Shown: positions 1-64,000 of the stretch, one piece after another
How positions within the stretch are numbered: the first letter of the stretch is position 1
How the letters are laid out: every line of letters starts with the position of its first letter
Assembly (NCBI GenBank): GCA_000004985.1
Contig: GG738882.1
From: Naegleria gruberi
Lineage: Eukaryota
Length of the DNA: 64,000 nt
Reading direction: 5' to 3' (one strand)
Translations under genes and position numbers: made by a program
Notes under the pieces: generated by a model
Seen by the model: only the letters and a program-made list of their open reading frames with translations
What the model was told of the DNA's origin: nothing
The model's database searches: none

Positions 1-204
1 ATTCTGAAGTTAAATCCTTTGCTATTGAATTTTTGTGGATTACTTACACTGTTTGTGGCAGTTTCTTGGTGTTAGCTTTTGTGAGTATGGTTGCCTTCTT
101 TGTTGCCTCTTGTTGTGCGTGTAAGGAAAGCTTTGCACAACCAGAAAGATTAGAATAATTTCACTCAACTGTATTAATAAATATTTTTCTATTTACAACT
201 TGAT

Positions 205-1257
205 TTATTCTTGATCTTCTTCTGAAGATTTATGTAAATTCAAGAATGCAGACCAATAGTTGTGCATATCAATAGCAACAACACATGAATCCTTAACAGC
301 TTCAACTTCATCAGCTTGGAATTCTTCTAATAATTTGAGTGATTCTGGTTCAGAAATTGATCCCAAAGCTTCAGCAGCTTCGTGACGGACCATAGCATGT
401 TGATTCTTATCACGCAATGTACTTTCGAGAGCTTCAGCAGCAGCTCTTTCTTGAATTTGACCCAAAACAAAGGCAACTTCATGTTTGAAAAGAGCACCTT
501 CTTCTGGATTAGTCAAACCTTGACACAAAACTTCAATAGCTTGTCCCTTTCTCTTATAACACAAAGCATAATCATGCTTGTCCAATTCCAAATATTGACC
601 AGCAATGTTTCTCAAAGTAAACATAGCCTTATATCTTTCAAAAAGTGGCTTGCTCATATCGAGGAAAGTATTCTTAATATCATCAAATTGGAGTTTCTTA
701 TCATTTTCACAAGCTGGAGCAGGATCGACACTTGAGAATGGTGAATAGATAGTCTCTTCGTCACTTTGTTTCTTCTTTAATTGTTCTTGTTGATATTCAA
801 TATTCAAAATAGCCAATTCACAAGTTTCTCTAACTTCTCTGAGGGAATCCTTGCTGTGTTCTTCAAGTGCAGGGAGAGCAAGAGGTGATCCGATAGCACC
901 CAAAGCTTCACCAGCTTCGTGACGAACCATGCAATCTTCGGAAAGATCACTTAAAATCTTGACAAGAATAGGAATGGCATGCTCAGAGTGAATTTGACCC
1001 ATCACATAACCAATTTCGTGTCTCAAGAGAGCACTCTTACTGACAAAACCACTTGAAAGAACATCAATGGCTCTTTTAATTTTATCTTCGGATTCAGTCC
1101 ATTGCTTTAAATAATAAAGCATACGTGAACGTCTACTGACTGGAATGTCATCATTGGACAATAATTGTTTCAATTCGTCATCTGTGAAGGCAGCAAATTC
1201 ATCGGCTGGATCGTTGAAATTGTGTTTATCGGTTGAGATTTCTTCTTGTTGGCTCAT
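205..1257 (-). CDS. DOHH: Deoxyhypusine hydroxylase (HEAT-repeat metalloenzyme that completes eIF5A hypusination)
   Basis: 350-aa ORF with two symmetric halves. Each half carries two His-Glu dyads in HEAT-like repeats: LLRHEIGYVMGQI, MVRHEAGEALGAIG, LFKHEVAFVLGQI, MVRHEAAEALGSI. Four HE motifs in this arrangement are the DOHH signature. Length is similar to known DOHH (about 300 aa) plus acidic tails. Confidence 0.85.
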   Translation of the reverse strand: MSQQEEISTDKHNFNDPADEFAAFTDDELKQLLSNDDIPVSRRSRMLYYLKQWTESEDKIKRAIDVLSSGFVSKSALLRHEIGYVMGQIHSEHAIPILVKILSDLSEDCMVRHEAGEALGAIGSPLALPALEEHSKDSLREVRETCELAILNIEYQQEQLKKKQSDEETIYSPFSSVDPAPACENDKKLQFDDIKNTFLDMSKPLFERYKAMFTLRNIAGQYLELDKHDYALCYKRKGQAIEVLCQGLTNPEEGALFKHEVAFVLGQIQERAAAEALESTLRDKNQHAMVRHEAAEALGSISEPESLKLLEEFQADEVEAVKDSCVVAIDMHNYWSAFLNLHKSSEEDQE

Positions 1258-1569
1258 TTTTTTTGTTGACGAAGAACTTTTTCAATTAATTATTCAATTT
1301 ATTTCAATTTTTCAAATGTAAATAGATAGAAAGGTTGTGTTTGTTGATATGAACAATTGATGTTACAATGGAATCAAATGATTGGACCAAGTGTTCTGTC
1401 GAAGAATTTCATAGAAAGTGTGTTCCGATGATAGTTTATCCAAATTGCACACTTGATCTATTCTTTCTCATTCCAAAATCCTATTTAAAGCACATGGTTC
1501 AATAATCTTTTTGTCATCAAGTGTACACTTTTTGTAAACAATTCAACAATCAATAGGCGGTCATCACAT

Positions 1570-4500
1570 ATGTTAATTAGTGATTGTAAAAATAATAATT
1601 GGAACAAGATGAACTCGAGTCCGATGATGAACATGAGTTTTCAAAATTTACAAACACAAAAAAAAATGATCAGCTCCAAGCCCTTGTCATTTGTGATCAA
1701 TTCTTCTGCATCAGATGAAAATTCGGAAGAGAAGAATACAACAACATCAGCAACAAGTGAAAATGAAATGGAAAGAAAGAGATATGATAGACAAATGAGA
1801 GCAATTGGTAAGGAGGCCATGACACAGATTGGATCGGCAAGAATTTTGGTGATTGGATGTGGTGGTTTAGGTGTTGAAATTGTCAAGAATTTAATGTTGA
1901 TGGGATTCAAGTCTATTACAGTTTTTGATAACAAGAAGATTGTATCATATTTGGATTTGAACAGTCATTTCTACTTGAATGAAGATCATGTTGGATTGAA
2001 TAGACTCGATTCTGTGATTGATAGCTTGTACGAATTGAATCCATATTGTAAATTAGAAAAGTTAGAGGCCGAAACTTTGACTGAAGATATCATCAAGAAA
2101 TTTAACATTGTCATCAGTAGTGATGAGTTGATTGTTTCGGATTATGTAATTAATATTTCAGAAATTTGTCACACCAATGGTATCAAGTTTATTGCAGGCT
2201 ATACCATCGGCTTGTTTTCATCGAGTTTTGTTGATTTTGGAGAGGGATTTGTTGTCAAGGATGCAGATGGTGAGGCTCCTTCACATGGTATTGTATCCGG
2301 AATTGAAATTGTTCAAAAAGATGGAATCTCTGTTGCCATCATCAATACAAAGGATGAAACACAACCAGAGCCACACAACTTGTCCAATGATGACTATGTT
2401 AAATTCCACTCTATTGAAGGAATGGTCCAATTGAACAATACTGAAAAACCTTTCCAAGTCAAGGTAGTAGATGTTTACAGATTTGAACTTATAGGATTGG
2501 ATGTTTCAGAGTTTGGATCATACACACAAGGAGGTTACTTTAGACAGGTTAAACAAGAGAAAGTCTTGGATTTCAAGAGTTTGAAGCAATCTCTTGTTGA
2601 TATCGATGCTGGATTGTTTGATGATATTTCTGCATTCCTATTGTACAATTTTGCCAAGATGGATTATCCTATCAAATTGCACTATTATTCCCTTGCTCTC
2701 AATAGATTCATTTCACAAAAAGGCAGACTTCCTCAAAATTATAACACTGAAGAAGCTAAGGAAATAATCTCTATTGCTTCAAATATTTTGGAATCTACTG
2801 AAAGAAAGGCTCCATACTTTGTTGATGAAATTTTATTCTCCCTCTTGTCTTATACCATGTCAGGTCCATTGAATCCAATGTGTACCATGTTGGGTGGTTT
2901 GCTTGCACAAGAAGCTCAAAAGGCATGTACTGGAAAATTCTCTCCTCTCTTCCAATGGTGTTACTTGGAATCTGTTAATTCAATTCCAGATATTATTACC
3001 AATGCTATCAAGGAAAATGTTAATGCTGACATTCGACCAACCCTCTCCAAATTGAATATTGATGTCGAGCCAAAGAATAATAGATATGATGCACAAAATA
3101 TGATATTTGGTGCTGATTTCCAACAACATTTGACCAATCAAAAAGTTTTCCTTGTAGGAGCTGGTGCTTTGGGATGTGAGTATTTGAAGAATTTTGCCAT
3201 GATTGGTTTGGGTTCAGGACCAAGAGGTACACTCTCTGTGACTGATATGGATTCTATTGAAGTATCCAATTTGAGTAGACAATTCTTGTTCAGAGAGGAA
3301 CATGTGGGAAAGATGAAGAGTGAATGTGCTGCCAAGGCTGCTCAAAAGATGAATCCATCACTCAATATTAGAGCTATGGCTGATAGAGTTGGAAAGGAAA
3401 CTGAAAATGTTTTTGATTCTTCTTTCTGGGGTGAGCTTGACCTTGTTGTCAATGCTCTGGATAATTTGGAAGCAAGACTCTATGTTGACTCCAAGTGTGT
3501 CTACAATCAAAAACCATTATTGGAAAGTGGTACTCTTGGAGCTAAGGCTAATAGTGAAGTCATTTTACCATTCGTCACCAACAATTATGGTAAACATAAG
3601 GATCCACCTCAAAAGCAATTCCCTGAATGTACCATTCACAGATATCCAAACATGATTCAACACACTATTTCTTGGGCTAAAGCTTTCTTCCAATCTTCAT
3701 TCACCAAATCTGTTGAAGAAGCAAAACTCTTCTTGAAATCACCGCAAGCATTCTTTGAAGAGAAGGGAAACAATATGGTTACTTTGGACTCTGTAACAAT
3801 GTACTTGTGTCAAAGACCTCAAAGTTTTGAAGACTGCTTGAGCTGGAGTGTAATTAGATTTGAAGAGCTTTACAATCACTCAATCAAAAATATTTTACTC
3901 ACTTACCCAGAAGCTTTCACAACAAGTTCTGGTGCCAGATTTTGGAGTGGTTCCAAGAAATGTCCAAAGCCGATCGAATTTTCTGTTGAAGACGAAACTC
4001 ATTTGAAATTTGTATTTTATGGCGCTTTACTTTATGCCTCACTCTTTAATATTGAAGGTCCAGCCGATTGCAGATCTAACCATGCCAAGTTCTTCGAAGC
4101 TAACAAACAATATCTTATTGATGTGGTTTCTAGAACAGTCATTCCAAAATACATTCCAAATCCAATTAGCAGAGACGATGACGATGCTAAGGACTCTTCA
4201 AAGGAAGGATCTTCTGAAAAGCCAAAGGAGCTATCTGAAGAAGAAATTGAACGTCAACAAAGACAAATGAATGAATATACCACCAAGCTTAGAAATGATC
4301 TCACCACTGTAGCAGAGAAAATTGATAGCGACCGTGCCTTATTGGAAACAGCCTTCTTTTTGACTGATATCGACTTTGAAAAAGATGATGACATGCATAT
4401 GGAATTTATCACCAGTGCTAGTAATTTAAGAGCCAGATGTTACAATATTCCTGAAATTGATGTTTATGAAACTAAGGGTATTGCTGGAAGTATCATTCCA

Positions 4501-5124
4501 GCCATGATTACCACCACTGCACTCATTACTGGTCTTGTTGTTCTTGAGCTCTATAAGGTTTTGGATTTGAACTTTAATGAACTCAAAGAAAAACTCAAGA
4601 CTGAAGGAGATAAGGAAAAGTTTTTGGAAAGATTTAGCAATTCCTATGTAAATATTGGAATTCCATTCATTACTCAATCCGAACCAGTTCCATGCAAGAA
4701 AGATGTTGCCAATGGTTTGTACGATATTTGGGAAACTATCAATATTTCAAAGACCAAGGATAATGTTGGAACTCTGGGTGAGCTCATCGAACACATTCAA
4801 TCAACAACCAAGTTGACAGTCACCAGTGTTACTTACGAAGGTGCCATACTGTACACCTGTTTTATGGCTGATGAAACTAAGGAAAAGAGAATGGCTCGTC
4901 CACTCGATCAACTTTTGAATGCCATTTTCAAATCAGAAAAGAGCAAGACAGTTTTCAACTTGGGAGTTTTGGCTATGGATCTCAACAGTACAACCAACTC
5001 TGATATTGTAACTTTACCAACAGTTGTTTACTCTGCAGAGAAGGGTGGTTTATCTGAGGAAGAAAAGAAGAAACTATTATTAGAAAAGAAAAAGCAATTG
5101 CTTAAACAAAAGCAACAAAAGTAA
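1570..5124 (+). CDS. UBA1: Ubiquitin-like modifier activating enzyme E1 (UBA1 family); true start may be a downstream Met (e.g. 1612)
   Basis: 1184-aa intronless ORF. Two ThiF/MoeB adenylation folds with GxGxxG: ILVIGCGGLGVEIVKNL and KVFLVGAGALGCEYLKNF. SNLSRQFLFR..HVGK motif. Catalytic-Cys region QFPECTIHRYP resembles the UBA1 PICTLKNFP region. C-terminal ubiquitin-fold domain region. Length fits E1 enzymes. Confidence 0.8.
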   Translation: MLISDCKNNNWNKMNSSPMMNMSFQNLQTQKKMISSKPLSFVINSSASDENSEEKNTTTSATSENEMERKRYDRQMRAIGKEAMTQIGSARILVIGCGGLGVEIVKNLMLMGFKSITVFDNKKIVSYLDLNSHFYLNEDHVGLNRLDSVIDSLYELNPYCKLEKLEAETLTEDIIKKFNIVISSDELIVSDYVINISEICHTNGIKFIAGYTIGLFSSSFVDFGEGFVVKDADGEAPSHGIVSGIEIVQKDGISVAIINTKDETQPEPHNLSNDDYVKFHSIEGMVQLNNTEKPFQVKVVDVYRFELIGLDVSEFGSYTQGGYFRQVKQEKVLDFKSLKQSLVDIDAGLFDDISAFLLYNFAKMDYPIKLHYYSLALNRFISQKGRLPQNYNTEEAKEIISIASNILESTERKAPYFVDEILFSLLSYTMSGPLNPMCTMLGGLLAQEAQKACTGKFSPLFQWCYLESVNSIPDIITNAIKENVNADIRPTLSKLNIDVEPKNNRYDAQNMIFGADFQQHLTNQKVFLVGAGALGCEYLKNFAMIGLGSGPRGTLSVTDMDSIEVSNLSRQFLFREEHVGKMKSECAAKAAQKMNPSLNIRAMADRVGKETENVFDSSFWGELDLVVNALDNLEARLYVDSKCVYNQKPLLESGTLGAKANSEVILPFVTNNYGKHKDPPQKQFPECTIHRYPNMIQHTISWAKAFFQSSFTKSVEEAKLFLKSPQAFFEEKGNNMVTLDSVTMYLCQRPQSFEDCLSWSVIRFEELYNHSIKNILLTYPEAFTTSSGARFWSGSKKCPKPIEFSVEDETHLKFVFYGALLYASLFNIEGPADCRSNHAKFFEANKQYLIDVVSRTVIPKYIPNPISRDDDDAKDSSKEGSSEKPKELSEEEIERQQRQMNEYTTKLRNDLTTVAEKIDSDRALLETAFFLTDIDFEKDDDMHMEFITSASNLRARCYNIPEIDVYETKGIAGSIIPAMITTTALITGLVVLELYKVLDLNFNELKEKLKTEGDKEKFLERFSNSYVNIGIPFITQSEPVPCKKDVANGLYDIWETINISKTKDNVGTLGELIEHIQSTTKLTVTSVTYEGAILYTCFMADETKEKRMARPLDQLLNAIFKSEKSKTVFNLGVLAMDLNSTTNSDIVTLPTVVYSAEKGGLSEEEKKKLLLEKKKQLLKQKQQK

Positions 5125-5153
5125 ATTATTGTTTTGTAAGTAATAAGTAATAT

Positions 5154-5924
5154 TTATTTGTAATAATAAATAACCAAAAAAGCAAACATTATGATAATTG
5201 TGATGGCTTTAAATAAATCAATAACTTCTTTTCTTTCCTTGCTAAGTAAAATAGATTCCATATTTGCAAACCCATGCTCCACAGTTTTTTCAACTAACGT
5301 AACCTGACTCTTCAAATTTGATATCCTCTTTTTGAGTTTTTCAATTTTGCGACAAGTTTCATGACTGTTGCTGATTGATGTTATGGTGTCCGAAGAACTT
5401 ATAGTGGAAGCAGACGATCTGTCATTTCTTGGAGAAAGTGGATATGTTGGAGGGTATATTTTGGTCGGACCATACTGTTCATCACTTGAAACAACGTTGA
5501 AGTCTTTAATACTGTCGTTCAACTTTTCAGCAAGATTGAATAGTTGAGAAATAATATTAGTTGCTTTGTCTCTGTTACATTGAAAAACAACATCTATTAA
5601 ATTATCACCACATCTGCGAATACCACCATCAAGTTTAAAATCTTGCAAGAGAGTGTTGTAGTTTGTCTTTGATCCGTTAATGTCTTTATTTTTACTAATT
5701 CGGGAATAAATTGTAATATTTTCCGATTTTCCAAAGTTTTTTGTCTTGTTTTCTACTAAATGAATAGCCGTTAATTTGGAAATTTTAGGCCTTCTATTTA
5801 CATCACTATTGAATATTACAGCGTTGTTAAAATGTTTGCAAGTCATCATCAAGTTGTATTTGATTGACGGAGAGAAGGCAATAATTTCAGAAAGCAAATG
5901 GTAAGGAAAAAGTTGTTGTTTCAT
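5154..5924 (-). CDS. Hypothetical tail-anchored membrane protein with F-box-like N-terminus and coiled coil
   Basis: 256-aa ORF. N-terminus FPYHLLSEIIAFSPSIKYNLMMTCKHFNNAV resembles F-box (LPxEILxxI...CKxW). Central coiled-coil-like segment KIEKLKKRISNLKSQVTLVEKTVE. Single C-terminal hydrophobic helix ITIIIMFAFLVIYYYK at the extreme C-terminus. Confidence 0.35.
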   Translation of the reverse strand: MKQQLFPYHLLSEIIAFSPSIKYNLMMTCKHFNNAVIFNSDVNRRPKISKLTAIHLVENKTKNFGKSENITIYSRISKNKDINGSKTNYNTLLQDFKLDGGIRRCGDNLIDVVFQCNRDKATNIISQLFNLAEKLNDSIKDFNVVSSDEQYGPTKIYPPTYPLSPRNDRSSASTISSSDTITSISNSHETCRKIEKLKKRISNLKSQVTLVEKTVEHGFANMESILLSKERKEVIDLFKAITIIIMFAFLVIYYYK

Positions 5925-6292
5925 TTTTTATTTTTAGTCTAGTTTTTAGAAACAGGTTTGGATTTTTTAGACTTGGAATCAATCTGCATATCTTTGATTT
6001 GAATATCAGCGACTGTAATAAACTTGTAGCCATTACATGAGGTATCAATTTATAATTTTTGTTGCATTTCAATTGCTTCAGTAACAGTTCTTAAAGGATA
6101 GACTAAAAATGTTGAAATGTCATTAGCAATACAACGACACTGGTAAAAATTCTTGAGAAAACGTCTCCGGCCAGCGTCCGTGATTCAACAATTAAAAAAA
6201 AATGATCAAACAACAACATGATACTATCTCATCCTTTGATCACTCTATAGAGATCCAACAACAAAAAAACAACACAACTTTTACTTTTAAAT

Positions 6293-7066
6293 ATGACTAA
6301 ATCAGCAAATAAATTAATAGATTTCGTTACTTATACCAATGATTGCTTTACGTCAAAAAGCAAGCCAAAGGTAGAGAAGATCTTTGACTCAATCGAGAAG
6401 AAGGTTGCCAAGAAAAGAAAGGTAAGTTTTTTATTTATTATTATTATATATGTATTATAATTGAATTGAATTAAATAATACAATTAGAGCACTACCACCA
6501 AGAAAACAAGCAAGAACACACTCATCAACATTCCAAAGAAAGCAACCAAGCCTACACCTTGTCAATTTGGTGGTGTTGATTGGAGATCTGTTATTGCCAC
6601 TTATGATCAAGATATATTGGAACTCTACTATCAAAACAGAAGACTAAAAGAATTTACAATGGAGGCTGCAAACATTTTGCACACAAGATTGCAACCAAAT
6701 TTCAGCAAGTTCGGAACGTGGAATTTTCTAGGATCTTGTACAAAGGAATTATTGAACAAACTGTTCTCTCATCAAGATTGTTTGACTTGGGACGCTCCTT
6801 TTACATCAAAAGAAAACGGACAAGTTATCAAGAAGACTCAAACCTTCTTCTATTTTTGTGGATCTATGCCAGATTTATTAACAGGAGAGTTTGAATGGGA
6901 ATTTAAGCAACATCCAATTACGGAAGATTTCAATTTTAAACAGATCGAATCTTTTTATAATGAGCTAGTAATTATCATCAAACCAGATAATCGAGTCTTC
7001 TGTCATTACTCTCAAGTAACACAAAGCTTTTGTCCAATTCTCAAGAAATATCTTCGTGTTTGTTAA
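6293..7066 (+). CDS. Hypothetical protein, 2 exons (6293..6421, 6488..7066), about 236 aa
   Basis: ATG at 6293 opens a Lys-rich exon (MTKSANKLIDFV...KKVAKKRK) that ends exactly at a GTAAGT donor at 6422. A 66-nt AT-rich intron ends in CAATTAG at 6487. The downstream exon stays in frame into the 149-aa ORF 6617..7066. No recognisable domain. Confidence 0.45.
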
Positions 7067-7126
7067 GTTTCAATAAATATGCCAATTTCAAAAATTACGT
7101 CAAGTTTCAATTTTAAATAAATCCAA

Positions 7127-9427
7127 TTAATTTATTTCAAAACCTCCTATTCTTTGAGGTGGCATTCTTTCTGGTGCTATCATTGCTTCAGGCATTGGAA
7201 CATTTCCTTCTTCATCTCTGTGTAAATTGGTTAAAGAGACCAACCAATTTTCATCATTCATTTCACCAAGTTCCATAATTAGTAATTTGGAGTGAAGGAA
7301 TGAGTGATCACTTTGTTCAACTTCTTTCAGTTCAGTGTGTTTTCCTAGCCATGGGAAACCATTTACACTTGCTAAATAAATACGTCTGTGCTCTTGTTGT
7401 AACAGTTGGAGAGTTTCTAACTTATTTGCTTTTCCACCTGAAGCTGTGCTTCTTTCTAGAGCTAACCGATGGCCAGCATGGATGTTTTCACTTCCTTCAT
7501 TAGCAAATTTCACTAATGGACCATAAATGAAAATCAAATCTGGAACATGCTTAATCAAAATGTGGAAGTAATATGCAAATTTTGATGTTGGATAAATCTC
7601 TCTCAATAAACGGCCAACGTACTTGCACATTAATTGTAAAGTGTCCTTCTTGTCCACATCACCAATTAGCGAATCAGGACCTTCAATAAAATCAAAAAAA
7701 ATAACTCGAACCAACTCCCACAACATCACTCCTTTGTAATCCAAATAGCCATCAAATATTTTCTCAAAGTTGCGGAGGATTTCATCAACTTGATCACCAT
7801 TTAAATATGGAATTTTTGGATAATGTTGATCACTCACACCTTCATCTTCATCCTCTTGTCTCTCGTTTCTGTATTTGAATTGAGATAGATGTGGTAATCT
7901 TTTCATTCTTGATTCAATTACATCCCATACATCTTTTCCGTGTTGGAGTAAAATCTGTACCACCAAACAAGAAACAATTCTCATCTTCATATGCAAGGAA
8001 CAAATAATATTATGGACTAGGACATTAGGCATCATTCTGAAAAATAATGTTCTTGGATCATTATCATGTTCATAAAGATGACGTTGTGATTTCTTACATT
8101 TACAATAAGGACAAAAACATTCTTCATCATTCAAGTCAGATATTAATCCAAACATCTTCAAATCATGTACCATGAATATTTTGATTGGAATGGAAGTATC
8201 ATTATACATTATTTCAAAGAAACCAGTTAAAGAATTGTAACTTTCCTCTAATATTGAAGTAATGAACCTTAAAATGGCATTAGATGCTTCCATATTTTCA
8301 TCATAATCTAGAATGGCACAAATAATTTGAGAGAATCTGGATTGTGCTGCCACTTGTAAATTTAAAGGAGCAACAGATCCCACCAAATAAGTCTCAGTTC
8401 CCTTATCTAATGAAAGTTTCAAGTCTACACTAGAAAGGCTATTGCTAATATTATTCTTGCTACAAATTGATTTGTGAATATTTAACATGTCACCCAATAC
8501 TTTCACAAAATTACAACAAACGGCTACACCATTAACAAACACGTTATATCTAGCTTGGGTGCATTCATGAATGGCACTTCTCAATCTACACAATGTTCTA
8601 GAACAAGGAAGAATACATTTCAAACCTGTATATTCAATGAATGTTTGATATTTCTCATCACTTAGTAGAATGAAATCTTTCACATATTGAATTAGTTTCT
8701 TGCTTATATCTAATTTACTTTTGACTGTAGAAACAGCATTCTTGATTTGTAACCATAATGATTCGTTTTCTTTACCTGTGGATGGATTAATTCTCATACA
8801 CCTTAACATCTTCACAAATTCTGGGATATTTCTTTGAAAGTAGAGAGCTAACATTAACAGTAAGTTTAATCCACAAGCTGTACAAATACCATACAAAATA
8901 TTCATAACATTATTTACAATTTTGTTTCTATAGGTAGCATCTGTCATTTCTGTAATTTTCTTTCTATACTTTGTGGAACATGTGATACTTTCATTACCAC
9001 AAGCAGAACAGCAACCTCCTACGAATTTCAAATTAATTCCTGACTGCTCAACATTATTTCTTATTACAATGGGTGTTAAATCTTGGACTAAATATTTGGA
9101 AATTAATTCCAAAACAGATTCTTTACATTTACAGGATGGACTCAATAGAAATGATAAGGCCCAAACCGGTTCAACAAATTTATTTTTTTCAATCATCATT
9201 CCTTTCCAATTGGATTTATTAGGTTTAAAATATTTTGGCTTTCTTGGAGTTGTACTATATTTCTTTAATAATTTTGTAATATTAATGTATTTTTCTTCAT
9301 TTTGGGTTGTTATTTCAATATCAGTTCGATCAAAAATAGTATGGATATTTGGAATTACCTCACTTAGTGACAGAAATTCGGATTGTTGATCATTACTTGA
9401 TGATTGAGTATGATCAAGGGATGACAT
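7127..9427 (-). CDS. Cys-rich hypothetical protein, possibly transposase-derived (TNP2/En-Spm-like); function unverified
   Basis: 766-aa intronless ORF with many Cys, including CPYCKCKK and CxxC pairs. C-terminal motif YFHILIKHVPDLIFIYGPLVKFANEGSENIHAGHRL resembles the H..HL...I..GP...F.FE motif of DUF4218/TNP2-type transposases. A shorter copy of this motif lies in the nearby ORF 10355..10660. Confidence 0.45.
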   Translation of the reverse strand: MSSLDHTQSSSNDQQSEFLSLSEVIPNIHTIFDRTDIEITTQNEEKYINITKLLKKYSTTPRKPKYFKPNKSNWKGMMIEKNKFVEPVWALSFLLSPSCKCKESVLELISKYLVQDLTPIVIRNNVEQSGINLKFVGGCCSACGNESITCSTKYRKKITEMTDATYRNKIVNNVMNILYGICTACGLNLLLMLALYFQRNIPEFVKMLRCMRINPSTGKENESLWLQIKNAVSTVKSKLDISKKLIQYVKDFILLSDEKYQTFIEYTGLKCILPCSRTLCRLRSAIHECTQARYNVFVNGVAVCCNFVKVLGDMLNIHKSICSKNNISNSLSSVDLKLSLDKGTETYLVGSVAPLNLQVAAQSRFSQIICAILDYDENMEASNAILRFITSILEESYNSLTGFFEIMYNDTSIPIKIFMVHDLKMFGLISDLNDEECFCPYCKCKKSQRHLYEHDNDPRTLFFRMMPNVLVHNIICSLHMKMRIVSCLVVQILLQHGKDVWDVIESRMKRLPHLSQFKYRNERQEDEDEGVSDQHYPKIPYLNGDQVDEILRNFEKIFDGYLDYKGVMLWELVRVIFFDFIEGPDSLIGDVDKKDTLQLMCKYVGRLLREIYPTSKFAYYFHILIKHVPDLIFIYGPLVKFANEGSENIHAGHRLALERSTASGGKANKLETLQLLQQEHRRIYLASVNGFPWLGKHTELKEVEQSDHSFLHSKLLIMELGEMNDENWLVSLTNLHRDEEGNVPMPEAMIAPERMPPQRIGGFEIN

Positions 9428-9956
9428 TTTATTTTAAACTTGTTTACAATAAAATTCCAGAAATATTTGGAGTTGTAGTATGTTCTCAATCTATAATTAA
9501 TTTTTTGAAGGTGGCATCTGGGGAGTTGTTGAAGCTTTATTAGGTTCATGGATATAAAAAGCTTCGCTTCTATAAAGAATGGGGCAACCAGGAGTGCACC
9601 ATCAGTAGGGTATTGTCATTGTATTGACATTTACAATAATCTCCTTTTTGGCATTTACATTTAGAACATGTATAGCTTTCAAGAAATAATGATAGCCATC
9701 TTTGTACAGAATCCCAAATCCAAGGACCTATTAGAATTCCAATCTTTTCAATTGAATCAGTGTAAGAGTTATAAACATCAATTGATTTTCCATTAATTTC
9801 ATTCAACTCTTCAACTAGTTTTGTAGCTAATTTGAATTGGGAAATAAGAAGCACAACAATTGTAAATAAATTAATCAGTTTTACTTCAAATTAATTTTCA
9901 GCAGAGTAAATTAAGGGCAACTTTCAGTCAAATACCAACACACTAAAAGCCGCATA

Positions 9957-10040
9957 GAAACTGAATGTTCACCGAATAGTCACTGAATGTTTACCATATA
10001 ATAACTGAATGGTTACTGAATATTTATTGAATAGTTACCC
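9957..10040. repeat. Degenerate short tandem repeat, units related to (T)ACTGAATG(T)TTACC
   Basis: Read directly: ctgaatgttcacc / cgaatagtcactgaatgtttacc / aactgaatggttactgaatatttattgaatagttaccc. At least 5 imperfect copies of a CTGAATG-containing unit in an ORF-free stretch. Confidence 0.4.
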
Positions 10041-10354
10041 ACAACAAAGCCTTGATAAAAATCAAGTCGCCAAGATGATGTAAAGACACCATGACAATAA
10101 ATCCAATCATCAAATCTTTTTCAATAAATTTCTTAATAACAATATTTCTAATTTGTAAAGGTAGCATTATTTGGATTTGAGAACTTACTTTCCACTAACT
10201 GTGATTGCAAATTGAGATTCTTGGAATATTGATATTGAAACTAAGAATTTTACCTAAACAATCTTTCTTCACCACCATGACATCATTAGCCGTAGTGTTA
10301 ACATGAAATTCCTATGTTTGAGTATTAATTATGAATGATTTGTTTCAATGATAC

Positions 10355-10660
10355 TTACATAATTCTTATCAATAAGTTGGAGTAATGATGAATTTTCTTC
10401 TTTAGAGATACGAATAGACACTTCCCTTGAAATATTAATTGATTCTGCGAGGTAGTTTCAACTTGATATGTGCCATGAATAAATTTCTTGAATATCTTAT
10501 TATAGGATTCATATGGAAAACATAGGAGACCATGTCTCTCAATTTCGGTTAAATGAATAAGATGATGAACATTTAAGGACAAATATTCTGGAGGGTTCAA
10601 TTCATCGTACTCCAATACTGATATATATTTGCTTTTTCCAAATCCTCTTTGGAAATACAA
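10355..10660 (-). other. Small ORF or gene fragment sharing a transposase-like H..HL..I..G.L motif with the 766-aa ORF; possible relic
   Basis: 101-aa ORF containing LNVHHLIHLTEIERHGLLCFPYESYNKIFKKFIHGTYQ. This parallels YFHILIKHVPDLIFIYGPLVKFANEGSENIHAGH in ORF 7127..9427. The surrounding region 9430..11100 lacks long ORFs. Confidence 0.2.
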
Positions 10661-11105
10661 TCAGAAAATAATATTCTCAATGCTTCAGAAAGGTACTAAA
10701 ACCTCATGGCATTTCCACAACTAATAATCATCCAATGATGAAATTACAGCTCCATAAATTAACAATAGTGAACTATGTGACTTATTGTTAACCTTGGGAT
10801 TCTATGGAGATTACAATGAATGTAATACAGAGCTAAAGAAACACTTAGAAAGCAATCTCGAGTTCAATGAAGAGGAGAAACAAGATTTATCAGAAGCACT
10901 TTGCTATTTATTCAAAGATTGTTGTCCGACTTATGAAGGTTTGGAGCTAATCATTCAAGTAATGAAAAAGTTCAATATTACCTATGAATTGAGTAAGAAA
11001 TATCCAACAAAATCTGTTAATCCATATTCAGAAAGTGGAAGTAGAGGAAGACACAATAAATTCTTCAAATAAAAGGCAATCACTTAAGGTTATAGAGCTA
11101 ATATC

Positions 11106-12365
11106 TTAGAAATAAATATCATAATTGTGTTTTGGAATTTTTGAGAATAAGCTAATAGGATGTTGAATCAGAAGGGCATTAGTATTCTTATCTTGATAAA
11201 CTACTGATACAACATTTCCAAATCCAAACATTTCCCTTCTTGTTCTTGCTAATAAAACTCTTCCAAATTGAGGATCCCTTTCAAATGTTGTAAGGAAACC
11301 ATTTTGAGACATTAAGCTGTCATGCCCCGTTTGAAACCTGTGGGATATCTTAATTCCAATTCTTAGTTTGTTTCCAGAGCCCTGTATTCTTTCAATTTTC
11401 CCAAATAGTTTGGATTTGCAAAAAATCCAACATGTTTGATTAATATATATATCCTTATTGATGTTATCTGAGTTGAAATGAGTATAATCAATCCAAAACG
11501 AATCTACCTTAATCATTTTAATCTTTTCCGAATAGTAATTTCCACTTAAAAAGTGTTTATACTTATGAGAATAAGAGCGTGGAATCAATTCTTTCATAAA
11601 AGGAGCAAAGAATATATTACCAGGAAGAAATACTTTAGGTTTTTCATAACTAAAAGTTGCCAAGTAATCGGCACCCTCTACTTTAAACTTTCGTTCTCCA
11701 TTATTCGTATTAAAATAAATTTCCTCTCCTTGATGAACTATTCCACTTAATACTTTAAAATGACAAGTGGCATACAATCTACAAGAATAAACAGTTTGTA
11801 ACATTTGTATTCTGACAGGTTGAGCAGCCAATCGATCAAAATCTATTTTAATAGGCAACGAGTGAATCCAATCCTTAACTTTGTCAATTGAATTCCAATT
11901 TAAAAATTCACAAGTCAATTCAACCACTGATTCTTTTCTAATTACTTTTCTAATCCAATCATAAACTTGATCATTACTTTTAACATTCCGATTATTATCC
12001 ACCAACAATAAAATCCTATCAATTAAAGAATAATTCACCATTCGAATACAATCTCTCAATCGTTGATACATAATTTCATCATCAGTACTTTCAACAATGA
12101 TAATTGCATAATCCGAAACCATCAATGCCTTGTTCATATTTGTGATGGTGCACTGTCTAGCGCCTATCCCCACCAATTGAATAATTAATTTCCTATCAAC
12201 ATCATCATCATTCATTGAATTCGGATCATTCATTACATTGTAATTGATGGTTCTTCTCCATGTAAAATTATATAGTTTGAAATATCGGTAAAATCGCTCG
12301 GAATGATCCGAGTGATCTCCTATCAGTGCAATCGTGATATTTTCTCTAAAGTAATGTTGAGACAT
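11106..12365 (-). CDS. Divergent translational-GTPase-like protein (eEF1A/Hbs1-family fold) with eroded GTP-binding motifs (pseudo-GTPase)
   Basis: 419-aa ORF. N-terminus ITIALIGDHSDHSE aligns to the G1 region of EF-Tu-family proteins (IGHVDHGKST) but lacks the GKS/T. LLLVDNNRNVK sits where NKxD is expected. Downstream PVRIQMLQTVYSCRLYATCHFKVLSGIVHQGEEIYF resembles the domain II beta-barrel (PLRLPLQDVYKI..GTV..GRVE.G.IK.G..V.F). A C-terminal domain-III-like region follows. Confidence 0.45.
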   Translation of the reverse strand: MSQHYFRENITIALIGDHSDHSERFYRYFKLYNFTWRRTINYNVMNDPNSMNDDDVDRKLIIQLVGIGARQCTITNMNKALMVSDYAIIIVESTDDEIMYQRLRDCIRMVNYSLIDRILLLVDNNRNVKSNDQVYDWIRKVIRKESVVELTCEFLNWNSIDKVKDWIHSLPIKIDFDRLAAQPVRIQMLQTVYSCRLYATCHFKVLSGIVHQGEEIYFNTNNGERKFKVEGADYLATFSYEKPKVFLPGNIFFAPFMKELIPRSYSHKYKHFLSGNYYSEKIKMIKVDSFWIDYTHFNSDNINKDIYINQTCWIFCKSKLFGKIERIQGSGNKLRIGIKISHRFQTGHDSLMSQNGFLTTFERDPQFGRVLLARTRREMFGFGNVVSVVYQDKNTNALLIQHPISLFSKIPKHNYDIYF

Positions 12366-12649
12366 TTTTTTCTAATATTCTCTTTACAATTTTGTTACAA
12401 CAAAGAAATTGGATCAATTACAAAGAGTATTATTGAATGACAAAATTTGATCTACAGTTCTTTTTCTAAAGTGCCATAGTACTGCTTCTCTATTCTCTCC
12501 AATTTTCAATTTTTCATTCACCAACTTCATCTTTTTCAAAAAGTTCTATTTTTACAACAAGAATTCACCTTTGCTATTTAAACAAAAAACAAGCAACGGC
12601 CTTTGATTTCATAATTATAAAAAAATAGAACAACAACAATAACGAGAAA

Positions 12650-15600
12650 ATGAACGGTGCCTTTACCTACTCACCAGTGGATTTGTCTTCCATTGATAGA
12701 ATTCAGTTTGGCATTTTGAATCCACATGTGGTTGAGAAAATGTCTGCATGTGAAATAATTCATGCCGAAACTGAGGAGAAAGGTCTTCCAAAGGAAGGTG
12801 GTTTGATGGATCTTCGTATGGGAACTGTAAATAGTGCACTCTCCTGTATGACATGTGGCTGTGGAGTGAGTGAATGTCCAGGACACTTTGGACATGTCAA
12901 TATTCATCCAACATTTAATATATTATTCCTAAAGACAATTGTCAAGATATTGAAATGTACATGTGTCCATTGCAGTAGATTGCTCTTCAATAGAAACACT
13001 CCAGAATTCAAGAGAATCCAACAAATCGCCAACAAACGAAAAAGATTTAACGAATTGATGAAACTGAAACCAATGGACAAGTGCATGATTGATGATTATA
13101 CAGGTTGTGGTGGTATTCAACCTAAAATATCGAAGAATCAACTGTCCATCACTCAAATATTTCCAAATTCCAATGAAATCAAGCAAGAAATCAAAGCTGA
13201 AAGTGTCTTGCAGATTTTCAAGAGAATTTCAACACAAGATTTGGAATTACTTGGTTTTGATTCAATTAATTCGAATCCAGAATGGATGATATTAACTTGT
13301 CTTCCAGTGCCACCTCCACATGTTCGTCCTTCTGTGATGCATGGCTTGAATGATAAGGCAGAAGATGATTTGACTCATAAACTTGCTGACATTATCAAGT
13401 CAAATGCCACAATTCAGAAATTGAGCAAATCTGGATCTCCACAACATTATCTTGATGACATGATCAAGATTTTGCAATATCATTGTGCTACTTATATGAA
13501 TAATGAAATTTCTGGAGTGCCAATGTCAACTACCAAGAATGGAAGAATGTTAAAAAGTTTGAGACAAAGATTGAAGGGCAAGGAAGGACGTGTCAGAGGT
13601 AATTTGATGGGTAAACGTGTAGATTTCTCAGCAAGAACTGTGATTACTCCAGATCCAACCATTGAAATAGATCAGGTTGGTGTTCCAAGAACAATTGCAA
13701 GAAATATGACAGTTCCAGAAAAAGTGACACCTTTCAACTTTGAGAGAATGAATGAATTGGTCATGAATGGTCCAGAAACCTATCCAGGTGCTAAATACGT
13801 CCTTCGTGATGATGGTACTCGAATTGATTTGAAATTTCTTTCAGATAGATCAACAGATCAAGTTCAATTACAATACGGTTACACAATTGAACGTCATTTA
13901 CAAGATGGTGATGTCGTTCTCTTCAATAGACAACCTTCCCTTCACAAAATGTCCATGATGGGTCACAGAGTTAAGGTTATGCCTTACAGCACTTTCAGAT
14001 TAAATCTCTCCGTAGTAACTCCGTACAATGCCGATTTTGACGGAGATGAAATGAATTTGCATTTGCCTCAATCTTTGCAAACCAAAACTGAATTGTTAGA
14101 GCTCATGATGGTTCCAAAGAATATCATCACTCCTCAAAGTCATCGTCCTCTCATTGCACTAGTTCAGGATACATTACTGGCAGGTTCAAAATGTACAAGA
14201 AGAGATGTCTATATTGAGAAGGATGTCATGATGAATTGTCTAATGTATTTGCAAGATTTTAATGGTCAATTGCCAGTTCCAGCAATTTTAAAGCCAAAAC
14301 CATTGTGGACTGGAAAACAATTATTTTCACTTCTATTACCCTCAATTGACTATTATGGAATTTCTTCCACACACGATGATGAAGTTGGAGATTTGAAACA
14401 TTTGGATGATCATTTACCTGAATTCGATACTGGAATAATCATTTCTAATGGAGAACTCTTAACAGGTATTTTAGATAAGAAATCTTTAGGGTCATCCCAT
14501 GGCTCCTTAATTCACATCATTGTTAATGATAAGGGAACTCAGGAAGGAAAGAAATTCCTTGGACAATGTCAACATGTACTGAACTATTGGTTGCTTCAAC
14601 ACGGATTCAGTGTTGGTATTGGAGATACAATTGCAGATGGGGAAACTGTTAAGAAAATTGAAGAAATCATTAATAATGCTGAGAGAGAAGTTAAGAAAAT
14701 TGTCAAACAAGCTCATAATGGATTGGTGACAGCTGAACCTGGAAGAACAGTTGAGCAATCATTTGAAAGATCAATCAATTCAACATTAAATGCCGCCAGA
14801 GAGGATGCTGGTATGCATGTCAAAAAGTCACTCAAAGATTCGAATAGCATCAAATCAATGGTTACTTCAGGAAGTAAGGGTTCCTACCTTAACATTTCAC
14901 AAATCATTGCCTGTGTCGGTCAACAAAACGTTGAAGGTAAGAGAGTACCTTTCGGATTCAAGAACAGAACACTCCCTCACTTTAGTACAGATGATCATGG
15001 ACCTGAGAGTCGTGGTTTTGTTGCCAACAGTTACCTCAGAGGACTTACACCTCAGGAATTCTTCTTCCACACAATGGGAGGTCGTGAAGGGTTGATTGAT
15101 ACAGCTGTCAAGACAGCTGAGACTGGTTATATTCAGAGAAGATTGGTGAAGGCCATGGAAGATGTTAAGGTCAACTATGACGGAACTGTGAGAGATGCTT
15201 CTGGAAATATTATCCAGTTCTTGTATGGTGAAGATGGAATGGATCCAATCAAGTTGGAAAGCCAATCGTTTGAAATGTTAAGTTTGAGTGATGAGATATT
15301 TGAAGAAAAGTACAAATGGTCAACCAAGTTGGAAGACCACAACATTCCAGAAAGTGATTTGAATGAAATTTCCTTAGATTTTGCCAATTATTTGATGAAA
15401 CTGAATGATGAATATAAAAAATTGCAAGAATATCGTCACTTGGTAAGAGATGAAATATTACAATCAGTAGATTCAAAGATTGTCTTTCCAGTCAACTTGT
15501 CCAGATTGATCAAGAGAGTTCAAAGAGAATATGGTAGAAAGCACTCTACTTTCAACAACTCCTCAGATTTGAATCCACTCTACGTTATCAAGAAGGTCAA

Positions 15601-17602
15601 CTCTACATGTGAAGAGCTACTCATCATTAAGGGAAAAGATAAATTATCAGAAGAAGCTCAAAGAAATGCAATTTTGCTTTTTTCAATTTTCTTGAAATTT
15701 TCATTGGCATCCAAGGTTGTTATGAATGAATTGAATTTGACTCGAGAATCTCTTGAATATTTATTGGGAGAGGTCAAGTACACATTCTTGAATGGTTTGG
15801 TTCAACCTGGTGAAATGGTTGGTTGCATTGCAGCTCAGTCAATTGGTGAACCTGCTACTCAAATGACTTTGAATACCTTTCACAATGCTGGTGTTTCGTC
15901 TAAGAATGTTACTTTGGGTGTTCCTCGATTGAAAGAACTCCTCGATGTTTCAAGAAATATCAAAACTCCTGGGTTGACCATTTATCTCAAAAATGATAAT
16001 GATTGTGAAATTGCCAAAATGGTTAAGGAAGAATTGGAATATTCTAATTTAGGTTCCATTACTAGATCTACTCAGATTATCTACGATCCAGATATTTTCA
16101 ATTCAGTTATTGAAAGTGATCAATTTTTCATTAGAGAAATGCTGGAAGAAAAAACCATTGATCCTAATACGTTTAGTCCATGGTCATTGAGATTCGTATT
16201 AGATAGAGAAATGATGAGTGAACATTTGAACATGTCTCAGATTGCAAATATTATCAAACAAGAATTTCAAAATGACATTTCATGTTTCTATTCGGATGAT
16301 AATTCAGAGGAGTTAATCTTGATAATTCGTATTCGAAACAGTGAGAAATCCAAATCTGAAACTGAGGACGATGAAGAGGATTCTTCCATGATTGTTGAAT
16401 TCCTTAAAAGACTCGAGTCCAACATGCTTAGTCAACTCTCCCTTAAAGGTCACAACAATCTCAAGAAGGTTTTCTACAGAAAAGATGAAAATATTAAATT
16501 CTTTTCCAATAAGGGAGTTGAAAAGAAGACAAGATGGTCATTAGAAACAGAAGGTTGTGATTTACTTTCAGTCATGTCTCATCCACAAGTTGATTTTAGA
16601 AATACCTTGTCAAATGATGTTATTGAAGTTGAGAAAGTGTTGGGAATTGAAGCTTGTAGAAATTTATTAATGAAAGAATTGAGAAAGGTTATTGAGTTTG
16701 ATGGTTCCTATGTCAATTATAGACATTTGGCTATTTTATGTGATGTAATGACTCAAGGAGGTGTTATTACAGCTGTCACTCGTCACGGTTTGGCCAGAAG
16801 TGATAATGGACCACTTATGAGATGTTCATTCGAGCAAACAGTTGAAGTACTTGTGGAAGCAGCTCAATTTTCAGATGTTGATACCTTGAAAGGAGTTTCA
16901 GCCAATGTTATGGTTGGTAAATTGGCTCCGATTGGAACAGGAACTTTTGATCTAGTCCTAGATGAGCAATTATTGAAGGAAACCATTCAACCAACCTTTA
17001 TGAAGGCTTCTCATTTGACAAATATTTCAATAAGCTCTCCTCATGCTGTCATGACTCCTTATCACTCAACTTTCTCTACACCTTCCTGTTCAACACCATT
17101 CTCTTCATCACCATCTAGTCCTTGGACTCCACAATATTCTCCATACACTTCTGCATTTTCACCAATTACATCCATTGCAAGTTCTCCAACAAGTCATAAT
17201 GCAAGCTATTCACCAAGTGCAAATCATAATTATTCACCAAGCAGCCCAGCCAATTATAGCCCAAGCTCACCATTAGGATCTTATTCACCAAGTAGTCCAA
17301 ATTATAGAGACTATAGTCCAACATCTCCATTAATTAATGGTCCAATGTCACCAATCTATAGTCCTTCTTCACCTGCCTACACTCCAATGAATAGTCCTGG
17401 AAGATATAGCCCTAGCTCTCCTGCATTCTCACCTCTGAGTCCAAATGTTTATTCACCATCCAGTCCTGGAAGATACAGCCCTAGCTCTCCATCAAGTCCT
17501 AATATTTATTCACCAACTAGTCCAATCTATAGTCCAACATCTCCATACTCTCCGTCAAGTCCAAGTTTTAGCCCAACTTCACCAATAGATTGGAAACAAT
17601 AG
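12650..17602 (+). CDS. RPB1: DNA-directed RNA polymerase II largest subunit (RPB1) with non-canonical CTD
   Basis: 1650-aa intronless ORF. N-terminal zinc-binding clamp (CxxC..C..H). Universal catalytic motif NADFDGDEMNLH. Trigger loop, bridge helix and other conserved blocks present. C-terminus (about 17120..17602) is a Ser/Pro/Tyr-rich CTD made of degenerate YSPSSP / YSPTSP units with variable spacers rather than tandem YSPTSPS heptads. Confidence 0.95.
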   Translation: MNGAFTYSPVDLSSIDRIQFGILNPHVVEKMSACEIIHAETEEKGLPKEGGLMDLRMGTVNSALSCMTCGCGVSECPGHFGHVNIHPTFNILFLKTIVKILKCTCVHCSRLLFNRNTPEFKRIQQIANKRKRFNELMKLKPMDKCMIDDYTGCGGIQPKISKNQLSITQIFPNSNEIKQEIKAESVLQIFKRISTQDLELLGFDSINSNPEWMILTCLPVPPPHVRPSVMHGLNDKAEDDLTHKLADIIKSNATIQKLSKSGSPQHYLDDMIKILQYHCATYMNNEISGVPMSTTKNGRMLKSLRQRLKGKEGRVRGNLMGKRVDFSARTVITPDPTIEIDQVGVPRTIARNMTVPEKVTPFNFERMNELVMNGPETYPGAKYVLRDDGTRIDLKFLSDRSTDQVQLQYGYTIERHLQDGDVVLFNRQPSLHKMSMMGHRVKVMPYSTFRLNLSVVTPYNADFDGDEMNLHLPQSLQTKTELLELMMVPKNIITPQSHRPLIALVQDTLLAGSKCTRRDVYIEKDVMMNCLMYLQDFNGQLPVPAILKPKPLWTGKQLFSLLLPSIDYYGISSTHDDEVGDLKHLDDHLPEFDTGIIISNGELLTGILDKKSLGSSHGSLIHIIVNDKGTQEGKKFLGQCQHVLNYWLLQHGFSVGIGDTIADGETVKKIEEIINNAEREVKKIVKQAHNGLVTAEPGRTVEQSFERSINSTLNAAREDAGMHVKKSLKDSNSIKSMVTSGSKGSYLNISQIIACVGQQNVEGKRVPFGFKNRTLPHFSTDDHGPESRGFVANSYLRGLTPQEFFFHTMGGREGLIDTAVKTAETGYIQRRLVKAMEDVKVNYDGTVRDASGNIIQFLYGEDGMDPIKLESQSFEMLSLSDEIFEEKYKWSTKLEDHNIPESDLNEISLDFANYLMKLNDEYKKLQEYRHLVRDEILQSVDSKIVFPVNLSRLIKRVQREYGRKHSTFNNSSDLNPLYVIKKVNSTCEELLIIKGKDKLSEEAQRNAILLFSIFLKFSLASKVVMNELNLTRESLEYLLGEVKYTFLNGLVQPGEMVGCIAAQSIGEPATQMTLNTFHNAGVSSKNVTLGVPRLKELLDVSRNIKTPGLTIYLKNDNDCEIAKMVKEELEYSNLGSITRSTQIIYDPDIFNSVIESDQFFIREMLEEKTIDPNTFSPWSLRFVLDREMMSEHLNMSQIANIIKQEFQNDISCFYSDDNSEELILIIRIRNSEKSKSETEDDEEDSSMIVEFLKRLESNMLSQLSLKGHNNLKKVFYRKDENIKFFSNKGVEKKTRWSLETEGCDLLSVMSHPQVDFRNTLSNDVIEVEKVLGIEACRNLLMKELRKVIEFDGSYVNYRHLAILCDVMTQGGVITAVTRHGLARSDNGPLMRCSFEQTVEVLVEAAQFSDVDTLKGVSANVMVGKLAPIGTGTFDLVLDEQLLKETIQPTFMKASHLTNISISSPHAVMTPYHSTFSTPSCSTPFSSSPSSPWTPQYSPYTSAFSPITSIASSPTSHNASYSPSANHNYSPSSPANYSPSSPLGSYSPSSPNYRDYSPTSPLINGPMSPIYSPSSPAYTPMNSPGRYSPSSPAFSPLSPNVYSPSSPGRYSPSSPSSPNIYSPTSPIYSPTSPYSPSSPSFSPTSPIDWKQ

Positions 17603-17954
17603 AATAAAATAAACACATTGATGTGAATTATGTTGTATTAAGGGTTCAAAATCATGTTCATGTGAAATTATGAGAAATGTGCATATAGAGAAGCTAAATC
17701 TTAGTAAATAGGAATTGGTCCTACTTTTTGAGAGGCTTACAGTAACGTCAATATTACTACGCCGTAAAGTTAGAGTTCTCCAATTTCTATAACACCAAAT
17801 AAATTCTCGCTATCAAAACGGCAATTGGAAAGCTTACGGCGAGCACAATTTTTTATTAAGGATGATTGTTGCTTTATTCGTTCGTTGAGCGAATTGGGAT
17901 TTTCGCAAGAACACTTCTGCCTTAAAAACAAATACAAAAAAAATCTGTAACACC

Positions 17955-18413
17955 ATGATGGAACATCTAGCAAGAATGAATTGTTTGGAAAAGAAGCCTT
18001 GTAGTGAGGTAGAAGATCCTGTCCAAGACTTGTATTATAAAAGTGAAAAGCCGAATCGATCATTATCGCTGGGGTGGTGTGTTGGTGTCTTTATGGTACT
18101 GATTTTGACAATATTCATCGATGATACTTTTTCAAGTCAGCCTTTTCAATATGAAGTATCACAAATTCTCTTATTGAATATCCTCTATTTCATGCTGTCT
18201 ACTACATCATTGGTATTCTCATTGATTTTGGTGAGCAATCCTCAATTTTGTTTATCTCTTACTGATGATAAGGAAGGAATACTCAGAGAAAATTTGAGTC
18301 CTATGCTGAATTGTATCATGTATGCCTTGTTGATGGTATTTACCATCTTATGGGTTGTGAGTGTCAAGGCTTTATTTCATTCCGTCCTTGTATCATTATC
18401 TTATTCATTGTAG
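17955..18413 (+). CDS. Hypothetical small multi-pass membrane protein
   Basis: 152-aa ORF with 3-4 hydrophobic helices: VGVFMVLILTIFI, ILLLNILYFMLSTTSLVFSLILV, CIMYALLMVFTILWVVSV. No recognisable domain. May have unrecognised upstream exons. Confidence 0.3.
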   Translation: MMEHLARMNCLEKKPCSEVEDPVQDLYYKSEKPNRSLSLGWCVGVFMVLILTIFIDDTFSSQPFQYEVSQILLLNILYFMLSTTSLVFSLILVSNPQFCLSLTDDKEGILRENLSPMLNCIMYALLMVFTILWVVSVKALFHSVLVSLSYSL

Positions 18414-18562
18414 AGTCATCTATTCGAGAATGAAGTTTTTACAATACTATAGCTGCGAGTTGTACCATATCCTATTCTTTTGTTAATTATATTAAATTCT
18501 TAATCATAATTACTATTTAATTTAAATTTAATATCATCAACTATTTTCAGAAATTTTAAAAA

Positions 18563-19897
18563 ATGTTCAAATTAATTCCGTCATCTTCATCATTATCCAT
18601 GTTGATGAAATCCAATCAATTACGGAGTCGATTTGCCATCACTCATTCTATTAACAAGCACAAATTATTCGGAATAAACAATAGATACTTTTCAATTCTT
18701 TCATCAAAACAATTTCAACAACAACAAATAATTTCTCCCACTAACAATGAACAAGAAAAAGCACTTTTGGAACAAGAAGAATGTAATAGAGTATTTAAAT
18801 TATTGGATAATTATCCAAAGGAGACGGGTATCATTTTACATGAAATTAAAAAACAATTAACAAGATTGGAATTAGGAAAAGGAAAGAGAGAAGCAGGCCA
18901 ATTGATTGGTCTATTGAAGATTACACTTCCTTGGCTGAAGAATTTTCTCACCACTTCAATACAAATGAAGGATATGACATTCCTGCTGAAATATTTCAAT
19001 AAGGATGTGTTTATTGGAGATAGAGCCAATCCAGAAATTGTTTCGAGGCAGGTTTCACTCATGAGTCCTATTGAGCAGCCAGTTTTTAATGAAATGACAA
19101 TTAAGGAACCTGAAAGGAAGAGAATTATTTTCACTGATATTCAATCATGTGGACCATGGATTGATTTGCTGGTGAGTCATAACAAGACGATTTGCTTTGA
19201 TTGTGAGTGGAATTTTCATTCGAGGTCAACTGATGGACCTAAAGTGATTCAACTATCGAATGGATGGCTCACTCTAATCATTTACGTGGATTCAATACAA
19301 GTATCAAGTGGGAAAATTCATGATCTCTTCTGGGATAAGAAAATTACAAAGTTTGGATATGACATTAGTCCAGATGTGAAACGTTTATCAAATTGGTTCA
19401 ACTACAAGAAATTGAATCCCCTCCCAGAAATGAGCAACCTTTCGAGTATTGGAATTCTAGATGCTGATCCTCTCAAATTTGGTCTCACTAATTTACTAAA
19501 ATTTGGAGTTGTTAAGGGAAGAGAAATTGTACCACTTGTTGGAAAACAAAAAAACAATTACAATTTTCACATTTGGAATTTGGATCAATTAGATCCATAC
19601 ACTGGCAATGGAATGCACCACTTGGAATACGCAGCCAGTGACGTCATTGCAGGATTCTACTACTTCTCCAATGCTGACATTCACTCCAAAGATAATCAAG
19701 ATTTAAATTATTGGATCAATATTCTTAACCAGAATGGATTCCCAAATACTGAACCACGAGCTACCAACGAAGAATTGAAAAGAGTTGTCAATATTGCCAC
19801 CAATCAACGATTGAATTATACAGATACTTCTTTCGGTATTCCACTCTTTTTCTCTATTGATGATCATCAGAAGAATAAATCATTGAGGTATAGATGA
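18563..19897 (+). CDS. 3'-5' exonuclease domain protein (DEDDy, WRN-exo/Mut-7-like fold), possible N-terminal organellar presequence
   Basis: 444-aa ORF. ICFDCEWNF matches exo motif I (GFDxEW). KFGYDISPDVKRL matches motif II. HHLEYAASDVIAGFYYF matches motif III (YAAxDA). N-terminus MFKLIPSSSSLSMLMKSNQLRSRFAI is basic and hydroxylated, like a mitochondrial presequence. Confidence 0.6.
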   Translation: MFKLIPSSSSLSMLMKSNQLRSRFAITHSINKHKLFGINNRYFSILSSKQFQQQQIISPTNNEQEKALLEQEECNRVFKLLDNYPKETGIILHEIKKQLTRLELGKGKREAGQLIGLLKITLPWLKNFLTTSIQMKDMTFLLKYFNKDVFIGDRANPEIVSRQVSLMSPIEQPVFNEMTIKEPERKRIIFTDIQSCGPWIDLLVSHNKTICFDCEWNFHSRSTDGPKVIQLSNGWLTLIIYVDSIQVSSGKIHDLFWDKKITKFGYDISPDVKRLSNWFNYKKLNPLPEMSNLSSIGILDADPLKFGLTNLLKFGVVKGREIVPLVGKQKNNYNFHIWNLDQLDPYTGNGMHHLEYAASDVIAGFYYFSNADIHSKDNQDLNYWINILNQNGFPNTEPRATNEELKRVVNIATNQRLNYTDTSFGIPLFFSIDDHQKNKSLRYR

Positions 19898-20108
19898 TCA
19901 CTTAACAAAGAGAGAAATTCCAACGTCTGAACTCAATCCTTTCCATTCTTAATCACTCAGGTAAACCATTAGAAACTAATCCTTCCATTATTCGCCAAAC
20001 ATTGCAGGTATCACTGTGGATGAAAATCGTCTCATTTCACATCGAGAGAAGAAACAAGTGGAAAAAATAGCAAGACGAAACTCTGTGGTGTGACAATCTA
20101 ATTTCGTC

Positions 20109-23100
20109 ATGATGCAAGTTGTACAACAACAAGAATCGAATAATAATAACACAGCTTCTCAACATGAACCGATGATGGTAGTAGCATCTTCTTCATCTAC
20201 AACTTCACAACAATTAAACACCACAACAACAGCTCCAAAGAATGAAGGACAATCAACGGAAGGCATTCTGTTAAATTTTGATTCGAATAACAATAATAAC
20301 GAAACGATTGGTGAAGCATCAGAAGGCAATCATCAACATGAGAGAGTTATTTCTGATGTGGTTACTAACATCATTGACAAGATGATTAAAGATCATAACA
20401 ATGATGATAAGTCATCAGTTGAAGGTGGTGTTGTTGAAGAAAATTATAATCAACAAGAAGAATCTTCATCAACAATTGACGATGGACACAATGTGAAAAG
20501 TGTAACCTTTAATGATCAGGAAATATCTGATAAGAAAGCAGACGAAACAAAGGATGTGTCCTCTTCATATCCAACACCACCAAACATGACACCAAATGAT
20601 CATTCCATTCACTTGTCCACTCTTGACTGGGTCTCCAAACAAACCATGACAGGATCTTTTGGTGCAAGAGCTAAACACACAACAGTTTCGTTTACAAATT
20701 CTAAACAAGAACCTTGTATTTTAATTTTTGGAGGACAATCAAATATGGAAAGCTCAAAATCATCTTTATCTACAAATAGTATTGCTGAAAACTTGAATGG
20801 TATTGAAAATTCACTCTTCCTTCTCAAGAAATCTGCAGAACATGGTGATTGGCATTGTTTCTGTCCAGCTGTGAAGAATATTGCTCAATCTCCACCTAAA
20901 CTTCGTTATCATTCGGCTGTTTATTTTGAAGGAAGAATGTATGTATTTGGAGGAAAGAATAATTTGAGATATTTTGATCAATTATATGTAAGTTTTTCAG
21001 ATTGATTTAAATATTGAACTGTTTTTCATAAATTTCACAATTTTTCTAAATTTGATTGAAAAATTAGTCACTGAATTGTGAAACTTGGGAATGGAGTCAT
21101 ATTGTTTCACTCCAAAAATTCAGTACCAAACTCATCAAGGATTTCAAGAAACAATCATCAAGTAATTCACCATCAAATTCTCCACCCATTGGAAGAACTG
21201 TCAGAGAACAAATTAGCTTTGAGTCACTGATCAAGTTTCCATGTAAGAGAAGTAATCACACTGCAGTAGTTTTACCAAAATATAAGAAAATGCTTATTCA
21301 TGGAGGTAAATGTGGTGGTGAGGTTTTGGGAGATTTGTGGAGTTTTGATTTGGAAAGTTATGAATGGGATCATATTCAAATTGATATTAACAAGACATTG
21401 GTACCAAGTGAACGTCACTCTCACGCAGCAACTACACTCTACGAAAATCCAAATGTAATGCTATTCTATGGTGGTACTAATGGTAGTCATCAATTGAATG
21501 ATTTGTGGATGTTTGATATTTCATCTCGAGTTTTCACACCCATCACTCTGTGGAATAGTGTGTTAAATAATCCAGGACTCTCATTCAAAATGAGTGATAG
21601 TGGTGCTTCACATGCTGTTCAAGTTGCCACCAATTCTGTTTTTGGAAAGAAGCCATCAAGCTCTGACACCAAGAATATGGTAATTCCTCAACCAAGAACT
21701 GGACACACTTTCATTTCTCTTGGTAATGGCTACCTTATGGTGCATGGTGGCTATTCTAACAGAAGATTCTGTAAAGATTTTGTAATTATAGACTTGCAAA
21801 AGATGGAATACATTGATTGCTCTGATTTGCCAAGAAAAGAGTTGCCATGCTCTAGAAAATCTCACACCATGACAAGTATCTCTGATGAATATATTGCTCT
21901 GATTGGCGGTGTCTCTAGAAAACGAGGCAAGCTTGGTGATTTTGAATTGATTGATAAGAAGTCACTTCTCCACACATTGATGAATGATGAGCAGTGTGAT
22001 GTGGAGGATTTCAAGTCTGTTCTAAAAAAGAAATTTAATCTCGATTTGGATGATTCTACGAGATCTGCCTCCTCACACATTCAATCGTTGGATAATGTCA
22101 AGGATTTGTTAGATGCTGGATCCATCTTACTTTCTATTAGGGAGTATTCTTTGGCTAGAGAATGTTTCTCCAAAGCTTGCTCAATCAGTCCAAAGAATGT
22201 AGAAGCCAGAGAGAAGAGAGCTGTCTGTAGCTACATGATTGGTGAACATTTGGAATGTATTGAAGATTTTAGTAGTATTGAGAAATGCACCGATCAAACG
22301 TACGATCTCATCAAGGCCCATTGCTACCTTAGAATGGGACAATATCGAACTGCATCAACCATTCTTCAAACCATCAAGCAACAAGTCAACCAAGATGAAC
22401 AATCTGTTCTCCTCGATGTTATGAGACAAATTATGGAACATTACGAGTCTAGCACTGAAAACAAGAACAAGACATCTGGTGCCAGAGAAAGTAGAGCTTC
22501 TCAAGCTTACTATGCTTCACACATTGATGATTATATTTTCGAGCCAAATTTTGCACGTTATGTTGACTTGGAAGCAGAGAATAAGACAAATGACGAGTTG
22601 AATACTTCAATTGCCGAACCGTTCTCATTACTCTTTATAGGTGAAGATAAGAGTGGATTGACATCATATTTACAACAAATAAGAACCATGTTCAGACAGA
22701 GTGTCAGTTTACAGGAAGCCAAAACCTACAAGCAACATATTCAAGCATTCACTGCCTGGTTGTTCCATCAATTTATTAGTTTGAAACAATTGTTGCAAGC
22801 TTTAGATAAGGAAGAACCACTTATTGTACTTTCACCTGATTTGTCAAAGAATTGCGAAGCCCTTTTTGATATTTTGGATAATTCTGATAAGCATGCCTGC
22901 ACATTCCTCATTCCACAAGTGAGAGATTCCATTGTTGCCTTGTCCACCAATAAGGAATTTGTCAAGATCTTTACAAATTTATCCTCAATCTATGGAAAGC
23001 TTTCTAACAAGTATTATTTCACGTCACTTCCACACGACATTCACAAATTGTTCTTTACTGCCAACATTGCATAGTAAGTGCTTTTATTTTCTCATTGTTT

Positions 23101-24039
23101 TTAACATATATTATTATTGTAGCTTTTTGAATGAAGCTCCAAGAATTCTCCAAGAAAATTACTTACCAACAGAGTTTGATATTGTTGCCTATCCAGAAAA
23201 GACTCATTTCCATCCATTGAACATAATTGAAAATGAATTGGCCAGCAGGGAAATGACAGAAGAAGTTAGAAGATCCTCTATCAAGACCACATCTTCACAA
23301 AGCATTAGTGATGACATGTTCACCGAAGACCTTTCACAATACAGAAATAATTACGAAAGTTTGAATATGAGTACTGAAAAGGCGCCTCTCGAATTCATGT
23401 TCAGAAGAACACCGTATACCATCTTCTCAACAAGAACCAGTGTAGATGAGAAGAAGGTCACCTCTGCAATTAAAGAGCTCTCTATCGATGCCATTGTCAT
23501 TACTGTTTCCCTGGAAGATATTGATCAACAAAATAATTCAGTGGTCGGATCAAGTTCAATACCAACTCTAAACTTTTTAAAGAAACAAGTAATTGTCAAT
23601 GGAAAATCAAGTGCATCCATTGTAAACATTTTCAAAATTTTGGAAAAATTATTGATGGCAGAAGAGTTTGCAGACACTCAAATTTGCTTTATTTTCACAC
23701 ATCTCGATATATTTGTAAGTAGATTTAACATTCCTCAATCAAATATTAACAATTTCCATCTGAAACCCTTTTTAACAGAATCAAAAACTTTCTCAAGATC
23801 CATCCCTACTCACCAAGGTTTTCCCTAAATATTCCCCAAGCCCTAAAAAACCACCAATCAAATATTTGGAAGAAACATTTGAACTTTTCAATAGCAAACA
23901 TAAGAGAAGAAGAAGATTCCACTATTCGTTTGTTAATACATTTGATAAGGAAGATGTTAGAAAGTCCTTTAAGAATATTCACGAGGTGGTATACAGTGTT
24001 GAACTCAAGAGAAAATTGGACATGTACAAGATGTTGTAA
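20109..24039 (+). CDS. Kelch-repeat / TPR-like / G-alpha-like multidomain protein, 4 exons (20109..20987, 21068..23073, 23123..23714, 23779..24039), about 1280 aa
   Basis: Three introns inferred from in-frame joins. (1) GTAAGT at 20988 to TTAG at 21067, 80 nt; this restores a kelch blade LNCETWEWSHI that continues into ORF 21290. (2) GTAAGT beginning inside the apparent TAG stop at 23074, through TGTAG at 23122, 49 nt; splicing gives ...[27 protein letters not shown]. (3) GTAAGT at 23715 to TTAACAG at 23778, 64 nt; this joins FIFTHLDIF to NQKLSQDPSLLTKVFPKY. G-alpha homology blocks: FSLLFIGEDKSGLTSYLQQIRTMF ~ [43 protein letters not shown] ~ [33 protein letters not shown]...LTKVFPKY ~ IILFLNKKDLF...LTICYPEY; FHYSFVNTFDKEDV ~ THFTCATDTKNV. 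Kelch motifs: GARAKHTTVSF, HSAVYFEGRMYVFGG, LIHGGKCGG..LGDLWSFD, HAATTL...MLFYGG. Confidence 0.6.
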
Positions 24040-24759
24040 ATCTACTAGAATATTGTTTGGAATCTTGATTATGATGAAATGAAAATTGTATTTTTTGAAT
24101 TGTAAATATATGAATTGCGTTTATTCTTCTTCAAACTTATTGTCCTGTAACAAACATCCTAAATTGGAATTTTTCTCAACATAAAAATGGACAGTTGACT
24201 TTGGTCAAACGTCTTGTGAACTTGAGACTGAAGAATAACAAATACAATTTATTCCAATGATTCGAATATTAACCCAAACAACTTGAACATTTCCAACTTT
24301 CGAATTACAACTAATAACAACTCAAGTTTAGTTATTGTTTCATCTATTAAAACACGAATCACACCCAACAGTTCTGTCAAAATGAAACCCCACATGTGGG
24401 CGTCCTCAAACAAAAACGTACAATTTACTGATTTGCTAAAAGTGACATGTCAAATGTATAGCAAATTAATGCACCTTCTAGAAGAAATAAAAACCTTCAA
24501 AAAAACGAACAAGCATCCTTCATCATTACATTCTAGAGTGCTGTTCTCAGTGGTTCACTTTCTCACATTTGATCATCAATAGGTTCTATTCGAAACTTGA
24601 GAATTTGCGAATTGGATAGAAATAATCTTCAGTGAAATCTTCATCAATATTTATTCAAAGGTCCAAAAACAAGACTGACAAGCCCACAAACATTCATTTC
24701 TGAAAAAAGAATCTTAATTTGTGAGTCTTTCGAATAGTGAGAGACCTTCATTAAATTCA

Positions 24760-25506
24760 ATGGTTGCAACAACAGCAAGTACCACAACAACAACGAATAC
24801 TACTGGTAGACACCTTCTCACATCATCCTCTTCATCTTCCACTGATCACAATGAAATGATTAATAATTCTAATAATTATTCGAATCCTACCCACAACAAG
24901 TACTCTCCTAAACCTTTCATTGTCTCCAAGGAACGATTTAGAAGTGTGAGTTCGGCAACAATCAGTCCTCATCTCCCTCCAACATCTTTACTTTCCAATA
25001 ATTCTTCATCTTCATCAAGCCAACTTTCGAATACGACTACTCAACAAGACCCAAATCACCAGCACACCTCAACAACAACACCAACAATCCGAGATTTAAA
25101 CCTTCCCACAGTTCGTAAATCGAGAAGGAAAAAACCCATCCACTCACAAGATGGTGAAAATCCACTCTCCGAAGAAGAATATCGAAGACTCATGATGTTG
25201 AAGAGGAAATCGAGGTTTATCTACTCTTCTTCAATGACTGTAAATTCCCGCCAAAAAGAAAATTACGATAATGAAGATGATGATGAAGGAAGCTTTTATG
25301 ATGAAGAGGAGGTGAATTCTTCTTCTGGGGTGATGATGAAAAATGTTATGGGAGATAATGATTTTTCAAAGCTATTTGATAATTTGGAGGGACAAGATTT
25401 GGAGACGCAATTTAATAACTTTCTGAATGCCTTGCAAGGTAGAACAACAAATAGTAATTTAAGTCTTCTTCCTCCGATCCCGCTATTAGTAATAATAATA
25501 ATTTAA
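24760..25506 (+). CDS. Low-complexity Ser/Thr/Asn-rich hypothetical protein; could instead be a 5' exon of the downstream RGS gene
   Basis: ATG at 24760 (MVATTASTTTTTNTTGRHLL...) opens a 248-aa ORF ending PLLVIIII. Frame 0, which carries the RGS ORF, is also open from 25458. No acceptable intron joins the two frames. Confidence 0.3.
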   Translation: MVATTASTTTTTNTTGRHLLTSSSSSSTDHNEMINNSNNYSNPTHNKYSPKPFIVSKERFRSVSSATISPHLPPTSLLSNNSSSSSSQLSNTTTQQDPNHQHTSTTTPTIRDLNLPTVRKSRRKKPIHSQDGENPLSEEEYRRLMMLKRKSRFIYSSSMTVNSRQKENYDNEDDDEGSFYDEEEVNSSSGVMMKNVMGDNDFSKLFDNLEGQDLETQFNNFLNALQGRTTNSNLSLLPPIPLLVIIII

Positions 25507-25583
25507 ATACTGATAATGTTCCTCATTATCCACATAATGATAATATTAATGGTAATATTAATGATAACAATGAAATATCAACA

Positions 25584-28292
25584 ATGAAGAATAATCATCA
25601 TCCTCATCAACATAATAACAACTCATGCAGACACTCAGACATTCCTCGTGTATTGATGGAACATTTCCAAAAGGAGGAATTTGAGTGGAAGCAACAGGTA
25701 AGGCAACTCAATGCCTCCCGAGAAGCTACAACGCTACACCACCTTCCAGACAAGTACTGCCAGATGTCTACTTTCACCCTCAATAATAACGGCTCGTCTA
25801 CTGAATCGGATCTTTTCGAATCACATCATGATGGTCTCAACAACAAGAAACTAAAAAACAATAATAACACTACTTCTGTATCTTCAACATTGGAAGAGCA
25901 GAGAAGAGGTCAACAACAACAATATTCGAGTAATCATTACAATTTCAACAATAACACCTACGCTAATACTTTTGCATCATCTTCCTTTAGCGGTGCAGAA
26001 AGCAATCATTTACTGATCGGTAATAATAACGAGAATACTTTTAACTATTCGAAACCTTTCTACACAACACATTCCATGATGAATGAAAGCGAGTATCTGC
26101 AGGCAACTTCCTCTGCAACTGACTATTCCTATCCAATGTTTCACACTGATGATGAATCCTCTCTCATGTTCGATGACGATAATCATCAAGCAACAACAGA
26201 CTCATCACCTTTTGAAAAACTCATACTCGACGATGATGAATTACTTGACTATGGTGATTGTGATACATATGGAGATCTTGATGAATTTAATAATAACGAT
26301 AAGACTCCAACAATGGAAGATTACATGGACGAATCATCCTTCTTTATTGAACAAACACCTCCTCCACAGAGACCAATTTACCTCTCCTTACAGCCAGTAT
26401 CACCACTCATGTCTGCAACAAGCTCTGAATTGACCAAGCCAAGAAAATCCTCTACAAGTGGTGGAATTAATTCACCTTCATCATCAAGAACGACAAATAA
26501 TTTGAACAACAATACACTTCTGGTGGCATCAGATGAATTGGATGTTTTTACTGGGGATTCACCATCTCTGAACACAGCAACCATTTCGAATGAGAATACT
26601 TGTGTTACAGGTAGTCCAATAGATACATCGAGAAAATCCAAGGTGAGACACGGATCCGTGCCTTCAGAGGAATTCAACAAGTTTCTTCAAATTTCATCTC
26701 CACAACAACAACAACTTTTTCAGGGGGCTTGTTCTCCTGCCAGAGCTTTATCACCAACCACTTCTTCTATTGCTTGTTCTCCTGGCAAGGTATCTTCTCA
26801 TCATTCTAGGAAAATGTCTAATCATGGAATTGGTCATATGAGGAGTAATTCTGGAATTAAAAAACAACCACGAGCCAACAGTTATACAGTTTCATCAATT
26901 CTAGGAGATCCACAACTCAAGCCATTATTTTTCGACTTTCTAAATGAACATCACAATTCGGAGCTAGTTCTCTTCTTACAGGAAGAAGAAGAATTCAGAT
27001 CAGAGTGCCAGAACTGCATTGCTTCAAATATTGGAAAGTTAATGATAGAGTATGAAATCAAAATGGAAAGGATTAAACAAATTTTCGAGACATATATTAA
27101 ACCAGGATCAAATAGCGAGCTTAATTTATCAAACGAAACCAGACTCAAAGTCGAGAATAGAGTCAGTGCTTTATTGATTCCACCAGTGATATCGAGACAT
27201 AAGGGTGTTGGCGATTTACATCTTTCGAGGTGGATTTCTCCAGATACTTTCGAGGCAGCCACAACAGAGGTCAAGATTAGCTTGAAAAATCACATTCTTC
27301 CACTTTTCCTTGAGAGTTCACGATTTGAAAATTATCTTGTGCAGAAACACATTCAAGATAATACAGTTTCTAATTTGAGAGGAAAGAAAATCCAAAGAAT
27401 GCTGGGTTATTACATACCAGAGAGTGCTAAGGATTATTCATTCTATGTTAATGGAACAACTGTTGGACTTGGCAAGCAACAGCAGCAACAACAACAAATG
27501 CAACAACCACAGCATTCACAACATCATCACTATTCTACTATCAATGACCCAACAGCCAAGAAGAGTAGACCTAAGAAATCGTTGGCTGCCCTCTTTGGAA
27601 ATAACCATGCGCCATCCCAAAATCATAATAATCCAACAATGGAGCAACCAGTACTTAATGACACATCTCCAAAGAGTCCATTCAAGAATGAACAACACAA
27701 GAATCAATCATTGAGCAAATTCAAAAATTGGATTTTAGGAAAGAGACATCCTGCAGAAAGCCCAAATCCATCTTCTTCATGGTCAACTCTCTCCAAAAAG
27801 TCTCAACTCACTGTTAATAATGCTTCTAACTCTTCCCCACAACTTGTTGGAACCTCTAGTCATATTAAGATTTCACCTCGAGAAATGGAATCAGATCCAA
27901 ATAAGAAGGTTGCCAATGCATTCTTACCTCTAACAATGTCATCTGGTCAATCCAACAACACAAATACTCCAGAAATCAACTCGCTCATCAATGATGGTAT
28001 TATTTTCATCAAGGTTCATACAAAAAAGAGAGGAAACTGCAAAATTCTTGAAATTAATATCGACAAAATGTCCCTGTTATCAGACCAAGACAAGAAACTT
28101 GCCAATCAACTCAAAAATGTCTTACTAACCCACATTGATGCAGATATTAATCCTTTCGACAAGTATCCTCACCTGAGAGAATTTCTTCAAACAAAAATCT
28201 CTGTTCAATCCCAAAAGAATTGGGAAGAAATCAATGAAGATTGCATCATCAAGGTCAAAAGTCCAGCAACTAGTAACTTTTTCAAACTATAA
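25584..28292 (+). CDS. RGS (regulator of G-protein signalling) domain protein with long N/Q/S-rich low-complexity regions
   Basis: 902-aa ORF. Central RGS domain (about 26920..27350): LKPLFFDFLNEHHNSELVLFLQEEEEFRSE ... IKPGSNSELNLSNETRLKV ... FEAA ... PLFLESSRFENYL. This matches the RGS pattern F..FL..E.S.ENL.FW...E.F ... FL.S..Y..L. Flanked by poly-Q (QQQQQQQMQQPQ) and Asn-rich tracts. Confidence 0.65.
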   Translation: MKNNHHPHQHNNNSCRHSDIPRVLMEHFQKEEFEWKQQVRQLNASREATTLHHLPDKYCQMSTFTLNNNGSSTESDLFESHHDGLNNKKLKNNNNTTSVSSTLEEQRRGQQQQYSSNHYNFNNNTYANTFASSSFSGAESNHLLIGNNNENTFNYSKPFYTTHSMMNESEYLQATSSATDYSYPMFHTDDESSLMFDDDNHQATTDSSPFEKLILDDDELLDYGDCDTYGDLDEFNNNDKTPTMEDYMDESSFFIEQTPPPQRPIYLSLQPVSPLMSATSSELTKPRKSSTSGGINSPSSSRTTNNLNNNTLLVASDELDVFTGDSPSLNTATISNENTCVTGSPIDTSRKSKVRHGSVPSEEFNKFLQISSPQQQQLFQGACSPARALSPTTSSIACSPGKVSSHHSRKMSNHGIGHMRSNSGIKKQPRANSYTVSSILGDPQLKPLFFDFLNEHHNSELVLFLQEEEEFRSECQNCIASNIGKLMIEYEIKMERIKQIFETYIKPGSNSELNLSNETRLKVENRVSALLIPPVISRHKGVGDLHLSRWISPDTFEAATTEVKISLKNHILPLFLESSRFENYLVQKHIQDNTVSNLRGKKIQRMLGYYIPESAKDYSFYVNGTTVGLGKQQQQQQQMQQPQHSQHHHYSTINDPTAKKSRPKKSLAALFGNNHAPSQNHNNPTMEQPVLNDTSPKSPFKNEQHKNQSLSKFKNWILGKRHPAESPNPSSSWSTLSKKSQLTVNNASNSSPQLVGTSSHIKISPREMESDPNKKVANAFLPLTMSSGQSNNTNTPEINSLINDGIIFIKVHTKKRGNCKILEINIDKMSLLSDQDKKLANQLKNVLLTHIDADINPFDKYPHLREFLQTKISVQSQKNWEEINEDCIIKVKSPATSNFFKL

Positions 28293-28597
28293 ATTTTTTA
28301 TCAATTTATAATATGAATGCCATCCAAATGATAATTATTAACTTCAAGCACATTGTGTCTCGGAAAGTGTTTTATACAAAACAAACTTTCTTGCAAATTG
28401 TACAAAATGTTGTGTTTTTTTGAGTGTTGGGAATTCTCAACTTATTGTGCCTTTGAACCTTTAAAAGCCTTCAAATAATTCAATTTCAACTAGAAAAAAA
28501 TAACAAAACACACAAAGCACATCAGCAAATATATTTTCGTCTGTTGAAAAAAGGCTTCGGAAAGGCTTTAGCAATCACAAAACAATAATCACACACA

Positions 28598-31294
28598 ATG
28601 AGTTCAAATAGAGGAGGTGGAGGTAATAGTAGAGGAGGAGAGAGAGGAGGTGGCACTTATAGAGGTGGCAGTAGAGGAGGTGGAGGTGCTGGTAGGGGAA
28701 GTGGTAGTAGCAGAGCAGTGGTGGATCATCATTCTGGAGGAAGTAGCAGTGGTCAATTCCATTCAAGTAGACCTTCGTCATCATCATCATCAGGTGGAGC
28801 TAGTAGTAGTAGCAGTAGCAGTCGTGGTTCTTATGGTTCAAAGACACCTTCCCATGGTGGTCGTGGAACTGGTTTCAACCAACAGCCTTCTCAACTATCA
28901 TTTGGTAATAGAAAAGCCATTGAGGAAGTTTCCATCAGAACTATCAAGATTGAAGATCTCTCAAATGTTGGCTCTTCGAGTGCACAAACAGAAAGACCAG
29001 CAGAAAGCACTACCTCACGTGCTGTAGTCAACTATTTCCCTGTAAAAGCTCCTGAGGGACCTTTCTATCTCTATGATGTAAAGATTAATCCTGATGTTGA
29101 CAGCAAGTATTTTGCTGGGAACTTAGTCAAACAAGTCATGCCAATCAATGAGATTTATCTTTTTGATGGAACAACAGTTCTCTACACTAAAAATCCACTC
29201 ACCAAGAATAAGGAAACTTTTGAGAAAACTTTAGTTAAGGATAAGAAAGTCTACAAGGTTACAATTAATTTTGCTAGAAGTATAACCTCTAAAGTAATAG
29301 ATGCAACCACTCTCCAATTTATGAATATCATTTTGAGAAAGGCTCAAAACAGCTTGCATTTACAAAGAATTGGCAGACATTACTATAATACTAACGAAAA
29401 AGTCGTTGCCAATATTGAAAATCATCATATTAAGATATTACCTGGTGCATTATCAACAACATTCTTAGGCAGCAAGGGGCTGATGTTGAATGTGGACATG
29501 ATCTACAAAACTTTAAGAACAGACACTGTGTATTCTATGCTTATGGATCTAATGGACAAGTTTGATAGTCATGACAGAATTGCAAATGAATTCAGAAATA
29601 CCATTGTATTATGCACCTACAATCAACGAACTGTACATATTGATGATGTAGATTTTGAAAAGACCCCAAAATCTACATTTGTAAAGAAAACTGGTGAAAA
29701 GATTACATTTGCCAAATATTATCAAGAACAATACAAAATTAAGGTTAAGGATATGAATCAACCATTGTTAAAGCATGTAGATAGAAAAGACCCTCAAAAA
29801 ATTGAATATTATCTACCTGAATTGTGTTTGCTTACTGGATTGACTGATGATATGAGAAAGAATCACCAATTAATGAAGGCTCTCAAGGATGCCACAGGTC
29901 TCACTCCAAATCAAAGAATTAGACAAATTGTACACTCACAACAAGAATGTCTTCAAAATGAGGAATATACCGACCAATTAGGTCTTTGGGGATTGGAAAT
30001 TAATGATAAGTTATTGGAGGTGGAGACCACTGTTCTTCCATGCGAGAAAGTGGAATTTGGTGATAATTTGCAAAAAACTGCCACTGGAGCATCTTGGGAG
30101 GTAAAGAGAGAAAAACTCTTCAAACCAGTTAAGATCGACAATTGGTGTGTTTTCCATCCAAATGGAACAAAACAAGACACTACAAACTTTATCAAATCAT
30201 TGAATGATGTTTCCAAGCCAATAGGAATGATTTTAGGAACTCCTAAACTAGTTGAACTTAGTGGAAACAATGAGGAAACATATGCATCTGAAATTGAAGA
30301 ATATATGAGCGGTAATAAGCCTTCTTTTGCTCTGGTGGTTTTATTTAATGATCAAAAGCAAAGATATTCGAGAGTCAAGGAGGTATTGTGCAATCAAGTT
30401 GGTATAATTAGCCAATGTGTTAAATTGAGTACCATTACTAACGAAAAGGGATTAGCATCTAAGGCAACCAAGGTAATAGTGCAAATTTGTTCTAAAATGG
30501 GAGGTGCACCATGGACAGTTCCTCTTGCTTTTCCAAACAAGGAACCAACTATGATTATTGGAATGGATGTATACCACTCAGGAGAAATTTACAAAAGAAA
30601 AAAGGCTAGTGTAGCTGGATTTGTAGCAAGTATTGATGCAAAAATTTCTACATACTTTACAAAGTGTATAATTCAAGAAGCTGGAAAGGAAATTGTAGAT
30701 GAGTTGGAAGAATGTATGACTGCTGCCCTCAACAAATTCAAGGAAAAGAATAAGATATTACCAAAACATGTTATTTTCTATAGAGATGGTGTTGGAGAAG
30801 GCCAGAAAGAGGCTGTATTGGAGAGGGAAGTAATGGCTTGTAAGAAAGCTATTATGAATATTGCTCCAAGTTGCAAACTCAATTATATTGTAGTTTCCAA
30901 GAGAATTAATACTAGAATATTTGCTCAAACAGATCCAACCAAGCCAACTGATTTCACCAATCCACAACCTGGAACAGTTTTGGATTATGGAGTTACCAGT
31001 CAAAGAGAAGATCCTTTGGCCATTGAATTTTATTTGGTTGCTCAAAAGGTTGATAATGGTCAAGGAACAGCTACTCCAACCAAATACCACTCCATCTTTA
31101 ACGAAAGCTCTCTGTCTAAACAATATTTGGAGACACTTTCATTCAGACTTTGCCACAATTATTATAATTGGTTTGGAACTATCAGAGTGCCATCTCCATG
31201 TATGTATGCACACAAGATTGCTTCCTTAGTTGGACAATACACCAAATCAGCAGACTTTAAAGATGTGCTTAACGACAAACTCTTCTACTTGTAA
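28598..31294 (+). CDS. Argonaute/Piwi family protein (Piwi-clade-like), RGG-repeat N-terminus, PAZ-MID-PIWI, intact DDH
   Basis: 898-aa intronless ORF. N-terminus GGGGNSRGGERGGGTYRGGSRGGGGAGRG is RG/RGG-rich. PIWI domain catalytic residues in canonical contexts: IGMDVYH (first Asp), VIFYRDGVGEGQ (second Asp), PCMYAHKIA (His). Ends ...NDKLFYL, like Piwi proteins (LFYL) rather than AGO-clade proteins (MYFA). Confidence 0.9.
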   Translation: MSSNRGGGGNSRGGERGGGTYRGGSRGGGGAGRGSGSSRAVVDHHSGGSSSGQFHSSRPSSSSSSGGASSSSSSSRGSYGSKTPSHGGRGTGFNQQPSQLSFGNRKAIEEVSIRTIKIEDLSNVGSSSAQTERPAESTTSRAVVNYFPVKAPEGPFYLYDVKINPDVDSKYFAGNLVKQVMPINEIYLFDGTTVLYTKNPLTKNKETFEKTLVKDKKVYKVTINFARSITSKVIDATTLQFMNIILRKAQNSLHLQRIGRHYYNTNEKVVANIENHHIKILPGALSTTFLGSKGLMLNVDMIYKTLRTDTVYSMLMDLMDKFDSHDRIANEFRNTIVLCTYNQRTVHIDDVDFEKTPKSTFVKKTGEKITFAKYYQEQYKIKVKDMNQPLLKHVDRKDPQKIEYYLPELCLLTGLTDDMRKNHQLMKALKDATGLTPNQRIRQIVHSQQECLQNEEYTDQLGLWGLEINDKLLEVETTVLPCEKVEFGDNLQKTATGASWEVKREKLFKPVKIDNWCVFHPNGTKQDTTNFIKSLNDVSKPIGMILGTPKLVELSGNNEETYASEIEEYMSGNKPSFALVVLFNDQKQRYSRVKEVLCNQVGIISQCVKLSTITNEKGLASKATKVIVQICSKMGGAPWTVPLAFPNKEPTMIIGMDVYHSGEIYKRKKASVAGFVASIDAKISTYFTKCIIQEAGKEIVDELEECMTAALNKFKEKNKILPKHVIFYRDGVGEGQKEAVLEREVMACKKAIMNIAPSCKLNYIVVSKRINTRIFAQTDPTKPTDFTNPQPGTVLDYGVTSQREDPLAIEFYLVAQKVDNGQGTATPTKYHSIFNESSLSKQYLETLSFRLCHNYYNWFGTIRVPSPCMYAHKIASLVGQYTKSADFKDVLNDKLFYL

Positions 31295-31960
31295 ATAATA
31301 TATATTACTACTGTATTAAATATCAATAATTAAACAATCTTGTTTTGATGCTACATTGAAAAAACACGTCCAGATGTTGGTGATATCCCTTAAAAATTAG
31401 TCCTTAAAAAAAACCAAAAGACCAACGACTAAAAAATTCAGGTAGAGACAAAAAACGATGCCATCATTAAAGAAGAACCAACATGGAACTCCCTGTTCTG
31501 TTATCATTCACCTTTCAACAATTTCTTCCCAAGCATCTTGACTTATATGATCTGGAAACTATCTCGATGGTGTTCTATTCAATAATCTATATGAAAATGA
31601 GAAGAATTCTTAATACAATTAACTATTCAATTGATGAAATCTGCTCAACTAAAGGAGAGAGTTGGGGAATGGATACTTGCTCTAATCCTGATTCCAAAAA
31701 GTTAGAGGAAATAGAAGATGGTAAATATGTAAACGCAAATTCATTTTGATATTGCTGTATTAATATGGGATTTATATTTATCTGAAGGAAATAAGGAACT
31801 GCGTACCATAAAAAACATTAATTATTTAATTGATCTTTTGATTTTCTGCAAAATAGAATGATGTTGTTGGTAACCCGCTAAAATATTTCCACGTAAATAT
31901 TTTTATTTTTTCATAAATTTTTTCGCACTTTTGTTAACAAAAATTCAAGTCAAACTTTAT

Positions 31961-32217
31961 TGATTTTCGTTAATAATTAACAAAAAAAACGAAATAAAAA
32001 CGTAAACGTTTGTTGGGAAAAAAATTTCAAATTTACAGGTAAATTAACGCTAAATTTTATCGTAAATTATTGACGATTTTTCAATAATGTTTAACGTTAA
32101 ATATTATTGAAAAATTGTTATCAAAAAACGTTAATCATTAGCGAAAAATCGTCAATATTTCACAATAAAATTTGACTCATAATTGTCATCAATCATTAAC
32201 GAAAAACTGTTAATGAT
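31961..32217. repeat. Cluster of CpG-containing palindromes/inverted repeats (AACGTT cores) in a 1.6-kb gene-free AT-rich intergenic region
   Basis: Read directly: tttcgtt(31965-71)/aacgaaa(31988-94) 7-bp inverted repeat; aaacgttt palindrome 32004-11; ttgacgatttttc(32070-82)/gaaaaatcgtcaa(32143-55) 13-bp inverted repeat; ttaacgttaa 10-bp palindrome 32091-32100; aacgtt 32127-32; tcattaac-N8-gttaatga 32194-32217. CpG is otherwise rare in flanking DNA. Confidence 0.35.
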
Positions 32218-32409
32218 TTACACACAACTCTAATAAAATTCCAAGTCGAGTTGTCGTCAATCCAAGTTCCGAAATTCCGACTAAATCCATCTGAAAAAAA
32301 ATATACTCACTCACTTCCTGCTTCCAACTAAAAGCGTTCACTTCCTCTCATCTAATTCATCAGAAATGAAACACCAACAAGCTACTTACCATTAAATTAT
32401 TCATCATTA

Positions 32410-32735
32410 TCCAATAAATCTATTGCATTTAAATTGAATAACTGTAAATAAATTAAATAAATTAAACAAATTACCATTAAATTATTGTAATACTCGTGAC
32501 TCACTCGATTGAATTAAAATCTTCATCAAATCAACCTCTGCAAATACCATTGCTGATTAATTAAACTGTTGAATATCAATTAATATTATTGTATTTAAAT
32601 TGAATAATTGTAAATAAATTAAACAAATTAAACAAATTACCATTAAATTATTGTAGTACTCCGACTCACCTATTGCATTAAAATCTTCATCAAATCAACC
32701 TACATAAATAAATTAAATAACAAATTACCATTACT
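32410..32735. repeat. Two copies of a roughly 150-bp AT-rich direct repeat (about 85% identical)
   Basis: Copy 1: attgcatttaaattgaataactgtaaataaattaaataaattaaacaaattaccattaaattattgtaatactcgtgactcac...aaaatcttcatcaaatcaacct. Copy 2 recurs about 175 bp downstream: attgtatttaaattgaataattgtaaataaattaaacaaattaaacaaattaccattaaattattgtagtactccgactcac...aaaatcttcatcaaatcaacct. Motif aaattaccatta appears 4 times. Confidence 0.5.
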
Positions 32736-32929
32736 TTGGGCCCTCTTTACATTCAATTTTACATAATAACAATTACCAACACAATTACATGAAGAAACTA
32801 AAATGATGATGAATTCAGAGTGAATAATCTAATAAAACAACTAACCGAAATTGTTGCAAGGAAGTTAAAATGTGTGTCTTCCCATTTTTTTTATTAAATT
32901 AAATTCCGAAAGGACGTGATTGTTTACAA

Positions 32930-33196
32930 TTAATTATCAGAATCAGTAGAACTGTTTGAATCTGTTGAAATTTCCTCTCTAACTCTCTTCTTACTGTTGT
33001 TCTTTTCATTCTTCTTCTTTGATTCATTATCACCTTTCTTCGATTTCTTCTTAGAGATCTCTTCAACTTCATTTACAGTGGATTCACTATTTGAATTCTC
33101 ACCCTCCAATTTTGCTTTAGCTTTGCTCTTGATTGTTCTAAAAACATTCTTGTACTTGGTAAGCTTGTTCTTATTTCTCTCAATACTTTTGCCCAT
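32930..33196 (-). CDS. Small Lys/Ser-rich hypothetical protein (88 aa)
   Basis: ORF MGKSIERNKNKLTKYKNVFRTIKSKAKAKLEGEN...KKKSKKGDNESKKKNEKNNSKKRVREE. Highly basic, low complexity. Could be a nucleolar or ribosome-associated protein, or spurious. Confidence 0.3.
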   Translation of the reverse strand: MGKSIERNKNKLTKYKNVFRTIKSKAKAKLEGENSNSESTVNEVEEISKKKSKKGDNESKKKNEKNNSKKRVREEISTDSNSSTDSDN

Positions 33197-34011
33197 ACAT
33201 TCGAAAATAATCTTGAATAACGTAATGTTGAATAGTCAAGTGCGATAATCGGATGATATCTTGATTTTGGACTTTGGTGAACCAGCTTAGGTATTATCTG
33301 AATCTGAATCCGAATCTGATCAGGGCATGAAATCAAAATCTCCAATTTTAAATCAAGATTGAAAGGCAACTCTCTCAAATTTGTTGCTATGATAAAGAAC
33401 TGGAATCATGGCCATCCTTCTCCAAAAAGGCAGAATTCATTGCTAAAGGGCAGTACAATCAACAGCATTTTACAAGTTCAGTTCACAGAAAATTTGGAGG
33501 TGCCTTCTTTACGGAAACAAATCTTGCTAATCCTTTAACACCTGCAGAACAAGTTCAATAGAATCCATTACGTATTAAGATACGTGTCAATTATGTGATT
33601 TTCTTGATCTGAATGAACCCTTAAATTCAGGACAATGTATTGCTGGCAACTATGTAGTGAGTAAGAAACGAGATGCTTTGATACAAAAACAAAGAAGGTT
33701 TGTCAGGTTGAGTCCTTTTCTAATGACTTTTATTCAATACAGCTTGCTATTGAAGATCCAAAACGTATCATTGAGATATCAAGGAAAAAAGGTTCCGTGT
33801 GTTATTCTTGACCCTTCCAAACAGGCCTAACAAGTATATTCCAGTTCATTACAACAATCAATACATTTAATATATGACTTGATTAATTTCAAGACTTGGC
33901 GAAATTTCAAATAGTTTCGAAAAAATTTACAAGTCGAGCTTGGGCAATTCTACATTTCGCTCACATCGCAAAAATCCATTAACAAAAAATCGTTAACAGT
34001 CAAGCCAGCAT

Positions 34012-35127
34012 TTGCGAAAAGGGTTTAGCGGGATAATCGGAACTCAAACGAAAAAAATGGAAAAACACTCAACACAACATTTATCGGAATCATTGGAAAC
34101 AAGGAAGAAACAAGATTTTAATGATGATACAATTTATGAAATTTTGTCTTTTTTTAATGATTTTAAATTTATTGTAATGAATTGTGCATTGGTGTCCAAG
34201 CAGTGGTTGAATGTTGTTTTATCATCATGTCGTCATCTTTCATTGGAATGTGGAAGAAAAGTCGAACTGAATGGCCAATTTTTACAAAATATTGCAACTC
34301 TAGAGATTAATACCACTTTTGATAATTACAAAAAACTTGTCTTGATGAAATCACTAACTGAACTTATTGGTTGTAACAATAATATTGGTAATGAAGGAGC
34401 TAAATATATTAGCAAATTGAAACAATTAACTCATCTTTATATTCTTAACAACGAAATTGATGATGAAGGAGCAAAATATATAAGTGAATTGAACCAATTG
34501 GTCAGTCTTGATATTTCTTACAATAATATTGGTGTTGAAGGTGCTAAATACATCAGTGAATTGAAACAATTGACCAATCTTGATATCTCTGTCAATCACA
34601 TTGGTGCTGAAGGAGCTCAACACATAGCAGAAATGAATCAATTAACCATTCTTAATATTTCCACCAATAATATTGGCTATGAAGGAGCTAAATATATTGG
34701 CAAATTGAAACAATTGACATGTCTTACTATTTTTAACAACAATATTGATGTTGAAGGAGCTAAATACATTAGTGAAATGAAACAATTGACCGATCTTAAT
34801 ATTTCTTACAATAATATTGATGTTGAAGGAGCTAAATACATTAGCGAATTGAAACAATTGACCGATCTCGATATTTCTATCAATCAAATTGGTGCTAAAG
34901 GAGTTCAATACATAGCGGAAATGAATCAATTAACCATTCTTTCTGCTTCTCACAATAATATTGGTGATGAAGGAGCTAAATACATTAGTGAAATGAAACA
35001 ATTGACCAATCTTGATATTTCCAACAATAGCATTAGCAATGAAGGAGTAAAATGTATAGAGGAAATGAAACACTTAACAGTTCTAAATATACGTCAGCCA
35101 GTCATGTTTAGTTTTAAAATAGCCTGA
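34012..35127 (+). CDS. F-box-like / leucine-rich repeat (RNI-type) protein; likely true start at Met 34057
   Basis: N-terminus DDTIYEILSFFNDFKFIVMNCALVSKQWLNVV is F-box-like. It is followed by about 11 tandem 24-aa LRRs of consensus L(T/V)xLxIxxNNIGxEGAKYISE(L/M)KQ. Confidence 0.7.
   Translation: MRKGFSGIIGTQTKKMEKHSTQHLSESLETRKKQDFNDDTIYEILSFFNDFKFIVMNCALVSKQWLNVVLSSCRHLSLECGRKVELNGQFLQNIATLEINTTFDNYKKLVLMKSLTELIGCNNNIGNEGAKYISKLKQLTHLYILNNEIDDEGAKYISELNQLVSLDISYNNIGVEGAKYISELKQLTNLDISVNHIGAEGAQHIAEMNQLTILNISTNNIGYEGAKYIGKLKQLTCLTIFNNNIDVEGAKYISEMKQLTDLNISYNNIDVEGAKYISELKQLTDLDISINQIGAKGVQYIAEMNQLTILSASHNNIGDEGAKYISEMKQLTNLDISNNSISNEGVKCIEEMKHLTVLNIRQPVMFSFKIA
34380..35095 (+). repeat. Tandem 72-bp coding repeats (LRR units) with high nucleotide identity
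   Basis: Adjacent units are near-identical at the DNA level. Example: gaaggagctaaatacattagtgaaatgaaacaattgaccgatcttaatatttcttacaataatattgatgtt vs gaaggagctaaatacattagcgaattgaaacaattgaccgatctcgatatttctatcaatcaaattggtgct. The minus-strand ORFs 34426..34641 and 34642..34929 are antisense artifacts of this repeat. Confidence 0.7.
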
Positions 35128-35522
35128 AACTGGCCAAGTTGACTTCTAATGATATATAATAACACCACATAAAATTAACAGTACGCGACAGTCTATATAA
35201 AACTACTATTCATGAATTGTAATGTTTTCAAACGGTATTTCACGAGATAATAATCAATGTGCCATTATGAAAAATTACAATTTTAATTACAACAGCTTAA
35301 AAACAACATTTTCTGAATTATTTCACATGGTAATCTATTTTTCGCTGTTGATTACTAAATCTGAATCCTTACTTTAAAAAATGTCAAAACCTTGAAGTAG
35401 GTAAGGTCTTGCTCCTCTAAGTAAAATGCAATCCATTGGCGTTCCATTTCGAATGAAATCTCATAGCACACGACGTAATCTTTAACACAACAAATCCAAA
35501 AATAATCACAAAAAATTGGCCA

Positions 35523-38500
35523 ATGACACGACTCATCCATCAACCTGCTCTGACATGGAGGTTCCAACATCTCCTTCTCCTTTTGTTGTTGCTCAGCTTC
35601 ATTCTACTAGCACATCAGCAAGCAGAAGAAGAATTTCTTGATATTTTCCTTGAATATAGAAACGGAAAGGATTCTCCATCATGTTCTTCATTGCTTCATC
35701 CATGTAGAAGTATTGATTATGCTCTCGATTTATTATCATCATCAAATAATACCAATATTCGAATTAATTTATTGGATGATTATGTTCCTTGTGATTGGAA
35801 ATTTAAAAATTCAAATATTACAAAATTGTTAATATCTTCATCGAATAAGAGAAGTTTTAGTTGTTCTATTGGAGTAGAGGCGACGATTGTGCCATTTGTC
35901 AGATTTCAAAATTTGAATTTGAGGCTTTCAGGAGTTTTTAAAGGAAGTGAATTAGAGGTTGTCGATTGTTTGCTTTATTATTTTTATGCTATATATAATG
36001 GTAGTTTGACTCTGGATAATGTTACTGTTGGAAGTGAATTTATATTGAATGCTTTGCAACAGTCAACTGTATTGACTAGTTCAGAAACTATTGAAAAATG
36101 GGGAACAAAGATACATATTAATTCTGGTGCTATTGAAAAAAGAGAGGGTAAGATTTTGATTAGGAATTCTAGATTTATGGGAGTGGCTATGAGTGCACTT
36201 TACTATTGGGATGGTAATTTGCAAATTGAGAATTGTTCATTTGATTATTCTTTAATTCAATTCGAGTCTGGCCAAATCTATGCAACAGGAAATAATGACC
36301 TTGGAAGACCTGATTTTGTAGTTAGTAGATCTAATTTCTCAAAATCATCTTTTCAATTCGTTGAAGCCAAAAGTGTTACCATTTCGAATAGTCTTTTCAC
36401 CAACAATCTTCCAACTCATATTGGAAAGGTATTTGCAACCTTTAACGCTAAAACAGAATATCCTGCCCTGTATTTATCATCTCTATCTATTCTCAATGTA
36501 AAGATTGATGAAAGCAAATTTACAGGATGTGACATTGTTGGAGCTTTATATTTGGAAGGTGTAGGAATTTATGCAAATATTCAAAATACAATATTTAGTG
36601 GAAACTCAAACAGAAGGGGAGGATCTGCAATAACTGTAAAAGATATTTACAAGTTACATGTTCGTGCAACATTATTCGAAAACAATAATCAGTTATTCGA
36701 ATCGAACAATCTAAAACCAGATGAAGGTGTGGGTGGTGGTTCTATTTTTCAATATCAATCCATGCTTCAGGTTGTTCGGTGCTATTTTTTTAATAATTCA
36801 GCATTAATAGGTGGTGCTATTTTTTCTCAATACGCAAAACAATTTCAATCTTCAAGCAATGTGAGTATTACCAAGTTTTAATTGAAAATTCTAATGCCCA
36901 AAGATGTTTGAAAATAATACAGCTGTTTATGGAGGTGCCTATGCTGCCATTGATTCATTATATACAACAAATATAAAGCTGGAATATTCTTATTTTAATT
37001 GGAATAAGGCCAGCAAATATGGTGGTGCGATTTTCACACTGAAATCTTCACTTTTTTTAGGGCTAGAAAGTTCAGTTTCTGAAAATTATGCTTCCATATT
37101 GGGAGGTGGATTATATACTATTGGAACTAGATCTACAACAACAGGCAATGCCTACTCGAATAACTATTGTGGAAATGGAACACTTTCAAATTATGCATCC
37201 TTTCCAGAGTTTATTTCTTTAACAATTCCAGAAAAACAATTGAATTACACTAATCATATGGGAAATACTAGTATTCCACAATTCGAAATATCATTCGGTG
37301 AGAAAGTTACCCTAAATATTGATATATTTGATCAAATAATTGATCCAACTGTCAATTCATTGACAGAATATGATATTGAAGTCTTTGTCTCAAATAGTAA
37401 CCATGTAGTAGAGTTTCAGAAAATTTCTTCCAATGTTTTGAATGGAATTCTATATTCCAGATCTGAAAAGGAACTATCTGATAGAAATTCCACTTTAACC
37501 TTTACGATCAAAACAACATTATTTACTAAAGAAAGTTATTCTTCAAGTATTTCCATTCCAATTAGAGCAACTCGGTGTAGACCTTGGTTTAGTTTGCAAC
37601 GTGAACAAAAGATTGTAAAAGGAGATTTTGCATATTCATGCCAATTTAACACTCCTCTTATTATTCCATTTATATTTATTGCTTTCTTTATCATTAGTTG
37701 TTTGGCTTGCATTGTAATCACATTTGGTTGTGTTAAATTTCAAGGAATGAGGAGTAAGATTAAAATTCTCCATAAGAAAGAACAAGCAGAAGTGGAATTA
37801 ACTCAAAAATTGTTAGATTTGCAATCTCTGTATGCTTCAGAATTGGAGAGTAAACACTCAATCAAGAATTGGTTAATCAAGCTTGAAGATATTAAGGTTA
37901 TAAAGAAAATTGGAGAAGGAGGCATGGGTGTTGTCTATTTAGCATAGTAAGTTTTAGTATTTCATTTAAAGAGTGATTTCTGACATATCAAAGTTGGAAG
38001 AATGTTGAAGTTGCTTTGAAGAGTATCAAAATAGACGATGATGAAATGGATACTACTGAATTTGAACATGAATCTTCAATGCTTTCATCAATGAGACATC
38101 CAAATATTGTAAACTTTTATGGAGTTGTTCTTTCTGAACAATCCAAATTTATGGTAACTGAATATATGAATGGAGGTTGTTTGGAAAAGTTGATATACGA
38201 ATGTAAAATGAAGAAGAAGCATCTCACTTTGAAACAAAAAATTTCAATTCTTATTGGAATTTCAAATGGAATGAGTTATTTACATGGAGGAAAGGATAAT
38301 TGTATGATTATTCATAGGTGAGTTATTGAAAATGTAAATTATACTAATAGAAGTGATTCAGAGATTTAAAACCTGGAAATATTTTACTTTCTAATGATTT
38401 ATCACCAAAAGTTTGCGATTTTGGATTATCAAAACTTTCCAATGAGAGTTCAAACACTACCAAAACAGGACACGTTGGCACATTGCTTTTCATGAGTCCA

Positions 38501-38992
38501 GAAATTCTATTAGGTAAACATTACAATGAAAAATCAGATGTCTATAGTTTTGCAATCATCATGTGGCAATTAATGTTTGATGAGAATTTATTATTCCAAC
38601 ACAATTATGGAACTAATCAAAAGTTTTCCACAATCATGTCAAAACAGGAAATTGACACATTTGCTCAACTTGCCAATCAGACTTCTCTCCTACTAGTTCC
38701 AAAACTAATATCTGAAGGATTACGTTTGCCTCTTCCTACATTGCCAATTAATTCTCATTCACAAATAATGAAAATGTGGATTAGAGAATATTTCGTTATG
38801 GATGATTTGAAATATTCGAATCAAAATATGAGAATGAGTATTGCACAAGTCGATCCATTTGATAAGTATTTAACAGCTCTTAATTCAGTATTTTCATTGA
38901 TAAGCTCTTCGTGGCGTGAAGATTTTGAAAAAAGACCTTCATTTACAAATCTTGCTGAAGAATTATTAGAGATTAGAAATAAATTAGATTAA
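35523..38992 (+). CDS. Receptor-like transmembrane protein kinase with Pmp-type (FxxN/GGAI) beta-helix ectodomain, 4 exons (35523..36860, 36904..37946, 37994..38317, 38362..38992), about 1111 aa
   Basis: Signal peptide HLLLLLLLLSFILLAHQQA. Ectodomain has paired FxxN...GGA[ILV] motifs: FFNNSALIGGAIFSQ, FENNTAVYGGAYAAI, FNWNKASKYGGAIFTL, ILGGGLYTI, GGSAITV. TM helix IIPFIFIAFFIISCLACIVITFGCV. Kinase subdomains are split by introns: GEGGMGVVYLA / intron GTAAGT 37947..37993 (47 nt) / Y-WKNVEVALKS (VAIK-like Lys) ... IIH / intron GTGAGT 38318..38361 (44 nt, contains TACTAAT) / RDLKPGNILL ... DFGLSK ... GTLLFMSPE. First intron GTGAGT 36861..36903 (43 nt). All joins are in frame. Confidence 0.7.
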
Positions 38993-39312
38993 ATGTTGTT
39001 CTATCAAAGATTCCTTATGAGTAGAATGTTCAGACAAACAACACTCAATACTTTTCCACCAAATCCAACACTAGCAACGAATTATACCTTTCCAGCAGAG
39101 AAATTTACTTGACAGGTTCAGTACCTGATCTCCAAAATGCAATGACAACAATATGGGAATGAATATCTATTCGAAAGAGAATTTGCCTCAACAGAATTGG
39201 CAAATCTTTTCAATCATAGTGGAAATATCGACGAAGCCTTGTTAATATTGGAAGCAAGCTTACAAAGATGAAAAAGCACAAGATTAGAACTTGACAAAAA
39301 GTAAAATGAACC

Positions 39313-39384
39313 CTCCCGTGCCGGGAATTGAACCCGGATCTCCTGGGTGAGAGCCAGGTATCTTAGCCATTGGACCACACGGGA
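39313..39384 (-). tRNA. tRNA-Glu: tRNA-Glu (anticodon CUC)
   Basis: The reverse complement gives TCCCGTG T GGTCCAATGGCTAAGATA CCTGG CTCTCAC CCAGG AGATCCGGGTTCAATTCCCGGCACGGGA G. The 7-bp acceptor stem TCCCGTG pairs with CACGGGA. Anticodon stem CCTGG/CCAGG with loop CTCTCAC (anticodon CTC). T-arm CCGGG TTCAATT CCCGG. 72 nt. Confidence 0.8.
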
Positions 39385-39618
39385 TTCTTGTGTATTTTCA
39401 AAAATTGTTTATGTATGAGGGAAACAACAGTTACATTTTGTTATATTAGTGTATTTATTATTTATTAACTATTAATACTCTTACCCAAACAAGACACCAG
39501 CGAGTTTAGCTTGCAAGGGTAGAGACCAAAAGTGAGTACCAAAACTTTTCATCAATCTTGTTCGCGCCAATGATAACCAGTACCACAAAACCAAACAAAA
39601 AAATGGATTAAAGCAATT

Positions 39619-42600
39619 TTATTTAAACTTGATTTTCTGAAGCATCTCCTTCATCAACCGTATCAACATTACCACTATTATCATTATCATCTGCACTAAC
39701 AACTTGGTCAGCAGATTTTTCATCCTTTGATTCTTCTTCAACCACTTGCTTTTCATTGTTTTCAATTTTGTAGTGGCGGATTCTTCCAATTCAATTTCAT
39801 CAGAAGTGATAATATTTTCGGCTGGTTTTTCAATTTCTGGAGGAGAAACTATTGTTGGTACTTCTTCAACTGGTTGTTCAATAGTAACCAAAGGCTCGGA
39901 AGAAGGTTCAAGTGTAGTTTCTTGTGGTTGTTGATCATCTAAAGTAGGGGTTACCTCTTCCATTTCAATATCCTTAGCAGCTTGCTCTGCAACTACTTCT
40001 TTAATTAGTTTATCTTCTTTCTTCTTTCGTATAGCAACTATTACAACTACACCAGCAGTGGCTATTAAAACAAGTACCACCAAAGTAACTGATACACCAA
40101 TAGCAACGTCATCATTCATTATAGCAATTAAGCCACTTGATTTTGTTGGATGACTAATTGTGCTTGTATCTGTATTTGGAATTGAGCTGTGATTTGGATT
40201 GACAGTAGAATTAGTAGGTGAGGTAGTATTTGTAGTTGAAGTATTATTACTAACTGTGGTAGTATTGGTGACAGAGGTATTATTGCTAACTGTTGTGGTA
40301 TTAGTAACTGTTGTAGTATTAGTGACAGAAGTGGTATTAGTAATCTCAGTTGTGTTCTTAACTTGTTCAACAGTATCTTGTTCAACAGTGGAGAACAAAC
40401 CAATAGTGAAAGTACCAGTACGTTTAACTTGAACAGAGAATGTACTTGTATCATTTGAGGCAATAGTACAATCAGATGATTCAACATAGGTAGTTCCATT
40501 CAATTCCATACACTTATAGGATTGGACAATCTTTCTAGTTTGTGGAGTTCTTTCAATTGACAATGTAGCCAAAGTTTCATTTGAGACAATATTCAATGAA
40601 TTTGTGGAATCGAAAACGTAGAATTCAAATGATTTAGAGGCAGCTGTAAGATTGTAACCTGATGTTGGTGTAGAAACCTTCATATAAAGCTTGACATTTT
40701 CAATTTCAGCTAGTTCAGGAAGTGAAGTAACTGCTTCATTAATCTTGAATGAGGATTTATCATTGACAAATTCATTCAATCCAGAGAGAGTAGGAACACT
40801 GACTAATCTGGCATAAGAATAAGATCCAATACCTTCACCTCTAATAGCAGGCATGTCAGAAACAACATTCTTAATTTCACATTCAACCAAATTGGCGAAA
40901 ACATTATCTAACTTGGCCAAATCACTTGTTGTAAGTTTACGAGACTTGGTTGATCTAAGCCTCATCAAATTACGAGCTTGAGAAAGTGAGGAAGTTACAC
41001 GACTTTCTAAAACACCTGCTGAACCCTTGGTAGAATCAATTTGATCGGCTCCCATCTTTACAGAACCACTTGAAGAAGCTCCTGAAATTGTATTATCCAA
41101 ATTATCGACAACCTTTGAAACAGTGTCATCATTCAAAGTACCAACACAACCACTGATGGATGAAATTACGGAAATCTTTGAATTGGTGGATTCAGTGCTT
41201 TGTTCAGTGAGAGATTCCTCAGTAGATGTTTGATCAAAGTATTTGTTAACAAAGTTAGAAGCAGCTTCTTGGAATTGTTGAGCTTGCTCAGCATTTGTTG
41301 GAGAAACAGAACCAATAACACTCATGACAGATGCCATTGATGAAACAGAGACAGATCCTTGATCAGAAGAGAGTGTATCGAGAGCACTGATAGCATCTGG
41401 AAGAGAGACAACTACTTGTTGAGTTGTTTCTGATGCAGCACCCATAGAGTCATAGACAATGACCTTAATATCCAATTCACCAGCTGGGAGTGTAACAGAG
41501 ATTGACTTGGTTTCTGACTTTTGTGAGAGAATATTCCATGTAGAATCGTTTTGTTTCTTATATTGGAATTCGTAGAAGAGTGGTGATTGTGGATCAGACC
41601 AACCATTACCACATTTAATCTTGAATTCATCCTTCAATGCAACACCTGTGGATGGAGAAACTTCAAATTCACCCAAAGTTGGAGGAGAGTTAACAGTGAA
41701 TTGAATAGAGGCAGAACCCTTCTTCTTACCATCTACAATTGTAACATCAACCTTATAAGTAGCACCAGGAGCAAGTAGAGATTTTGGAATTGTGATATAC
41801 TTCTTGGAAACAACAATTGAAGAATCAAATTCCATATCTGATGATGACCATGTGAAAACTCTTTGATTTGTCAAACTATCCAATACAGAAGTTTGCAAGA
41901 CCAAATCAACAGATGGATCTAATGAGGTTAAATCTGTATCTTTTGGTGGTTGAATTTGGACACGAATCAATCTAGATTTTGGTTCATCCAAGATTGTTAT
42001 TTGGAGAGAAGCTTGAGCCTTTCTTGTTCCTTTAACAAAGCTAGCTGTGAAGAGATACAAACCAGGTTCCATTTGATTGACAAACTGAAGACTTGTTTGA
42101 TCAATATTATTTTCATTAGCTTGGAAACCATTACACATTTCTGCTGTATCAGTATTCATACATGTCAATGAGACAATACCATCAGTTGAGCTTGGAGCAC
42201 TTGGATCAGACTTGTAGACAGAGAATTTAACATCGTTTTCAAATGATTGAGACAAGTCTTTAACACTGAATGCAACCTTCAATGGTAATGCCTTTGCAAC
42301 AACCTTGAAATGAACAACAGTGTCTGAGGCACCTTCTTGAGAAACAGTCAAGACAAAGTAGTAATCACCTTCTTCAGTAATCTTGGTAAAGTCATTACCA
42401 AATACTAACAATTCATTTTGAGTCTTAATTTCAACAGCAGTTTGAGGATAGCCAGGATCTTGTTGATAATTGTAAGTGATTGGACCTGTACCCTTATAAC
42501 ATTTTGGAGTCGAAATCATTGGAGTAATGACAGCCTTGCTACCAATTGTGAATGTAGATTCAAGACCATCCTTAAGTGTAACAAATGGTGCAGTATTTTC

Positions 42601-45600
42601 TGTAACTTCAAATTTGACTGTCTTGACAGTTTGCTCTTGAGAGAATGAGCTCTTTACTGTAACTTGAACCAAATAAGAACCAACACTAAGAGTTTCTGCT
42701 GTGAATGAAACACCAGAGCTAGTAACTGAAGCGAGGAGATTATCAACCTTTTCATCATCATCTGGGGTTGGAGCTTCAATGTTTGTCCAAGAGAAGAGAA
42801 GCTTTCTTCTATCCAAAGATACAGAACCAGATGCATCCAAATAGATACTACCACAAGCCTTTGAGATGGATGCCTTGTCAGTAGTCAATACAGCAGCAGG
42901 AGCAATACTTTGATATTCCTTCTTATTAACAAGAACATCTTCTGTTTCTTCACTATCAAGATAACTTCTGAACTTTAAGGTATCTCCAATATTAATTGTA
43001 GCCATAGAACCGAGGACAATTTGGAATACATTCTTTTCGTTAAAGATACAAACAGGATTGGATCCCAATGAATCAACATTGGCAATAACACTAGAACACT
43101 TGATTCTCTTCTTGATTGGTGTGAAAATTGTACCAACAATAGAGTCACCCTTTTCAGTGAAACCAAATGTTGTTTCATCAACCTTATAATCACACTTATC
43201 ACCGTACCAACCTGGTAAACAAGATTCACAGCTGGCACCAATTGAATTACCTTGACATGAGCATGTACCATCCTTATTACAAGTACCCTTTGAATTACAA
43301 TTAACTGAAGCAGAACAAGCAATTTGACAATTATCACCAACATAACCATCCTTACAAGTATTACAGAATTCTCCTACCCAATTGCTACCAGCACTACAGA
43401 CACACTTGAATTCAGAATTACAAGTACCATGACTATTACAAGTAAATTCATCAGAACATGTTCTTTCTAAACATCCTTCACCAGTGTATGCAGGAGTACA
43501 AATTGAACAATACTTTTGAGGGTCATAATTTCCACTACATGAACAAACACCGGATGAAATACATTTACCCTTAGAAGAACAAACAAATGAAGTGTTGGAA
43601 CGGTCAATACCATCACACTTAAAGTTTTGACAACTTGATCCATCATAACCATCATTACATTTACAAACTGGAACACCATTTTCAGCAACACAACTACCTC
43701 TACCACCACAAACACTCTTATCAGTTGCGGTAATACCATTACAAATTGCAATATCACATGTTGGACCAGTAAATCCATTCTTACATTTATCACAATAAGT
43801 ACCAGCAAAATTACCCAAACAAGAACAAGTATTTGGTGAAACACATTGACCACGGAATGAACAGCCACCTTCAGTTTCAGTCTTACCATTACAAGTTGGT
43901 GTAGAACAGTCATAACCTGAATAACCATTTTGACATTTACACAAGTTAGGAGAATCACAGGTACCCTTTGATGAACAAGCATCAGAAGCAGTACTTTCCT
44001 TTCCGTAACAGATTGGAGATTGACAATAACTTCCTGTATAACCTTGCTTACATGAACAAGTATCTTGATCAACACATGAACCCTTACCAGAACAAACTCC
44101 AGTTGCAGAGTATTCCTTTCCAAAACATGTAGTATTTGGTGGTAAATAACTGCCATAGTAACAATTTGAGGTTGGCAATGTGGAACAATCAGTTGTGAAC
44201 AAGTCAGGATGAGTAACTTCATTGTTGAGAATAATAGAGCAAACACCTGAACACCATTGCTTTTCTTCTGGAACACCCAAAGCTGAAGGATTACATGGAG
44301 TGAATGATTGATAGCACAAGAATTTCTTAATGGCTGCTTTACAATCGTCTCCACATTCAAGACCTCTACTCTCAACTTGTTTCAATACTTCAGAGTAGTT
44401 AGTACTGGTAGTTTGATCCAATTTCAACAAATTAGCAACAATCATGGTCTTGGCTTCAACGGCATTAGTGGCACCTACTGCAAAATTAGTATTCTTAATA
44501 CTGTACTTGACATGAGCCTTACAGAATGGAACGGATACAGATGGAGCAGAAATACAAGCTGGAGTGAGTGTGTAAATATTACATTCATCACCATAGTATT
44601 CTGGAGGACAAACACGCTTACATTTACCACTTGTCATTGAATAACCAGAAATACAAGATGAACATGGTTGACTAGTATTAGTAGTGAGATAGCCAGTGTT
44701 ACAGATACAAGTTGTAGTTGATGATGTAGTATCAACATATTGACATACACCTTGTCCACAACCATTCTTACAAACTGGATCAGTTCTTACACAGGTACCA
44801 AACTTGTTGACATAACCTGCTGATGTAGAACAAGAGCAACCAGTGGTTGCCTTGGAGAAACCTAACAATGAATTACAAACACAAACACCTGCCTTGGAAA
44901 GATAACCTTGAGTGGTATCACAATAGCATGATCCTTCATTGTCTGGCAAGTAACCCAAATCAGCATTACAGACACAAGCGTTTGAAACATTGACCAAACC
45001 AACTGGACAAGCAGTACATGGATTTGTACTGTCAACAGTGATAAACTTATTTCTACATTCACAATATCCAATAGTGGTATTAGTCTTGAAGAAACAATCA
45101 CCATTTGATCCACAATTCAAATCACACTTGACAAGAGGAGTAATACATTGACCATCCTTTAGAGTTAATCCTTCTTTACAGACACATCCTCCGGAAACTT
45201 CATCAGAAACAAATCCAAGTGAGCTATCACAGACACATTTTCCATCAGAGAGAACAAATCCAGATTTACACTTTTGACAATTTGAGCCAGCAAAGTTATT
45301 GAAACAATTACAGAGTTGGTTACCCTTAGCGTCCTTAGTACATTCACCATTAGCACCACAATTCAAAACGCATGGTTTAACTTCACAGAGTGAACCGCTA
45401 TAATTATCAGTACAATTACAATAGGCAGTTCCTGTTGTGTTGACACAAGTACCATGTTGACAATCGAGAGTACATGGAGCAATGGTACATTGAGTTCCCT
45501 TGAATCCTTGATAACAAGTGCAAGTATCAATTCCACTACAGCTTCCCATTCCTGAACAAACTGAAACATTATTCATTGAAATTCCGTAGCAGGTANNNNN

Positions 45601-48600
45601 NNNNNNNNNNNNNNNNNNNNNNNNNNNNNNNNNNNNNNNNNNNNNNNNNNNNNNNNNNNNNNNNNNNNNNNNNNNNNNNNNNNNNNNNNNNNNNNNNNNN
45701 NNNNNNNNNNNNNNNNNNNNNNNNNNNNNNNNNNNNNNNNNNNNNNNNNNNNNNNNNNNNNNNNNNNNNNNNNNNNNNNNNNNNNNNNNNNNNNNNNNNN
45801 NNNNNNNNNNNNNNNNNNNNNNNNNNNNNNNNNNNNNNNNNNNNNNNNNNNNNNNNNNNNNNNNNNNNNNNNNNNNNNNNNNNNNNNNNNNNNNNNNNNN
45901 NNNNNNNNNNNNNNNNNNNNNNNNNNNNNNNNNNNNNNNNNNNNNNNNNNNNNNNNNNNNNNNNNNNNNNNNNNNNNNNNNNNNNNNNNNNNNNNNNNNN
46001 NNNNNNNNNNNNNNNNNNNNNNNNNNNNNNNNNNNNNNNNNNNNNNNNNNNNNNNNNNNNNNNNNNNNNNNNNNNNNNNNNNNNNNNNNNNNNNNNNNNN
46101 NNNNNNNNNNNNNNNNNNNNNNNNNNNNNNNNNNNNNNNNNNNNNNNNNNNNNNNNNNNNNNNNNNNNNNNNNNNNNNNNNNNNNNNNNNNNNNNNNNNN
46201 NNNNNNNNNNNNNNNNNNNNNNNNNNNNNNNNNNNNNNNNNNNNNNNNNNNNNNNNNNNNNNNNNNNNNNNNNNNNNNNNNNNNNNNNNNNNNNNNNNNN
46301 NNNNNNNNNNNNNNNNNNNNNNNNNNNNNNNNNNNNNNNNNNNNNNNNNNNNNNNNNNNNNNNNNNNNNNNNNNNNNNNNNNNNNNNNNNNNNNNNNNNN
46401 NNNNNNNNNNNNNNNNNNNNNNNNNNNNNNNNNNNNNNNNNNNNNNNNNNNNNNNNNNNNNNNNNNNNNNNNNNNNNNNNNNNNNNNNNNNNNNNNNNNN
46501 NNNNNNNNNNNNNNNNNNNNNNNNNNNNNNNNNNNNNNNNNNNNNNNNNNNNNNNNNNNNNNNNNNNNNNNNNNNNNNNNNNNNNNNNNNNNNNNNNNNN
46601 NNNNNNNNNNNNNNNNNNNNNNNNNNNNNNNNNNNNNNNNNTTTGACAAGTACAATTATTTGGGGATGAGCAAAAACCTTTTCCTGAACAAACATTTCGA
46701 TCATTGTAGAGAGAAATTGAACAGTTGTGGAATTGACAATTCTCACCATAATATCCATCTTGACATGTACAATTATTTGGAAGTGCACATAAACCATGAC
46801 CACTACAAACCAATGAAGAAGTTGATGGAATAGAGGAACAGTTAAATAATTTACAAGTTTCTCCATAATAGTCCAATTGACATTCACACTTATTTGGTTG
46901 AGAACATTTACCATTACCAGAACAAGCTGATGAATCATCATAACGTACAGATGAACAATTATACAATTCACAATTATTTCCATAATAGCCTGCATTACAT
47001 TTACAAGTATCTAAATCAACACATGAACCATGGCTGGAACAAACATCTCTTGAATCAGCATAGGTGTTATCACAACTTGGAATTTCACAATTATTTCCCT
47101 TAAATCCACCGTTACACTCACAAACATCAATATCAGTACATTTACCATTACCACTACAAACCATAGTAGAATTTGATGGAACAGATTTACAATTATACAC
47201 TTCACATGACTTTCCATAATAACCACCCTCACAAGAACATTGATTTGGAGCAATACAAGGACCTCTTGATGAACATACAGAATTTTCATTCTTGTAAGTG
47301 CCATAACAATCAAATTGAGAACAATCCTTGCCATAGTATCCTTCTTTACATGAACATTGATCTGGAGCAATGCAGCTTCCCAAACCAGAACATACAAGTT
47401 TGTCATCTGAAACAATGCCGAAACACTTTGGTTTTTCACAAGCAGTACCAGAGTAGATTGCTTCAAAGGTAGAATTTCCAGATTGGAAGCAAACCTTTCC
47501 AGCATAATTGAACAATGCTAATACACCATCATTTTCAAGAACCAAAGTAAATGGATGACTAATTCCAGAGTCAGAACATGTTACAAATTTGTTAGGAGAG
47601 TATCTAACATCAGATCCATCTTTTGGTGATTCACCAATGAACAATAATTGACCAAGAGCTGAGACTTCAATACGAACATTATTAGCCTCAACATTCCATT
47701 CACTAACAACTTCTCCAGTTGAAACCTTCTTAATCTTGATGTAGGTTAATTCAACAAGGAGTACATATTGTCCATTATTAGAAACCAATGAAGAATTTCC
47801 ATTCACAGCCACAACATTCAAAGCACTTGAAATGAATGAATTGCTTGAATTGAAACCACCACAAGAACAAGTACTTGGTGAAACGCAGAAACCTTGTCCA
47901 GAGCAAACTTGGGCATCATTATTGAAAACGCCAGAACATGTAAAGACTGCACAGGATTCACCTTCAAAACCAGCTTTACAGGAACAATTGTTATGGGAAA
48001 GACACTTGCCATTTCCGCTACATGCAGAATTATCGAGTGAATTGACATTGAAACAGTCGAACTTTTCACATTGTTCACCATATTCATTGTTCAAACATTT
48101 ACAACTGTTCGGAGCTGTACAAACACCTTTACCTGAAGTACAAGCTTTGGAATCATCAAAGGAAAGACCGAAACATTCGTATTTTTCACATTTAACACCA
48201 TAATATCCTTCAGGGCAAGAACAATTATCTGGTGAAATACATGAACCAACTCTGGAGCATGGTGATTCACTGACAGAAATATTGTAACAATAGTAATTTT
48301 CACAACGATCTCCAGAATATCCTGGTTGACAAAGACACGAGTTAGGACTATCGCACACTCCATGGCCTGAACAAACAGTGCTATTGGAGCTTGAAAGAGC
48401 GTAACAATCATGGAATTGGCATTCAGGTCCATAATATCCGTCTAAACATTCACATTTTCCAGGTTGAGTACAGTTACCATTTCTAGAACAAGCATTGACA
48501 TCACCAGCAGCAAAGTTGTAACATTGTGGAATATTACAATTCGATCCACTATAATGCAAAGAGTCAGTTGAGTTGAATTCTACACTGGCAAAACAAACTG

Positions 48601-51600
48601 AACCCATAATATTGTAAACAACTAGGGAACCATCGTTTTGCAATACCATCCTGAATGGAGCAGTAGAAGAGCTACAAACAGGAACAAAATCTGGAACATA
48701 TTTGACAGCACTAGTAGTGTTATCCTTTTCTAAAATTCCGTTGAATGTAACGATGCCACTATTTGAAATTTCAATAGTGATATTATTGAATAGGAAATCC
48801 CACTTCTTAGCAACCACACCAGACATGGCATTTTCGATAGAAACAAAGTTAGTTCCAATCGAAAGCAAATACTTTCCATTGGCTGACTTTAAGGTTTGAC
48901 CTTCTTCCAAGACAATGCTGGAATGATTGGTTGAAATACTGTTATCAGCAGAGAGATCCAAACACAAACAAGTATCAATATCTTTACACAAACCTCTTCC
49001 TTCACAAACATTTGGATCACTATTCAAAACACCATTACACTTGTAATTATTACACATTTCGCCTTCATAAGATTTCTTACATTGACAAACGTTTGGAGAA
49101 ATACATTGACCAAAACCACTGCAAGTAGAAGGACTCTTTGAATCGACACCAAAGCAATCATATTTTTCACATTCAACACCATAGTATCCACTCTTGCATT
49201 TACAATTATTTGGACTCTTACATTCACCATTTAATGAACATGATTCATTGCTTGATTTACCATAACAGTAATAGGTTTCACACATCTGGCCAGAGTATCC
49301 TTCATGGCAAGAGCAATTATCATGAGCAATGCATTTACCAGACGAAGAGCAAACTGTTCCCTGCTCAGCATCAATATCAAAACAAGAGTAAATGGAACAA
49401 TCACTGCCTCCATATCCACTTTCACAAGAACAGTTATTAGGAGAAATACATGATCCTCTGGAGGAACATACAGAGCTGTCACTCATTAAAATACCATTAC
49501 AGTCATAGTGCTGACAATATGCTCCATAATATCCTTCTTCACATGAGCAATTATTAGATGAAGAGCACACACCATGTGATGAGCAAGCCATTGAGCTGTT
49601 AGAAAGTACTCCATAGCAAACTGGAATTTCACAAACAGCACCTCCATAGAGTTGACTGAATTGAGTTTGATTACTTGATTGATAACAAATATCACCTCTA
49701 GAATTGAACAATAACAATGTTCCTAAATCATCAAGAACCAATTTGTAATAAGAAGAAACTTTCCAATTCTTGCATTCTTCTGATTGGAATTGTCCAATAA
49801 TCAGAACGCCCCTATCACTAACATAAATGCTAGAAGCTTCCCAAGAGGAAATGACAGCACCATTACTAGTATCAACAATGATTGTAGAGTTTTCAGTGAT
49901 ATTCAATTGGAATTTTCCATTGGAAGAAATCAAAACTGATTCAAAAACTGATGTTGCATTATTTAGCAAGTAACTATTAGAGGAAGAAAGCCAATTACAT
50001 GAACATTCATCTTGAGCAACACAGAAGCCATGTCCAGAGCAAATATTACTATCATTATTAGCGATTCCACCACAAGAATATATTTCACAATTTTCACCAT
50101 AATAACCTGGTTGACATTTACAACTATTAGGGGCAGCACATTGTCCACGAGCTCCACAAACATCAGCCATTGATTTTTCAATACCACCACAATCATAGAA
50201 TTGACAATTATTTCCATAGTAACCATCTGCACATTCNNNNNNNNNNNNNNNNNNNNNNNNNNNNNNNNNNNNNNNNNNNNNNNNNNNNNNNNNNNNNNNN
50301 NNNNNNNNNNNNNNNNNNNNNNNNNNNNNNNNNNNNNNNNNNNNNNNNNNNNNNNNNNNNNNNNNNNNNNNNNNNNNNNNNNNNNNNNNNNNNNNNNNNN
50401 NNNNNNNNNNNNNNNNNNNNNNNNNNNNNNNNNNNNNNNNNNNNNNNNNNNNNNNNNNNNNNNNNNNNNNNNNNNNNNNNNNNNNNNNNNNNNNNNNACT
50501 TGTGGTACAGTAATAGAGTTCACAATTCAAACCTTGGTATCCATCTTTACATTTACATACATTTGGTTCAGAACAGTTACCCATTCCAGAACAAACACTT
50601 GGTTTCAATCTAGAAATACCATCACAATCAAAGATGTTACATTCATCTCCATAGTAGGATTGAGAACAAACACAGGTATCTGGAGCAACACATGAACCAC
50701 TTCCTGAACAAACCTTCGAATCATTGAATTCAATGCCATAACAGAGAGGAGTATTACAAATTTCACCACCATATTGAATCGTGAATTTTACATTTTCATC
50801 AGCATTGGTTTCAAAACAAATATCACCTACAGGTCCGTAAGTAATAAGTTTACCATTATTTTGAAGAACAAATCTATATGGATGACCAATTTGACTATTT
50901 GCACATTCTTGATTGAGGGTAACATTATCACCAAGAGAAAGAATACCCAAATCAGAAATTAGTAAAGCCAGTGAATCAGAACTATTTGTCTTGAATTCAT
51001 AAACAATAGAACCAGTAAGAGTATTTTCAACTCTTAAGGAATCAGTAGTGATGAAAGCTCTATAATTTCCATTATTGGAAACAATTGAAGTATTCATTGA
51101 GAGAACAAGATTGTTTTCCAATGATGAAATAATAGTATTGTTCTCAGAAGCATCAATGCAGGTACATGTGTCAATTGCAGAACAAATACCTCTTCTTGAA
51201 CAAACAGATGAATCAGTGTTTGGTAGTCCTTGACAGGTGAACGTCAAACATTGATCTCCAGTGTATCCAGCAGTGCAATTACAAGTATTTGGTGAAACAC
51301 ATGAACCGTGACGTCCACAGACTTCACTAGAGTTAAAGGCTATACCATAACAATCGTGGTTTTCACAATTATTGCCATAGTAACCATTTTGGCATTTACA
51401 ATTATTTGGAGCCACACATGATCCCATTCCAGAGCAAACATTTGATTCATTCTTGTGAATTCCGTCACATTCAAAATGTTCACACTCATTTCCGTAATAT
51501 CCATTCAAGCATGAACAATTGTTTGGAGCAGAACATGATCCAAATGAAGAACAAACTGTCGAAGCTTTCAAAATCTTTCCATAACAATCATAATTTTCAC

Positions 51601-54600
51601 AATTTTCACCATAATATCCATTTTGACATTGGCACTTATTTGGTTGAGAACATGAACCTTTTCCAGAACAAACTGAGGCATCTGAGAAGACAACTCCTGA
51701 ACATTTGTGATATTGACATTCAGCACCATAGTAACCTTCTTGGCATTCACAAGTGTTTGGAGCAACACAAGAACCAAATCCTGAACAAACATTTGTATCA
51801 TTTGGAAGTTTAGAATAACAAACTTGAGCATTACATTTTTCTCCACCATAGTATTGTGTAATATTTACACTTTCACCAGTACTTTCGAAACATTTAATAC
51901 CACTAGCAGAGTACAAAACCAAAGAACCATCATCAACCAATTGTAATCTGAAAGGATGATCAAAGATATTGCACTTTGTGTTATCATTCAAAGTGAATGA
52001 GGCTCCCTTAGATTCGTAGGTACGATTACCATAGACAGTAATGACACCTTGAGTTGAAATTTCCAATGTTTGATTAATCAAGGAAGTTCTCCATTGTGAA
52101 ACAATTCTTCCACTAACATGTTCAACTCTAAGGAATTCATAACCGAAGGATAATGCGTATTTTCCATTAGCTGAGGTGAGAGTGCTAATACCTTCCTCAA
52201 TAGCAACATTGGATTTAGCAGAACTCATAAATGTACTGTTTTCTGTAAAGTCTTTACAAGAACAAGTATTAATTGAGGAACATATACCACTTCCAGAACA
52301 AACCTCAGAGTCAATATTTTGAACACCAAAGCATTCATAAGCTTGACAAGCATTTCCAGAGTATCCGTTATTACATTGACAATTGTCAGGAGAAGTACAT
52401 TTACCAAAACCGCTACAAGCATCAGTAGAATTGAAAACTTGATTGAAACACTTGTACCATTCACAATTATTTCCATAGTACCCCTTATCACAAGTACAAG
52501 AATCTGGTTTCAAACATGAGCCCTTTCTTTTACAAACTGAGGATTCATTGAATGCAACTCCATAACATTCAAAATAGTCACAATTTACACCACTATAGCC
52601 ACTATTACATGAACATTTGTTTGCAGAATCACATGAACCGTTTCCAGAACAAGCTGATGTTTCGTTATATAATACTCCAAAACATTCATAGAGTTCACAA
52701 TTTGCTCCACTATATCCTTGTTGACAAGTGCAGTTATTGAGAGAAACACAATCACCTCTTCCAGAGCATACTGATGAATTGACATTAATAATTCCAGAAC
52801 AAGTGTGATATTGACATTTATCACCAGTAAATCCTTCAGCACAGTTACACTTATTGACTGCAATACAAGAACCACTTGAGCTACACACATACGGATTTGT
52901 AGCCATCAAACCATGGCAAACTGGAGCATCACAATTGATGCCTCTATAACCAGCATTGGCTGCATTAGAAATGGATGATTCACTATTGTTAGTAGACCAA
53001 CAAAGTCCACTTTCTGAAATCAGTTCTAAACCAAAATCACTCAAGAATAGTCTGACTGTGCCAGATTCAGTACAACTGGCAATTGTATCTGTTTTTTGAC
53101 TAGTTACAATAATGAGAGAGTTACCACTTAATCTTAAATTTGGTTGGGAATTGTATGACCATTGTTTTCTAACTTCCATAGTAGCTGTTTCAATAACAGA
53201 AACGTTATATTTACCAACAAGTAATTGTAAGATTTGGTTTGGTGATCTTAATGTGCTGTTTTCACTCAAAACAACATTGTCATTACTAGTAATAATTGAT
53301 TCAGGAGTAATGTCCATACAAACACAAGAATCTGGTGCTGAACATACACCCCTACCTCCACAAACACTTGTGGTATTACTCTTATTGATTCCATTACAAT
53401 AATAGGTATTACAATTGCTACCACTATATCCTTGTTGGCAGTTACATGTATCTGGAGAATTACATGAACCATGATTACTGCAAACTCCATTCGTATTATA
53501 AGGAATATTGAAGCAATTATAGCTTGAACATTGCTGACCATAATAATTATTATTACATTGACATTTTTCTGGAGATTGACATGCACCCCTACCTGAACAA
53601 ACAGTAGCAGTATTCTTGAAACTAGTTCCAAAGCAATTATAATTTTCACATTGTAAGCCATAATATCCTTGTTGACATACACAGTTATCAGGACTAGAAC
53701 AAGTACCCCTTGATGAACAAGCTGAAGAAGAAGAATGGGAAACACCATAACAGGAGAAAGTTTCACAATTAGGACCAGAATATCCAGTATTACAAGTGCA
53801 GTTATCTGGTGAAGTACATGATCCTTTTCCTGAACACACAGATGCATTAGTATATAACACTCCATTGCATGTGTATTTTTCGCAATCAATACCAGTGTAT
53901 CCTGTATTACATATACAGTTGGCATTTTTACATGATCCATGTTTAGAACACACTCCTATATTATTTTCTCCTAGTGTATTACAATAGAAATTGGTACACT
54001 CTGCCCCACCTACTGAGCTAAGCAAATTTTGGTATAAGGCAGTACAAATATTACCTAGAGGATTTGCTATAACCAAGTTACCAGTATTGTCAATTACTAG
54101 ATAGAATATAGATTTATCCTTGCAAGAATATACACTTGGAGCTGATGATGTAATTGCCACAGTTTCGTGATGTCTTAAAACGCTAGGATAATTATCCAAG
54201 TAGAGGTAACCATCATAGCTGTCTATTTGAAGTGCAATGCTTCCAAATTTTTCAAGAATTAATGCACCATTAGAGGTATATAATTTGTGTCTTCCATTAG
54301 GAGATATTAAGGAAATATCAGGTTTGCTAATTCTTCCTGGGTTAATTACGAATGAATTGGTTGAAGTAATCTTTGCTTTTGAACAGTCACATTCACCAGG
54401 AGAGACACAAAATCCATTTGAGCTACAAGAAGTATTTGAAGTGGACAATTCATTGTAACAATAATAGTCAGCACAAGTACTTCCACTATATCCAGCCTTA
54501 CAAACACAGTTATCTGGTGAAGTACAAGAACCATGGCCGGAACACACAGATGCATCACTGTTTAAAACGCCATCACATGTGAACTTTTCGCAATTAGTTC

Positions 54601-57600
54601 CAAAATAACCACCGCTACAAGTACAAGCTCCTTCTGAACAATTACCTTGACCTGAACAGACACTACGACTGGTCTCCAGTACTCCATTACATTTAGTCAA
54701 TTCACAATCTGTACCTGCATATACATTTAACACTGCAAGGTTGATTGCAGAACAAATATAAGATCCTTGATAAACAACCAAGTTTCCAGTATTTTCTAGT
54801 ACAAGCGTATATTGAGAATTACGATCACAAGAATAAGAAGTAGAAGTAAGAGAGGTAATAGTTAACTGTTGATGAACATCGGACAACACAAGCAAATGAT
54901 CAGAAACATATAAATATTTGTTGTCTGTAGCCTGCTTGAAAAGAAATTGTTGAATTGTTTCACCTTTTCGTTTCAAGTCAAAGGATTGAGTTCCTGATTG
55001 GAATTTGTATTTTTCATTTGTGGAAGTGAGTGCAAAATCTGAATACTGGTTACCATGGCTCATTTTGTAATGGTTTTGATTGACGCCACCTATTAGCTTT
55101 AGTGTGCTACATTCACATTTATCAATATCATAACATTGGCCATTACCTGAACATGAAAGAGGAGATGAGTAGAGAACTCCACTACAGTGGTAATCAGAAC
55201 ACCATGTGCCACTGTATCCTGTTTTACATGAACATGTATTCTTATCAATGCAAGAACCATGTCCTGAACACACACTAGTAGAGGTATTTAAAATGTTATT
55301 ACAAGTGTACAAGTGACATTCAATACCTCCTAACCCAGTTGGACAAGTGCAACTTTCTGTACTGTCACATTTTCCAATACCACCACAGACAGTAGGGTCT
55401 GAATGGTTCTTTCCATTGCAGTACCAATTGTCACAAGTAGGTCCCGAATATCCATATTGACAATGACAAGTATCAGGAGCAAAACAGTAACCTTTGCGAC
55501 TGCAAACAGAACTATCGCTGTTTGCCTTTCCGTGACAATAATAGGTTCCACAGGTGGTTCCAGTATAGTTTGCCTTACATGTACACACATTTGGAGTTAA
55601 GCATTCTCCATTTCCATTGCAGGCATTACCATTTGTATCGAGTGGACATTTTGTAATTTCACAATAATCTCCAAAATAGCCATCCTCACACTTGCAAGAA
55701 TTTACGCCAATGCAAGTACCACGCGAACTACAAACGGATGAATTTGTTGGAGAAATTCCATTGCATGTAAATGTTTCACAGTTTGATCCATTAACCAAAG
55801 ATTGTGTGGTACTTTCTGCAACGTAATAACTATCTTTTGTTGATGCATAACATTTACTTCCATATCTATCTCTTGTAACCAATTGACCATTATTTTCAAG
55901 ATTCACCGTAAATGGATATCCATAACATGGATAAGTTTCCACCGTGTAAGGCATGTTTCCATAATCACCCTCAAAAGTAGGTTTTCCCAAAGCATCCAAA
56001 AAAAGTTTTGTTGAATAGTAATTATTATATATCGCCCAAATAACAGATCCTGTTTTGAGATTATAAACAAATGCGTTAGAATAATTTGGGAAACTGAATT
56101 TGTATTTTCCATTTGGTGAATACAAGGCAACACCAGAAGAATCAACTTGGAAAAAGGAATCTGACTTTGACAATGCGTAAGTTCGGGATTTAGTAGGTAC
56201 ATCAGCACATTTACATGTATCATAGCTAGTACAATAACCTTGTCCAGAACAGACTGCAGATAAATTGGTAGCACTTACTCCAAAACATGTGTAATTTTCA
56301 CATGCAATTCCTGAATGACCAAAGTTGCATTGACAATTATTTGGAGAAACACATTTACCATTATAAGAACACGAAATTGGCAATGAACTGTCATAGCCGT
56401 TACAAGCAAACTTTTCACATCTAGTGCCACTATAACCAGCTGTACAATTACAAGTATTTGGAGCAATACATTGACCTCCAGATGAACAAACTGTTGAGGA
56501 ATTCCAAGCAATACCAAAACATGCTTGTATTTCACAAGATTCTCCAATGTGACCATCTTTACATTGACATGTGTTTGGTTTAGTACATGAACCTAATCCA
56601 GAACAAACTGAACTATCGTTATGCTCGTATCCAAAACAGTCAAAATATTCACAAACATCTCCATAGTAACCTGGCAAACATGAACAATTGTTTGGTGATG
56701 TACATTGTCCATGTGCTGAACATACCGAACTATTGGTAGAGAAAATATTATTACACTCATACTTTTCACATGTAATTCCATAATATCCAGGTTGACATTG
56801 GCAATTATCAGGTTCAACACAAGTACCATGAGATGAGCAAACCAAAGATGAATCAAATGGAGTACCATAACAATTTGAAAGTTGGCAATTATTTCCAAAA
56901 TAGGAGGAATTAAATGTACTGTTTGAACCAGTTGAGTAACAAACATGTCCAAGATGATAATTAACTAGCAAGAGATCACCATTATTAGTGAGAACAATTC
57001 TGAATGATCCTCCAGCACAGTCTATTTCTCCAAAGAGTTTAGAAGCACTTTCTTCAGTTGCATTTATGGAAATATAACCATAAACCAAAACAGTACCATT
57101 GGAATCAACTTCAATTCTTTGATTCCAAAGACCAGTTGACCAAGTTTTCATAATACTGTTTCCAGAAGTTATCATAATTTTGTTGTCTTGAATAATGAAT
57201 TGATATTTTCCATTAAGGGAATACAATTCACTGCCGTTCATCATTACAGTAGAATTACCATCAAAATAGAATGAATTTCTCGATACAAAATCAAAACAGG
57301 TACACTTATTTGGAGAAATGCAAACACCCTTTCCAGAACAAACATTTTCATCGTTTCTATTCAAACCATCACATTCGAATTCAGTGCAATTATCTCCGTA
57401 ATATCCTGTATTACATTGACAAGTATCAACTGCAATACATGAGGCAAAAGCTGGACAAGCATCAGGTGAGAATCTCGAAATACCGTTACATGCCCATTCT
57501 TGACAATTACTACCAGAATATCCTGGCTTACATTCACAGTTATCAACATGAGTACAATTACCAAAACCAGAACAAACCATACTCGAATTTGCACTCACTC

Positions 57601-60600
57601 CAAAACAAGTATCAAATTCACAAAAGTTTCCAGTGCGATTACTGAAACAATTACATTCATTCGGTCCAACACATTCACCATTTGAAGAACAATTTCCAGA
57701 GCAGGTAAATTGGTCACAATTCAATCCAGTCCATCCTTCCTTACATTCACATGTTGGTGGAGATTGAGTACCCTCATTGGTGAGACATTTGCCATTACCA
57801 GAACAAACTCGAGGAGAATTGAAAGTAATTCCAAAACAGCCTAAAACTGCACACTCCTCGCCAGCATAATATCCTTTACATTGACAGGTGTTTGGTGAAG
57901 TACAAGAGCCATTTCCTGAACAAACACTTGAATTATCGTGAGCAATACCAAAGCATTCAAACATTTCACAAATGTGTCCCCTGTATTCTGAATTACATTT
58001 ACATGTATTTGGTGAAACACATTTACCTTTTCCAGAACAAACACTTGAATCGCTCTTATAAATCCCATAACAAGCAAACTTTTCACAAAGGTCTCCATAA
58101 TAGGTTGAATTACATTGACACTTCTTTGGACCAACACAAATTCCCTGTTGATTACATTCAGATGTAAATTGAGCAGAATCAAAACATTCAAATTTTTCAC
58201 AATTAGAACCAAAAGCTCCTTCAACACATGAACAAGTTTCAGGGGCTACACAATTTCCATTGCCACTACACACACTAGAATTTGAGGAAAGAATACCATT
58301 ACACTTAAACTCATTACAAGCACCAAACAGATACTTGTAAGTGCTATTGACAGAGATGGTATAACAGAGCACATTGGCTGATGTGTAAACTGCCAAATCA
58401 CCTGTATCTTGGAGAACGACAGTAAATTGGCCTCCTTCACAAGTTTGATCAGTAATTGGTGTTGATATGACATTGACTGTGGAATTTCCATCTTCTTCAA
58501 TGGTAACATTTGAAAAAGTCAATTCTAATTGACCATTGGCAGATATTTTCAATTCTGCTTCGGAACTTTCAGAATTTACTTGATACAACAATTCATTGGT
58601 CTTGACATTCATAATGGAAAAGTTGCCTTGATTCATTGTTGCCTTATAAATTCCATAGGTTGAGGAGAGTGAACTGTTTGAAGAAAGAACAATTCCTCCT
58701 GTAGTGGCAATCTTGAAATTATCAGAACTAATCTCTCCAATACATTGACATTCATCAACGCCCACACAAATTCCCTTTCCAGAACACACCTTCTTGTTAT
58801 TACTCAAAATACCATAGCATGTGAAATCTGAACAATTATCACCAGTGAACCCAGTATTGCATTGACACTTATTTGGACCAATACATTTACCATTCCCACT
58901 ACAAACGTTGGAAGAAGAAGGATCGATATCATTACATGCAATATATTCACAATTTGTACCATTAGCTCCAGCAGCACAATGACATGTATCATTTGCGACA
59001 CAAACACCATTACCAGAACAGACCAAAGAAATGTTTGCGCTTGGAATACCTGCACAGTAAATAGGTGGTTCTTCACTTTGGGTAGAATTGGATGTATCTA
59101 TGAAGGTGGAATTATCAGTTGATGTTCCATTGTTTTCAGAACTAGTTGAATTATTATCAATCAAAGTACTGTTATCAACGAGTGTGCCATTTTCAACTTT
59201 TGTACTATTATCAGAGATAGTACTGTTATCAACAAGCGTGGAATTATCAGTCAAAGTACTATTGTCTGTTAAGGTACTGTTATTATCATCACTAGGTAAA
59301 GTTTCATTACCACCAGGTACAGTACTATTGTTATCAACTTGTGTACTATTATCATTTGTAAGAGTACTATTATCAAAAATAGTGGAATTTTCATTCAAGG
59401 TACTGTTATCACTAATGACTGTTTCATTACCACTTGGTAATGTACTGTTATTAATGAGTGTGACATTTTCAACTTGTGTGCTGTTATCAACAGTTGTTTC
59501 GTTAGCATCTGATACTGTACTATTATCAACTTGTGTACTATTATCAGAGATAGTACTGTTATCAACCAGAGTGGAATTATCAGTCAAAGTGCTATTATCT
59601 ATCAAAGTACTATTATCAACTTGTGTACTATTATCATTTGTAAGAGTACTATTATCATAAATAGTGGTGTTTTCATTCAAGGTACTGTTATCACTAATGA
59701 CTGTTTCATTACCGCTTGGTAATGTACTGTTATCAATTAAAGTACTGTTTTCAGCAAGAGTTGAATTTTCTCCTTTTGGCAAAGTTTCATTATCAAAGGA
59801 AGTAGTATTATCAACAGTTGTTTCATTACCACTTGGTAAAGTACTGTTATCAACGAGAGTGCCATTTTCAACTTTTGTGCTATTATCAGAGATAGTACTG
59901 TTATCAACCAGAGTGGAATTATCAATCAAACTACTATTGTCTGCTAAGGTACTGTTGTCTGCAAGCGTAGAATTATCCTCAGTTGGCAAAGTTTCATTAT
60001 CAAAAGAAGTGCTATTTTCAGCAATTGTTTCATTAGGCATTTGATGCTGTACTATTATCTATCAAAGTACTGTTATCAATGAGTGTGCCATTTTCAACTT
60101 GTGTGCTGTTATCAATTAAAGTGCTGTTATCAACAAGAGTTGAATTATCTCCCTTTGACAAAGTTTCATTACCAAATGAAGTGCTGTTATCAACAGTTGT
60201 TTCGTTAGCATCTGATGCTGTATTATTGTCAATCAAAGTACTGTTATTTTCAACGAGTGTACTATTATCACCAGGTAAAGTCTCATTACCATCTGGTAAT
60301 GTACTATTATCAGCCAAAGTACTGTTATTTTCAACTTGTGTACTATTATCAGAGATTGTACTATTATCAACAAAAGTTGAATTATCAATCAAAGTACTAT
60401 TATCTATCAAAGTACTGTTATTATCATCACTAGGTAAAGTTTCATTACCACCAGGTACAGTACTATTGTTATCAATTAAAGTACTGTTTTCTGCTAGAGT
60501 GGAATTTTCTCCTTTTGGCAATGTTTCATTATCAAAGGAAGTAGTATTATCAACCGTTGTTTCAATACCTCCTGGTAAGGTACTATTATCAACAATTGTT

Positions 60601-61691
60601 TCATTACCGCTTGGTATAGTTTCATTTGCATCTGATGCTGTACTATTATCCATAACTGTAGTATTAGAATCGTTTGATCCTTCAACAGTTGAGTTCTTTT
60701 CATCTGAGGATACACCGTTATCATTTAAGGTACTATTATCAGCAAGAGTGGAATTATCAATTAAAGTAGTGTTATCAAGCAGCGTACTATTGTCAAATTG
60801 TGTGCTATTATCAGAGATAGTACTGTTATCAACCAGAGTGGAATTATCAGTCAAAGTACTGTTGTCTGCTATGGTACTGTTGTCTGCAAGCGTAGAATTT
60901 TCCTCAGTTGGCAAAGTTGCATTATCAAAAGAAGTACTATTATCAACCAAAGTACTGTTATTTTCAGCAATTGTTTCATTAGCATTTGATGTTGTATTAT
61001 TATCCATAACCGAAGTAGTATTATTGGAATCGTTTGATCCCTCAATGGTAGAGTTCTTTTCATCTGAGGATACACCATTATCAACCAAAGTACTGTTATC
61101 AACGAGTGTGCCATTATTGTCATAGAGAGTACTGTTATCAAGAGTTGAATTATCAATCAATGTACTATTATCTATCAGAGTACTGTTATCAGCAAGTGTA
61201 GAATTTTCCTCAGTTGGCAAAGTTGCATTATCAAAAGAAGTACTATTATCAACCAAAGTACTGTTATCAACAAGCGTGCTGTTGTCAACAACAGAAAGAG
61301 TACTATTGTCCTCTTGTGTGATATTATTGGAAGAATCAACAGAAGGTGAATTAACAACAAGCAAATCACTACAAGTTGGACCTCCATATCCATCGTTACA
61401 TGTCTCACATATTCCAGTCTCGACGTTACAACTGCCATGCTCACATATTCCATTCACATCTGTACAATTCTCTTGGCAATAAGTAGAGTTGTAAGCATAG
61501 TAAGACTCTGCACAAGCGCAATTTGCAGCTCCGCAATCACCCTTACACAATGGGTCAGTAGGGCATGAACTTAATGCAACATCATTGTCAGCCTTAATAA
61601 AAGTAATCAAGGCAAAGAAGAAGAGCAAAACTACAAGCAAAACTGCTCTCTTCTCCAGCAAGATGGTTAATTTCATTTTTTTTACAGTCAA
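39619..61691 (-). CDS. Giant (>7,000 aa) type-I surface protein: signal peptide, EGF-like modules, NST-rich tandem repeats, about 11 [B-lectin + ~10 EGF] super-repeats, Cys-poor stalk, TM, acidic tail. One gene, interrupted by 2 assembly gaps and at least 1 apparent frameshift.
   Basis: Minus-strand ORFs 60033..61691, 45569..60040 and 39619..46995 abut or overlap with no stop-rich spacer. N-terminus MKLTILLEKRAVLLVVLLFFFALITFIKA is a signal peptide, followed by CKGDCGAANCACAESYY...CNDGYGGPTC. Repeated CxCxxGYxGxxCExxxC modules occur more than 100 times. B-lectin motifs include LTSANGKYALSF...LQLVDDGSLVLYS, LVLENTGNLVVYQ, LVIDNTGNLVIAN, VLQNDGSLVVYN and LENDGVLALFN. TM segment VAIGVSVTLVVLVLIATAGVVVIVAIRKKKED at about 40020..40110. 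N-gaps at 45596..46641 (1046 nt) and 50237..50497 (261 nt). Confidence 0.75.
45596..46641. other. Assembly gap (1046 N) inside the giant gene
   Basis: Run of N. Length is not a multiple of 3, so the ORF track changes frame across it. EGF-module coding sequence is present on both flanks. Confidence 0.95.
50237..50497. other. Assembly gap (261 N) inside the giant gene
   Basis: Run of N. The minus-strand ORF stays in frame across it (261 = 87 codons), with EGF modules on both sides. Confidence 0.95.
59140..61330 (-). repeat. Coding tandem repeats rich in N-glycosylation sequons (DNSTL/DNSTI/ENSTL units), mucin-like N-terminal region of the giant protein
   Basis: Translation reads ...DNSTLVDNSTLVDNSTSFDNATLPTEENSTLADNSTLIDNSTLIDNSTLDNSTLYDNNGTLVDNSTL... 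for more than 700 aa. At the DNA level this is short imperfect 15-nt units. Plus-strand ORFs 59088..60044 and 60079..61125 (VLLSTSV repeats) are antisense artifacts. Confidence 0.7.
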
Positions 61692-62431
61692 AACTTGTGC
61701 AAGTGTATAAATACTTTTATTCCATTAAGAATACTTGTTTTTAAATAAGGACCTTAGAGGAGATCGCGTGAATCAATAGCAAATAGCATCGCCCAACACT
61801 AGTGTTGTTGAATATTTACTGGTAAGTGTGCACCTAGAGGATTTGCTTTAAATTTATCACTCGTATGTTGGTTTTCAAGATGCATAAACCACAAACAAAA
61901 ATATTGTTAGGGGCACTGTATGCAGCCTTGACCTTTCAACAATAATCCCAATTCCATGTTAATCCTTCAGTTCCTTATTTATCTATTAGAAAAGTCCAAA
62001 ACAAAGTTTGCTTTGAGTTTAATTACCAAGGCAATGAACCTCATCCATGTTACATCTATGTTTGTGCAAAATATGTGACACTCGATTATGTGCATCTTGT
62101 GTCCTTTTCGAGACATTTTCTGGTTCAACAAGGGCGTATTTGCTCAATAGAATGGAAATAAGGATGAATATGAACAATTTTAATTGGGGTTGCAACATGA
62201 CAATCCCAATGATCAACAATTCTCATCAACTTTGTTTCAGAATAGTTGAACATATATTAGAGATTAATTTTCAATGTAATTCTTATCAAACTATCGCAAA
62301 ACAACCATCCCAACACTCTTCTGAGATTTAATGAACTTATCATGGAGAAACGCCGAATCAATCAAACAACAACTTTCAATCTCCCTAATTGAAAGATTCG
62401 CTCAACAATTTCCGATCCTTCTATGGAATAT

Positions 62432-63112
62432 TTATTGTCTATTGTAAGAAATTACAGACACCAAATACATAATCGGTCTCCAATCAAATTCAGGTAGTTC
62501 AGCCTTAACTGTTATTTCCCAAGTTTCCATCAAATTAACAAATGGTTTTGTTGCAAGTTTAGCATAAACAAGACTTCCATCTGCTGACTTTATATCGATA
62601 TCAATAGTAGCAAATGAAAGGTTTTCTTCTGCATGAGCTACTTGTTCATTAGCACTGTTAAAGATCTTGTATTTTCGTAAAAGGAATGTAAATTCCTGTT
62701 CAATTTTTCCCAATGTCTGGAATGGCACTTCGGTATCGTTTTGACAGACTGCAATATCAACCTTCTGACCCAAAGAGAAGATGGTTCCTCTGCCCTCACA
62801 ACTTCCCAAATCCTCTGGGGTCATCAAATCAATACGATAAGGAACAGCCCAAGATCTAAACTTCATCTTGCCCATCCTATTCGCATCCTCAACAGTTTCA
62901 TTAAATATACCAAATCTTGATAAGCCAAACTCCTTTTGCATTGTTATTTTTGATCCTATAGGGAAGTACTTTAAGTTATCTGTGCTGTAACAATATTGAG
63001 GAGGAATACTGTTGATGATACCAATCGGAAGAAGAATTGCCAATGTCATAATTACTACACAGCAAAAAAAAGCACATCCACATAGTGAGAAGAAGACATT
63101 ACTCTTGGACAT
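62432..63112 (-). CDS. Hypothetical type-II (N-terminal signal-anchor) membrane protein
   Basis: 226-aa ORF. N-terminal hydrophobic segment FFSLCGCAFFCCVVIMTLAILLPIGII. The rest is predicted beta-rich (FATIDIDIKSADGSLVYAKL...WEITVKAELPEFDW). No recognisable catalytic motif. Confidence 0.4.
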   Translation of the reverse strand: MSKSNVFFSLCGCAFFCCVVIMTLAILLPIGIINSIPPQYCYSTDNLKYFPIGSKITMQKEFGLSRFGIFNETVEDANRMGKMKFRSWAVPYRIDLMTPEDLGSCEGRGTIFSLGQKVDIAVCQNDTEVPFQTLGKIEQEFTFLLRKYKIFNSANEQVAHAEENLSFATIDIDIKSADGSLVYAKLATKPFVNLMETWEITVKAELPEFDWRPIMYLVSVISYNRQ

Positions 63113-63299
63113 TGCTTAATAATAATAATTTACAGGTATTGCGTTGTCTTGTTGTTGAGAGAATTTCGACGCAACTGTGTTGAGTCTTTTTTTGATAATT
63201 GAAAACTGCCTGTAATTGCTCAAGGTTCATTACAGCGAGTAGAGGCAATGTAGTAGTATTAGTATTCAACTCAACATTTTAAAAGGAATAAGTAGTTAA

Positions 63300-64000
63300 T
63301 TAAATTGACAAGTTGATAGGTCCATTCTCGATCATTAATTCAAAGGGTGTGTTTACCCCATTTTGCTTCCATCCATTCTTTTCACTCTTTTTCAAAAATT
63401 CCAAAACGTCCTTTGCATAATTATTGGCTCTGAATTTCATCAATTGATGTATGACTTTCACAGGTATCTTACCTTTAAAGTCTATACCTATCAGCTGATA
63501 ATATTTACATGTATTTTCGTCAATATGTTTGAATGCCCAGCCAACTAGTGATAATCCCTTAATAGAATCCTTAATTGGTTTTTCCTTTGGATGGTTTACT
63601 GACTTGACACACAGAAAATAGGTATCACTACTAGGGTCGTAGATTGATGAAGCACAATACATAAAGACTCGATCCTTTGCAGGCCATTTCATTCTGTAAA
63701 CTTCTTGCGTAAATTCACATGCTAGGGTGGTATCTGTTTTTAGAATCCTATCAAGTTGCTCAGAGGATTTCAAAAGCTTGTCATATAATTTTCTATTTTC
63801 TGTATCTAGTAAGCATTTCATCACTTTTTTACAATTGAAAGGAAATAGTATCTCATATTTGAAAAAGTTAATCTTGCTGTCTTCTGTGGACTCCATTCTA
63901 TAATTTTCAGTCGATGTGAATACTTCATAGTTTTTTCCCTTCTTGATCCTGGACCAAAATTCCTCATTCCATAAGTAGTATTTGAGTAGAGAAAAGTGTT
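63300..64000 (-). CDS. START/Bet v1-like lipid-binding domain protein, 5' end beyond window
   Basis: The ORF 63300..63896 stays open upstream to the window edge (...LLKYYLWNEEFWSRIKKGKNYEVFTSTENYRMESTEDSK...). Motifs WPAKDRVFMYCASSIYDPSSDTYFLCVKSVNHP and LSLVGWAFKHIDENTCKYYQLIGIDFKGKIPVKVI resemble START domains (RD.V..R......G.Y.I...SV.H...P; gapped C-terminal beta-strands plus helix). Confidence 0.5.
   Translation of the reverse strand, partial: HFSLLKYYLWNEEFWSRIKKGKNYEVFTSTENYRMESTEDSKINFFKYEILFPFNCKKVMKCLLDTENRKLYDKLLKSSEQLDRILKTDTTLACEFTQEVYRMKWPAKDRVFMYCASSIYDPSSDTYFLCVKSVNHPKEKPIKDSIKGLSLVGWAFKHIDENTCKYYQLIGIDFKGKIPVKVIHQLMKFRANNYAKDVLEFLKKSEKNGWKQNGVNTPFELMIENGPINLSI

What the first reader, a model, noticed from the sequence alone, without database searches (positions are those of the whole stretch)
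20109..24039. Unusual gene fusion: Kelch beta-propeller + TPR-like region + divergent (likely inactive) G-alpha domain, across 4 exons
Three short introns are supported by exact in-frame joins. One GTAAGT donor overlaps the apparent stop codon of ORF 21290..23074. The C-terminal 470 aa align block by block to heterotrimeric G-alpha (P-loop region, YFLNE...RI.Q.NY.PT..D helical/switch-I region, NKxD block, LT..FP.Y, TCAxDT block), but the key nucleotide-binding residues are substituted: GxGESGKST to GEDKSGLTS, DVGGQ lost, NKKD to THLD, TCAT to SFVN. A G-alpha fold that likely cannot bind or hydrolyse GTP, fused downstream of Kelch repeats, is not a described domain architecture to my knowledge. 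It could be a scaffold that still engages G-beta-gamma, RGS proteins or receptors.
Basis: partly seen in the sequence, partly recalled or inferred. Interest (0 to 1): 0.75.

Follow-up and report, generated by a model that had tools for sequence, protein, structure and literature searches.

The report
Kelch–TPR protein with dead Gα domain
This is a real, conserved gene of Naegleria-type amoebae that joins a Kelch propeller and a TPR module to a G-protein alpha domain that has lost its GTP-binding residues. It probably works as a fixed scaffold rather than a switch, much like the "extra-large" G proteins of plants.

Summary
Exons 20109-20987, 21068-23073, 23123-23714 and 23779-24039 join in frame through three GTAAGT...AG introns into a 1245-aa protein. 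It has a low-complexity N-terminus, a Kelch propeller (I count six blades), about three TPRs, and a full-length G-alpha domain (PF00503 E 3.9e-30; profile-profile E 1.4e-40).

The fusion is not a gene-model artefact. Kelch, TPR and the first half of G-alpha share one ORF in the window. The Willaertia orthologue is one continuous ORF, and the intron positions are conserved.

Relatives with the same architecture are deposited from Naegleria lovaniensis, Willaertia magna and Acrasis kona, plus unnamed contigs. All are unannotated or mis-annotated.

The GTPase motifs are lost in the Naegleria, Willaertia and Acrasis relatives: P-loop Lys to Leu/Met/Cys, Arg finger to Pro, DVGGQ lost, NKxD to THxD/TKFD, TCAT lost. 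The domain is nonetheless under purifying selection (7 synonymous versus 1 non-synonymous difference between two strains).

The best reading is a nucleotide-independent pseudo-G-alpha scaffold, analogous to plant XLGs. Canonical G-beta and RGS contact residues are not kept, but the receptor-type C-terminal tail is.

Deviant G-alphas in Naegleria are already noted in the literature. I rate this a new variant of a known kind, of moderate interest.

The parts
20109..24039 (+). Whole coding region of the Kelch-TPR-pseudo-G-alpha gene (1245 codons plus stop, 4 exons)
   Evidence: in-frame assembly; domains and orthologues.
20109..20987 (+). Exon 1 (aa 1-293)
   Evidence: The join DQLY|SLNCETWEW matches the orthologues.
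20988..21067 (+). Intron 1 (80 nt, phase 0, GTAAGT...TAG)
   Evidence: The same position after QLY/QLF carries an intron in Naegleria sp. L003 and in Willaertia L001.
21068..23073 (+). Exon 2 (aa 294-961 plus 2 nt). It carries Kelch blades, the TPRs and the N-terminal half of the G-alpha-like domain in one ORF.
23074..23122 (+). Intron 2 (49 nt, phase 2). Its GTAAGT donor creates the apparent TAG stop of ORF 21290..23074.
   Evidence: L003 has the same TA|GTAAGT. This is the only intron that differs between the two strains, by a 3-nt indel and 1 substitution. The intron is absent in Willaertia.
23123..23714 (+). Exon 3 (aa 962-1159)
   Evidence: The join [14 protein letters not shown] matches the orthologues.
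23715..23778 (+). Intron 3 (64 nt, phase 0, GTAAGT...CAG)
   Evidence: Conserved in L003, absent in Willaertia.
23779..24039 (+). Exon 4 (aa 1160-1245 plus TAA)
20109..20603 (+). Species-specific low-complexity N-terminal extension (aa 1-165)
   Evidence: No counterpart in the orthologues. Between strains it has no indels and 0.8% substitutions, against 18 gap columns in the 211-nt upstream spacer, so it behaves as coding sequence.
20616..21964 (+). Kelch beta-propeller (aa ~170-592, spanning intron 1). Six blades by my reading of the GG/W repeat pattern.
   Evidence: Pfam PF24681 3.5e-46, PF13418, PF24981 and others. PDB relatives include the dynein heavy-chain Kelch domain, LZTR1, KLHDC2/3/10 and FBXO42. 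The blade count is my inference from the alignment.
21905..21940 (+). Conserved basic motif GGxSRKRG[KR][LM]xD in the last Kelch blade
   Evidence: Kept in 6 of 7 family members. Its function is unknown.
22094..22459 (+). About three TPR repeats plus a capping helix (aa ~636-757)
   Evidence: Single-sequence Pfam hits are sub-threshold. The family profile against PDB gives CTPR3 1.3e-11, TOM70 3.6e-10, DNAJC3 8e-9 and CDC27 1.5e-7. Weak TPR hits fall at the same place in all six family members scanned (window; five relatives).
22508..22546 (+). Conserved linker motif YYASHIDDYIFEP ([IV]D[DEK]xx[YF]E[PA]) between the TPRs and the G-alpha-like domain
   Evidence: Conserved across the family. It does not align to the canonical alpha-N helix and has low pLDDT in the isolated-domain model.
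22595..24036 (+). G-alpha-like pseudo-GTPase domain (aa 803-1245, spanning introns 2 and 3)
   Evidence: PF00503 E 3.9e-30. PDB G-alpha-i/q hits at 1.6e-9. hhalign probability 100%, E 1.4e-40. The model of the Willaertia orthologue matches G-alpha structures at TM 0.73-0.81.
22640..22666 (+). Degenerate P-loop GEDKSGLTS (canonical GAGESGKST; Lys46 to Leu)
   Evidence: Orthologues read GQHECGMTS, GEKKSGLTT, GGPSSGCTT and GADRHNGCTT.
22709..23162 (+). All-helical domain of G-alpha (aa ~841-975), with an extra ~20-25 aa (22982-23056)
   Evidence: hhalign alignment. Helices 76-218 of the orthologue model have pLDDT 74-94.
23178..23216 (+). Remodelled switch I, DIVAYPEKTHFHP (Arg178 to Pro, Gly183 to Phe, Thr181 kept)
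23217..23387 (+). Variable low-complexity insert after switch I (57 aa here, about 230 aa in N. lovaniensis)
   Evidence: It is disordered in the model. The only non-synonymous strain difference in this domain (T1018I) lies here.
23424..23441 (+). G3/switch II remnant FSTRTS (canonical FDVGGQ)
23523..23603 (+). Insertion of about 20 aa at the switch III position
   Evidence: hhalign gap. Short strands are predicted there in the model.
23697..23708 (+). G4 remnant THLD (canonical NKKD; only the Asp is kept)
   Evidence: The family reads THHD, THLD, THCD, TKFD and SKND.
23926..23940 (+). G5 remnant SFVNT (canonical TCATD)
23998..24036 (+). Conserved C-terminal alpha-5 tail VELKRKLDMYKML. The Leu at -7 and the hydrophobic last two residues match receptor-binding G-alpha tails.
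   Evidence: The interpretation as a docking site is inference.

Best explanation
The locus is one intact gene under selection. It belongs to a conserved heterolobosean family whose product has three modules: a Kelch beta-propeller (six blades by my count), about three TPRs, and a complete G-alpha fold (Ras-like plus helical domain). The G-alpha domain has lost the residues that bind the phosphates, the Mg2+ and the guanine, and the residues that catalyse hydrolysis.

The most likely mechanism is that the G-alpha-like domain no longer cycles between GDP and GTP states. It would act as a permanently 'one-state' protein-binding module (a pseudo-GTPase), with the Kelch propeller and the TPRs as two further docking surfaces. 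The protein would then be a nucleotide-independent scaffold or decoy in the very large Naegleria G-protein/7TM signalling network. Functionally this parallels plant extra-large G proteins, but it arose independently and has a different N-terminal architecture.

Shown here: the gene structure, the domain homology, the motif losses and their conservation, and purifying selection.
Inferred: absence of nucleotide binding, the scaffold role, and use of the conserved C-terminal alpha-5 tail as a docking element for a receptor-like partner.
For: - Gene model. In-frame joins with canonical splice sites. Intron 1 is conserved in Naegleria sp. L003 and in Willaertia. Introns 2 and 3 are conserved in L003 and absent in Willaertia, where aa 126-1175 form one ORF. 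A metagenomic relative is a single 1104-codon ORF.
- Domains. Pfam Kelch and G-alpha. TPR by family profile. hhalign to canonical G-alpha: probability 100%, E 1.4e-40, 323 columns including the helical domain and alpha-5. AF2 model of the Willaertia domain: pLDDT 78, pTM 0.76, ordered parts mostly above 85. Foldseek hits are all G-alpha, with TM 0.73-0.81 normalised by target.
- Motif loss shared by orthologues. Lys46 becomes L/M/L/L/C/C. Arg178 becomes Pro in the three Naegleria/Willaertia orthologues and in Acrasis kona. DVGGQ is lost. NKxD becomes THxD or TKFD. TCAT is lost.
- Selection. Against a same-species metagenome contig, the G-alpha-like domain shows 7 synonymous and 1 non-synonymous change (pN/pS 0.04, binomial p 8.6e-5). 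The whole gene gives 0.24, with no exon indels. The degenerate P-loop/alpha-1 segment is the most conserved block of the G-alpha-like domain: 73% and 67% identity to N. lovaniensis and Willaertia.
- Precedent. Arabidopsis XLG2 lacks the same classes of residue and binds GTP-gamma-S 100-1000 times more weakly, yet still binds its partners independently of nucleotide.
Against: - There are no expression or protein data for this gene.
- No biochemical test of nucleotide binding exists. One distant family member (P0081) keeps an intact GxxxxGKT P-loop and the K and D of G4 (SKND), so nucleotide binding may persist in part of the family.
- Residues that canonical G-alpha uses to contact G-beta (W211, I212, F215) and RGS proteins (T182, G183, Q204, S206) are not conserved. 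A direct role inside classical heterotrimeric signalling is therefore not supported by sequence.
- The good AF2 model used an alignment containing canonical G-alphas, which leans the model toward that fold. The shallow-alignment model was poor.
- Partners of the Kelch and TPR modules are unknown.
Confidence: 0.6

Rival explanations
1. Single-chain 'G-beta-mimic plus G-alpha'. The Kelch propeller packs intramolecularly onto the pseudo-G-alpha domain, as a WD40 G-beta packs on G-alpha and as the yeast kelch proteins Gpb1/Gpb2 bind Gpa2. The TPRs would act as the tether. Partner or receptor binding, rather than GTP, would open and close the assembly.
For: The covalent linkage of a Kelch propeller and a G-alpha fold is conserved across at least four heterolobosean lineages. 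Yeast kelch proteins Gpb1/2 are reported to bind the G-alpha Gpa2. One of the closest solved Kelch relatives is LZTR1, whose Kelch domain binds Ras-family GTPases according to my own knowledge. The conserved linker motif and the conserved basic motif in the last blade could be intramolecular contacts.
Against: The switch II residues that bind G-beta are not kept. The propeller has six Kelch blades by my count, not seven WD40 blades. The G-beta-mimic role of Gpb1/2 is itself debated (own knowledge).
Confidence: 0.13
2. The G-alpha fold has been co-opted for a job outside G-protein signalling, for example cytoskeletal or trafficking scaffolding through the Kelch and TPR modules. It would serve only as a structural or dimerisation domain.
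For: Canonical G-beta and RGS contact residues and all three switch regions are remodelled. Kelch relatives include dynein heavy-chain and CRL substrate-receptor propellers. No membrane-anchoring N-terminus is present.
Against: The extreme C-terminal alpha-5 tail keeps the spacing and hydrophobic end typical of receptor-coupling G-alpha tails across the family. Nothing in the sequence points to a specific alternative pathway.
Confidence: 0.2
3. It is still an active but non-canonical nucleotide-binding switch.
For: The two P-loop glycines, the Ser/Thr after the lost Lys, Thr181 and the G4 Asp are retained. The P-loop region is strongly conserved. A distant relative keeps GxxxxGKT.
Against: Five elements are lost together: the P-loop Lys, DxxGQ, the Arg finger, the N/K of NKxD, and TCAT. 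This pattern holds in the Naegleria, Willaertia and Acrasis relatives. XLG2, with comparable losses, binds GTP-gamma-S 100-1000 times more weakly.
Confidence: 0.05
4. Artefact: two neighbouring genes (Kelch-TPR and a decaying G-alpha pseudogene) wrongly merged by the proposed splicing.
For: An in-frame TAG ends the long ORF at 23074, and the gene callers used on the public contigs split the locus into 3 or 4 ORFs.
Against: Kelch, the TPRs and the G-alpha P-loop plus helical domain lie in one ORF within exon 2. The Willaertia and metagenomic relatives encode the whole protein without these introns. pN/pS is 0.04 in the G-alpha-like part. The TAG follows simply from a split Tyr codon TA|GT.
Confidence: 0.02

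Closest known systems
Plant extra-large G proteins (XLG1-3)
   Same: Both are large proteins whose C-terminal half is a G-alpha-like domain lacking the residues for nucleotide binding and hydrolysis. XLG2 is proposed to act independently of nucleotide, as a decoy or scaffold (review).
   Different: The XLG N-terminus is an NLS plus a Cys-rich region, not Kelch plus TPR. XLGs are described as unique to plants, so any similarity here is convergent. XLG2 binds G-beta-gamma and an RGS domain, whereas here the canonical contact residues for both are not conserved.
Canonical heterotrimeric G-alpha subunits (PF00503), including the ~44 G-alphas reported for Naegleria gruberi and the 13 for N. fowleri
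   Same: The same two-domain fold, aligned end to end. The C-terminal tail pattern is similar. Deviant catalytic motifs in some Naegleria G-alphas are already noted.
   Different: All five G motifs and the Arg/Gln catalytic pair are lost. There is no N-terminal lipidated helix. There are three insertions (helical domain, after switch I, at switch III). The domain sits at the C-terminus of an ~800-aa Kelch-TPR extension.
Yeast kelch 'G-beta-mimic' proteins Gpb1/Gpb2 (Krh1/2) with the G-alpha Gpa2
   Same: A Kelch propeller is functionally coupled to a G-alpha.
   Different: In yeast these are separate polypeptides and the G-alpha is active. No orthology was tested here, and contact between the Kelch and G-alpha-like domains is only conjectured.
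PseudoGTPases that do not bind nucleotide (class i)
   Same: The GTPase fold is kept and the G motifs are lost, yet the sequence is under constraint, implying a protein-interaction role. The concept is as in the paper listed (PMC12490416).
   Different: Assignment to the class rests on sequence only. Nucleotide binding has not been measured.
TPR-containing G-alpha regulators (LGN/AGS3/Pins: TPR + GoLoco)
   Same: TPR repeats occur in the same signalling context as a G-alpha domain (own knowledge). LGN GoLoco/G-alpha-i complexes are among the structural hits.
   Different: No GoLoco motif was found or looked for in detail. Here the TPRs are fused to the G-alpha-like domain itself.

Membership tests
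G-alpha family (Pfam PF00503), homology/fold level | Significant full-length match to the family profile | tested here: met
   105.6 bits against a gathering score of 48.8, E 3.9e-30, profile positions 20-332 of 333. hhalign probability 100%, E 1.4e-40.
G-alpha family (Pfam PF00503), homology/fold level | All-helical domain inserted into the Ras-like domain between alpha-1 and switch I | tested here: met
   The region aligns in hhalign. The orthologue model has confident helices there and superposes on whole G-alpha structures at TM 0.73-0.81.
Functional G-alpha GTPase switch | G1 P-loop GxxxxGK[ST] | tested here: not met
   GEDKSGLTS: Lys46 is Leu. Orthologues have Met, Leu or Cys.
Functional G-alpha GTPase switch | Switch I arginine finger and Mg-binding Thr (RxxT) | tested here: not met
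   Arg178 is Pro in the window, N. lovaniensis, Willaertia and Acrasis kona. Thr181 is kept in the window but is Tyr in N. lovaniensis.
Functional G-alpha GTPase switch | G3 DxxGQ with the catalytic Gln | tested here: not met
   STRTS in place of DVGGQ.
Functional G-alpha GTPase switch | G4 NKxD and G5 TCA[TS] guanine-recognition motifs | tested here: not met
   THLD (only the Asp kept) and SFVN.
Functional G-alpha GTPase switch | N-terminal lipid-modified helix that binds G-beta-gamma | tested here: not met
   The domain is internal. The family profile does not align to alpha-N, and no predicted N-terminus begins MG.
Functional G-alpha GTPase switch | Measured GTP binding and hydrolysis | not testable with these tools
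   Needs recombinant protein.
Plant XLG (extra-large G protein) family | C-terminal G-alpha-like domain with degenerate nucleotide-binding residues | tested here: met
   XLG description.
Plant XLG (extra-large G protein) family | N-terminal NLS plus cysteine-rich region | tested here: not met
   The N-terminal part is low-complexity sequence, then Kelch, then TPR.
Plant XLG (extra-large G protein) family | Common descent with the plant XLG clade | tested here: inconclusive
   In the exhaustive profile search only fused heterolobosean-type proteins score below 1e-13. All other G-alphas score 1e-11 or worse, with no long plant-like protein near the top. No phylogeny was made.
Plant XLG (extra-large G protein) family | Nucleotide-independent binding of G-beta-gamma and RGS | not testable with these tools
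   Sequence hints are negative: W211/I212/F215, T182/G183 and Q204 are not kept.
PseudoGTPase (non-nucleotide-binding class) | GTPase fold retained, G motifs lost, losses shared by orthologues, sequence under purifying selection | tested here: met
PseudoGTPase (non-nucleotide-binding class) | Demonstrated absence of nucleotide binding | not testable with these tools
   Biochemistry is required.
Kelch beta-propeller | Multiple Kelch repeats above Pfam thresholds | tested here: met
   PF24681 157.7 bits (cut-off 50), PF13418 99.5 bits, PF24981 95 bits, PF01344 66 bits. PDB Kelch relatives. The six blades were counted by eye.
TPR repeat domain | Significant match to TPR profiles or structures | tested here: met
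   The single sequence is below Pfam cut-offs. The family profile hits designed and natural TPR proteins at 1e-11 to 1e-7.
Kelch 'G-beta-mimic' / G-alpha pair (yeast Gpb1/2-Gpa2 type) | Direct binding of the Kelch propeller to the G-alpha domain | not testable with these tools
   Only co-occurrence in one polypeptide is shown.

The most novel reading that the evidence does not exclude
The fusion is a 'Rosetta stone' for an ancient partnership between Kelch propellers and G-alpha. On this reading, the propeller would dock on the pseudo-G-alpha as a built-in G-beta substitute in Heterolobosea, giving a single-chain, nucleotide-free G-protein-like module. Binding of a 7TM receptor to the conserved alpha-5 tail, or of a ligand to the TPR/Kelch surfaces, would gate it instead of GTP. 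That would extend the contested yeast Gpb1/2-Gpa2 'kelch G-beta mimic' idea beyond fungi and provide a natural system in which to test it.
Probability: 0.12. Interest if true: 0.8.

Novelty: new variant of a known kind. Interest (0 to 1): 0.45.

Why it matters
Plant XLGs are described as a uniquely plant invention: G-alpha-like proteins that signal without a nucleotide cycle. A conserved heterolobosean family with the same logic but a different N-terminal architecture (Kelch + TPR) would show that 'dead' G-alpha scaffolds evolved more than once. It would also offer a second, independent system for asking what a G-alpha fold does once it stops being a switch.

Family members differ in how much of the GTPase machinery they have lost. 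One distant member keeps an intact P-loop, Acrasis keeps TKFD, and Naegleria has lost all five motifs. This suggests a stepwise path from an active fused G-alpha to a pseudo-GTPase.

In practice, the gene is split or un-named in automatic annotations, and the Acrasis copy is mis-named 'actin-fragmin kinase'. The correct four-exon model and domain assignment therefore improve annotation of Naegleria genomes, including relatives of the pathogen N. fowleri, whose G-protein network is being explored as a drug target.

Tried and rejected
- The spliced window protein could not be given to the representative search or to the structure predictor. I worked around this with exon-wise translations and with the Willaertia orthologue.
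- The first AF2 run used a 10-sequence alignment. It gave pLDDT 54 and pTM 0.37, and its fold search gave TM of only 0.2-0.35. I discarded it in favour of the 59-sequence run.
- The second and third homologous-protein searches returned only 3 and 4 proteins. They missed known orthologues, so absence from these lists says nothing about annotation in N. gruberi or N. fowleri.
With the 3-orthologue alignment it found no relatives.
- Anantharaman et al. 2011, the paper most likely to list this architecture, is not held. Searches combining Naegleria or Heterolobosea with Kelch and G-alpha terms listed no paper describing the fusion.
- The supplement of the Bosch et al. 2022 N. fowleri paper gives no lengths or architectures for its 13 G-alphas.
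- I considered a functional link to the RGS-domain gene 1.5 kb downstream. It is not syntenic in the other Naegleria species and RGS genes are very numerous in Naegleria, so I treat the adjacency as chance.
- I considered, from memory only, that the TPRs might be an EEVD-type 'carboxylate clamp' binding the protein's own C-terminus. By eye most clamp residues are not kept, so I dropped the idea.
- The pseudogene and merged-gene readings were rejected (see the rival explanations).

Full report
**What is in the sequence**

The window is AT-rich (33.8% GC) eukaryotic DNA. Joining 20109-20987, 21068-23073, 23123-23714 and 23779-24039 gives 3738 nt, a multiple of three, and a 1245-aa protein with a single terminal stop. 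The three introns are 80, 49 and 64 nt, and each starts GTAAGT and ends AG. The stop that closes ORF 21290..23074 comes from a split codon. A Tyr codon is divided TA|C by a phase-2 intron, and the G of the GT donor completes TAG.

**Is the gene model right?**

Three independent lines say yes.
- The amino-acid sequence runs across all three joins without indels when aligned to the N. lovaniensis (P0001, 1278 aa) and Willaertia magna (P0002, 1175 aa) proteins.
- A second Naegleria species (contigs L003/L004) has introns at the same three positions, including the same TA|GTAAGT donor.
- In the Willaertia genome only intron 1 exists, at the same position after QLY. Residues 126-1175 are one uninterrupted ORF (tblastn, single 100% HSP), so the sequence spanning introns 2 and 3 here is contiguous there. 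A more distant metagenomic relative (P0160) is a single 1104-codon ORF.

Within the window itself, exon 2 alone carries Kelch repeats, the TPR region and the G-alpha P-loop plus helical domain in one ORF. A 'two merged genes' artefact is therefore excluded.

**Domains**

- Pfam gives Kelch models well above threshold (PF24681 E 3.5e-46, among others).
- Pfam gives G-alpha PF00503 at E 3.9e-30, 105.6 bits against a cut-off of 48.8, over residues 803-1229 and profile positions 20-332 of 333.
- The G-alpha-like region alone finds G-alpha-i/q chains in the PDB at about 1e-9.
- A profile of seven family members against a profile of 30 canonical G-alphas gives hhalign probability 100%, E 1.4e-40 and 323 aligned columns. 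The match runs from just before the P-loop to the last residue and includes the helical domain.
- TPR hits are sub-threshold for the single sequence. A family profile of residues 588-792 hits designed and natural TPR proteins at 1e-11 to 1e-7: CTPR3, TOM70, DNAJC3, CDC27, FKBP51/52 and CHIP. About three TPRs are therefore real.
- The Kelch part resembles generic propellers: the dynein heavy-chain Kelch domain, LZTR1, KLHDC2/3/10 and FBXO42. I count six blades from the repeat pattern; this count is an inference.

The spliced window protein could not be submitted for structure prediction, so I modelled the Willaertia orthologue's domain. A 10-sequence alignment gave a poor model (pLDDT 54). A 59-sequence alignment gave pLDDT 78.3 and pTM 0.76, with the ordered parts mostly above 85. 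Low confidence was confined to the linker and the low-complexity insert. Foldseek against the PDB returned only G-alpha structures, with TM 0.73-0.81 normalised by target. One caveat applies: that alignment contained canonical G-alphas.

**State of the GTPase machinery**

Mapped on human G-alpha-i1 (the sequence is from memory; segments were checked against the PDB alignments), the substitutions are:

| Element | Canonical | Window | Relatives |
|---|---|---|---|
| P-loop | GAGESGKST | GEDKSGLTS (Lys46 to Leu) | Met in N. lovaniensis; Leu in Willaertia and P0160; Cys in the two Acrasis-type proteins |
| Switch I arginine finger | Arg178 | Pro | Pro in N. lovaniensis, Willaertia and Acrasis kona |
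| Switch I glycine | Gly183 | Phe | |
| G3 | DVGGQ | STRTS | |
| G4 | NKKD | THLD | THHD, THLD, THCD, TKFD |
| G5 | TCAT | SFVN | |

There are three insertions: about 20-25 aa in the helical domain, a variable low-complexity insert after switch I (57 aa here, about 230 aa in N. lovaniensis), and about 20 aa at switch III. One distant, partly assembled relative (P0081/L006, 26% GC) keeps an intact GSPGTGKTT P-loop and SKND but has lost DxxG. The fusion therefore probably predates the full loss of the motifs.

**Is it decaying?**

No. A metagenome contig from the same species (L002) is about 99.4% identical in the exons. It differs from the window by 12 synonymous and 11 non-synonymous substitutions and no exon indels, giving pN/pS 0.24. 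In the G-alpha-like domain the counts are 7 synonymous and 1 non-synonymous (pN/pS 0.04, binomial p 8.6e-5), and the single replacement lies in the disordered insert. The flanking spacers carry many indels, while the N-terminal low-complexity region carries none. The degenerate P-loop/alpha-1 block is the most conserved block of the G-alpha-like domain, at 73% and 67% identity to N. lovaniensis and Willaertia.

**Distribution**

An exhaustive profile search of 1.84 billion representatives found 292 hits at E of 1e-3 or better, but only 11 at 1e-10 or better. The strong hits are the Naegleria and Willaertia proteins and their fragments, plus four further proteins:
- Acrasis kona KAL0489286.1 (1145 aa, named 'actin-fragmin kinase');
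- an Acrasis-like protein from assembly GCA_016850925.1 (organism not shown by the tool);
- the metagenomic P0016/P0160;
- at lower score, P0081.

All of these have Kelch + weak TPR + G-alpha. Canonical G-alphas score only 1e-11 or worse. This is a distinct family seen so far in Heterolobosea and in unidentified contigs.

**How it probably works**

The phosphate-binding Lys, the Mg/gamma-phosphate DxxG, both catalytic residues and most guanine-recognition residues are gone, and all three switch regions are remodelled. The domain very probably neither binds nor hydrolyses GTP. This is an inference, supported by the XLG2 precedent, where comparable losses reduce GTP-gamma-S affinity 100-1000-fold. 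Strong constraint then implies a binding role.

Residues that canonical G-alpha uses to hold G-beta (W211, I212, F215; there is also no alpha-N helix) and RGS proteins (T182, G183, Q204, S206) are not kept. By contrast, the extreme C-terminus (…VELKRKLDMYKML) is conserved across the family. It keeps the Leu at -7 and a hydrophobic dipeptide end, as in receptor-coupling alpha-5 tails. A receptor-like or chaperone-like partner for that tail is therefore plausible, again by inference.

I conclude that the protein is a nucleotide-independent, three-module scaffold or decoy. A minority alternative is intramolecular docking of the Kelch propeller on the pseudo-G-alpha, as a built-in G-beta mimic like yeast Gpb1/2-Gpa2. 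I could not test this.

**Comparison with what is known, and novelty**

The nearest functional analogues are plant XLGs, which are described as unique to plants. The N-terminal architecture differs, and no specific relationship to XLGs was seen. A review citing Anantharaman et al. 2011 states that N. gruberi has about 44 G-alphas and that deviant catalytic motifs occur in some Naegleria G-alphas. Inactive G-alphas in this genus are therefore not new in principle. I could not read the 2011 paper, and no searchable paper describes the Kelch-TPR fusion. The proteins are deposited but uncharacterised. I rate this a new variant of a known kind, with interest about 0.45.

**Surroundings**

- Upstream: an Rpb1 ORF (12650-17602) and a 444-aa ORF with no Pfam hit (18563-19897).
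- Downstream: a 902-aa ORF with an RGS domain (25584-28292) and an Argonaute gene (28598-31294).

The RGS adjacency is not conserved in the other Naegleria species, and RGS genes are very abundant in Naegleria.

Noticed in passing
window 25584-28292 (+): A 902-aa ORF with an RGS domain (PF00615, E 6e-14, residues 436-584) lies about 1.5 kb downstream of the pseudo-G-alpha gene. The 261-aa ORF at 24721-25506 may belong to the same gene. In the other Naegleria species (L003) the downstream neighbours are different genes, so the adjacency is probably chance.
   Followed up: partly
window 12650-17602 (+) and 28598-31294 (+): A large-subunit RNA polymerase II (Rpb1) ORF of 1650 aa with all seven Rpb1 domains, and an Argonaute gene (ArgoN/PAZ/Piwi, 898 aa).
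   Followed up: no
window 18563-19897 (+): A 444-aa ORF directly upstream has no Pfam hit at E 1e-3 or better. It is conserved at 99% and in the same order on metagenome contig L002.
   Followed up: no
L002 (ENA ERZ929261, run ERR1078381, PRJEB11402) against window 18495-24248: A 5.7-kb metagenome contig is about 99.4% identical in the exons of this gene, but diverges sharply (about 22% substitutions plus many gaps) in the 3' flank after 24040. It is probably a second strain of the same species.
   Followed up: partly
P0015 = Acrasis kona KAL0489286.1: The Acrasis orthologue is annotated 'actin-fragmin kinase', apparently from Kelch similarity only. Pfam finds Kelch + TPR + G-alpha and no kinase domain.
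   Followed up: partly
L006 (Logan ERR14790941, 26% GC), gene 218-2398 plus downstream exons: A distant relative with Kelch + TPR + G-alpha keeps an intact P-loop (GSPGTGKTT) and SKND for G4, but lacks DxxG. It may be an intermediate on the way to the pseudo-GTPase. The organism is unknown.
   Followed up: partly
Representative-search hits P0021, P0022, P0023 and P0066: Other stand-alone G-alphas of normal length have degenerate P-loops (GRHRSGRST, GLKGAGVST, GCEGSGAST). P0066 is a tandem double G-alpha of 721 aa. P-loop decay in G-alphas appears to be recurrent. Their sources were not identified.
   Followed up: no
window 21905-21940 and 22508-22546: Two short motifs are conserved across the family and have no known function: GGxSRKRG[KR][LM]xD in the last Kelch blade, and [IV]D[DEK]xx[YF]E[PA] in the linker before the G-alpha-like domain.
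   Followed up: no

What the first reader, a model, noticed from the sequence alone, without database searches (positions are those of the whole stretch)
28598..31294. Piwi-clade-like Argonaute with RGG N-terminus and intact slicer triad
The N-terminal RG/RGG repeats (GGGGNSRGGERGGGTYRGGSRGGGGAGRG) are the type of motif that is symmetrically dimethylated and bound by Tudor proteins in Piwi pathways. The catalytic DDH residues sit in canonical contexts (GMDVYH, YRDGVGEGQ, MYAHKIA), so the protein is likely slicer-competent. The C-terminus ends LFYL, like Piwi proteins, rather than MYFA, like AGO-clade proteins. Together with the 3'-5' exonuclease gene 10 kb upstream (a Mut-7/WRN-exo-like fold), the genome evidently retains small-RNA machinery.
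Basis: partly seen in the sequence, partly recalled or inferred. Interest (0 to 1): 0.55.

Follow-up and report, generated by a model that had tools for sequence, protein, structure and literature searches.

The report
Naegleria gruberi PIWI-clade Argonaute gene
This is the already-annotated Argonaute gene of the amoeboflagellate Naegleria gruberi; it belongs to the PIWI branch of the family and keeps all its RNA-cutting residues, which is correct but ordinary, because PIWI-type Argonautes are well known in single-celled eukaryotes.

Summary
Window 28598-31294 (+) is one uninterrupted 898-codon ORF, 100% identical to the NCBI/UniRef protein "argonaute [Naegleria gruberi]". Its architecture is a low-complexity N-terminus followed by ArgoN, PAZ and Piwi domains.

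It is a PIWI-clade protein:
- Solved animal PIWI structures match at E 1e-98 to 1e-127, AGO-clade structures only at about 1e-45.
- An NJ tree of the PIWI domain splits AGO from PIWI in 100/100 bootstraps, with the query beside N. lovaniensis, Willaertia magna and environmental protist sequences.

The full catalytic tetrad is present (D657, E698, D730, H872), as is a PIWI-type 5'-phosphate pocket. The C-terminus LFYL is the commonest ending among 123 PIWI-clade representatives.

The RG/RGG cluster is real and conserved in heterolobosean and amoebozoan relatives. It is not Piwi-specific, because plant, Toxoplasma and trypanosomatid AGO-clade proteins have it too.

The "exonuclease 10 kb upstream" is a sub-threshold DEDDy-like ORF that is absent from the N. 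lovaniensis locus, so it adds nothing.

Most likely function: a guide-RNA-directed slicer in a Dicer-type silencing pathway. Already known; low interest.

The parts
28598..31294 (+). Complete single-exon coding sequence (898 aa plus stop) of the Naegleria gruberi PIWI-clade Argonaute
   Evidence: ORF. It is 100% identical over 100% of its length to NCBI 'argonaute [Naegleria gruberi]' (P0001).
28598..28984 (+). Low-complexity N-terminal extension (aa 1-129), rich in S, G and R and lying outside the aligned Argonaute fold
   Evidence: Composition of aa 1-140 is S 38, G 31, R 13. The PDB alignments start at aa 100-143.
28610..28867 (+). RG/RGG cluster (aa 5-90): 8 RG, of which 5 are RGG (aa 5-28) and 2 sit in GRG (aa 32-34, 88-90). 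This is a candidate arginine-methylation, RNA-binding or Tudor-docking region.
   Evidence: Positions and enrichment P about 0.001. The cluster is conserved in N. lovaniensis, Willaertia, Stygamoeba and environmental P0013.
29027..29335 (+). Argonaute N domain (aa 144-246)
   Evidence: Pfam PF16486 ArgoN, E 6.8e-12.
29558..29896 (+). PAZ domain (aa 321-433), the pocket for the guide 3' end
   Evidence: Pfam PF02170, E 2.1e-28. It matches the isolated PIWIL1/PIWIL2 PAZ structures at E 1e-18 to 1e-25.
30365..30496 (+). MID-domain 5'-phosphate binding residues Y590, K594, Q606, Q629 and K633
   Evidence: Y590, K594, Q606 and K633 are invariant in alignment A1. Q629 aligns with Q of the PIWI-clade rows and with K of the AGO-clade rows.
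30332..31243 (+). PIWI (RNase H-like) domain, aa 579-882
   Evidence: Pfam PF02171, E 7e-78, covering profile positions 3-301 of 302.
30566..30568 (+). Catalytic D657 (in GMDVYH)
   Evidence: Invariant column in A1. It aligns with GIDVYH of EfPiwi.
30689..30691 (+). Catalytic glutamate finger E698 (in GKEIVDEL)
   Evidence: It aligns with the E of SQELIHEL in EfPiwi and of REEMIQDL in plant AGO.
30785..30787 (+). Catalytic D730 (in YRDGVGEGQ)
   Evidence: Invariant column in A1.
31211..31213 (+). Catalytic H872 (in MYAHKIA)
   Evidence: It aligns with the H of NYAHKLA in EfPiwi and of YYAHLAA in plant AGOs. The Drosophila ficusphila Piwi row has K at this position.
31280..31291 (+). C-terminal LFYL (aa 895-898)
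   Evidence: LFYL is the most frequent C-terminal tetrapeptide among 123 PIWI-clade representatives (38/123), and 120/123 end in L. The AGO-clade sample ends MFYC, MFFC or MFYV.

Best explanation
The region is the Naegleria gruberi (Heterolobosea, Discoba) gene for a PIWI-clade Argonaute, inherited vertically within Heterolobosea.

Mechanism, with status marked:
- Shown from sequence: the protein has the full N-PAZ-MID-PIWI architecture.
- Shown from sequence: it has a PIWI-type 5'-phosphate pocket (Y590, K594, Q606, Q629, K633, and a C-terminal Leu).
- Shown from sequence: it has a complete RNase-H-like DEDH tetrad (D657, E698, D730, H872).
- Inferred: it therefore most likely binds a 5'-monophosphorylated small guide RNA and cleaves complementary target RNA.
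- Inferred from what is known of other non-animal PIWI-clade proteins (my knowledge of ciliate Twi/Ptiwi and Dictyostelium Agn proteins): its guides are probably Dicer- and/or RdRP-derived siRNA-like RNAs aimed at repeats, transposons or viruses, rather than animal-style Dicer-independent piRNAs.
- Inferred: the disordered N-terminal RG/RGG cluster is most likely an arginine-methylation and/or RNA- or ribosome-contact module. It could recruit a Tudor-domain partner such as Tudor-SN, as described for RGG-bearing Argonautes of other protists.
For: Identity: 100% match to annotated 'argonaute [Naegleria gruberi]', with a 52%-identical N. lovaniensis homologue and a 45%-identical Willaertia magna homologue.

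Architecture: ArgoN, PAZ and Piwi are all above the Pfam cut-offs.

Clade:
- phmmer against PDB gives PIWI proteins (EfPiwi, MIWI, MILI, Siwi, Drosophila Piwi) 334-428 bits over aa ~120-898, against at most 162 bits for human AGO1-4 and 123 bits for AtAGO10.
- The precomputed Pfam set of P0001 includes PF23278, as in animal PIWIs P0003-P0006. It lacks PF08699 and PF16488, which the AGO-clade hits carry.
- In the NJ tree on 245 PIWI-domain columns the AGO|PIWI bipartition is recovered in 100/100 bootstraps. The query sits in a 99%-supported clade with N. lovaniensis, Willaertia and environmental sequences.
- Identity over these columns is 36-47% to non-heterolobosean PIWI-clade sequences (animal, amoebozoan, glaucophyte and three of the environmental ones; 53-60% to the heterolobosean relatives and environmental P0011) and 32-34% to AGOs.

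Catalytic and guide-binding residues.

C-terminus.

Native gene rather than contaminant: its G+C of about 0.35 matches its neighbours, and homologues exist in two other heterolobosean genera.

Pathway context: N. gruberi Dicer homologues DCR1-3 are in published phylogenies (PMC4791657), and RNAi machinery is reported in all Naegleria species studied (PMC9928731).

RGG precedent: TgAgo binds PRMT1 and Tudor-SN, and trypanosomatid and plant Argonautes also carry RGG tracts (PMC9935688). A Naegleria PRMT1 exists and its structure is solved (PMC7990177).
Against: - There are no small-RNA, expression or biochemical data for this protein. Slicing, guide class and arginine methylation are all inferred.
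- Human AGO3 shows that an intact DEDH tetrad does not guarantee robust slicing (established knowledge).
- My tree is distance-based (NJ, BLOSUM62) on 29 sequences. It lacks ciliate, Dictyostelium, trypanosomatid and Asgard references, so the position inside the PIWI clade is not resolved.
- I could not survey the N. gruberi genome for Dicer, RdRP, HEN1, Tudor or PRMT5 myself.
Confidence: 0.85

Rival explanations
1. It works in an animal-like piRNA pathway. Guides would be Dicer-independent and 3'-methylated. The RG motifs would be symmetrically dimethylated by PRMT5 and read by Tudor-domain scaffolds, possibly with ping-pong amplification by slicing.
For: - PIWI-clade placement and an intact slicer tetrad.
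- RG-rich N-termini are widespread in the PIWI clade: 75 of 115 representatives with an N-extension of at least 40 aa have 3 or more RG, including Willaertia and Stygamoeba.
- The Naegleria pangenome paper loosely speaks of piRNAs (PMC9928731).
Against: - The motifs here are mostly RGG (5 of 8), a motif that PMC9935688 describes as a PRMT1 substrate. Animal PIWIs in the same alignment carry G/A-R-G/A motifs instead (P0003 GRARGRARG).
- RGG tracts occur equally in AGO-clade proteins.
- Characterised non-animal PIWI-clade proteins use Dicer-dependent small RNAs (established knowledge).
- No Tudor, PRMT5, Zucchini or HEN1 gene lies in the window. None could be searched genome-wide.
Confidence: 0.12
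2. The protein binds guides but does not act mainly by slicing. It could direct transcriptional or heterochromatin silencing or translational repression, as Drosophila Piwi and several AGOs do, with the RGG tail mediating polysome or chromatin association.
For: - Slicer residues can be retained in proteins whose main function does not need slicing (established knowledge).
- RGG-bearing TgAgo associates with polysome fractions and has only weak slicer activity of its own (PMC9935688).
Against: - All four catalytic residues, their flanking motifs and the C-terminus are conserved between the N. gruberi sequence and N. lovaniensis despite only 52% overall identity. This suggests selection on catalysis.
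- TgAgo's weak slicing goes with a degenerate E/S/E triad, unlike the tetrad here.
Confidence: 0.15
3. It is an AGO-clade (siRNA/miRNA-type) Argonaute that only superficially resembles Piwi.
For: - A weak, sub-threshold ArgoMid Pfam hit (E 0.0068).
- Public annotation calls it simply 'argonaute'.
Against: - The AGO|PIWI split has 100/100 bootstrap support with the query on the PIWI side.
- PIWI structures score 334-428 bits and AGO structures at most 162 bits.
- Position 629 is Q as in PIWIs, not K as in AGOs.
- The C-terminus is LFYL.
- ArgoL1 and ArgoL2 domains are absent.
Confidence: 0.01
4. The gene is an assembly contaminant or a recent horizontal transfer from an animal.
For: The best named non-heterolobosean hits include animal Piwi and Ago3 proteins.
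Against: - Identity to animal PIWIs is only 29-36%.
- Its nearest relatives are N. lovaniensis and Willaertia magna, in a 99%-supported clade separate from the animals.
- It is embedded among typical Naegleria genes with matching G+C.
- Protist PIWI-clade relatives (Stygamoeba, Cyanoptyche) score as well as the animal ones.
Confidence: 0.02

Closest known systems
Animal PIWI proteins with solved structures (Ephydatia EfPiwi 7KX7/9IIY, mouse MILI and MIWI, Bombyx Siwi 5GUH, Drosophila Piwi 6KR6)
   Same: - The alignment is full-length from the N domain to the last residue, at E 1e-98 to 1e-127.
- The same DEDH tetrad is present.
- The 5'-phosphate pocket has the same Y-K-Q-Q-K pattern.
- The C-terminus is the same L-[FY]-[FY]-L.
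- There is an RG-containing disordered N-terminus.
   Different: - Identity is only about 30-36%, and the host is a unicellular organism with no germline.
- The RG motifs are mainly RGG rather than the G/A-R-G/A motifs of animal PIWIs.
- The guide class, 3' methylation and Tudor/PRMT5 coupling are all unknown. By analogy with other protists the guides are expected to be Dicer-dependent.
Heterolobosean and other protist PIWI-clade Argonautes (N. lovaniensis C9374_004421, Willaertia magna ABK040_007948, Stygamoeba regulata and Cyanoptyche gloeocystis EukProt proteins). By knowledge, also ciliate Twi/Ptiwi and Dictyostelium Agn proteins.
   Same: - These are the nearest relatives, at 52% and 45% identity for the two heterolobosean proteins.
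- They fall in the same clade or on the same side of the tree.
- N. lovaniensis, Willaertia and Stygamoeba have the same RGG-rich N-terminus.
   Different: - No gene-order conservation with the N. lovaniensis locus.
- None of these relatives is functionally characterised.
- Ciliate and Dictyostelium proteins were not in my tree.
RGG-bearing AGO-clade Argonautes of protists and plants (Toxoplasma TgAgo, Trypanosoma brucei AGO1, Leishmania AGO1, Arabidopsis AGO1/AGO2, rice-type MEL1)
   Same: - All have an N-terminal RGG-rich disordered tract ahead of the Argonaute fold.
- In TgAgo this region undergoes arginine methylation, and TgAgo binds PRMT1 and Tudor-SN.
   Different: - They belong to the other clade (AGO or lineage-specific), as the tree shows.
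- Their 5'-pocket residue (K, not Q) and C-terminus differ.
- TgAgo has a degenerate catalytic triad.

Membership tests
Eukaryotic Argonaute superfamily | N - PAZ - MID - PIWI domain architecture | tested here: met
   Pfam ArgoN (E 6.8e-12), PAZ (2.1e-28) and Piwi (7e-78) are present. The MID region aligns end to end with solved PIWI structures, although the AGO-derived ArgoMid model is only sub-threshold (E 0.0068).
PIWI clade of eukaryotic Argonautes | Phylogenetic placement on the PIWI side of the AGO/PIWI split | tested here: met
   In the NJ tree of 245 PIWI-domain columns and 29 sequences, the bipartition is recovered in 100/100 bootstraps. PDB bit scores are 334-428 for PIWI against at most 162 for AGO.
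PIWI clade of eukaryotic Argonautes | PIWI-type 5'-phosphate pocket (Q where AGOs have the first Lys of the K-x3-K motif) and a C-terminal aliphatic L-[FY]-[FY]-L | tested here: met
   Q629 and K633 in VQICSK align with (Q)LNC(K) of PIWIs and (K)INV(K) of AGOs. LFYL is the modal PIWI C-terminus, 38/123. The structural meaning (metal-mediated 5'-phosphate binding) is recalled from the Siwi structure literature and was not tested.
Slicer-active Argonautes | Complete DEDH catalytic tetrad in the RNase-H-like PIWI domain | tested here: met
   D657, E698, D730 and H872 align to the catalytic positions. Cleavage activity itself cannot be tested with these tools.
Animal-type piRNA pathway | Guides are Dicer-independent, 24-31 nt, 2'-O-methylated piRNAs | not testable with these tools
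   No small-RNA data are available. N. gruberi Dicer homologues are known from the literature (PMC4791657).
Animal-type piRNA pathway | N-terminal (G/A)R(G/A) motifs symmetrically dimethylated by PRMT5 and bound by extended Tudor domains | tested here: inconclusive
   RG motifs are present and conserved. However, 5 of 8 are RGG, and RGG tracts also occur in AGO-clade proteins. The methylation state and the presence of Tudor and PRMT5 genes could not be examined. Only Naegleria PRMT1 is documented.
AGO clade of eukaryotic Argonautes | ArgoL1 (PF08699), ArgoL2 (PF16488) and ArgoMid (PF16487) signature, and placement with plant, fungal and animal AGOs | tested here: not met
   There is no ArgoL1 or ArgoL2 hit, and ArgoMid is sub-threshold, whereas the AGO-clade hits carry these domains. 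The tree excludes the query from the AGO clade in 100/100 bootstraps.
DEDDy 3'-5' exonucleases of the WRN-exo/Mut-7/RNase D type (PF01612), for the upstream ORF 18563-19897 | Significant match to the family profile with Exo I (DxE), Exo II and Exo III (Yx3D) motifs | tested here: inconclusive
   The PF01612 hit is E 0.0048, 17.1 bits, below the 23.6-bit cut-off, though it spans profile positions 19-163 of 173. The motifs FDCEW, GYDISPDVKRL and YAASD are visible by eye. There is no PDB sequence hit, and the single-sequence AlphaFold model is unusable at pLDDT 32.7.

The most novel reading that the evidence does not exclude
The RG/RGG-rich N-terminal tail may be an ancestral, pre-metazoan feature of PIWI-clade Argonautes. 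It occurs in Heterolobosea, Amoebozoa and animals alike. If so, arginine-methylation-dependent recruitment of Tudor-domain partners to PIWI proteins would predate animals and germlines, and Naegleria would be a free-living unicellular system in which to test this.
Probability: 0.2. Interest if true: 0.5.

Novelty: already known. Interest (0 to 1): 0.2.

Why it matters
It matters little beyond correct annotation. The gene is already in public databases as the N. gruberi argonaute. RNAi genes were reported with the genome and in the Naegleria pangenome study. [quoted passage not shown]

The refinement offered here is modest:
- The protein is specifically PIWI-clade.
- It is catalytically intact.
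- It shares an RGG tail with other protist PIWI-clade proteins.

This may be useful to anyone trying to establish RNAi as a tool in Naegleria (a stated need in PMC13315211), or asking what PIWI-clade proteins did before animal germlines existed.

Tried and rejected
- **Trimmed homology search.** A second homologous-protein run with the low-complexity N-terminus removed returned only the two Naegleria proteins. The word index was the limit, so I used the exhaustive representative search instead.
- **Exact-sequence lookup.** The look-up of encoding contigs for the N. gruberi protein found no record. The window's origin therefore rests on the 100% protein match.
- **Structure of the upstream exonuclease-like ORF.** Single-sequence AlphaFold2 gave mean pLDDT 32.7 and pTM 0.23. 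This is unusable, so no fold search was run. phmmer of that ORF against PDB found nothing relevant.
- **Synteny between the Argonaute and the exonuclease ORF.** Rejected. In the N. lovaniensis locus, 10 kb either side of the homologue holds Sec15, F-box/LRR, EFL1 and R3H genes. tblastn with nine window ORFs, including the Argonaute itself, matched only the Argonaute and a generic LRR.
- **Other small-RNA genes in the window.** Pfam scans of every other ORF of at least 200 aa except three that lie inside or overlap the giant EGF/REJ ORFs found no Dicer, RdRP, Tudor, PRMT, HEN1 or helicase genes.
- **Literature.**
  - The N. gruberi genome paper is not held.
  - Supplements of the pangenome paper and of the Asgard Argonaute paper contain no Naegleria, Piwi, Tudor or PRMT5 entries as held text.
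- **TbRIF4/QIP-type RNAi exonuclease.** I considered this as an identity for the upstream ORF and rejected it. Those enzymes are DEDDh, whereas this ORF has a DEDDy-type YAASD motif.
- **Full-length Argonaute model.** Not run, because the full-length sequence match to solved PIWI structures is already decisive.
Full report
**Observation.** The ORF listing gives an ATG-initiated ORF at exactly 28598..31294 (+), 898 aa. The quoted N-terminal string, the three catalytic-context motifs and the C-terminal LFYL are all present at aa 6-34, 655, 728, 869 and 895. An in-frame stop lies four codons upstream of the ATG, so the ORF is a complete single-exon coding sequence. The G+C content (0.33-0.36) matches the neighbouring sequence.

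**Identity.** The protein is 100% identical over its whole length to the NCBI/UniRef entry "argonaute [Naegleria gruberi]" (P0001). The window therefore comes from the heterolobosean amoeboflagellate N. gruberi, and the gene is already annotated. The nearest relatives are:
- a hypothetical protein of N. lovaniensis (52% identity);
- a hypothetical protein of Willaertia magna, another heterolobosean (45% identity);
- environmental protist sequences;
- Stygamoeba (Amoebozoa) and Cyanoptyche (glaucophyte) proteins;
- animal Ago3/PIWIL proteins at 33-37% identity.

The exhaustive search found 1140 cluster representatives at E of 1e-30 or better, so this is a very large, well-populated family.

**Architecture and residues.** Pfam finds ArgoN (aa 144-246), PAZ (aa 321-433) and Piwi (aa 579-882) above threshold. 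Alignment to solved PIWI structures and to a mixed PIWI/AGO panel shows three things.
- The 5'-phosphate-binding residues Y590, K594, Q606 and K633 are invariant in the panel. Position 629 is Q, as in the PIWI-clade rows, where the AGO-clade rows have K.
- The C-terminus LFYL is the single most common ending among 123 PIWI-clade representatives that align to the end (38/123; 120/123 end in Leu). A plant and fungal AGO sample ends MFYC, MFFC or MFYV.

**Clade.** Three independent lines put the protein in the PIWI clade.
1. phmmer against all PDB sequences gives 334-428 bits (E 1e-98 to 1e-127) for EfPiwi, MIWI, MILI, Siwi and Drosophila Piwi over essentially the full fold. Human AGO1-4 reach only 141-162 bits and AtAGO10 123 bits. 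The Asgard HrAgo1 is intermediate at 183 bits.
2. The precomputed Pfam annotation of the protein carries PF23278, like the animal PIWIs. It lacks the ArgoL1 and ArgoL2 domains that every full-length AGO-clade hit carries.
3. I built a neighbour-joining tree (BLOSUM62 distances) from 245 well-aligned PIWI-domain columns.
   - The PIWI-side sequences were 17: heterolobosean, amoebozoan, glaucophyte, environmental and animal, including EfPiwi transcribed.
   - The AGO-clade sequences were 12: plant and fungal, plus human AGO3 and AtAGO10 transcribed.
   - The AGO|PIWI bipartition appears in 100 of 100 bootstrap replicates with the query on the PIWI side.
   - The query groups with N. lovaniensis (86%), then with Willaertia and an environmental sequence (78%), inside a 99%-supported protist clade distinct from the animal sequences.

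The same tree, plus the heterolobosean homologues, rules out contamination or recent transfer from an animal.

**The RG/RGG tail.** All eight RG dipeptides of the protein lie in aa 5-90: five RGG, and two inside GRG. None occurs in the 769-residue core, which has 25 Arg and 36 Gly. Shuffling the N-terminal 129 residues reaches eight RG with P about 0.001.

The feature is conserved where sequence otherwise is not. N. lovaniensis, Willaertia, Stygamoeba and an environmental relative all begin with RGG-rich tracts. Among PIWI-clade representatives with an N-extension of at least 40 residues, 75 of 115 carry three or more RG.

The feature is not Piwi-specific, however. The plant AGO-clade proteins P0007, P0008 and P0257 have equally RG/RGG-rich N-termini. 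The literature describes RGG tracts in the Argonautes of Toxoplasma, Trypanosoma, Leishmania and Arabidopsis (PMC9935688). According to that paper, TgAgo's RGG region has arginines that undergo methylation, and TgAgo binds PRMT1 (which uses RGG motifs as substrates) and a Tudor staphylococcal nuclease. The title of Musiyenko et al. 2012, as cited, states that PRMT1 methylates TgAgo and is important for Tudor nuclease recruitment.

Animal PIWIs in my alignment show the classical GRARGRARG type instead (P0003). A Naegleria PRMT1 exists and has a solved structure (PMC7990177). I could not determine whether Naegleria has PRMT5 or Tudor proteins. The tail is therefore a plausible methylation, RNA-contact or Tudor-docking module, but it does not by itself argue for a Piwi-type pathway.

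**The upstream "exonuclease".** ORF 18563-19897 (444 aa) hits PF01612 only below threshold (E 0.0048; 17.1 bits against 23.6), although the three Exo motifs are readable. It has no PDB sequence match, and a single-sequence AlphaFold model failed (pLDDT 32.7).

Between this ORF and the Argonaute lie Kelch, Kelch/TPR/G-alpha and RGS genes and an ORF with no Pfam hit. In N. lovaniensis the Argonaute homologue sits among entirely different genes and no exonuclease homologue is nearby.

No other small-RNA-pathway gene is in the window. That Naegleria retains RNA-silencing machinery is nonetheless already documented: N. gruberi Dicer homologues (PMC4791657), RNAi elements in all Naegleria genomes studied (PMC9928731), and Dicer/Argonaute/MOV10/C3PO candidates in N. 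fowleri (PMC13315211).

**Mechanism.**
- Shown from sequence: a complete Argonaute fold with an intact guide 5'-end pocket, a PAZ domain and an intact RNase-H-like active site.
- Inferred: the protein binds a 5'-phosphorylated small RNA and slices complementary RNA.
- Inferred from established knowledge of other non-animal PIWI-clade proteins (ciliate Twi/Ptiwi, Dictyostelium Agn): the guides are probably Dicer- and/or RdRP-dependent siRNA-like RNAs directed at repeats or viruses, rather than animal-type piRNAs.

Rivals:
- an animal-like PRMT5/Tudor/piRNA system (about 0.12);
- a mainly non-slicing silencing role (about 0.15);
- AGO-clade membership (about 0.01);
- contamination or horizontal transfer (about 0.02).

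**Comparison and novelty.** The protein works like, and by every sequence test is a member of, the PIWI clade of eukaryotic Argonautes. Membership of the animal piRNA pathway is untested. PIWI-clade proteins in unicellular eukaryotes are textbook knowledge, and both clades are inferred for the last eukaryotic common ancestor (PMC11217426). Diplonemids, which with Heterolobosea belong to Discoba by my knowledge of eukaryote taxonomy, are reported to have five Piwi proteins (PMC10161547). The gene itself is already annotated.

I therefore rate it already known, interest 0.2. The only mildly novel angle is that RG/RGG tails recur across heterolobosean, amoebozoan and animal PIWI-clade proteins. 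This leaves open, at perhaps 20% probability, that methyl-arginine-dependent partner recruitment is an ancestral property of the clade.

**Limits.**
- The tree is distance-based and lacks ciliate, dictyostelid, trypanosomatid and Asgard references.
- I could not search the N. gruberi genome for partner genes or paralogues.
- No expression or small-RNA data were available.
- The Naegleria genome paper could not be read, and the paper cap stopped two further look-ups.

Noticed in passing
window 18563-19897 (+): A 444-aa ORF with a sub-threshold PF01612 (DEDDy 3'-5' exonuclease) match. The motifs FDCEW, GYDISPDVKRL and YAASD are readable by eye. Its N-terminus (MFKLIPSSSSLSMLMKSNQLRSRFAITHSINKHKLF...) looks like an organellar targeting peptide, judged by eye only. 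It is not syntenic with the Argonaute in N. lovaniensis.
   Followed up: partly
window 12650-17602 (+): RNA polymerase II largest subunit (all seven Rpb1 Pfam domains). Its C-terminal domain is short and degenerate, made of YSPSSP/YSPTSP-like repeats: 13 SP[ST]SP matches but only 7 near-canonical heptads.
   Followed up: partly
window 39619-60040 (-): Two very long overlapping-end ORFs (2458 aa and 4823 aa) packed with teneurin-type EGF repeats plus a REJ domain. They are probably one giant surface-protein gene. The junction region at 46-48 kb has unusually low G+C (0.24).
   Followed up: partly
window 20109-23828 (+): Three consecutive ORFs carry Kelch repeats, then Kelch + TPR + the N-terminal part of a G-alpha domain, then the rest of the G-alpha domain. 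This suggests a single intron-containing gene for an unusual Kelch-TPR-G-alpha fusion.
   Followed up: no
window 25584-28292 (+): The gene immediately upstream of the Argonaute encodes a 902-aa RGS-domain protein with long Asn/Gln/Ser low-complexity tracts.
   Followed up: no
window 1570-5124 (+): Ubiquitin-activating enzyme E1 with the full domain set: ThiF, FCCH, 4HB, SCCH and UFD.
   Followed up: no
window 39313-39384 (-): The only tRNA in the window is tRNA-Glu (CTC), lying just downstream of the giant EGF/REJ gene.
   Followed up: no
L001 (N. lovaniensis PYSW02000021.1) 1-22700: The N. lovaniensis Argonaute homologue is flanked by Sec15, F-box/LRR, EFL1-type GTPase and R3H genes. None of these has a counterpart around the N. 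gruberi gene, so local gene order is not conserved between the two Naegleria species, or the two genes are paralogues.
   Followed up: partly

What the first reader, a model, noticed from the sequence alone, without database searches (positions are those of the whole stretch)
35523..38992. Transmembrane kinase whose ectodomain carries Chlamydia-Pmp-type FxxN/GGAI repeat pairs
The 4-exon gene encodes a signal peptide, about 750 aa of predicted right-handed beta-helix with at least 4 FxxN...GGA[ILV] pairs (the diagnostic tandem motif of polymorphic membrane protein repeats), one TM and a complete protein kinase domain (GxGxxG, VALK, HRDLKPGN, DFG, SPE). Coupling a Pmp-like adhesin or sensor fold to an intracellular kinase is an unusual receptor design. 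Pmp-like repeats in eukaryotes are mostly reported as surface proteins without catalytic domains.
Basis: partly seen in the sequence, partly recalled or inferred. Interest (0 to 1): 0.55.

Follow-up and report, generated by a model that had tools for sequence, protein, structure and literature searches.

The report
Naegleria receptor kinase with Pmp-like ectodomain
This is a real four-exon gene of the amoeba Naegleria gruberi that joins a bacterial-adhesin-like beta-helix outside the cell to a protein kinase inside it; the design is uncharacterised and apparently undescribed in print, but it is not unique, because relatives exist in other Naegleria and in protosteliid amoebae.

Summary
The window is Naegleria gruberi NEG-M DNA. 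Positions 35523..38992 (+) encode a 1111-aa protein from four exons. The three GT..AG introns (43, 47 and 44 nt) are confirmed by comparison: an intronless relative and an N. lovaniensis protein align straight across all three junctions.

The protein has these parts:
- a signal peptide;
- a predicted right-handed beta-helix of about 490 aa, with 4 strict and 2 degenerate FxxN...GGA[ILVFY] pairs (0 of 5000 shuffles reach 4);
- a beta-rich stalk of about 170 aa;
- one transmembrane helix (696-722);
- a strongly conserved juxtamembrane helix;
- a complete TKL-like Ser/Thr kinase with a C-lobe insert of about 100 aa.

Exon 2 alone carries Pmp repeats, the membrane helix and the kinase glycine loop, so the fusion does not depend on splicing.

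Three caveats apply. Pfam Chlam_PMP is below threshold in this protein (11.2 vs 20.6 bits), although three relatives pass. The helix is shorter than the 750 aa claimed. The architecture recurs in at least two N. gruberi loci, N. lovaniensis, metagenomic relatives, Planoprotostelium and Protostelium.

The likely function is a ligand-sensing or adhesion receptor kinase; this is inferred, not shown. The locus appears to be missing from the deposited N. gruberi protein set. Interest is moderate.

The parts
35523..36860 (+). Exon 1 (aa 1-446): signal peptide and most of the beta-helix
   Evidence: ORF and splice donor GTGAGT. It is 98% identical to the metagenome ORF P0001. The only indel against strain contig L001 is 3 nt, in the Leu run.
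36861..36903 (+). Intron 1, 43 nt, GT..AG
   Evidence: The junction SSSN|MFENN aligns with the continuous SVDD-VFYFN of P0046. It is identical in L001.
36904..37946 (+). Exon 2 (aa 447-794): last Pmp rungs, stalk, transmembrane helix, juxtamembrane helix and kinase glycine loop in one ORF
   Evidence: This exon alone links the ectodomain to the kinase.
37947..37993 (+). Intron 2, 47 nt, GT..AG (phase 2, inside a Tyr codon)
   Evidence: YLA|YWKNV aligns with YQARWKNV and YLAKWNHV. Paralog models P0044 and P0047 stop at this same site.
37994..38317 (+). Exon 3: kinase N-lobe through HR
38318..38361 (+). Intron 3, 44 nt, GT..AG, splitting HR|D
   Evidence: IIHR|DLKPGN is continuous in P0046 and P0048.
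38362..38992 (+). Exon 4: catalytic loop to the stop codon TAA
35523..35621 (+). Signal peptide (aa 1-33; Arg13, then LLLLLLLLSFILLA)
   Evidence: Hydropathy peak. AF2 predicts a helix at 9-31. Equivalent hydrophobic N-termini occur in P0043 and P0048. No SignalP run was possible.
35622..37125 (+). Predicted right-handed parallel beta-helix (aa 34-520; spans intron 1)
36594..37116 (+). Pmp-type repeat segment (aa 358-517): six FxxN...GG[AGS]x rungs
   Evidence: 0 of 5000 shuffles. This is the most confident part of the AF2 model (block pLDDT 78-97 except one at 62). The best Pfam Chlam_PMP stretch is 420-436.
37126..37650 (+). Membrane-proximal beta-rich stalk (aa 521-695), no Pfam match
37651..37731 (+). 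Single transmembrane helix (aa 696-722, TPLIIPFIFIAFFIISCLACIVITFGCV)
   Evidence: Kyte-Doolittle maximum 2.99. AF2 predicts a helix.
37732..37890 (+). Conserved juxtamembrane helix (aa 723-775, ...KKEQAEVELTQKLLDLQSLYASELESKHSIKNWLIKLED)
   Evidence: 57-85% identity across the family, against 21-36% in the helix. The same motif occurs in P0044, P0046, P0047 and P0048. AF2 makes it continuous with the transmembrane helix, with block pLDDT about 74-92 over the part of the helix up to about aa 756.
37891..38968 (+). Protein kinase domain (aa 776-1104), TKL-like Ser/Thr type; spans introns 2 and 3
   Evidence: Pfam 1.2e-51 and 1.1e-50. Best PDB match is CTR1 3ppz at 8.4e-39.
38582..38881 (+). C-lobe insert of about 100 aa between subdomains X and XI (aa 976-1075)
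   Evidence: There is a gap in the alignment to CTR1 (query 210-313). Pfam PK_Tyr_Ser-Thr is split into 2 stretches. The insert is shared with P0046, P0048 and P0084.

Best explanation
The locus is one gene for a type I single-pass receptor-like Ser/Thr kinase of Naegleria gruberi.

Shown by sequence and comparison: after signal-peptide removal, the cell surface would carry a right-handed beta-helix of about 490 aa. Its C-terminal six rungs carry the FxxN / GGA(I,L,V)-type motifs of polymorphic-membrane-protein repeats. The helix sits on a beta-rich stalk of about 170 aa. A single transmembrane helix runs on into a highly conserved juxtamembrane helix. This leads to a catalytically complete TKL-like kinase with a family-specific C-lobe insert.

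Inferred mechanism: the beta-helix binds an extracellular ligand, most plausibly a polysaccharide or a cell or prey surface, as beta-helix adhesins and Pmp repeats do. Ligand-driven clustering or a change in dimer geometry would pass through the rigid transmembrane-juxtamembrane helix. That would allow trans-autophosphorylation and signalling to the cytoplasm, for example to control adhesion, motility or feeding.

The protein belongs to a small Naegleria family in which the ectodomain evolves fast and the cytoplasmic part slowly.
For: Organism: six window ORFs are exact matches to N. gruberi NEG-M proteins.

Gene model. Junction continuity against the intronless P0046 and against N. lovaniensis P0048. 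Exon 2 alone contains Pmp rungs, the transmembrane helix and the glycine loop.

Coding constraint against the strain contig L001: 19 differences in 396 nt of 5' flank versus 16 in 2895 nt of exons, and the only exon indel is in frame.

Kinase: complete and TKL-like.

Pmp relationship: motif statistics. Of the 25 distant homologues, 23 carry PF02415 and the other 2 carry PF13229. Exhaustive phmmer hits to strong Chlam_PMP proteins P0050 and P0051. Family members P0045, P0047 and P0048 exceed the Pfam cutoff.

Receptor-like evolution: all 13 between-strain substitutions (8 nonsynonymous, 5 synonymous) fall in the ectodomain, which makes up 72% of the aligned coding sequence. By my own calculation the chance of that is 0.72^13, about 0.014. 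Across the family the ectodomain is 21-36% identical, against 57-85% in the juxtamembrane helix and 61-66% in the kinase core.

Adhesive role of Pmp repeats: reported for Chlamydia and for Trichomonas Pmp-like proteins (PMC6701047, PMC10715098).
Against: There is no transcript, protein, localisation, ligand or kinase-activity evidence.

Pfam Chlam_PMP and TIGR01376 are below threshold on this protein itself.

AF2 can over-predict beta-solenoids for repeat sequences (bioRxiv 10.1101/2024.10.30.621056). The N-terminal helix rungs have only moderate pLDDT, and residues 171-200 and 300-310 are low.

The stalk fold is unresolved.

The signal peptide was judged from hydropathy only.

No deposited N. 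gruberi protein matching this locus turned up, so the original annotators had no supporting model here.
Confidence: 0.72

Rival explanations
1. Gene-model artefact: the ectodomain ORF and the kinase ORFs are separate neighbouring genes, or a decaying pseudogene, that only look like one gene when hypothetical introns are removed.
For: No transcript data are available. The deposited N. gruberi annotation splits the paralog into two models, EFC44993 and EFC44994. It seems to lack this locus entirely.
Against: Exon 2 is a single ORF running from the Pmp rungs through the transmembrane helix into the kinase glycine loop. P0046 carries the full architecture in one ORF without introns, and P0048 (N. 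lovaniensis) is annotated full length. Both align without gaps at all three junctions. All catalytic motifs are intact. Exons differ about 9-fold less from the strain contig than the 5' flank does, and the single exon indel is in frame. The paralog models break exactly at the conserved intron-2 site, as expected from an annotation error.
Confidence: 0.04
2. The ectodomain is an enzyme rather than a binding module: a membrane-anchored glycoside hydrolase or polysaccharide lyase (pectin-lyase-fold) whose activity, or whose product, is coupled to the kinase.
Confidence: 0.1
3. Non-signalling adhesin: the protein works like trichomonad Pmp-like proteins as a sticky surface or endocytic receptor, and the kinase domain is regulatory baggage or a pseudokinase scaffold.
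For: Trichomonad Pmp-like proteins increase adhesion and cycle through endocytic compartments (PMC6701047). The C-lobe carries an unusual insert of about 100 aa.
Against: Every residue needed for catalysis is present: the glycine loop, VALK Lys803, the alphaC Glu, HRD, DFG and SPE. The kinase core is the most conserved part of the family (61-66%). It shows no substitutions between the strains. That argues for selection on the enzyme.
Confidence: 0.1

Closest known systems
Uncharacterised Naegleria Pmp-repeat receptor-like kinases: N. lovaniensis C9374_006686 (KAG2379569; P0048); the N. gruberi paralog EFC44993+EFC44994 (P0044, P0087); metagenome ORFs P0046 and P0047
   Same: The order of parts is the same: signal peptide, beta-helix with Pmp rungs, stalk, transmembrane helix, the KNWLIK juxtamembrane helix, and an HRDLKPxN kinase with the same C-lobe insert. 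Intron positions 1 and 2 are shared. Identity is 35-45% overall and 50-52% in the kinase.
   Different: The ectodomains have diverged strongly (21-36% in the N-terminal helix). P0046 has no introns. Chlam_PMP scores vary around the Pfam cutoff: 11.2 here, 19.2 in P0046, and 24-32 in P0045, P0047 and P0048. None of these proteins has been studied.
Protosteliid (Amoebozoa) Pmp-repeat receptor kinases: Planoprotostelium fungivorum PROFUN_10621 (P0029); Protostelium nocturnum EP01117_P005145 and P011690 (P0028, P0027)
   Same: A signal peptide, a long Pmp-repeat beta-helix, a single transmembrane helix and a C-terminal kinase. P0028 and P0029 pass Pfam thresholds for both Chlam_PMP and kinase.
   Different: They have many more and more canonical repeats (ectodomains of 1000-1500 aa). 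Their kinases are of the HRDL(A/S)(A/V)RN type with much higher PK_Tyr_Ser-Thr scores (215-268 bits). They lack both the C-lobe insert and the KNWLIK juxtamembrane motif. Kinase identity to ours (37-38% over 205 aa) is no higher than to generic TKL kinases. Ectodomain similarity is no higher than to bacterial Pmp proteins. The architecture may therefore have been assembled independently; this is an inference.
Chlamydial polymorphic membrane proteins (Pmp autotransporters)
   Same: Alternating GGA(I,L,V) and FxxN tetrapeptides, one pair per rung of a right-handed beta-helix exposed on the cell surface (PMC10715098, PMC11166332).
   Different: Chlamydial Pmps are type V autotransporters with a C-terminal beta-barrel (PF03797) in a bacterial outer membrane. 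Here there is no barrel. The anchor is a eukaryotic transmembrane helix followed by a kinase. There are only about 6 rungs with motifs, and the Pfam score is below the cutoff.
Trichomonas vaginalis Pmp-like surface proteins (e.g. TVAG_212570)
   Same: Eukaryotic type I membrane proteins with Pmp-type repeats in the ectodomain and a single transmembrane domain. An adhesion role was shown by over-expression (PMC6701047).
   Different: Their cytoplasmic part is a short tail with NPx[YF] endocytic motifs and no catalytic domain (the word 'kinase' occurs 0 times in PMC6701047). Here the tail is a kinase module of about 390 aa.
Protist and plant single-pass receptor-like kinases (Entamoeba TMKs, oomycete and plant LRR-RLKs; Raf/CTR1-like TKL kinases)
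   Same: The topology is ectodomain, transmembrane helix, then Ser/Thr/Tyr-superfamily kinase. The kinase is closest to TKL members: CTR1 8.4e-39, MLK1 and TAK1, and among named sequence hits the plant RLKs Xa21 and HERK1. Lineage-specific ectodomain swapping is the rule in protist TMKs, and about 40% of their non-kinase domains lack a Pfam annotation (PMC10463195).
   Different: The ectodomain is a Pmp-type beta-helix rather than LRR, malectin, CXXC-rich or EGF modules. PMC10463195 mentions neither Naegleria nor Pmp or beta-helix ectodomains.

Membership tests
Pmp-repeat proteins (Pfam PF02415 Chlam_PMP / TIGR01376) | Repeated paired FxxN and GGA(I/L/V) tetrapeptides at regular spacing | tested here: met
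   4 strict and 2 degenerate pairs at 358-517, spaced 26-34 aa; 0 of 5000 shuffles reach 4.
Pmp-repeat proteins (Pfam PF02415 Chlam_PMP / TIGR01376) | Score above the curated profile cutoff | tested here: not met
   PF02415 scores 11.2 bits against a cutoff of 20.6 (E=0.53). TIGR01376 scores 11.5 against 15. Relatives P0045 (32.2), P0047 (24.4) and P0048 (26.0) pass; P0046 (19.2) just fails.
Pmp-repeat proteins (Pfam PF02415 Chlam_PMP / TIGR01376) | Significant sequence homology to bona fide PF02415 proteins | tested here: met
   Of 25 distant hits (E 1.6e-10 to 1e-3), 23 carry PF02415 and the other 2 carry PF13229. Exhaustive phmmer of exon 1 hits P0050 (Chlam_PMP 120 bits) at 1.8e-8 and P0051 (103 bits) at 3.2e-8.
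Pmp-repeat proteins (Pfam PF02415 Chlam_PMP / TIGR01376) | Repeats form the rungs of a right-handed beta-helix | tested here: met
Chlamydial Pmp autotransporters (type V secretion) | C-terminal autotransporter beta-barrel (PF03797) and the Pmp middle domain | tested here: not met
   No such Pfam hit at E<=1. The C-terminus is a transmembrane helix plus kinase. The protein is not a member of this family; it shares only the repeat module.
Eukaryotic protein kinase superfamily, TKL-like receptor kinases | Complete catalytic core (glycine loop, VAIK Lys, alphaC Glu, HRD, DFG, APE, subdomain XI Arg) | tested here: met
   Pfam 1.2e-51 and 1.1e-50. Motifs are located. HRDLKPGN is of the Ser/Thr type.
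Eukaryotic protein kinase superfamily, TKL-like receptor kinases | Closest relatives are TKL-group kinases | tested here: inconclusive
   The best PDB hits are CTR1, MLK1 (MAP3K9) and TAK1, but Tec and Src tyrosine kinases and EGFR score similarly. No kinome-wide phylogeny was made.
Eukaryotic protein kinase superfamily, TKL-like receptor kinases | Type I topology: cleavable signal peptide, one transmembrane helix, cytoplasmic kinase | tested here: met
   There are exactly two hydrophobic peaks (9-35 and 696-722). There are 12 N-x-S/T sequons in the ectodomain against 3 in the cytoplasmic part. No dedicated signal-peptide predictor was available.
Eukaryotic protein kinase superfamily, TKL-like receptor kinases | Ligand-regulated phosphotransfer activity | not testable with these tools
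   This needs biochemistry.
Trichomonad Pmp-like surface proteins | Short cytoplasmic tail with NPx[YF] or acidic endocytic motifs and no enzymatic domain | tested here: not met
   The cytoplasmic part is 389 aa and contains a kinase domain. For the trichomonad family see PMC6701047.

The most novel reading that the evidence does not exclude
Pmp-type beta-helix receptor kinases may be a recurrent, independently assembled sensor class of phagotrophic amoebae. In this reading Heterolobosea use a Ser/Thr TKL kinase, and Protosteliida use a Tyr-kinase-like one. The ectodomain would have been captured from bacterial or archaeal Pmp-like adhesins. It would recognise prey or biofilm surface glycans. 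It would diversify quickly while a rigid transmembrane-juxtamembrane helix and the kinase stay fixed. That would make this family a microbial-pattern receptor system analogous to plant RLK immunity or feeding receptors.
Probability: 0.2. Interest if true: 0.65.

Novelty: new variant of a known kind. Interest (0 to 1): 0.4.

Why it matters
Receptor kinases of free-living protists are almost unexplored. A recent cross-kingdom survey found about 40% of protist transmembrane-kinase ectodomains without any annotation, and it did not cover Naegleria (PMC10463195).

This locus gives a concrete, well-supported example in which a prokaryote-type adhesin fold is wired directly to a eukaryotic kinase. 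The papers I could search describe Pmp-like proteins in eukaryotes only as trichomonad adhesins without enzymatic tails.

The finding has three practical uses. It offers candidates for how a bacterivorous amoeba, and by extension its pathogenic relative N. fowleri, senses surfaces or prey. It flags an annotation gap and a split gene model (EFC44993/EFC44994) in the reference N. gruberi genome. It also provides a natural pair, the Naegleria and protosteliid versions, for asking whether the architecture arose by convergence.

It does not overturn any principle, because domain shuffling onto kinases is common.

Tried and rejected
I used the exon-1 ORF instead.
- I looked for the reference annotation of the locus and found nothing. 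The exact look-up of the full spliced protein failed. Six alternative sequences for the locus (the two exon ORFs and four N-terminally shortened or unspliced models) also failed. The look-up of encoding contigs with the neighbouring argonaute found no record. The best N. gruberi hit to exon 4 is a 74%-identical paralog fragment, EFC35430.
- The ectodomain searched against PDB sequences gave no hit even at E<=10.
- NCBIfam gave only a sub-threshold POMP_repeat match.
- The AFDB fold library was unavailable.
- Literature searches for Pmp, Chlam_PMP or PF02415 together with kinases or Naegleria found no description of this architecture. The supplements of PMC10463195 are not held.
- I considered and rejected three ideas. 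It is not a chlamydial-type autotransporter, because there is no barrel. It is not a tyrosine kinase, because the HRDLKPGN motif is of the Ser/Thr type. It is not an Entamoeba-type TMK, because there is no CXXC-rich ectodomain and only 9 Cys in 627 aa.
Full report
**Origin of the window.** Six long ORFs of the window are exact matches to deposited proteins of Naegleria gruberi strain NEG-M on a 381,539-bp scaffold. They include RNA polymerase II largest subunit EFC41982 at 12650-17599, argonaute EFC41986 at 28598-31291 and deoxyhypusine hydroxylase EFC42053. The base composition of 30-38% GC, apart from one block that contains an assembly gap, and the dense, intron-poor genes fit this origin.

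**Gene model.**
They join in frame to a 1111-aa product.
- The three introns are 43, 47 and 44 nt. They begin GTGAGT, GTAAGT and GTGAGT, and all end in AG.
- I had no transcript data, so I tested the model by comparison.
- Exon 2 is by itself one ORF. It contains two Pmp-type motif pairs, the stalk, the transmembrane helix, the juxtamembrane segment and the kinase glycine loop GEGGMG. The link between ectodomain and kinase therefore needs no splicing.
- A metagenomic relative, P0046 (1039 aa), encodes the complete architecture in one uninterrupted ORF. N. lovaniensis KAG2379569 (P0048, 1214 aa) is annotated full length.
- Both align without gaps across all three junctions. SSSN|MFENNTAVYGGA aligns with SVDDVFYFNTAKYGGA. 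YLA|YWKNVEVALK aligns with YQARWKNVYVALK. IIHR|DLKPGN aligns with IIHRDLKPGN.
- A metagenome contig, L001, is 98.95% identical to the window from position 35127 onward. It differs at 19 positions in 396 nt of 5' flank but at only 16 in 2895 nt of exons. The single exon indel is 3 nt in the signal-peptide Leu run, and introns 1 and 3 are identical.
- I conclude that the gene model is correct. I give the 'two separate genes' alternative about 4%.

**Anatomy.**
- Hydropathy shows exactly two hydrophobic segments. One is an N-terminal signal: Arg13, then LLLLLLLLSFILLA, then polar HQQAEEE. The other is a transmembrane helix at 696-722.
- The ectodomain (34-695) has 12 N-glycosylation sequons and 9 cysteines.
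- An AF2 model of residues 1-446 was built from a 30-sequence alignment. It has pLDDT 73.4 and pTM 0.75 and consists of short strands in three-strand rungs. The most confident region is 321-446.
- The motif-bearing rungs start at 358, 392, 422, 448, 477 and 504. Their sequences are FSGNSNRRGGSA, FESNNLKPDEGVGGGSI, FFNNSALIGGAI, FENNTAVYGGAY, FNWNKASKYGGAI and VSENYASILGGGL. Four satisfy a strict pattern that never occurs four times in 5000 shuffles.
- In the model the GGxx and FxxN motifs sit on successive strands of each rung. This matches descriptions of chlamydial Pmps (PMC11166332, PMC10715098).
- AF2 makes the transmembrane helix continuous with a juxtamembrane helix up to about residue 762.
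- That juxtamembrane segment reads KKEQAEVELTQKLLDLQSLYASELESKHSIKNWLIKLED. It is the best conserved non-catalytic part of the family, at 57-85% identity against 21-36% for the N-terminal helix.

**Kinase.**
- Pfam PK_Tyr_Ser-Thr (1.2e-51) and Pkinase (1.1e-50) cover 776-1100.
- All catalytic signatures are present: GEGGMG 783-788, VALK 800-803, alphaC Glu in EFEHES, HRDLKPGN 901-908, DFG 921-923, SPE 947-949, DVYSFA 961-966 and RPSF 1093-1096.
- HRDLKPGN is the Ser/Thr form of the catalytic loop.
- The nearest solved structures are CTR1 (8.4e-39), then EGFR, Tec-family kinases, MLK1 and TAK1. The nearest named sequences are plant RLKs. I call it TKL-like without a formal phylogeny.
- About 100 residues (976-1075) are inserted between subdomains X and XI. 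The insert is shared with P0046, P0048 and the N. gruberi fragment EFC35430.

**Is the ectodomain really Pmp-like?**
- The direct profile test fails. Chlam_PMP scores 11.2 bits against a cutoff of 20.6, and TIGR01376 scores 11.5 against 15.
- The indirect evidence is consistent. Of the 25 more distant homologues of the ectodomain (E 1.6e-10 to 1e-3), 23 carry PF02415 and the other 2 carry PF13229.
- An exhaustive phmmer search of exon 1 against 1.84 billion representatives gave only 41 hits. They include strong Chlam_PMP proteins (P0050 at 120 bits, P0051 at 103 bits). The family members P0045, P0047 and P0048 also pass the Pfam cutoff.
- I therefore regard the C-terminal third of the helix as a degenerate Pmp-repeat array.
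- The protein is not a chlamydial-type Pmp, because it has no autotransporter barrel.

**Family and distribution.**
- The exhaustive search shows a small family. Its first member is the strain variant P0001.
- The second is a N. gruberi paralog that is annotated as two adjacent models. EFC44993 carries an unrelated N-terminal extension and breaks off at the conserved intron-2 site. EFC44994 is a partial kinase.
- The other members are N. lovaniensis C9374_006686 and several metagenome ORFs (P0043, P0045, P0046, P0047).
- Further N. gruberi kinase fragments are 73-74% identical in the kinase: EFC35430 and EFC49505.
- Outside Heterolobosea the same architecture exists in Planoprotostelium fungivorum PROFUN_10621 and in two Protostelium nocturnum transcripts. 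P0028 and P0029 pass Pfam thresholds for both domains.
- Those proteins have far more canonical repeats and HRDL(A/S)(A/V)RN-type kinases, and they lack the insert and the juxtamembrane motif. They are no closer to the Naegleria proteins than generic TKL kinases or bacterial Pmp proteins are. Independent assembly is therefore plausible but unproven.

**Annotation status.** No deposited N. gruberi protein matching this locus appeared in any search or in seven exact look-ups of the spliced product and its alternatives. The locus seems to be missing from the reference protein set. I could not inspect the GenBank record itself.

**Function (inferred).**
- The topology is that of a type I receptor kinase.
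- Beta-helices of this kind usually bind or cut polysaccharides, or act as adhesins.
- Pmp repeats mediate adhesion in Chlamydia and in Trichomonas (PMC6701047).
- All 13 substitutions between the two strains lie in the ectodomain, which is 72% of the aligned coding sequence. Eight are nonsynonymous and five synonymous, and there are none in about 810 nt of cytoplasmic sequence. By my own calculation the chance of that is 0.72^13, about 0.014.
- Across the family the ectodomain is the fast-evolving part.
- This pattern is typical of receptors that track variable ligands.
- My working model has two steps. The ligand, most likely a glycan or a surface, binds the helix. Receptor clustering is then transmitted through the rigid transmembrane-juxtamembrane helix, which activates the kinase by trans-phosphorylation.
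- The rival ideas of an enzymatic ectodomain or a non-signalling adhesin cannot be excluded. I give each about 10%.

**Comparison with the literature.**
- The papers I could search describe eukaryotic Pmp-like proteins only in trichomonads, with short endocytic tails and no kinase (PMC6701047, PMC10715098, PMC11166332).
- The cross-kingdom survey of transmembrane kinases mentions neither Naegleria nor Pmp or beta-helix ectodomains (PMC10463195).
- The architecture is therefore present in databases but, as far as I could search, undescribed.
- Ectodomain swapping on protist kinases is common, so I rate this as a new variant of a known kind with moderate interest (0.4).

Noticed in passing
window 34012-35127 (+); L001 1-1033: An LRR_6-rich protein gene (Pfam 133.7 bits) lies directly upstream of the target. 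It is absent from the 98.95%-identical metagenome contig L001. There, homology begins at about 35127, where the LRR ORF ends, and a different 283-aa minus-strand gene lies upstream. This looks like a presence/absence or rearrangement polymorphism between Naegleria strains.
   Followed up: partly
window 21290-23828 (+): The ORF at 21290-23074 has N-terminal Kelch repeats (95 bits) and a C-terminal partial G-protein alpha match (PF00503, 39.3 bits, below the cutoff of 48.8). The overlapping ORF 22932-23828 may continue it. This could be a Kelch-G-alpha fusion. An RGS-domain protein (25584-28292) and argonaute (28598-31294) follow.
   Followed up: no
window 39313-39384 (-): tRNA-Glu (anticodon CTC) lies about 320 nt downstream of the target's stop codon, on the opposite strand.
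   Followed up: no
window 39619-60040 (-): Very large minus-strand ORFs (2458 and 4823 aa as listed) encode a cysteine-rich, EGF-like repeat surface protein with a C-terminal transmembrane segment. They are interrupted by assembly gaps (N runs at 45596-46641 and 50237-50497).
   Followed up: no
N. gruberi scaffold of 820,293 bp (not in the window): EFC44993 and EFC44994: The closest N. gruberi paralog is annotated as two adjacent gene models. EFC44993 fuses about 290 aa of unrelated N-terminal sequence to the ectodomain, transmembrane helix and glycine loop, and it breaks off at the conserved intron-2 site. EFC44994 is a partial kinase. This is probably one mis-split gene.
   Followed up: partly
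window 37732-37890 (+), aa 723-775: The juxtamembrane motif KE[KQ]AE..L..KL[LI].LQ.LY...ELE.K.S.KNWLIK.ED is nearly invariant in five family members, although the ectodomains are only 21-36% identical. AF2 models its N-terminal part (to about aa 762) as a continuation of the transmembrane helix. It is a possible dimerisation or regulatory element with no Pfam match.
   Followed up: partly
window 1570-5124 (+): This is a ubiquitin-activating enzyme E1 (ThiF, UBA_E1_SCCH, FCCH, 4HB and UFD domains). The ORF as read is not an exact match to any deposited protein, so the reference model probably differs in its start or in introns.
   Followed up: no

What the first reader, a model, noticed from the sequence alone, without database searches (positions are those of the whole stretch)
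59140..61330. About 2 kb of N-glycosylation-sequon tandem repeats (DNSTL units) at the N-terminal end of the giant protein
More than 700 residues consist almost entirely of N-x-T/S sequons in 5-residue units (DNSTL, DNSTI, ENSTL, DNGVSSDEKNSTIEGSNDSN...). This implies an extremely densely N-glycosylated, mucin-like distal region. The underlying DNA is a degenerate 15-nt tandem repeat, which is prone to expansion/contraction and assembly error.
Basis: seen in the sequence. Interest (0 to 1): 0.5.

Follow-up and report, generated by a model that had tools for sequence, protein, structure and literature searches.

The report
Dense N-glycosylation-site repeat in Naegleria protein
A roughly 750-residue stretch near the start of a giant, unannotated surface protein of the amoeba Naegleria gruberi has an N-glycosylation site about every six residues, so it is most likely a sugar-coated spacer, though in this assembly one extra base breaks its reading frame.

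Summary
The repeat is real. On the minus strand, 61328-59078 encodes about 750 residues with 124 N-x-S/T sequons. Composition-matched shuffles give 45±5, and the rest of the protein has 2%.

Three details of the finding need correction:
- The unit is six residues and 18 nt ([L/I]-x-D-N-S-T), not five residues and 15 nt.
- The array is split between two reading frames by one extra C at 60036/60037. The "giant ORF" therefore starts inside the array, and the true start (ATG 61676, with a signal peptide) lies in the other frame.
- The DNA is too degenerate for easy slippage.

The window is Naegleria gruberi NEG-M, a eukaryote with a near-complete N-glycosylation pathway. The host gene runs 61676 to 39619, about 7,350 codons, and contains two assembly gaps. 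It encodes a type I membrane protein with EGF repeats and a REJ domain, and no public protein model covers it.

Synonymous codon variation shows selection in the NST frame. Paralogues carry unrelated sequon-rich arrays, and 112 of 124 sequons are N-x-T. Together these point to a heavily N-glycosylated, acidic, extended spacer.

A left-handed β-helix is the main rival. Hexapeptide signatures are detectable, but two AlphaFold2 runs gave no fold, the register breaks often, and the net charge is -123. Glycan occupancy is untested.

The parts
61590..61676 (-). True start codon (ATG 61676-61674) and predicted signal peptide MKLTILLEKRAVLLVVLLFFFALITFIKA
   Evidence: Three-frame translation. The hydrophobic core and the small residue before DND were read from the sequence. 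No signal-peptide predictor was available.
61371..61589 (-). Small N-terminal Cys-rich module (residues 30-102), weakly EGF-like, placed distal to the array
   Evidence: Pfam EGF_2 matches only at E=0.12. The exhaustive search found no homologue covering it.
60038..61328 (-). Sequon array, part A (frame of ATG 61676): residues about 117-547, hexapeptide units [L/I]-x-D-N-S-T
   Evidence: Pfam Hexapep scores 33.1 bits for the whole sequence.
60036..60037 (-). One extra C (GCCTAAT versus GCTAAT in the sister copy at 60983) that shifts the frame and creates the stop at 60033-60035
   Evidence: DNA comparison of copies. All repeat pairs that straddle this point are offset by 3n+1 nt, while pairs on the same side are offset by 3n.
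59078..60035 (-). Sequon array, part B (frame of the 4823-codon ORF): residues about 548-866 of the corrected protein, ending at ...NSTQSEEPPIYC before the first EGF repeat
46642..59077 (-). EGF-repeat rod (teneurin/tenascin-type EGF, with at least 54 copies of a simple EGF-like Cys pattern counted by regular expression) with Cys-poor inserts. It contains the assembly gap 50237-50497.
   Evidence: Pfam EGF_2 3.5e-197 and EGF_TEN 3e-172. N runs. Motif count.
45596..46641 (.). Assembly gap (1046 N) inside the gene. The frame across it is unknowable.
39619..45594 (-). C-terminal part of the same gene: EGF and Cys-rich repeats, REJ domain (about 41350-42153), second sequon array (40183-40359), transmembrane helix (40030-40107), 136-residue cytoplasmic tail, stop at 39619-39621

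Best explanation
The repeat is a translated, extracellular low-complexity domain of one giant type I membrane protein of Naegleria gruberi. The gene runs from 61676 to 39619 on the minus strand, about 7,350 codons including two assembly gaps.

The protein's order is: signal peptide, small Cys-rich module, about 750 residues of hexapeptide sequon repeats, a long EGF rod, a REJ domain, a short second sequon array, one transmembrane helix and a cytoplasmic tail.

Each unit of about six residues ([L/I]-x-D-N-S-T) offers one N-x-T acceptor. As the chain enters the ER, the oligosaccharyltransferase is expected to glycosylate most of the 124 sites. That would turn an already acidic (net charge -123), poorly hydrophobic chain into an extended, hydrated, protease-resistant glycan brush, in effect an N-linked counterpart of a mucin domain. 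The brush would hold the N-terminal Cys-rich module far from the EGF rod and contribute to the cell coat.

Shown here: the array, its period, its reading frame and the selection on it, the secretory topology, and sequon-rich arrays in paralogues.
Inferred: actual glycan occupancy, the extended conformation and the spacer or coat role.

The frame break at 60036/37 is a single-base insertion in this assembly. Whether it is a sequencing error or a real inactivating mutation cannot be decided here.
For: 1. Sequon excess. There are 124 sequons in 748 residues against 45±5 in shuffles, and about 91% of all Asn in the array sit in sequons.
2. Acceptor type. 112 of the 124 sequons are N-x-T, the more efficient acceptor. 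The paralogue P0070 array has 39 N-x-T against 2 N-x-S.
3. Protein-level selection in this frame. Ser of NST is encoded by AGY 59 times and TCN 19 times, Leu by all six codons, and pooled pS is 0.33 against pN 0.13 between repeat copies on both sides of the frame break.
4. Topology. An N-terminal signal peptide and a C-terminal transmembrane helix followed by RKKK place the array outside the cell.
5. Organism. RPB1 and Argonaute encoded in the window are exact matches to N. gruberi NEG-M proteins. N. gruberi has Alg7 to Alg10, Stt3, Ost1, Ost2, Ost3/6, Wbp1 and Swp1 (PMC4973528).
6. Sequon-rich arrays with otherwise different residues recur. One is LNETxx/IDNVTI in paralogue P0070, between its EGF repeats and REJ domain. 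One is PSTPGGNNST at the N-terminal end of the partial paralogue P0211, before its EGF repeats. One is VTNTTT/VSNNTS next to the membrane in this same protein. The feature they share is N-x-T/S.
7. The charge-hydropathy values fall on the disordered side (H 0.413 against a boundary of 0.472 at 0.164 charge per residue). AlphaFold2 finds no fold (pLDDT 35 and 43).
8. Closely spaced N-x-T sites can be fully glycosylated by a translocon-associated OST (PMC6761772).
Against: - No experimental evidence of expression or glycosylation is available, and the gene has no public protein model.
- In the assembly as given, the part downstream of 60036 has lost its signal peptide, so if the extra C is real the locus is a pseudogene.
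- The hexapeptide resembles left-handed β-helix repeats. Pfam Hexapep scores 33.1 bits against a cut-off of 27, the best hits in the exhaustive search are bona fide Hexapep/YdcK proteins at E down to 2e-11, and the weak PDB hits are LpxD, LpxA and γ-carbonic anhydrases.
- The yeast OST glycosylates closely spaced sites less well than the human STT3A complex, and how the Naegleria OST behaves is unknown.
Confidence: 0.6

Rival explanations
1. The array folds into a left-handed parallel β-helix (hexapeptide-repeat solenoid, as in LpxA, LpxD, YdcK and γ-carbonic anhydrase). It would form a rigid rod of about 20 nm. The NST motif would then be a structural feature of the turn (as in bacterial I-G-D-N-S-T repeats) and not primarily a glycan acceptor.
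For: - The period is 6 residues and 18 nt.
- Pfam Hexapep PF00132 gives a whole-sequence score of 33.1 bits against a cut-off of 27, and LbH_EIF2B gives 42.9 bits.
- An exhaustive phmmer search over 1.84 billion proteins gave 81 hits. The top ones are Hexapep or YdcK-solenoid proteins with [VIM]-x-[DG]-N-[AS]-x units, including one with literal IGDNST/IGENST repeats.
- PDB hits at E 0.05-0.7 are almost all β-helix enzymes, and they align L-A-D-N-S-T with V-G-D-N-T-V.
Against: - AlphaFold2 gave no fold either for 442 residues alone (pLDDT 35) or for the most regular 96 residues with an 8-row alignment of internal repeats (pLDDT 43, no secondary structure).
- 43 of 113 units are not hexapeptides, and runs of consecutive hexapeptides average 2.7, which is less than one 18-residue coil.
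- No single Hexapep stretch passes on its own, and LbH_EIF2B is below its cut-off of 54.
- The true β-helix hits are about charge-neutral, with K/R at the sixth position balancing the Asp. This array has no Arg, 7 Lys and a net charge of -123.
- Thr at the sixth position (69 of 70 hexapeptides) is unexplained by the fold but is required by a sequon.
- The arrays in the paralogues and next to the membrane keep N-x-T but not the rest of the motif.
Confidence: 0.15
2. The locus is a pseudogene in strain NEG-M. The extra C at 60036/37 is real and uncouples the signal peptide and first 547 residues from the rest, so the array is a recently dead relic.
For: - The frame break is present in the assembly.
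- No gene model exists anywhere in the public protein sets for any part of the 22-kb gene.
Against: - Both sides of the break remain open for 547 and more than 4,400 codons. They show pS greater than pN and no other stop.
- It is a single-base event in a draft Sanger assembly that also failed twice within the same gene (gaps at 45596-46641 and 50237-50497).
- The missing annotation is equally well explained by the gaps and the frame break defeating gene callers.
Confidence: 0.2
3. The region is modified mainly by O-linked glycans on its abundant Ser/Thr (34% of residues), or is not glycosylated at all and acts as an acidic, Asn-rich disordered linker or a Ca2+-binding segment.
For: The composition is T 18%, S 16% and D+E 17%. 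One paralogue N-terminus (P0211) is P/G/T/S-rich like classical mucin domains.
Against: An O-glycan or plain linker role would not require Asn two residues before nearly every Thr. 112 of 134 Thr are the +2 residue of a sequon, N-x-T outnumbers N-x-S by 112 to 12, and Pro is only 2%.
Confidence: 0.05

Closest known systems
Mucin (PTS) domains of animal and protist surface proteins
   Same: - Long, degenerate tandem repeats in the extracellular part of a membrane protein.
- Rich in Ser/Thr, poor in hydrophobic residues, with no Cys.
- Predicted to be unfolded.
- Expected to act as a glycan-stiffened spacer or coat.
   Different: - The conserved acceptor is the Asn of N-x-T, about one per 6 residues, not Ser/Thr for O-GalNAc or O-GlcNAc.
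- Pro is 2%.
- The chain is strongly acidic (net -123).
- About two of every six residues are hydrophobic, mostly aliphatic.
Left-handed β-helix hexapeptide-repeat proteins (Pfam Hexapep PF00132, YdcK solenoid PF18836; LpxA, LpxD, γ-carbonic anhydrase)
   Same: - Six-residue period with the signature [LIV]-x-D-N-[ST/A]-x.
- These are the best sequence hits in Pfam, in PDB and in the exhaustive search.
   Different: - This is a eukaryotic secreted protein.
- Gly is never at the second position.
- Thr is nearly invariant at the sixth position, where the true members have K/R or any residue.
- One- or two-residue insertions are frequent.
- The negative charge is uncompensated.
- AlphaFold2 predicts no fold.
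Sequon-rich arrays in N. gruberi paralogues (P0070, 1750 aa, EGF+REJ+TM; P0211, partial, EGF)
   Same: - Same protein family. The REJ-TM part is 35-48% identical to P0087, P0209, P0210 and P0211, and P0070 was found through the EGF region.
- The arrays are extracellular and dominated by N-x-T.
- Six-residue spacing is the mode in P0070 (21 of 40 intervals).
   Different: - The residues outside the sequon differ (LNETxx/IDNVTI, PSTPGGNNST).
- The arrays are shorter (about 270 and at least 125 residues).
- The P0070 array lies between the EGF repeats and the REJ domain, not at the N-terminus.
Viral glycan shields such as HIV-1 gp120
   Same: Selection for a high density of N-x-S/T sequons on an exposed surface protein (PMC2920574, abstract seen).
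   Different: In gp120 the sequons decorate a folded domain at roughly one per 20 residues (my own recollection, not tested here). Here there is a repeat with one per 6 residues and no detectable fold.
Sea-urchin REJ / polycystin-1 family (relevant to the host protein, not the repeat)
   Same: A REJ domain (PF02010, 134 bits, E 6e-39) lies in a very large extracellular region that precedes the membrane.
   Different: There is only one transmembrane helix and no PLAT or 11-TM channel-associated part. The ectodomain is made of EGF repeats, not PKD/Ig repeats.

Membership tests
Eukaryotic N-glycosylated (sequon-bearing) secretory protein domain | Asn-X-Ser/Thr with X not Pro | tested here: met
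   124 sequons in 748 residues, of which 112 are N-x-T
Eukaryotic N-glycosylated (sequon-bearing) secretory protein domain | The segment enters the ER lumen (signal peptide, luminal or extracellular topology) | tested here: met
   The N-terminal hydrophobic signal sequence and the single C-terminal transmembrane helix followed by RKKK were read from the translation. No dedicated predictor was available. In the assembly as given, the frame break separates the signal peptide from residues 548 onward.
Eukaryotic N-glycosylated (sequon-bearing) secretory protein domain | The organism has the dolichol pathway and an oligosaccharyltransferase | tested here: met
   The window is N. gruberi NEG-M. Table 1 of PMC4973528 lists Alg7 to Alg10, Stt3, Ost1, Ost2, Ost3/6, Wbp1 and Swp1 as present.
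Eukaryotic N-glycosylated (sequon-bearing) secretory protein domain | Glycans are actually attached to the Asn residues | not testable with these tools
   Needs PNGase F or Endo H shift assays, or glycoproteomics
Left-handed β-helix hexapeptide repeat (Pfam PF00132 and relatives) | A match to the family profile above the curated threshold | tested here: inconclusive
   Hexapep scores 33.1 bits for the whole sequence against a cut-off of 27, but no single stretch passes. LbH_EIF2B scores 42.9 against a cut-off of 54.
Left-handed β-helix hexapeptide repeat (Pfam PF00132 and relatives) | Uninterrupted hexapeptide register over several 18-residue coils | tested here: not met
   Only 70 of 113 units are hexapeptides. 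Runs of consecutive hexapeptides are 1-9 long with a mean of 2.7.
Left-handed β-helix hexapeptide repeat (Pfam PF00132 and relatives) | Adopts the β-helix fold | tested here: not met
   AlphaFold2 gave pLDDT 35 for the single sequence and 43 with an internal-repeat alignment, with no strands in the latter. A prediction is not a structure, so this is weak negative evidence.
   Sequon spacing of 5 occurs twice, against 74 times for a spacing of 6. There is no 15-nt period in TRF, and no peak at lag 15 above the codon-period level in the DNA self-match.
Mucin PTS domain | Pro/Thr/Ser-rich tandem repeats that serve as O-glycan acceptors | tested here: not met
   Thr+Ser is 34% but Pro only 2%, and nearly all Thr are the +2 residue of an Asn sequon. 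O-glycosylation itself is not testable here.
Polycystin-1 / REJ family (host protein) | REJ domain | tested here: met
   PF02010 scores 134.3 bits, E 6e-39
Polycystin-1 / REJ family (host protein) | PLAT domain and multi-pass membrane region after the REJ/GPS region | tested here: not met
   There is a single transmembrane helix and a 136-residue tail, with no PLAT hit

The most novel reading that the evidence does not exclude
The hexapeptide L-x-D-N-S-T may be dual-coded. It would be both a β-helix-type repeat and an N-glycan acceptor, so sequon occupancy (or Ca2+ neutralising the Asp ladder) would decide between two states: a compact rod of about 20 nm or a glycan brush more than 150 nm long. 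More broadly, Naegleria may have evolved a class of 'N-linked mucin' domains with a preferred six-residue sequon pitch. That pitch is seen in three independent arrays and might reflect the closest spacing its oligosaccharyltransferase can fill.
Probability: 0.07. Interest if true: 0.7.

Novelty: new variant of a known kind. Interest (0 to 1): 0.4.

Why it matters
If most of the 124 sites are occupied, this segment would carry on the order of 150-250 kDa of N-glycan on an 80-kDa peptide. That estimate is my own, assuming 1.2-2 kDa per oligomannose glycan. It would be a mucin-like brush built from N-glycans rather than O-glycans, at about one glycan per six residues.

That would make it a natural test case for three questions: how closely an oligosaccharyltransferase can pack glycans, what such a brush does on the surface of a free-living amoeba, and whether hexapeptide sequon arrays are a recurrent design in Heterolobosea.

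On the practical side, a gene of about 22 kb in the reference N. gruberi genome has no protein model. It contains two gaps and a one-base frame break that should be resolved by resequencing.

Tried and rejected
- A word-indexed homologue search with the 547-residue N-terminal ORF found nothing at E<=1e-5.
- Exact look-ups of the ORF products and of encoding contigs found no record of the giant gene.
- Searches with the EGF region and with the REJ-TM tail returned only paralogues at 48% identity or less and no self-hit. No orthologue or second strain could therefore be compared, and copy-number variation could not be assessed.
- A metagenome scan with the N-terminal 200 residues gave 134 pattern matches, none confirmed by tblastn.
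- Two AlphaFold2 runs gave no usable model, so no fold search was run.
- The Cys-poor inserts in the EGF rod looked like bulb-type lectins to me, but Pfam did not support this, so I dropped the idea of lectin domains binding the protein's own glycan array.
- Four literature searches for Naegleria N-glycan structures or surface glycoproteins returned nothing specific. One for a Naegleria EGF/REJ protein also returned nothing useful.
- The 348-codon ORF on the opposite strand (60079-61125) was rejected as a gene. It is a by-product of the repeat, since that frame has only 2 stops in 747 codons, and the synonymous/non-synonymous pattern fits the NST frame.
- Phage, plasmid, E. coli, bacterial-genome and RNA tools were not used, because the window is eukaryotic nuclear DNA.
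Full report
**What the window is.** The ORFs at 12650-17602 and 28598-31294 are exact matches to RNA polymerase II largest subunit XP_002674726 and Argonaute XP_002674730 of Naegleria gruberi strain NEG-M. Both sit on a 381,539-bp scaffold. Neighbouring ORFs encode ubiquitin E1, an RGS protein and Kelch/TPR proteins. The sequence is therefore nuclear DNA of a free-living heterolobosean amoeba, and eukaryotic N-glycosylation is a legitimate frame of reference. Table 1 of PMC4973528 lists N. gruberi as having Alg7, 13, 14, 1, 2, 11, Rft1, Alg3, 9, 12, 6, 8, 10, Stt3, Ost1, Ost2, Ost3/6, Wbp1, Swp1, Dpm1 and Alg5.

**Checking the observation.** On the minus strand, from about 61328 to 59078, the translation is almost entirely units such as LVDNST, LIDNST, LADNST, ISDNST, SFDNET, LPTEENST and LPSGNET.
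- The 748 residues hold 124 N-x-S/T sequons, or 0.166 per residue. Of these, 112 are N-x-T and 78 are NST.
- Two thousand shuffles of the same residues give 45±5, with a maximum of 64.
- The remaining 4,502 residues of the corrected ORF have 2.1% sequons, and the other ORFs of the window 0-1.9%.
- The composition is N 18%, T 18%, S 16%, D 12% and L 9%, with no Arg, Cys, Trp or His. The net charge is -123.

So the array and its coordinates are right.

**The period is not five residues or 15 nt.**
- Tandem Repeats Finder reports periods of 18, 21 and 39 only.
- DNA self-identity is 0.50 at lag 18, 0.44 at lag 36 and 0.42 at lag 39. At lag 15 it is 0.37, no more than at lag 3 (0.36).
- Successive sequons are 6 residues apart 74 times, 7 apart 21 times, 8 apart 10 times and 5 apart twice.
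- Cut at the sequons, 70 of 113 units are hexapeptides with consensus [L39 I10]-[V22 I13 A10 F8]-[D58 E9]-N-[S55]-[T69].
- On top of this sits a higher-order repeat of about 100-150 residues, whose copies are 60-91% identical in DNA.

**The frame break.** In the assembly the array is not one ORF.
- The frame that starts at ATG 61676 encodes MKLTILLEKRAVLLVVLLFFFALITFIKA, a plausible signal peptide. A Cys-rich module of about 75 residues follows, and then the array. This frame runs into TAA at 60033-60035.
- The 4823-codon ORF starts at 60040 in a different frame, already inside the array.
- The junction reads TCAAATGCCTAATGAAACAATTGCTGAAAAT, while the sister copy at 60983 reads TCAAATGCTAATGAAACAATTGCTGAAAAT. 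There is therefore one extra C at 60036/37.
- Independently, every gapless repeat pair that straddles this point is offset by 3n+1 nt, and every pair on one side by 3n.
- Removing one base gives a continuous ...DNSTASNANETIAENSTSFDNET... and 5,369 codons up to the first large gap.

I cannot tell whether the extra C is a sequencing error or a real mutation. The same gene contains two runs of N (50237-50497 and 45596-46641), so the assembler clearly struggled here.

**The host gene.** Beyond the 1,046-N gap the same strand stays open down to the stop at 39619.
- Pfam finds massive teneurin/tenascin-type EGF arrays in the middle part (EGF_2 E 3.5e-197).
- The C-terminal part has more EGF repeats and a REJ domain (134 bits).
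- The last 250 residues contain a second, short sequon array (KNTTEITNTTSVTNTTTVTNTTTVSNNTS..., 40183-40359). A single transmembrane helix (40030-40107) followed by RKKK comes next, and then a 136-residue tail.

The simplest reading is one type I membrane protein of about 7,350 residues whose ectodomain begins with the Cys-rich module and the sequon array.

None of three homologue searches, the exhaustive search or the exact look-ups returned this protein itself. The gene therefore has no model in the public protein sets. The closest relatives are N. gruberi paralogues at 35-48% identity in the REJ-TM part. One of them is named 'basal body protein' by its source.

**Is the NST frame the translated one?**
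- Within NST triplets, Ser is encoded by AGT/AGC 59 times and by TCN 19 times. Thr uses all four codons, Asn uses both, and the following Leu uses all six. Switching between the two Ser codon families needs two substitutions, so the amino acid is what is conserved, not the DNA.
- Across ten pairs of repeat copies, pooled synonymous divergence is 0.33 and non-synonymous divergence 0.13, on both sides of the frame break.
- The other sense frames have 28 and 226 stops.
- One antisense frame is nearly open (2 stops), which explains the mechanical 348-codon ORF at 60079-61125.

**What the array most likely does.** The feature shared by four different arrays is N-x-T/S and little else. The four are this array, the membrane-proximal one in the same protein, LNETxx/IDNVTI in paralogue P0070 (39 N-x-T against 2 N-x-S), and PSTPGGNNST at the N-terminal end of the partial paralogue P0211. 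Six-residue spacing is the mode in three of them.
- Thr at the +2 position, the better acceptor, is nearly invariant.
- Closely spaced N-x-T sites, even adjacent ones, are glycosylated efficiently by the translocon-associated human STT3A complex, although less well by the yeast OST (PMC6761772).
- The chain lies on the unfolded side of the charge-hydropathy boundary, and AlphaFold2 gives no confident structure.

I therefore think the array is a heavily N-glycosylated, acidic, extended spacer or coat domain, functionally like a mucin domain but built on Asn. Occupancy, conformation and role are inferences.

**The main rival: a left-handed β-helix.** The hexapeptide matches the [LIV]-x-D-N-[STA]-x pattern of that fold.
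- Pfam Hexapep scores 33.1 bits against a cut-off of 27.
- The best of 81 hits among 1.84 billion proteins (E down to 2e-11) are bacterial or phage Hexapep/YdcK-solenoid proteins, one with literal IGDNST repeats.
- The weak PDB hits are LpxD, LpxA and γ-carbonic anhydrases.

Against it:
- No single Hexapep stretch passes, and LbH_EIF2B is below threshold.
- 38% of units break the six-residue register, and runs average less than one coil.
- Both AlphaFold2 attempts failed.
- The true β-helix hits balance their Asp with Lys/Arg at the sixth position, whereas this array carries -123 net charge.
- The fold does not explain the invariant Thr.

I give this rival about 0.15. The two readings could in principle coexist if occupancy is partial.

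**On instability.** Adjacent 18-nt units are only about 50% identical and none are identical. The longest exact repeat is 70 nt (60892 and 61198). Slippage is therefore unlikely. Unequal exchange between the 86-91%-identical higher-order copies is possible but could not be examined, because no second strain or orthologue was retrievable.

**Verdict.** This is a real and statistically extreme sequon array, correctly located. It is best explained as an N-linked mucin-like domain of an unannotated giant EGF/REJ surface protein of N. gruberi. It is a new variant of a known kind (a glycosylated low-complexity spacer), of moderate interest, and needs resequencing and a deglycosylation experiment to settle it.

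Noticed in passing
window 45596-46641 and 50237-50497: Two runs of N (1,046 and 261 bases) lie inside the giant gene. The mechanical '4823-aa' and '2458-aa' ORFs both read through N as X, so their ends and their apparent overlap are artefacts of the gaps.
   Followed up: yes
window 39619-61676 (minus strand): The whole gene of about 22 kb has no counterpart in the public protein collections searched. Queries from the N-terminus, the EGF region and the REJ-TM tail gave no self-hit, so the gene appears to be unannotated in the N. gruberi reference.
   Followed up: yes
window 40183-40359 (minus strand): A second, short sequon array (VTNTTT/VSNNTS units, 12 sequons in about 60 residues, modal spacing 6) lies immediately outside the transmembrane helix. 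It looks like a membrane-proximal glycosylated stalk.
   Followed up: partly
window 60079-61125 (plus strand): A 348-codon ORF runs antisense to the array. That frame has only 2 stops in 747 codons because of the repeat's codon structure, so it is very probably not a gene.
   Followed up: partly
window about 57050-57475 and about 55300-55700 (minus strand): Cys-poor inserts of about 130-140 residues interrupt the EGF rod. Motifs such as VVLQDTGDLAVY and IVLTNNGDLLLVNY reminded me of bulb-type lectins, but Pfam gave no match. Their nature is unknown.
   Followed up: partly
P0070, P0211, P0209 (N. gruberi paralogues on other scaffolds): P0070 has an N-x-T array of about 270 residues between its EGF repeats and REJ domain. 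The partial model P0211 begins with a P/G/T/S/N-rich sequon region. P0209 is named 'basal body protein' by its source, which is odd for a single-pass EGF/REJ membrane protein.
   Followed up: partly
P0164 (132 aa) and P0138 (266 aa, astacin domain), from the exhaustive search: Unrelated short proteins carry similar hexapeptide sequon repeats (IDNSTS IDNSTL VNNSTS VDNSTI, and YENSTL repeated about 12 times after an astacin protease domain). DNST-type hexapeptide sequon repeats therefore arise elsewhere, but in far shorter arrays.
   Followed up: no
window 21290-23828 (plus strand): An ORF with Kelch and TPR matches ends with a sub-threshold G-alpha match (39 bits against a cut-off of 48.8) and overlaps the next ORF (22932-23828). 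This may be one intron-containing or frame-broken gene.
   Followed up: no
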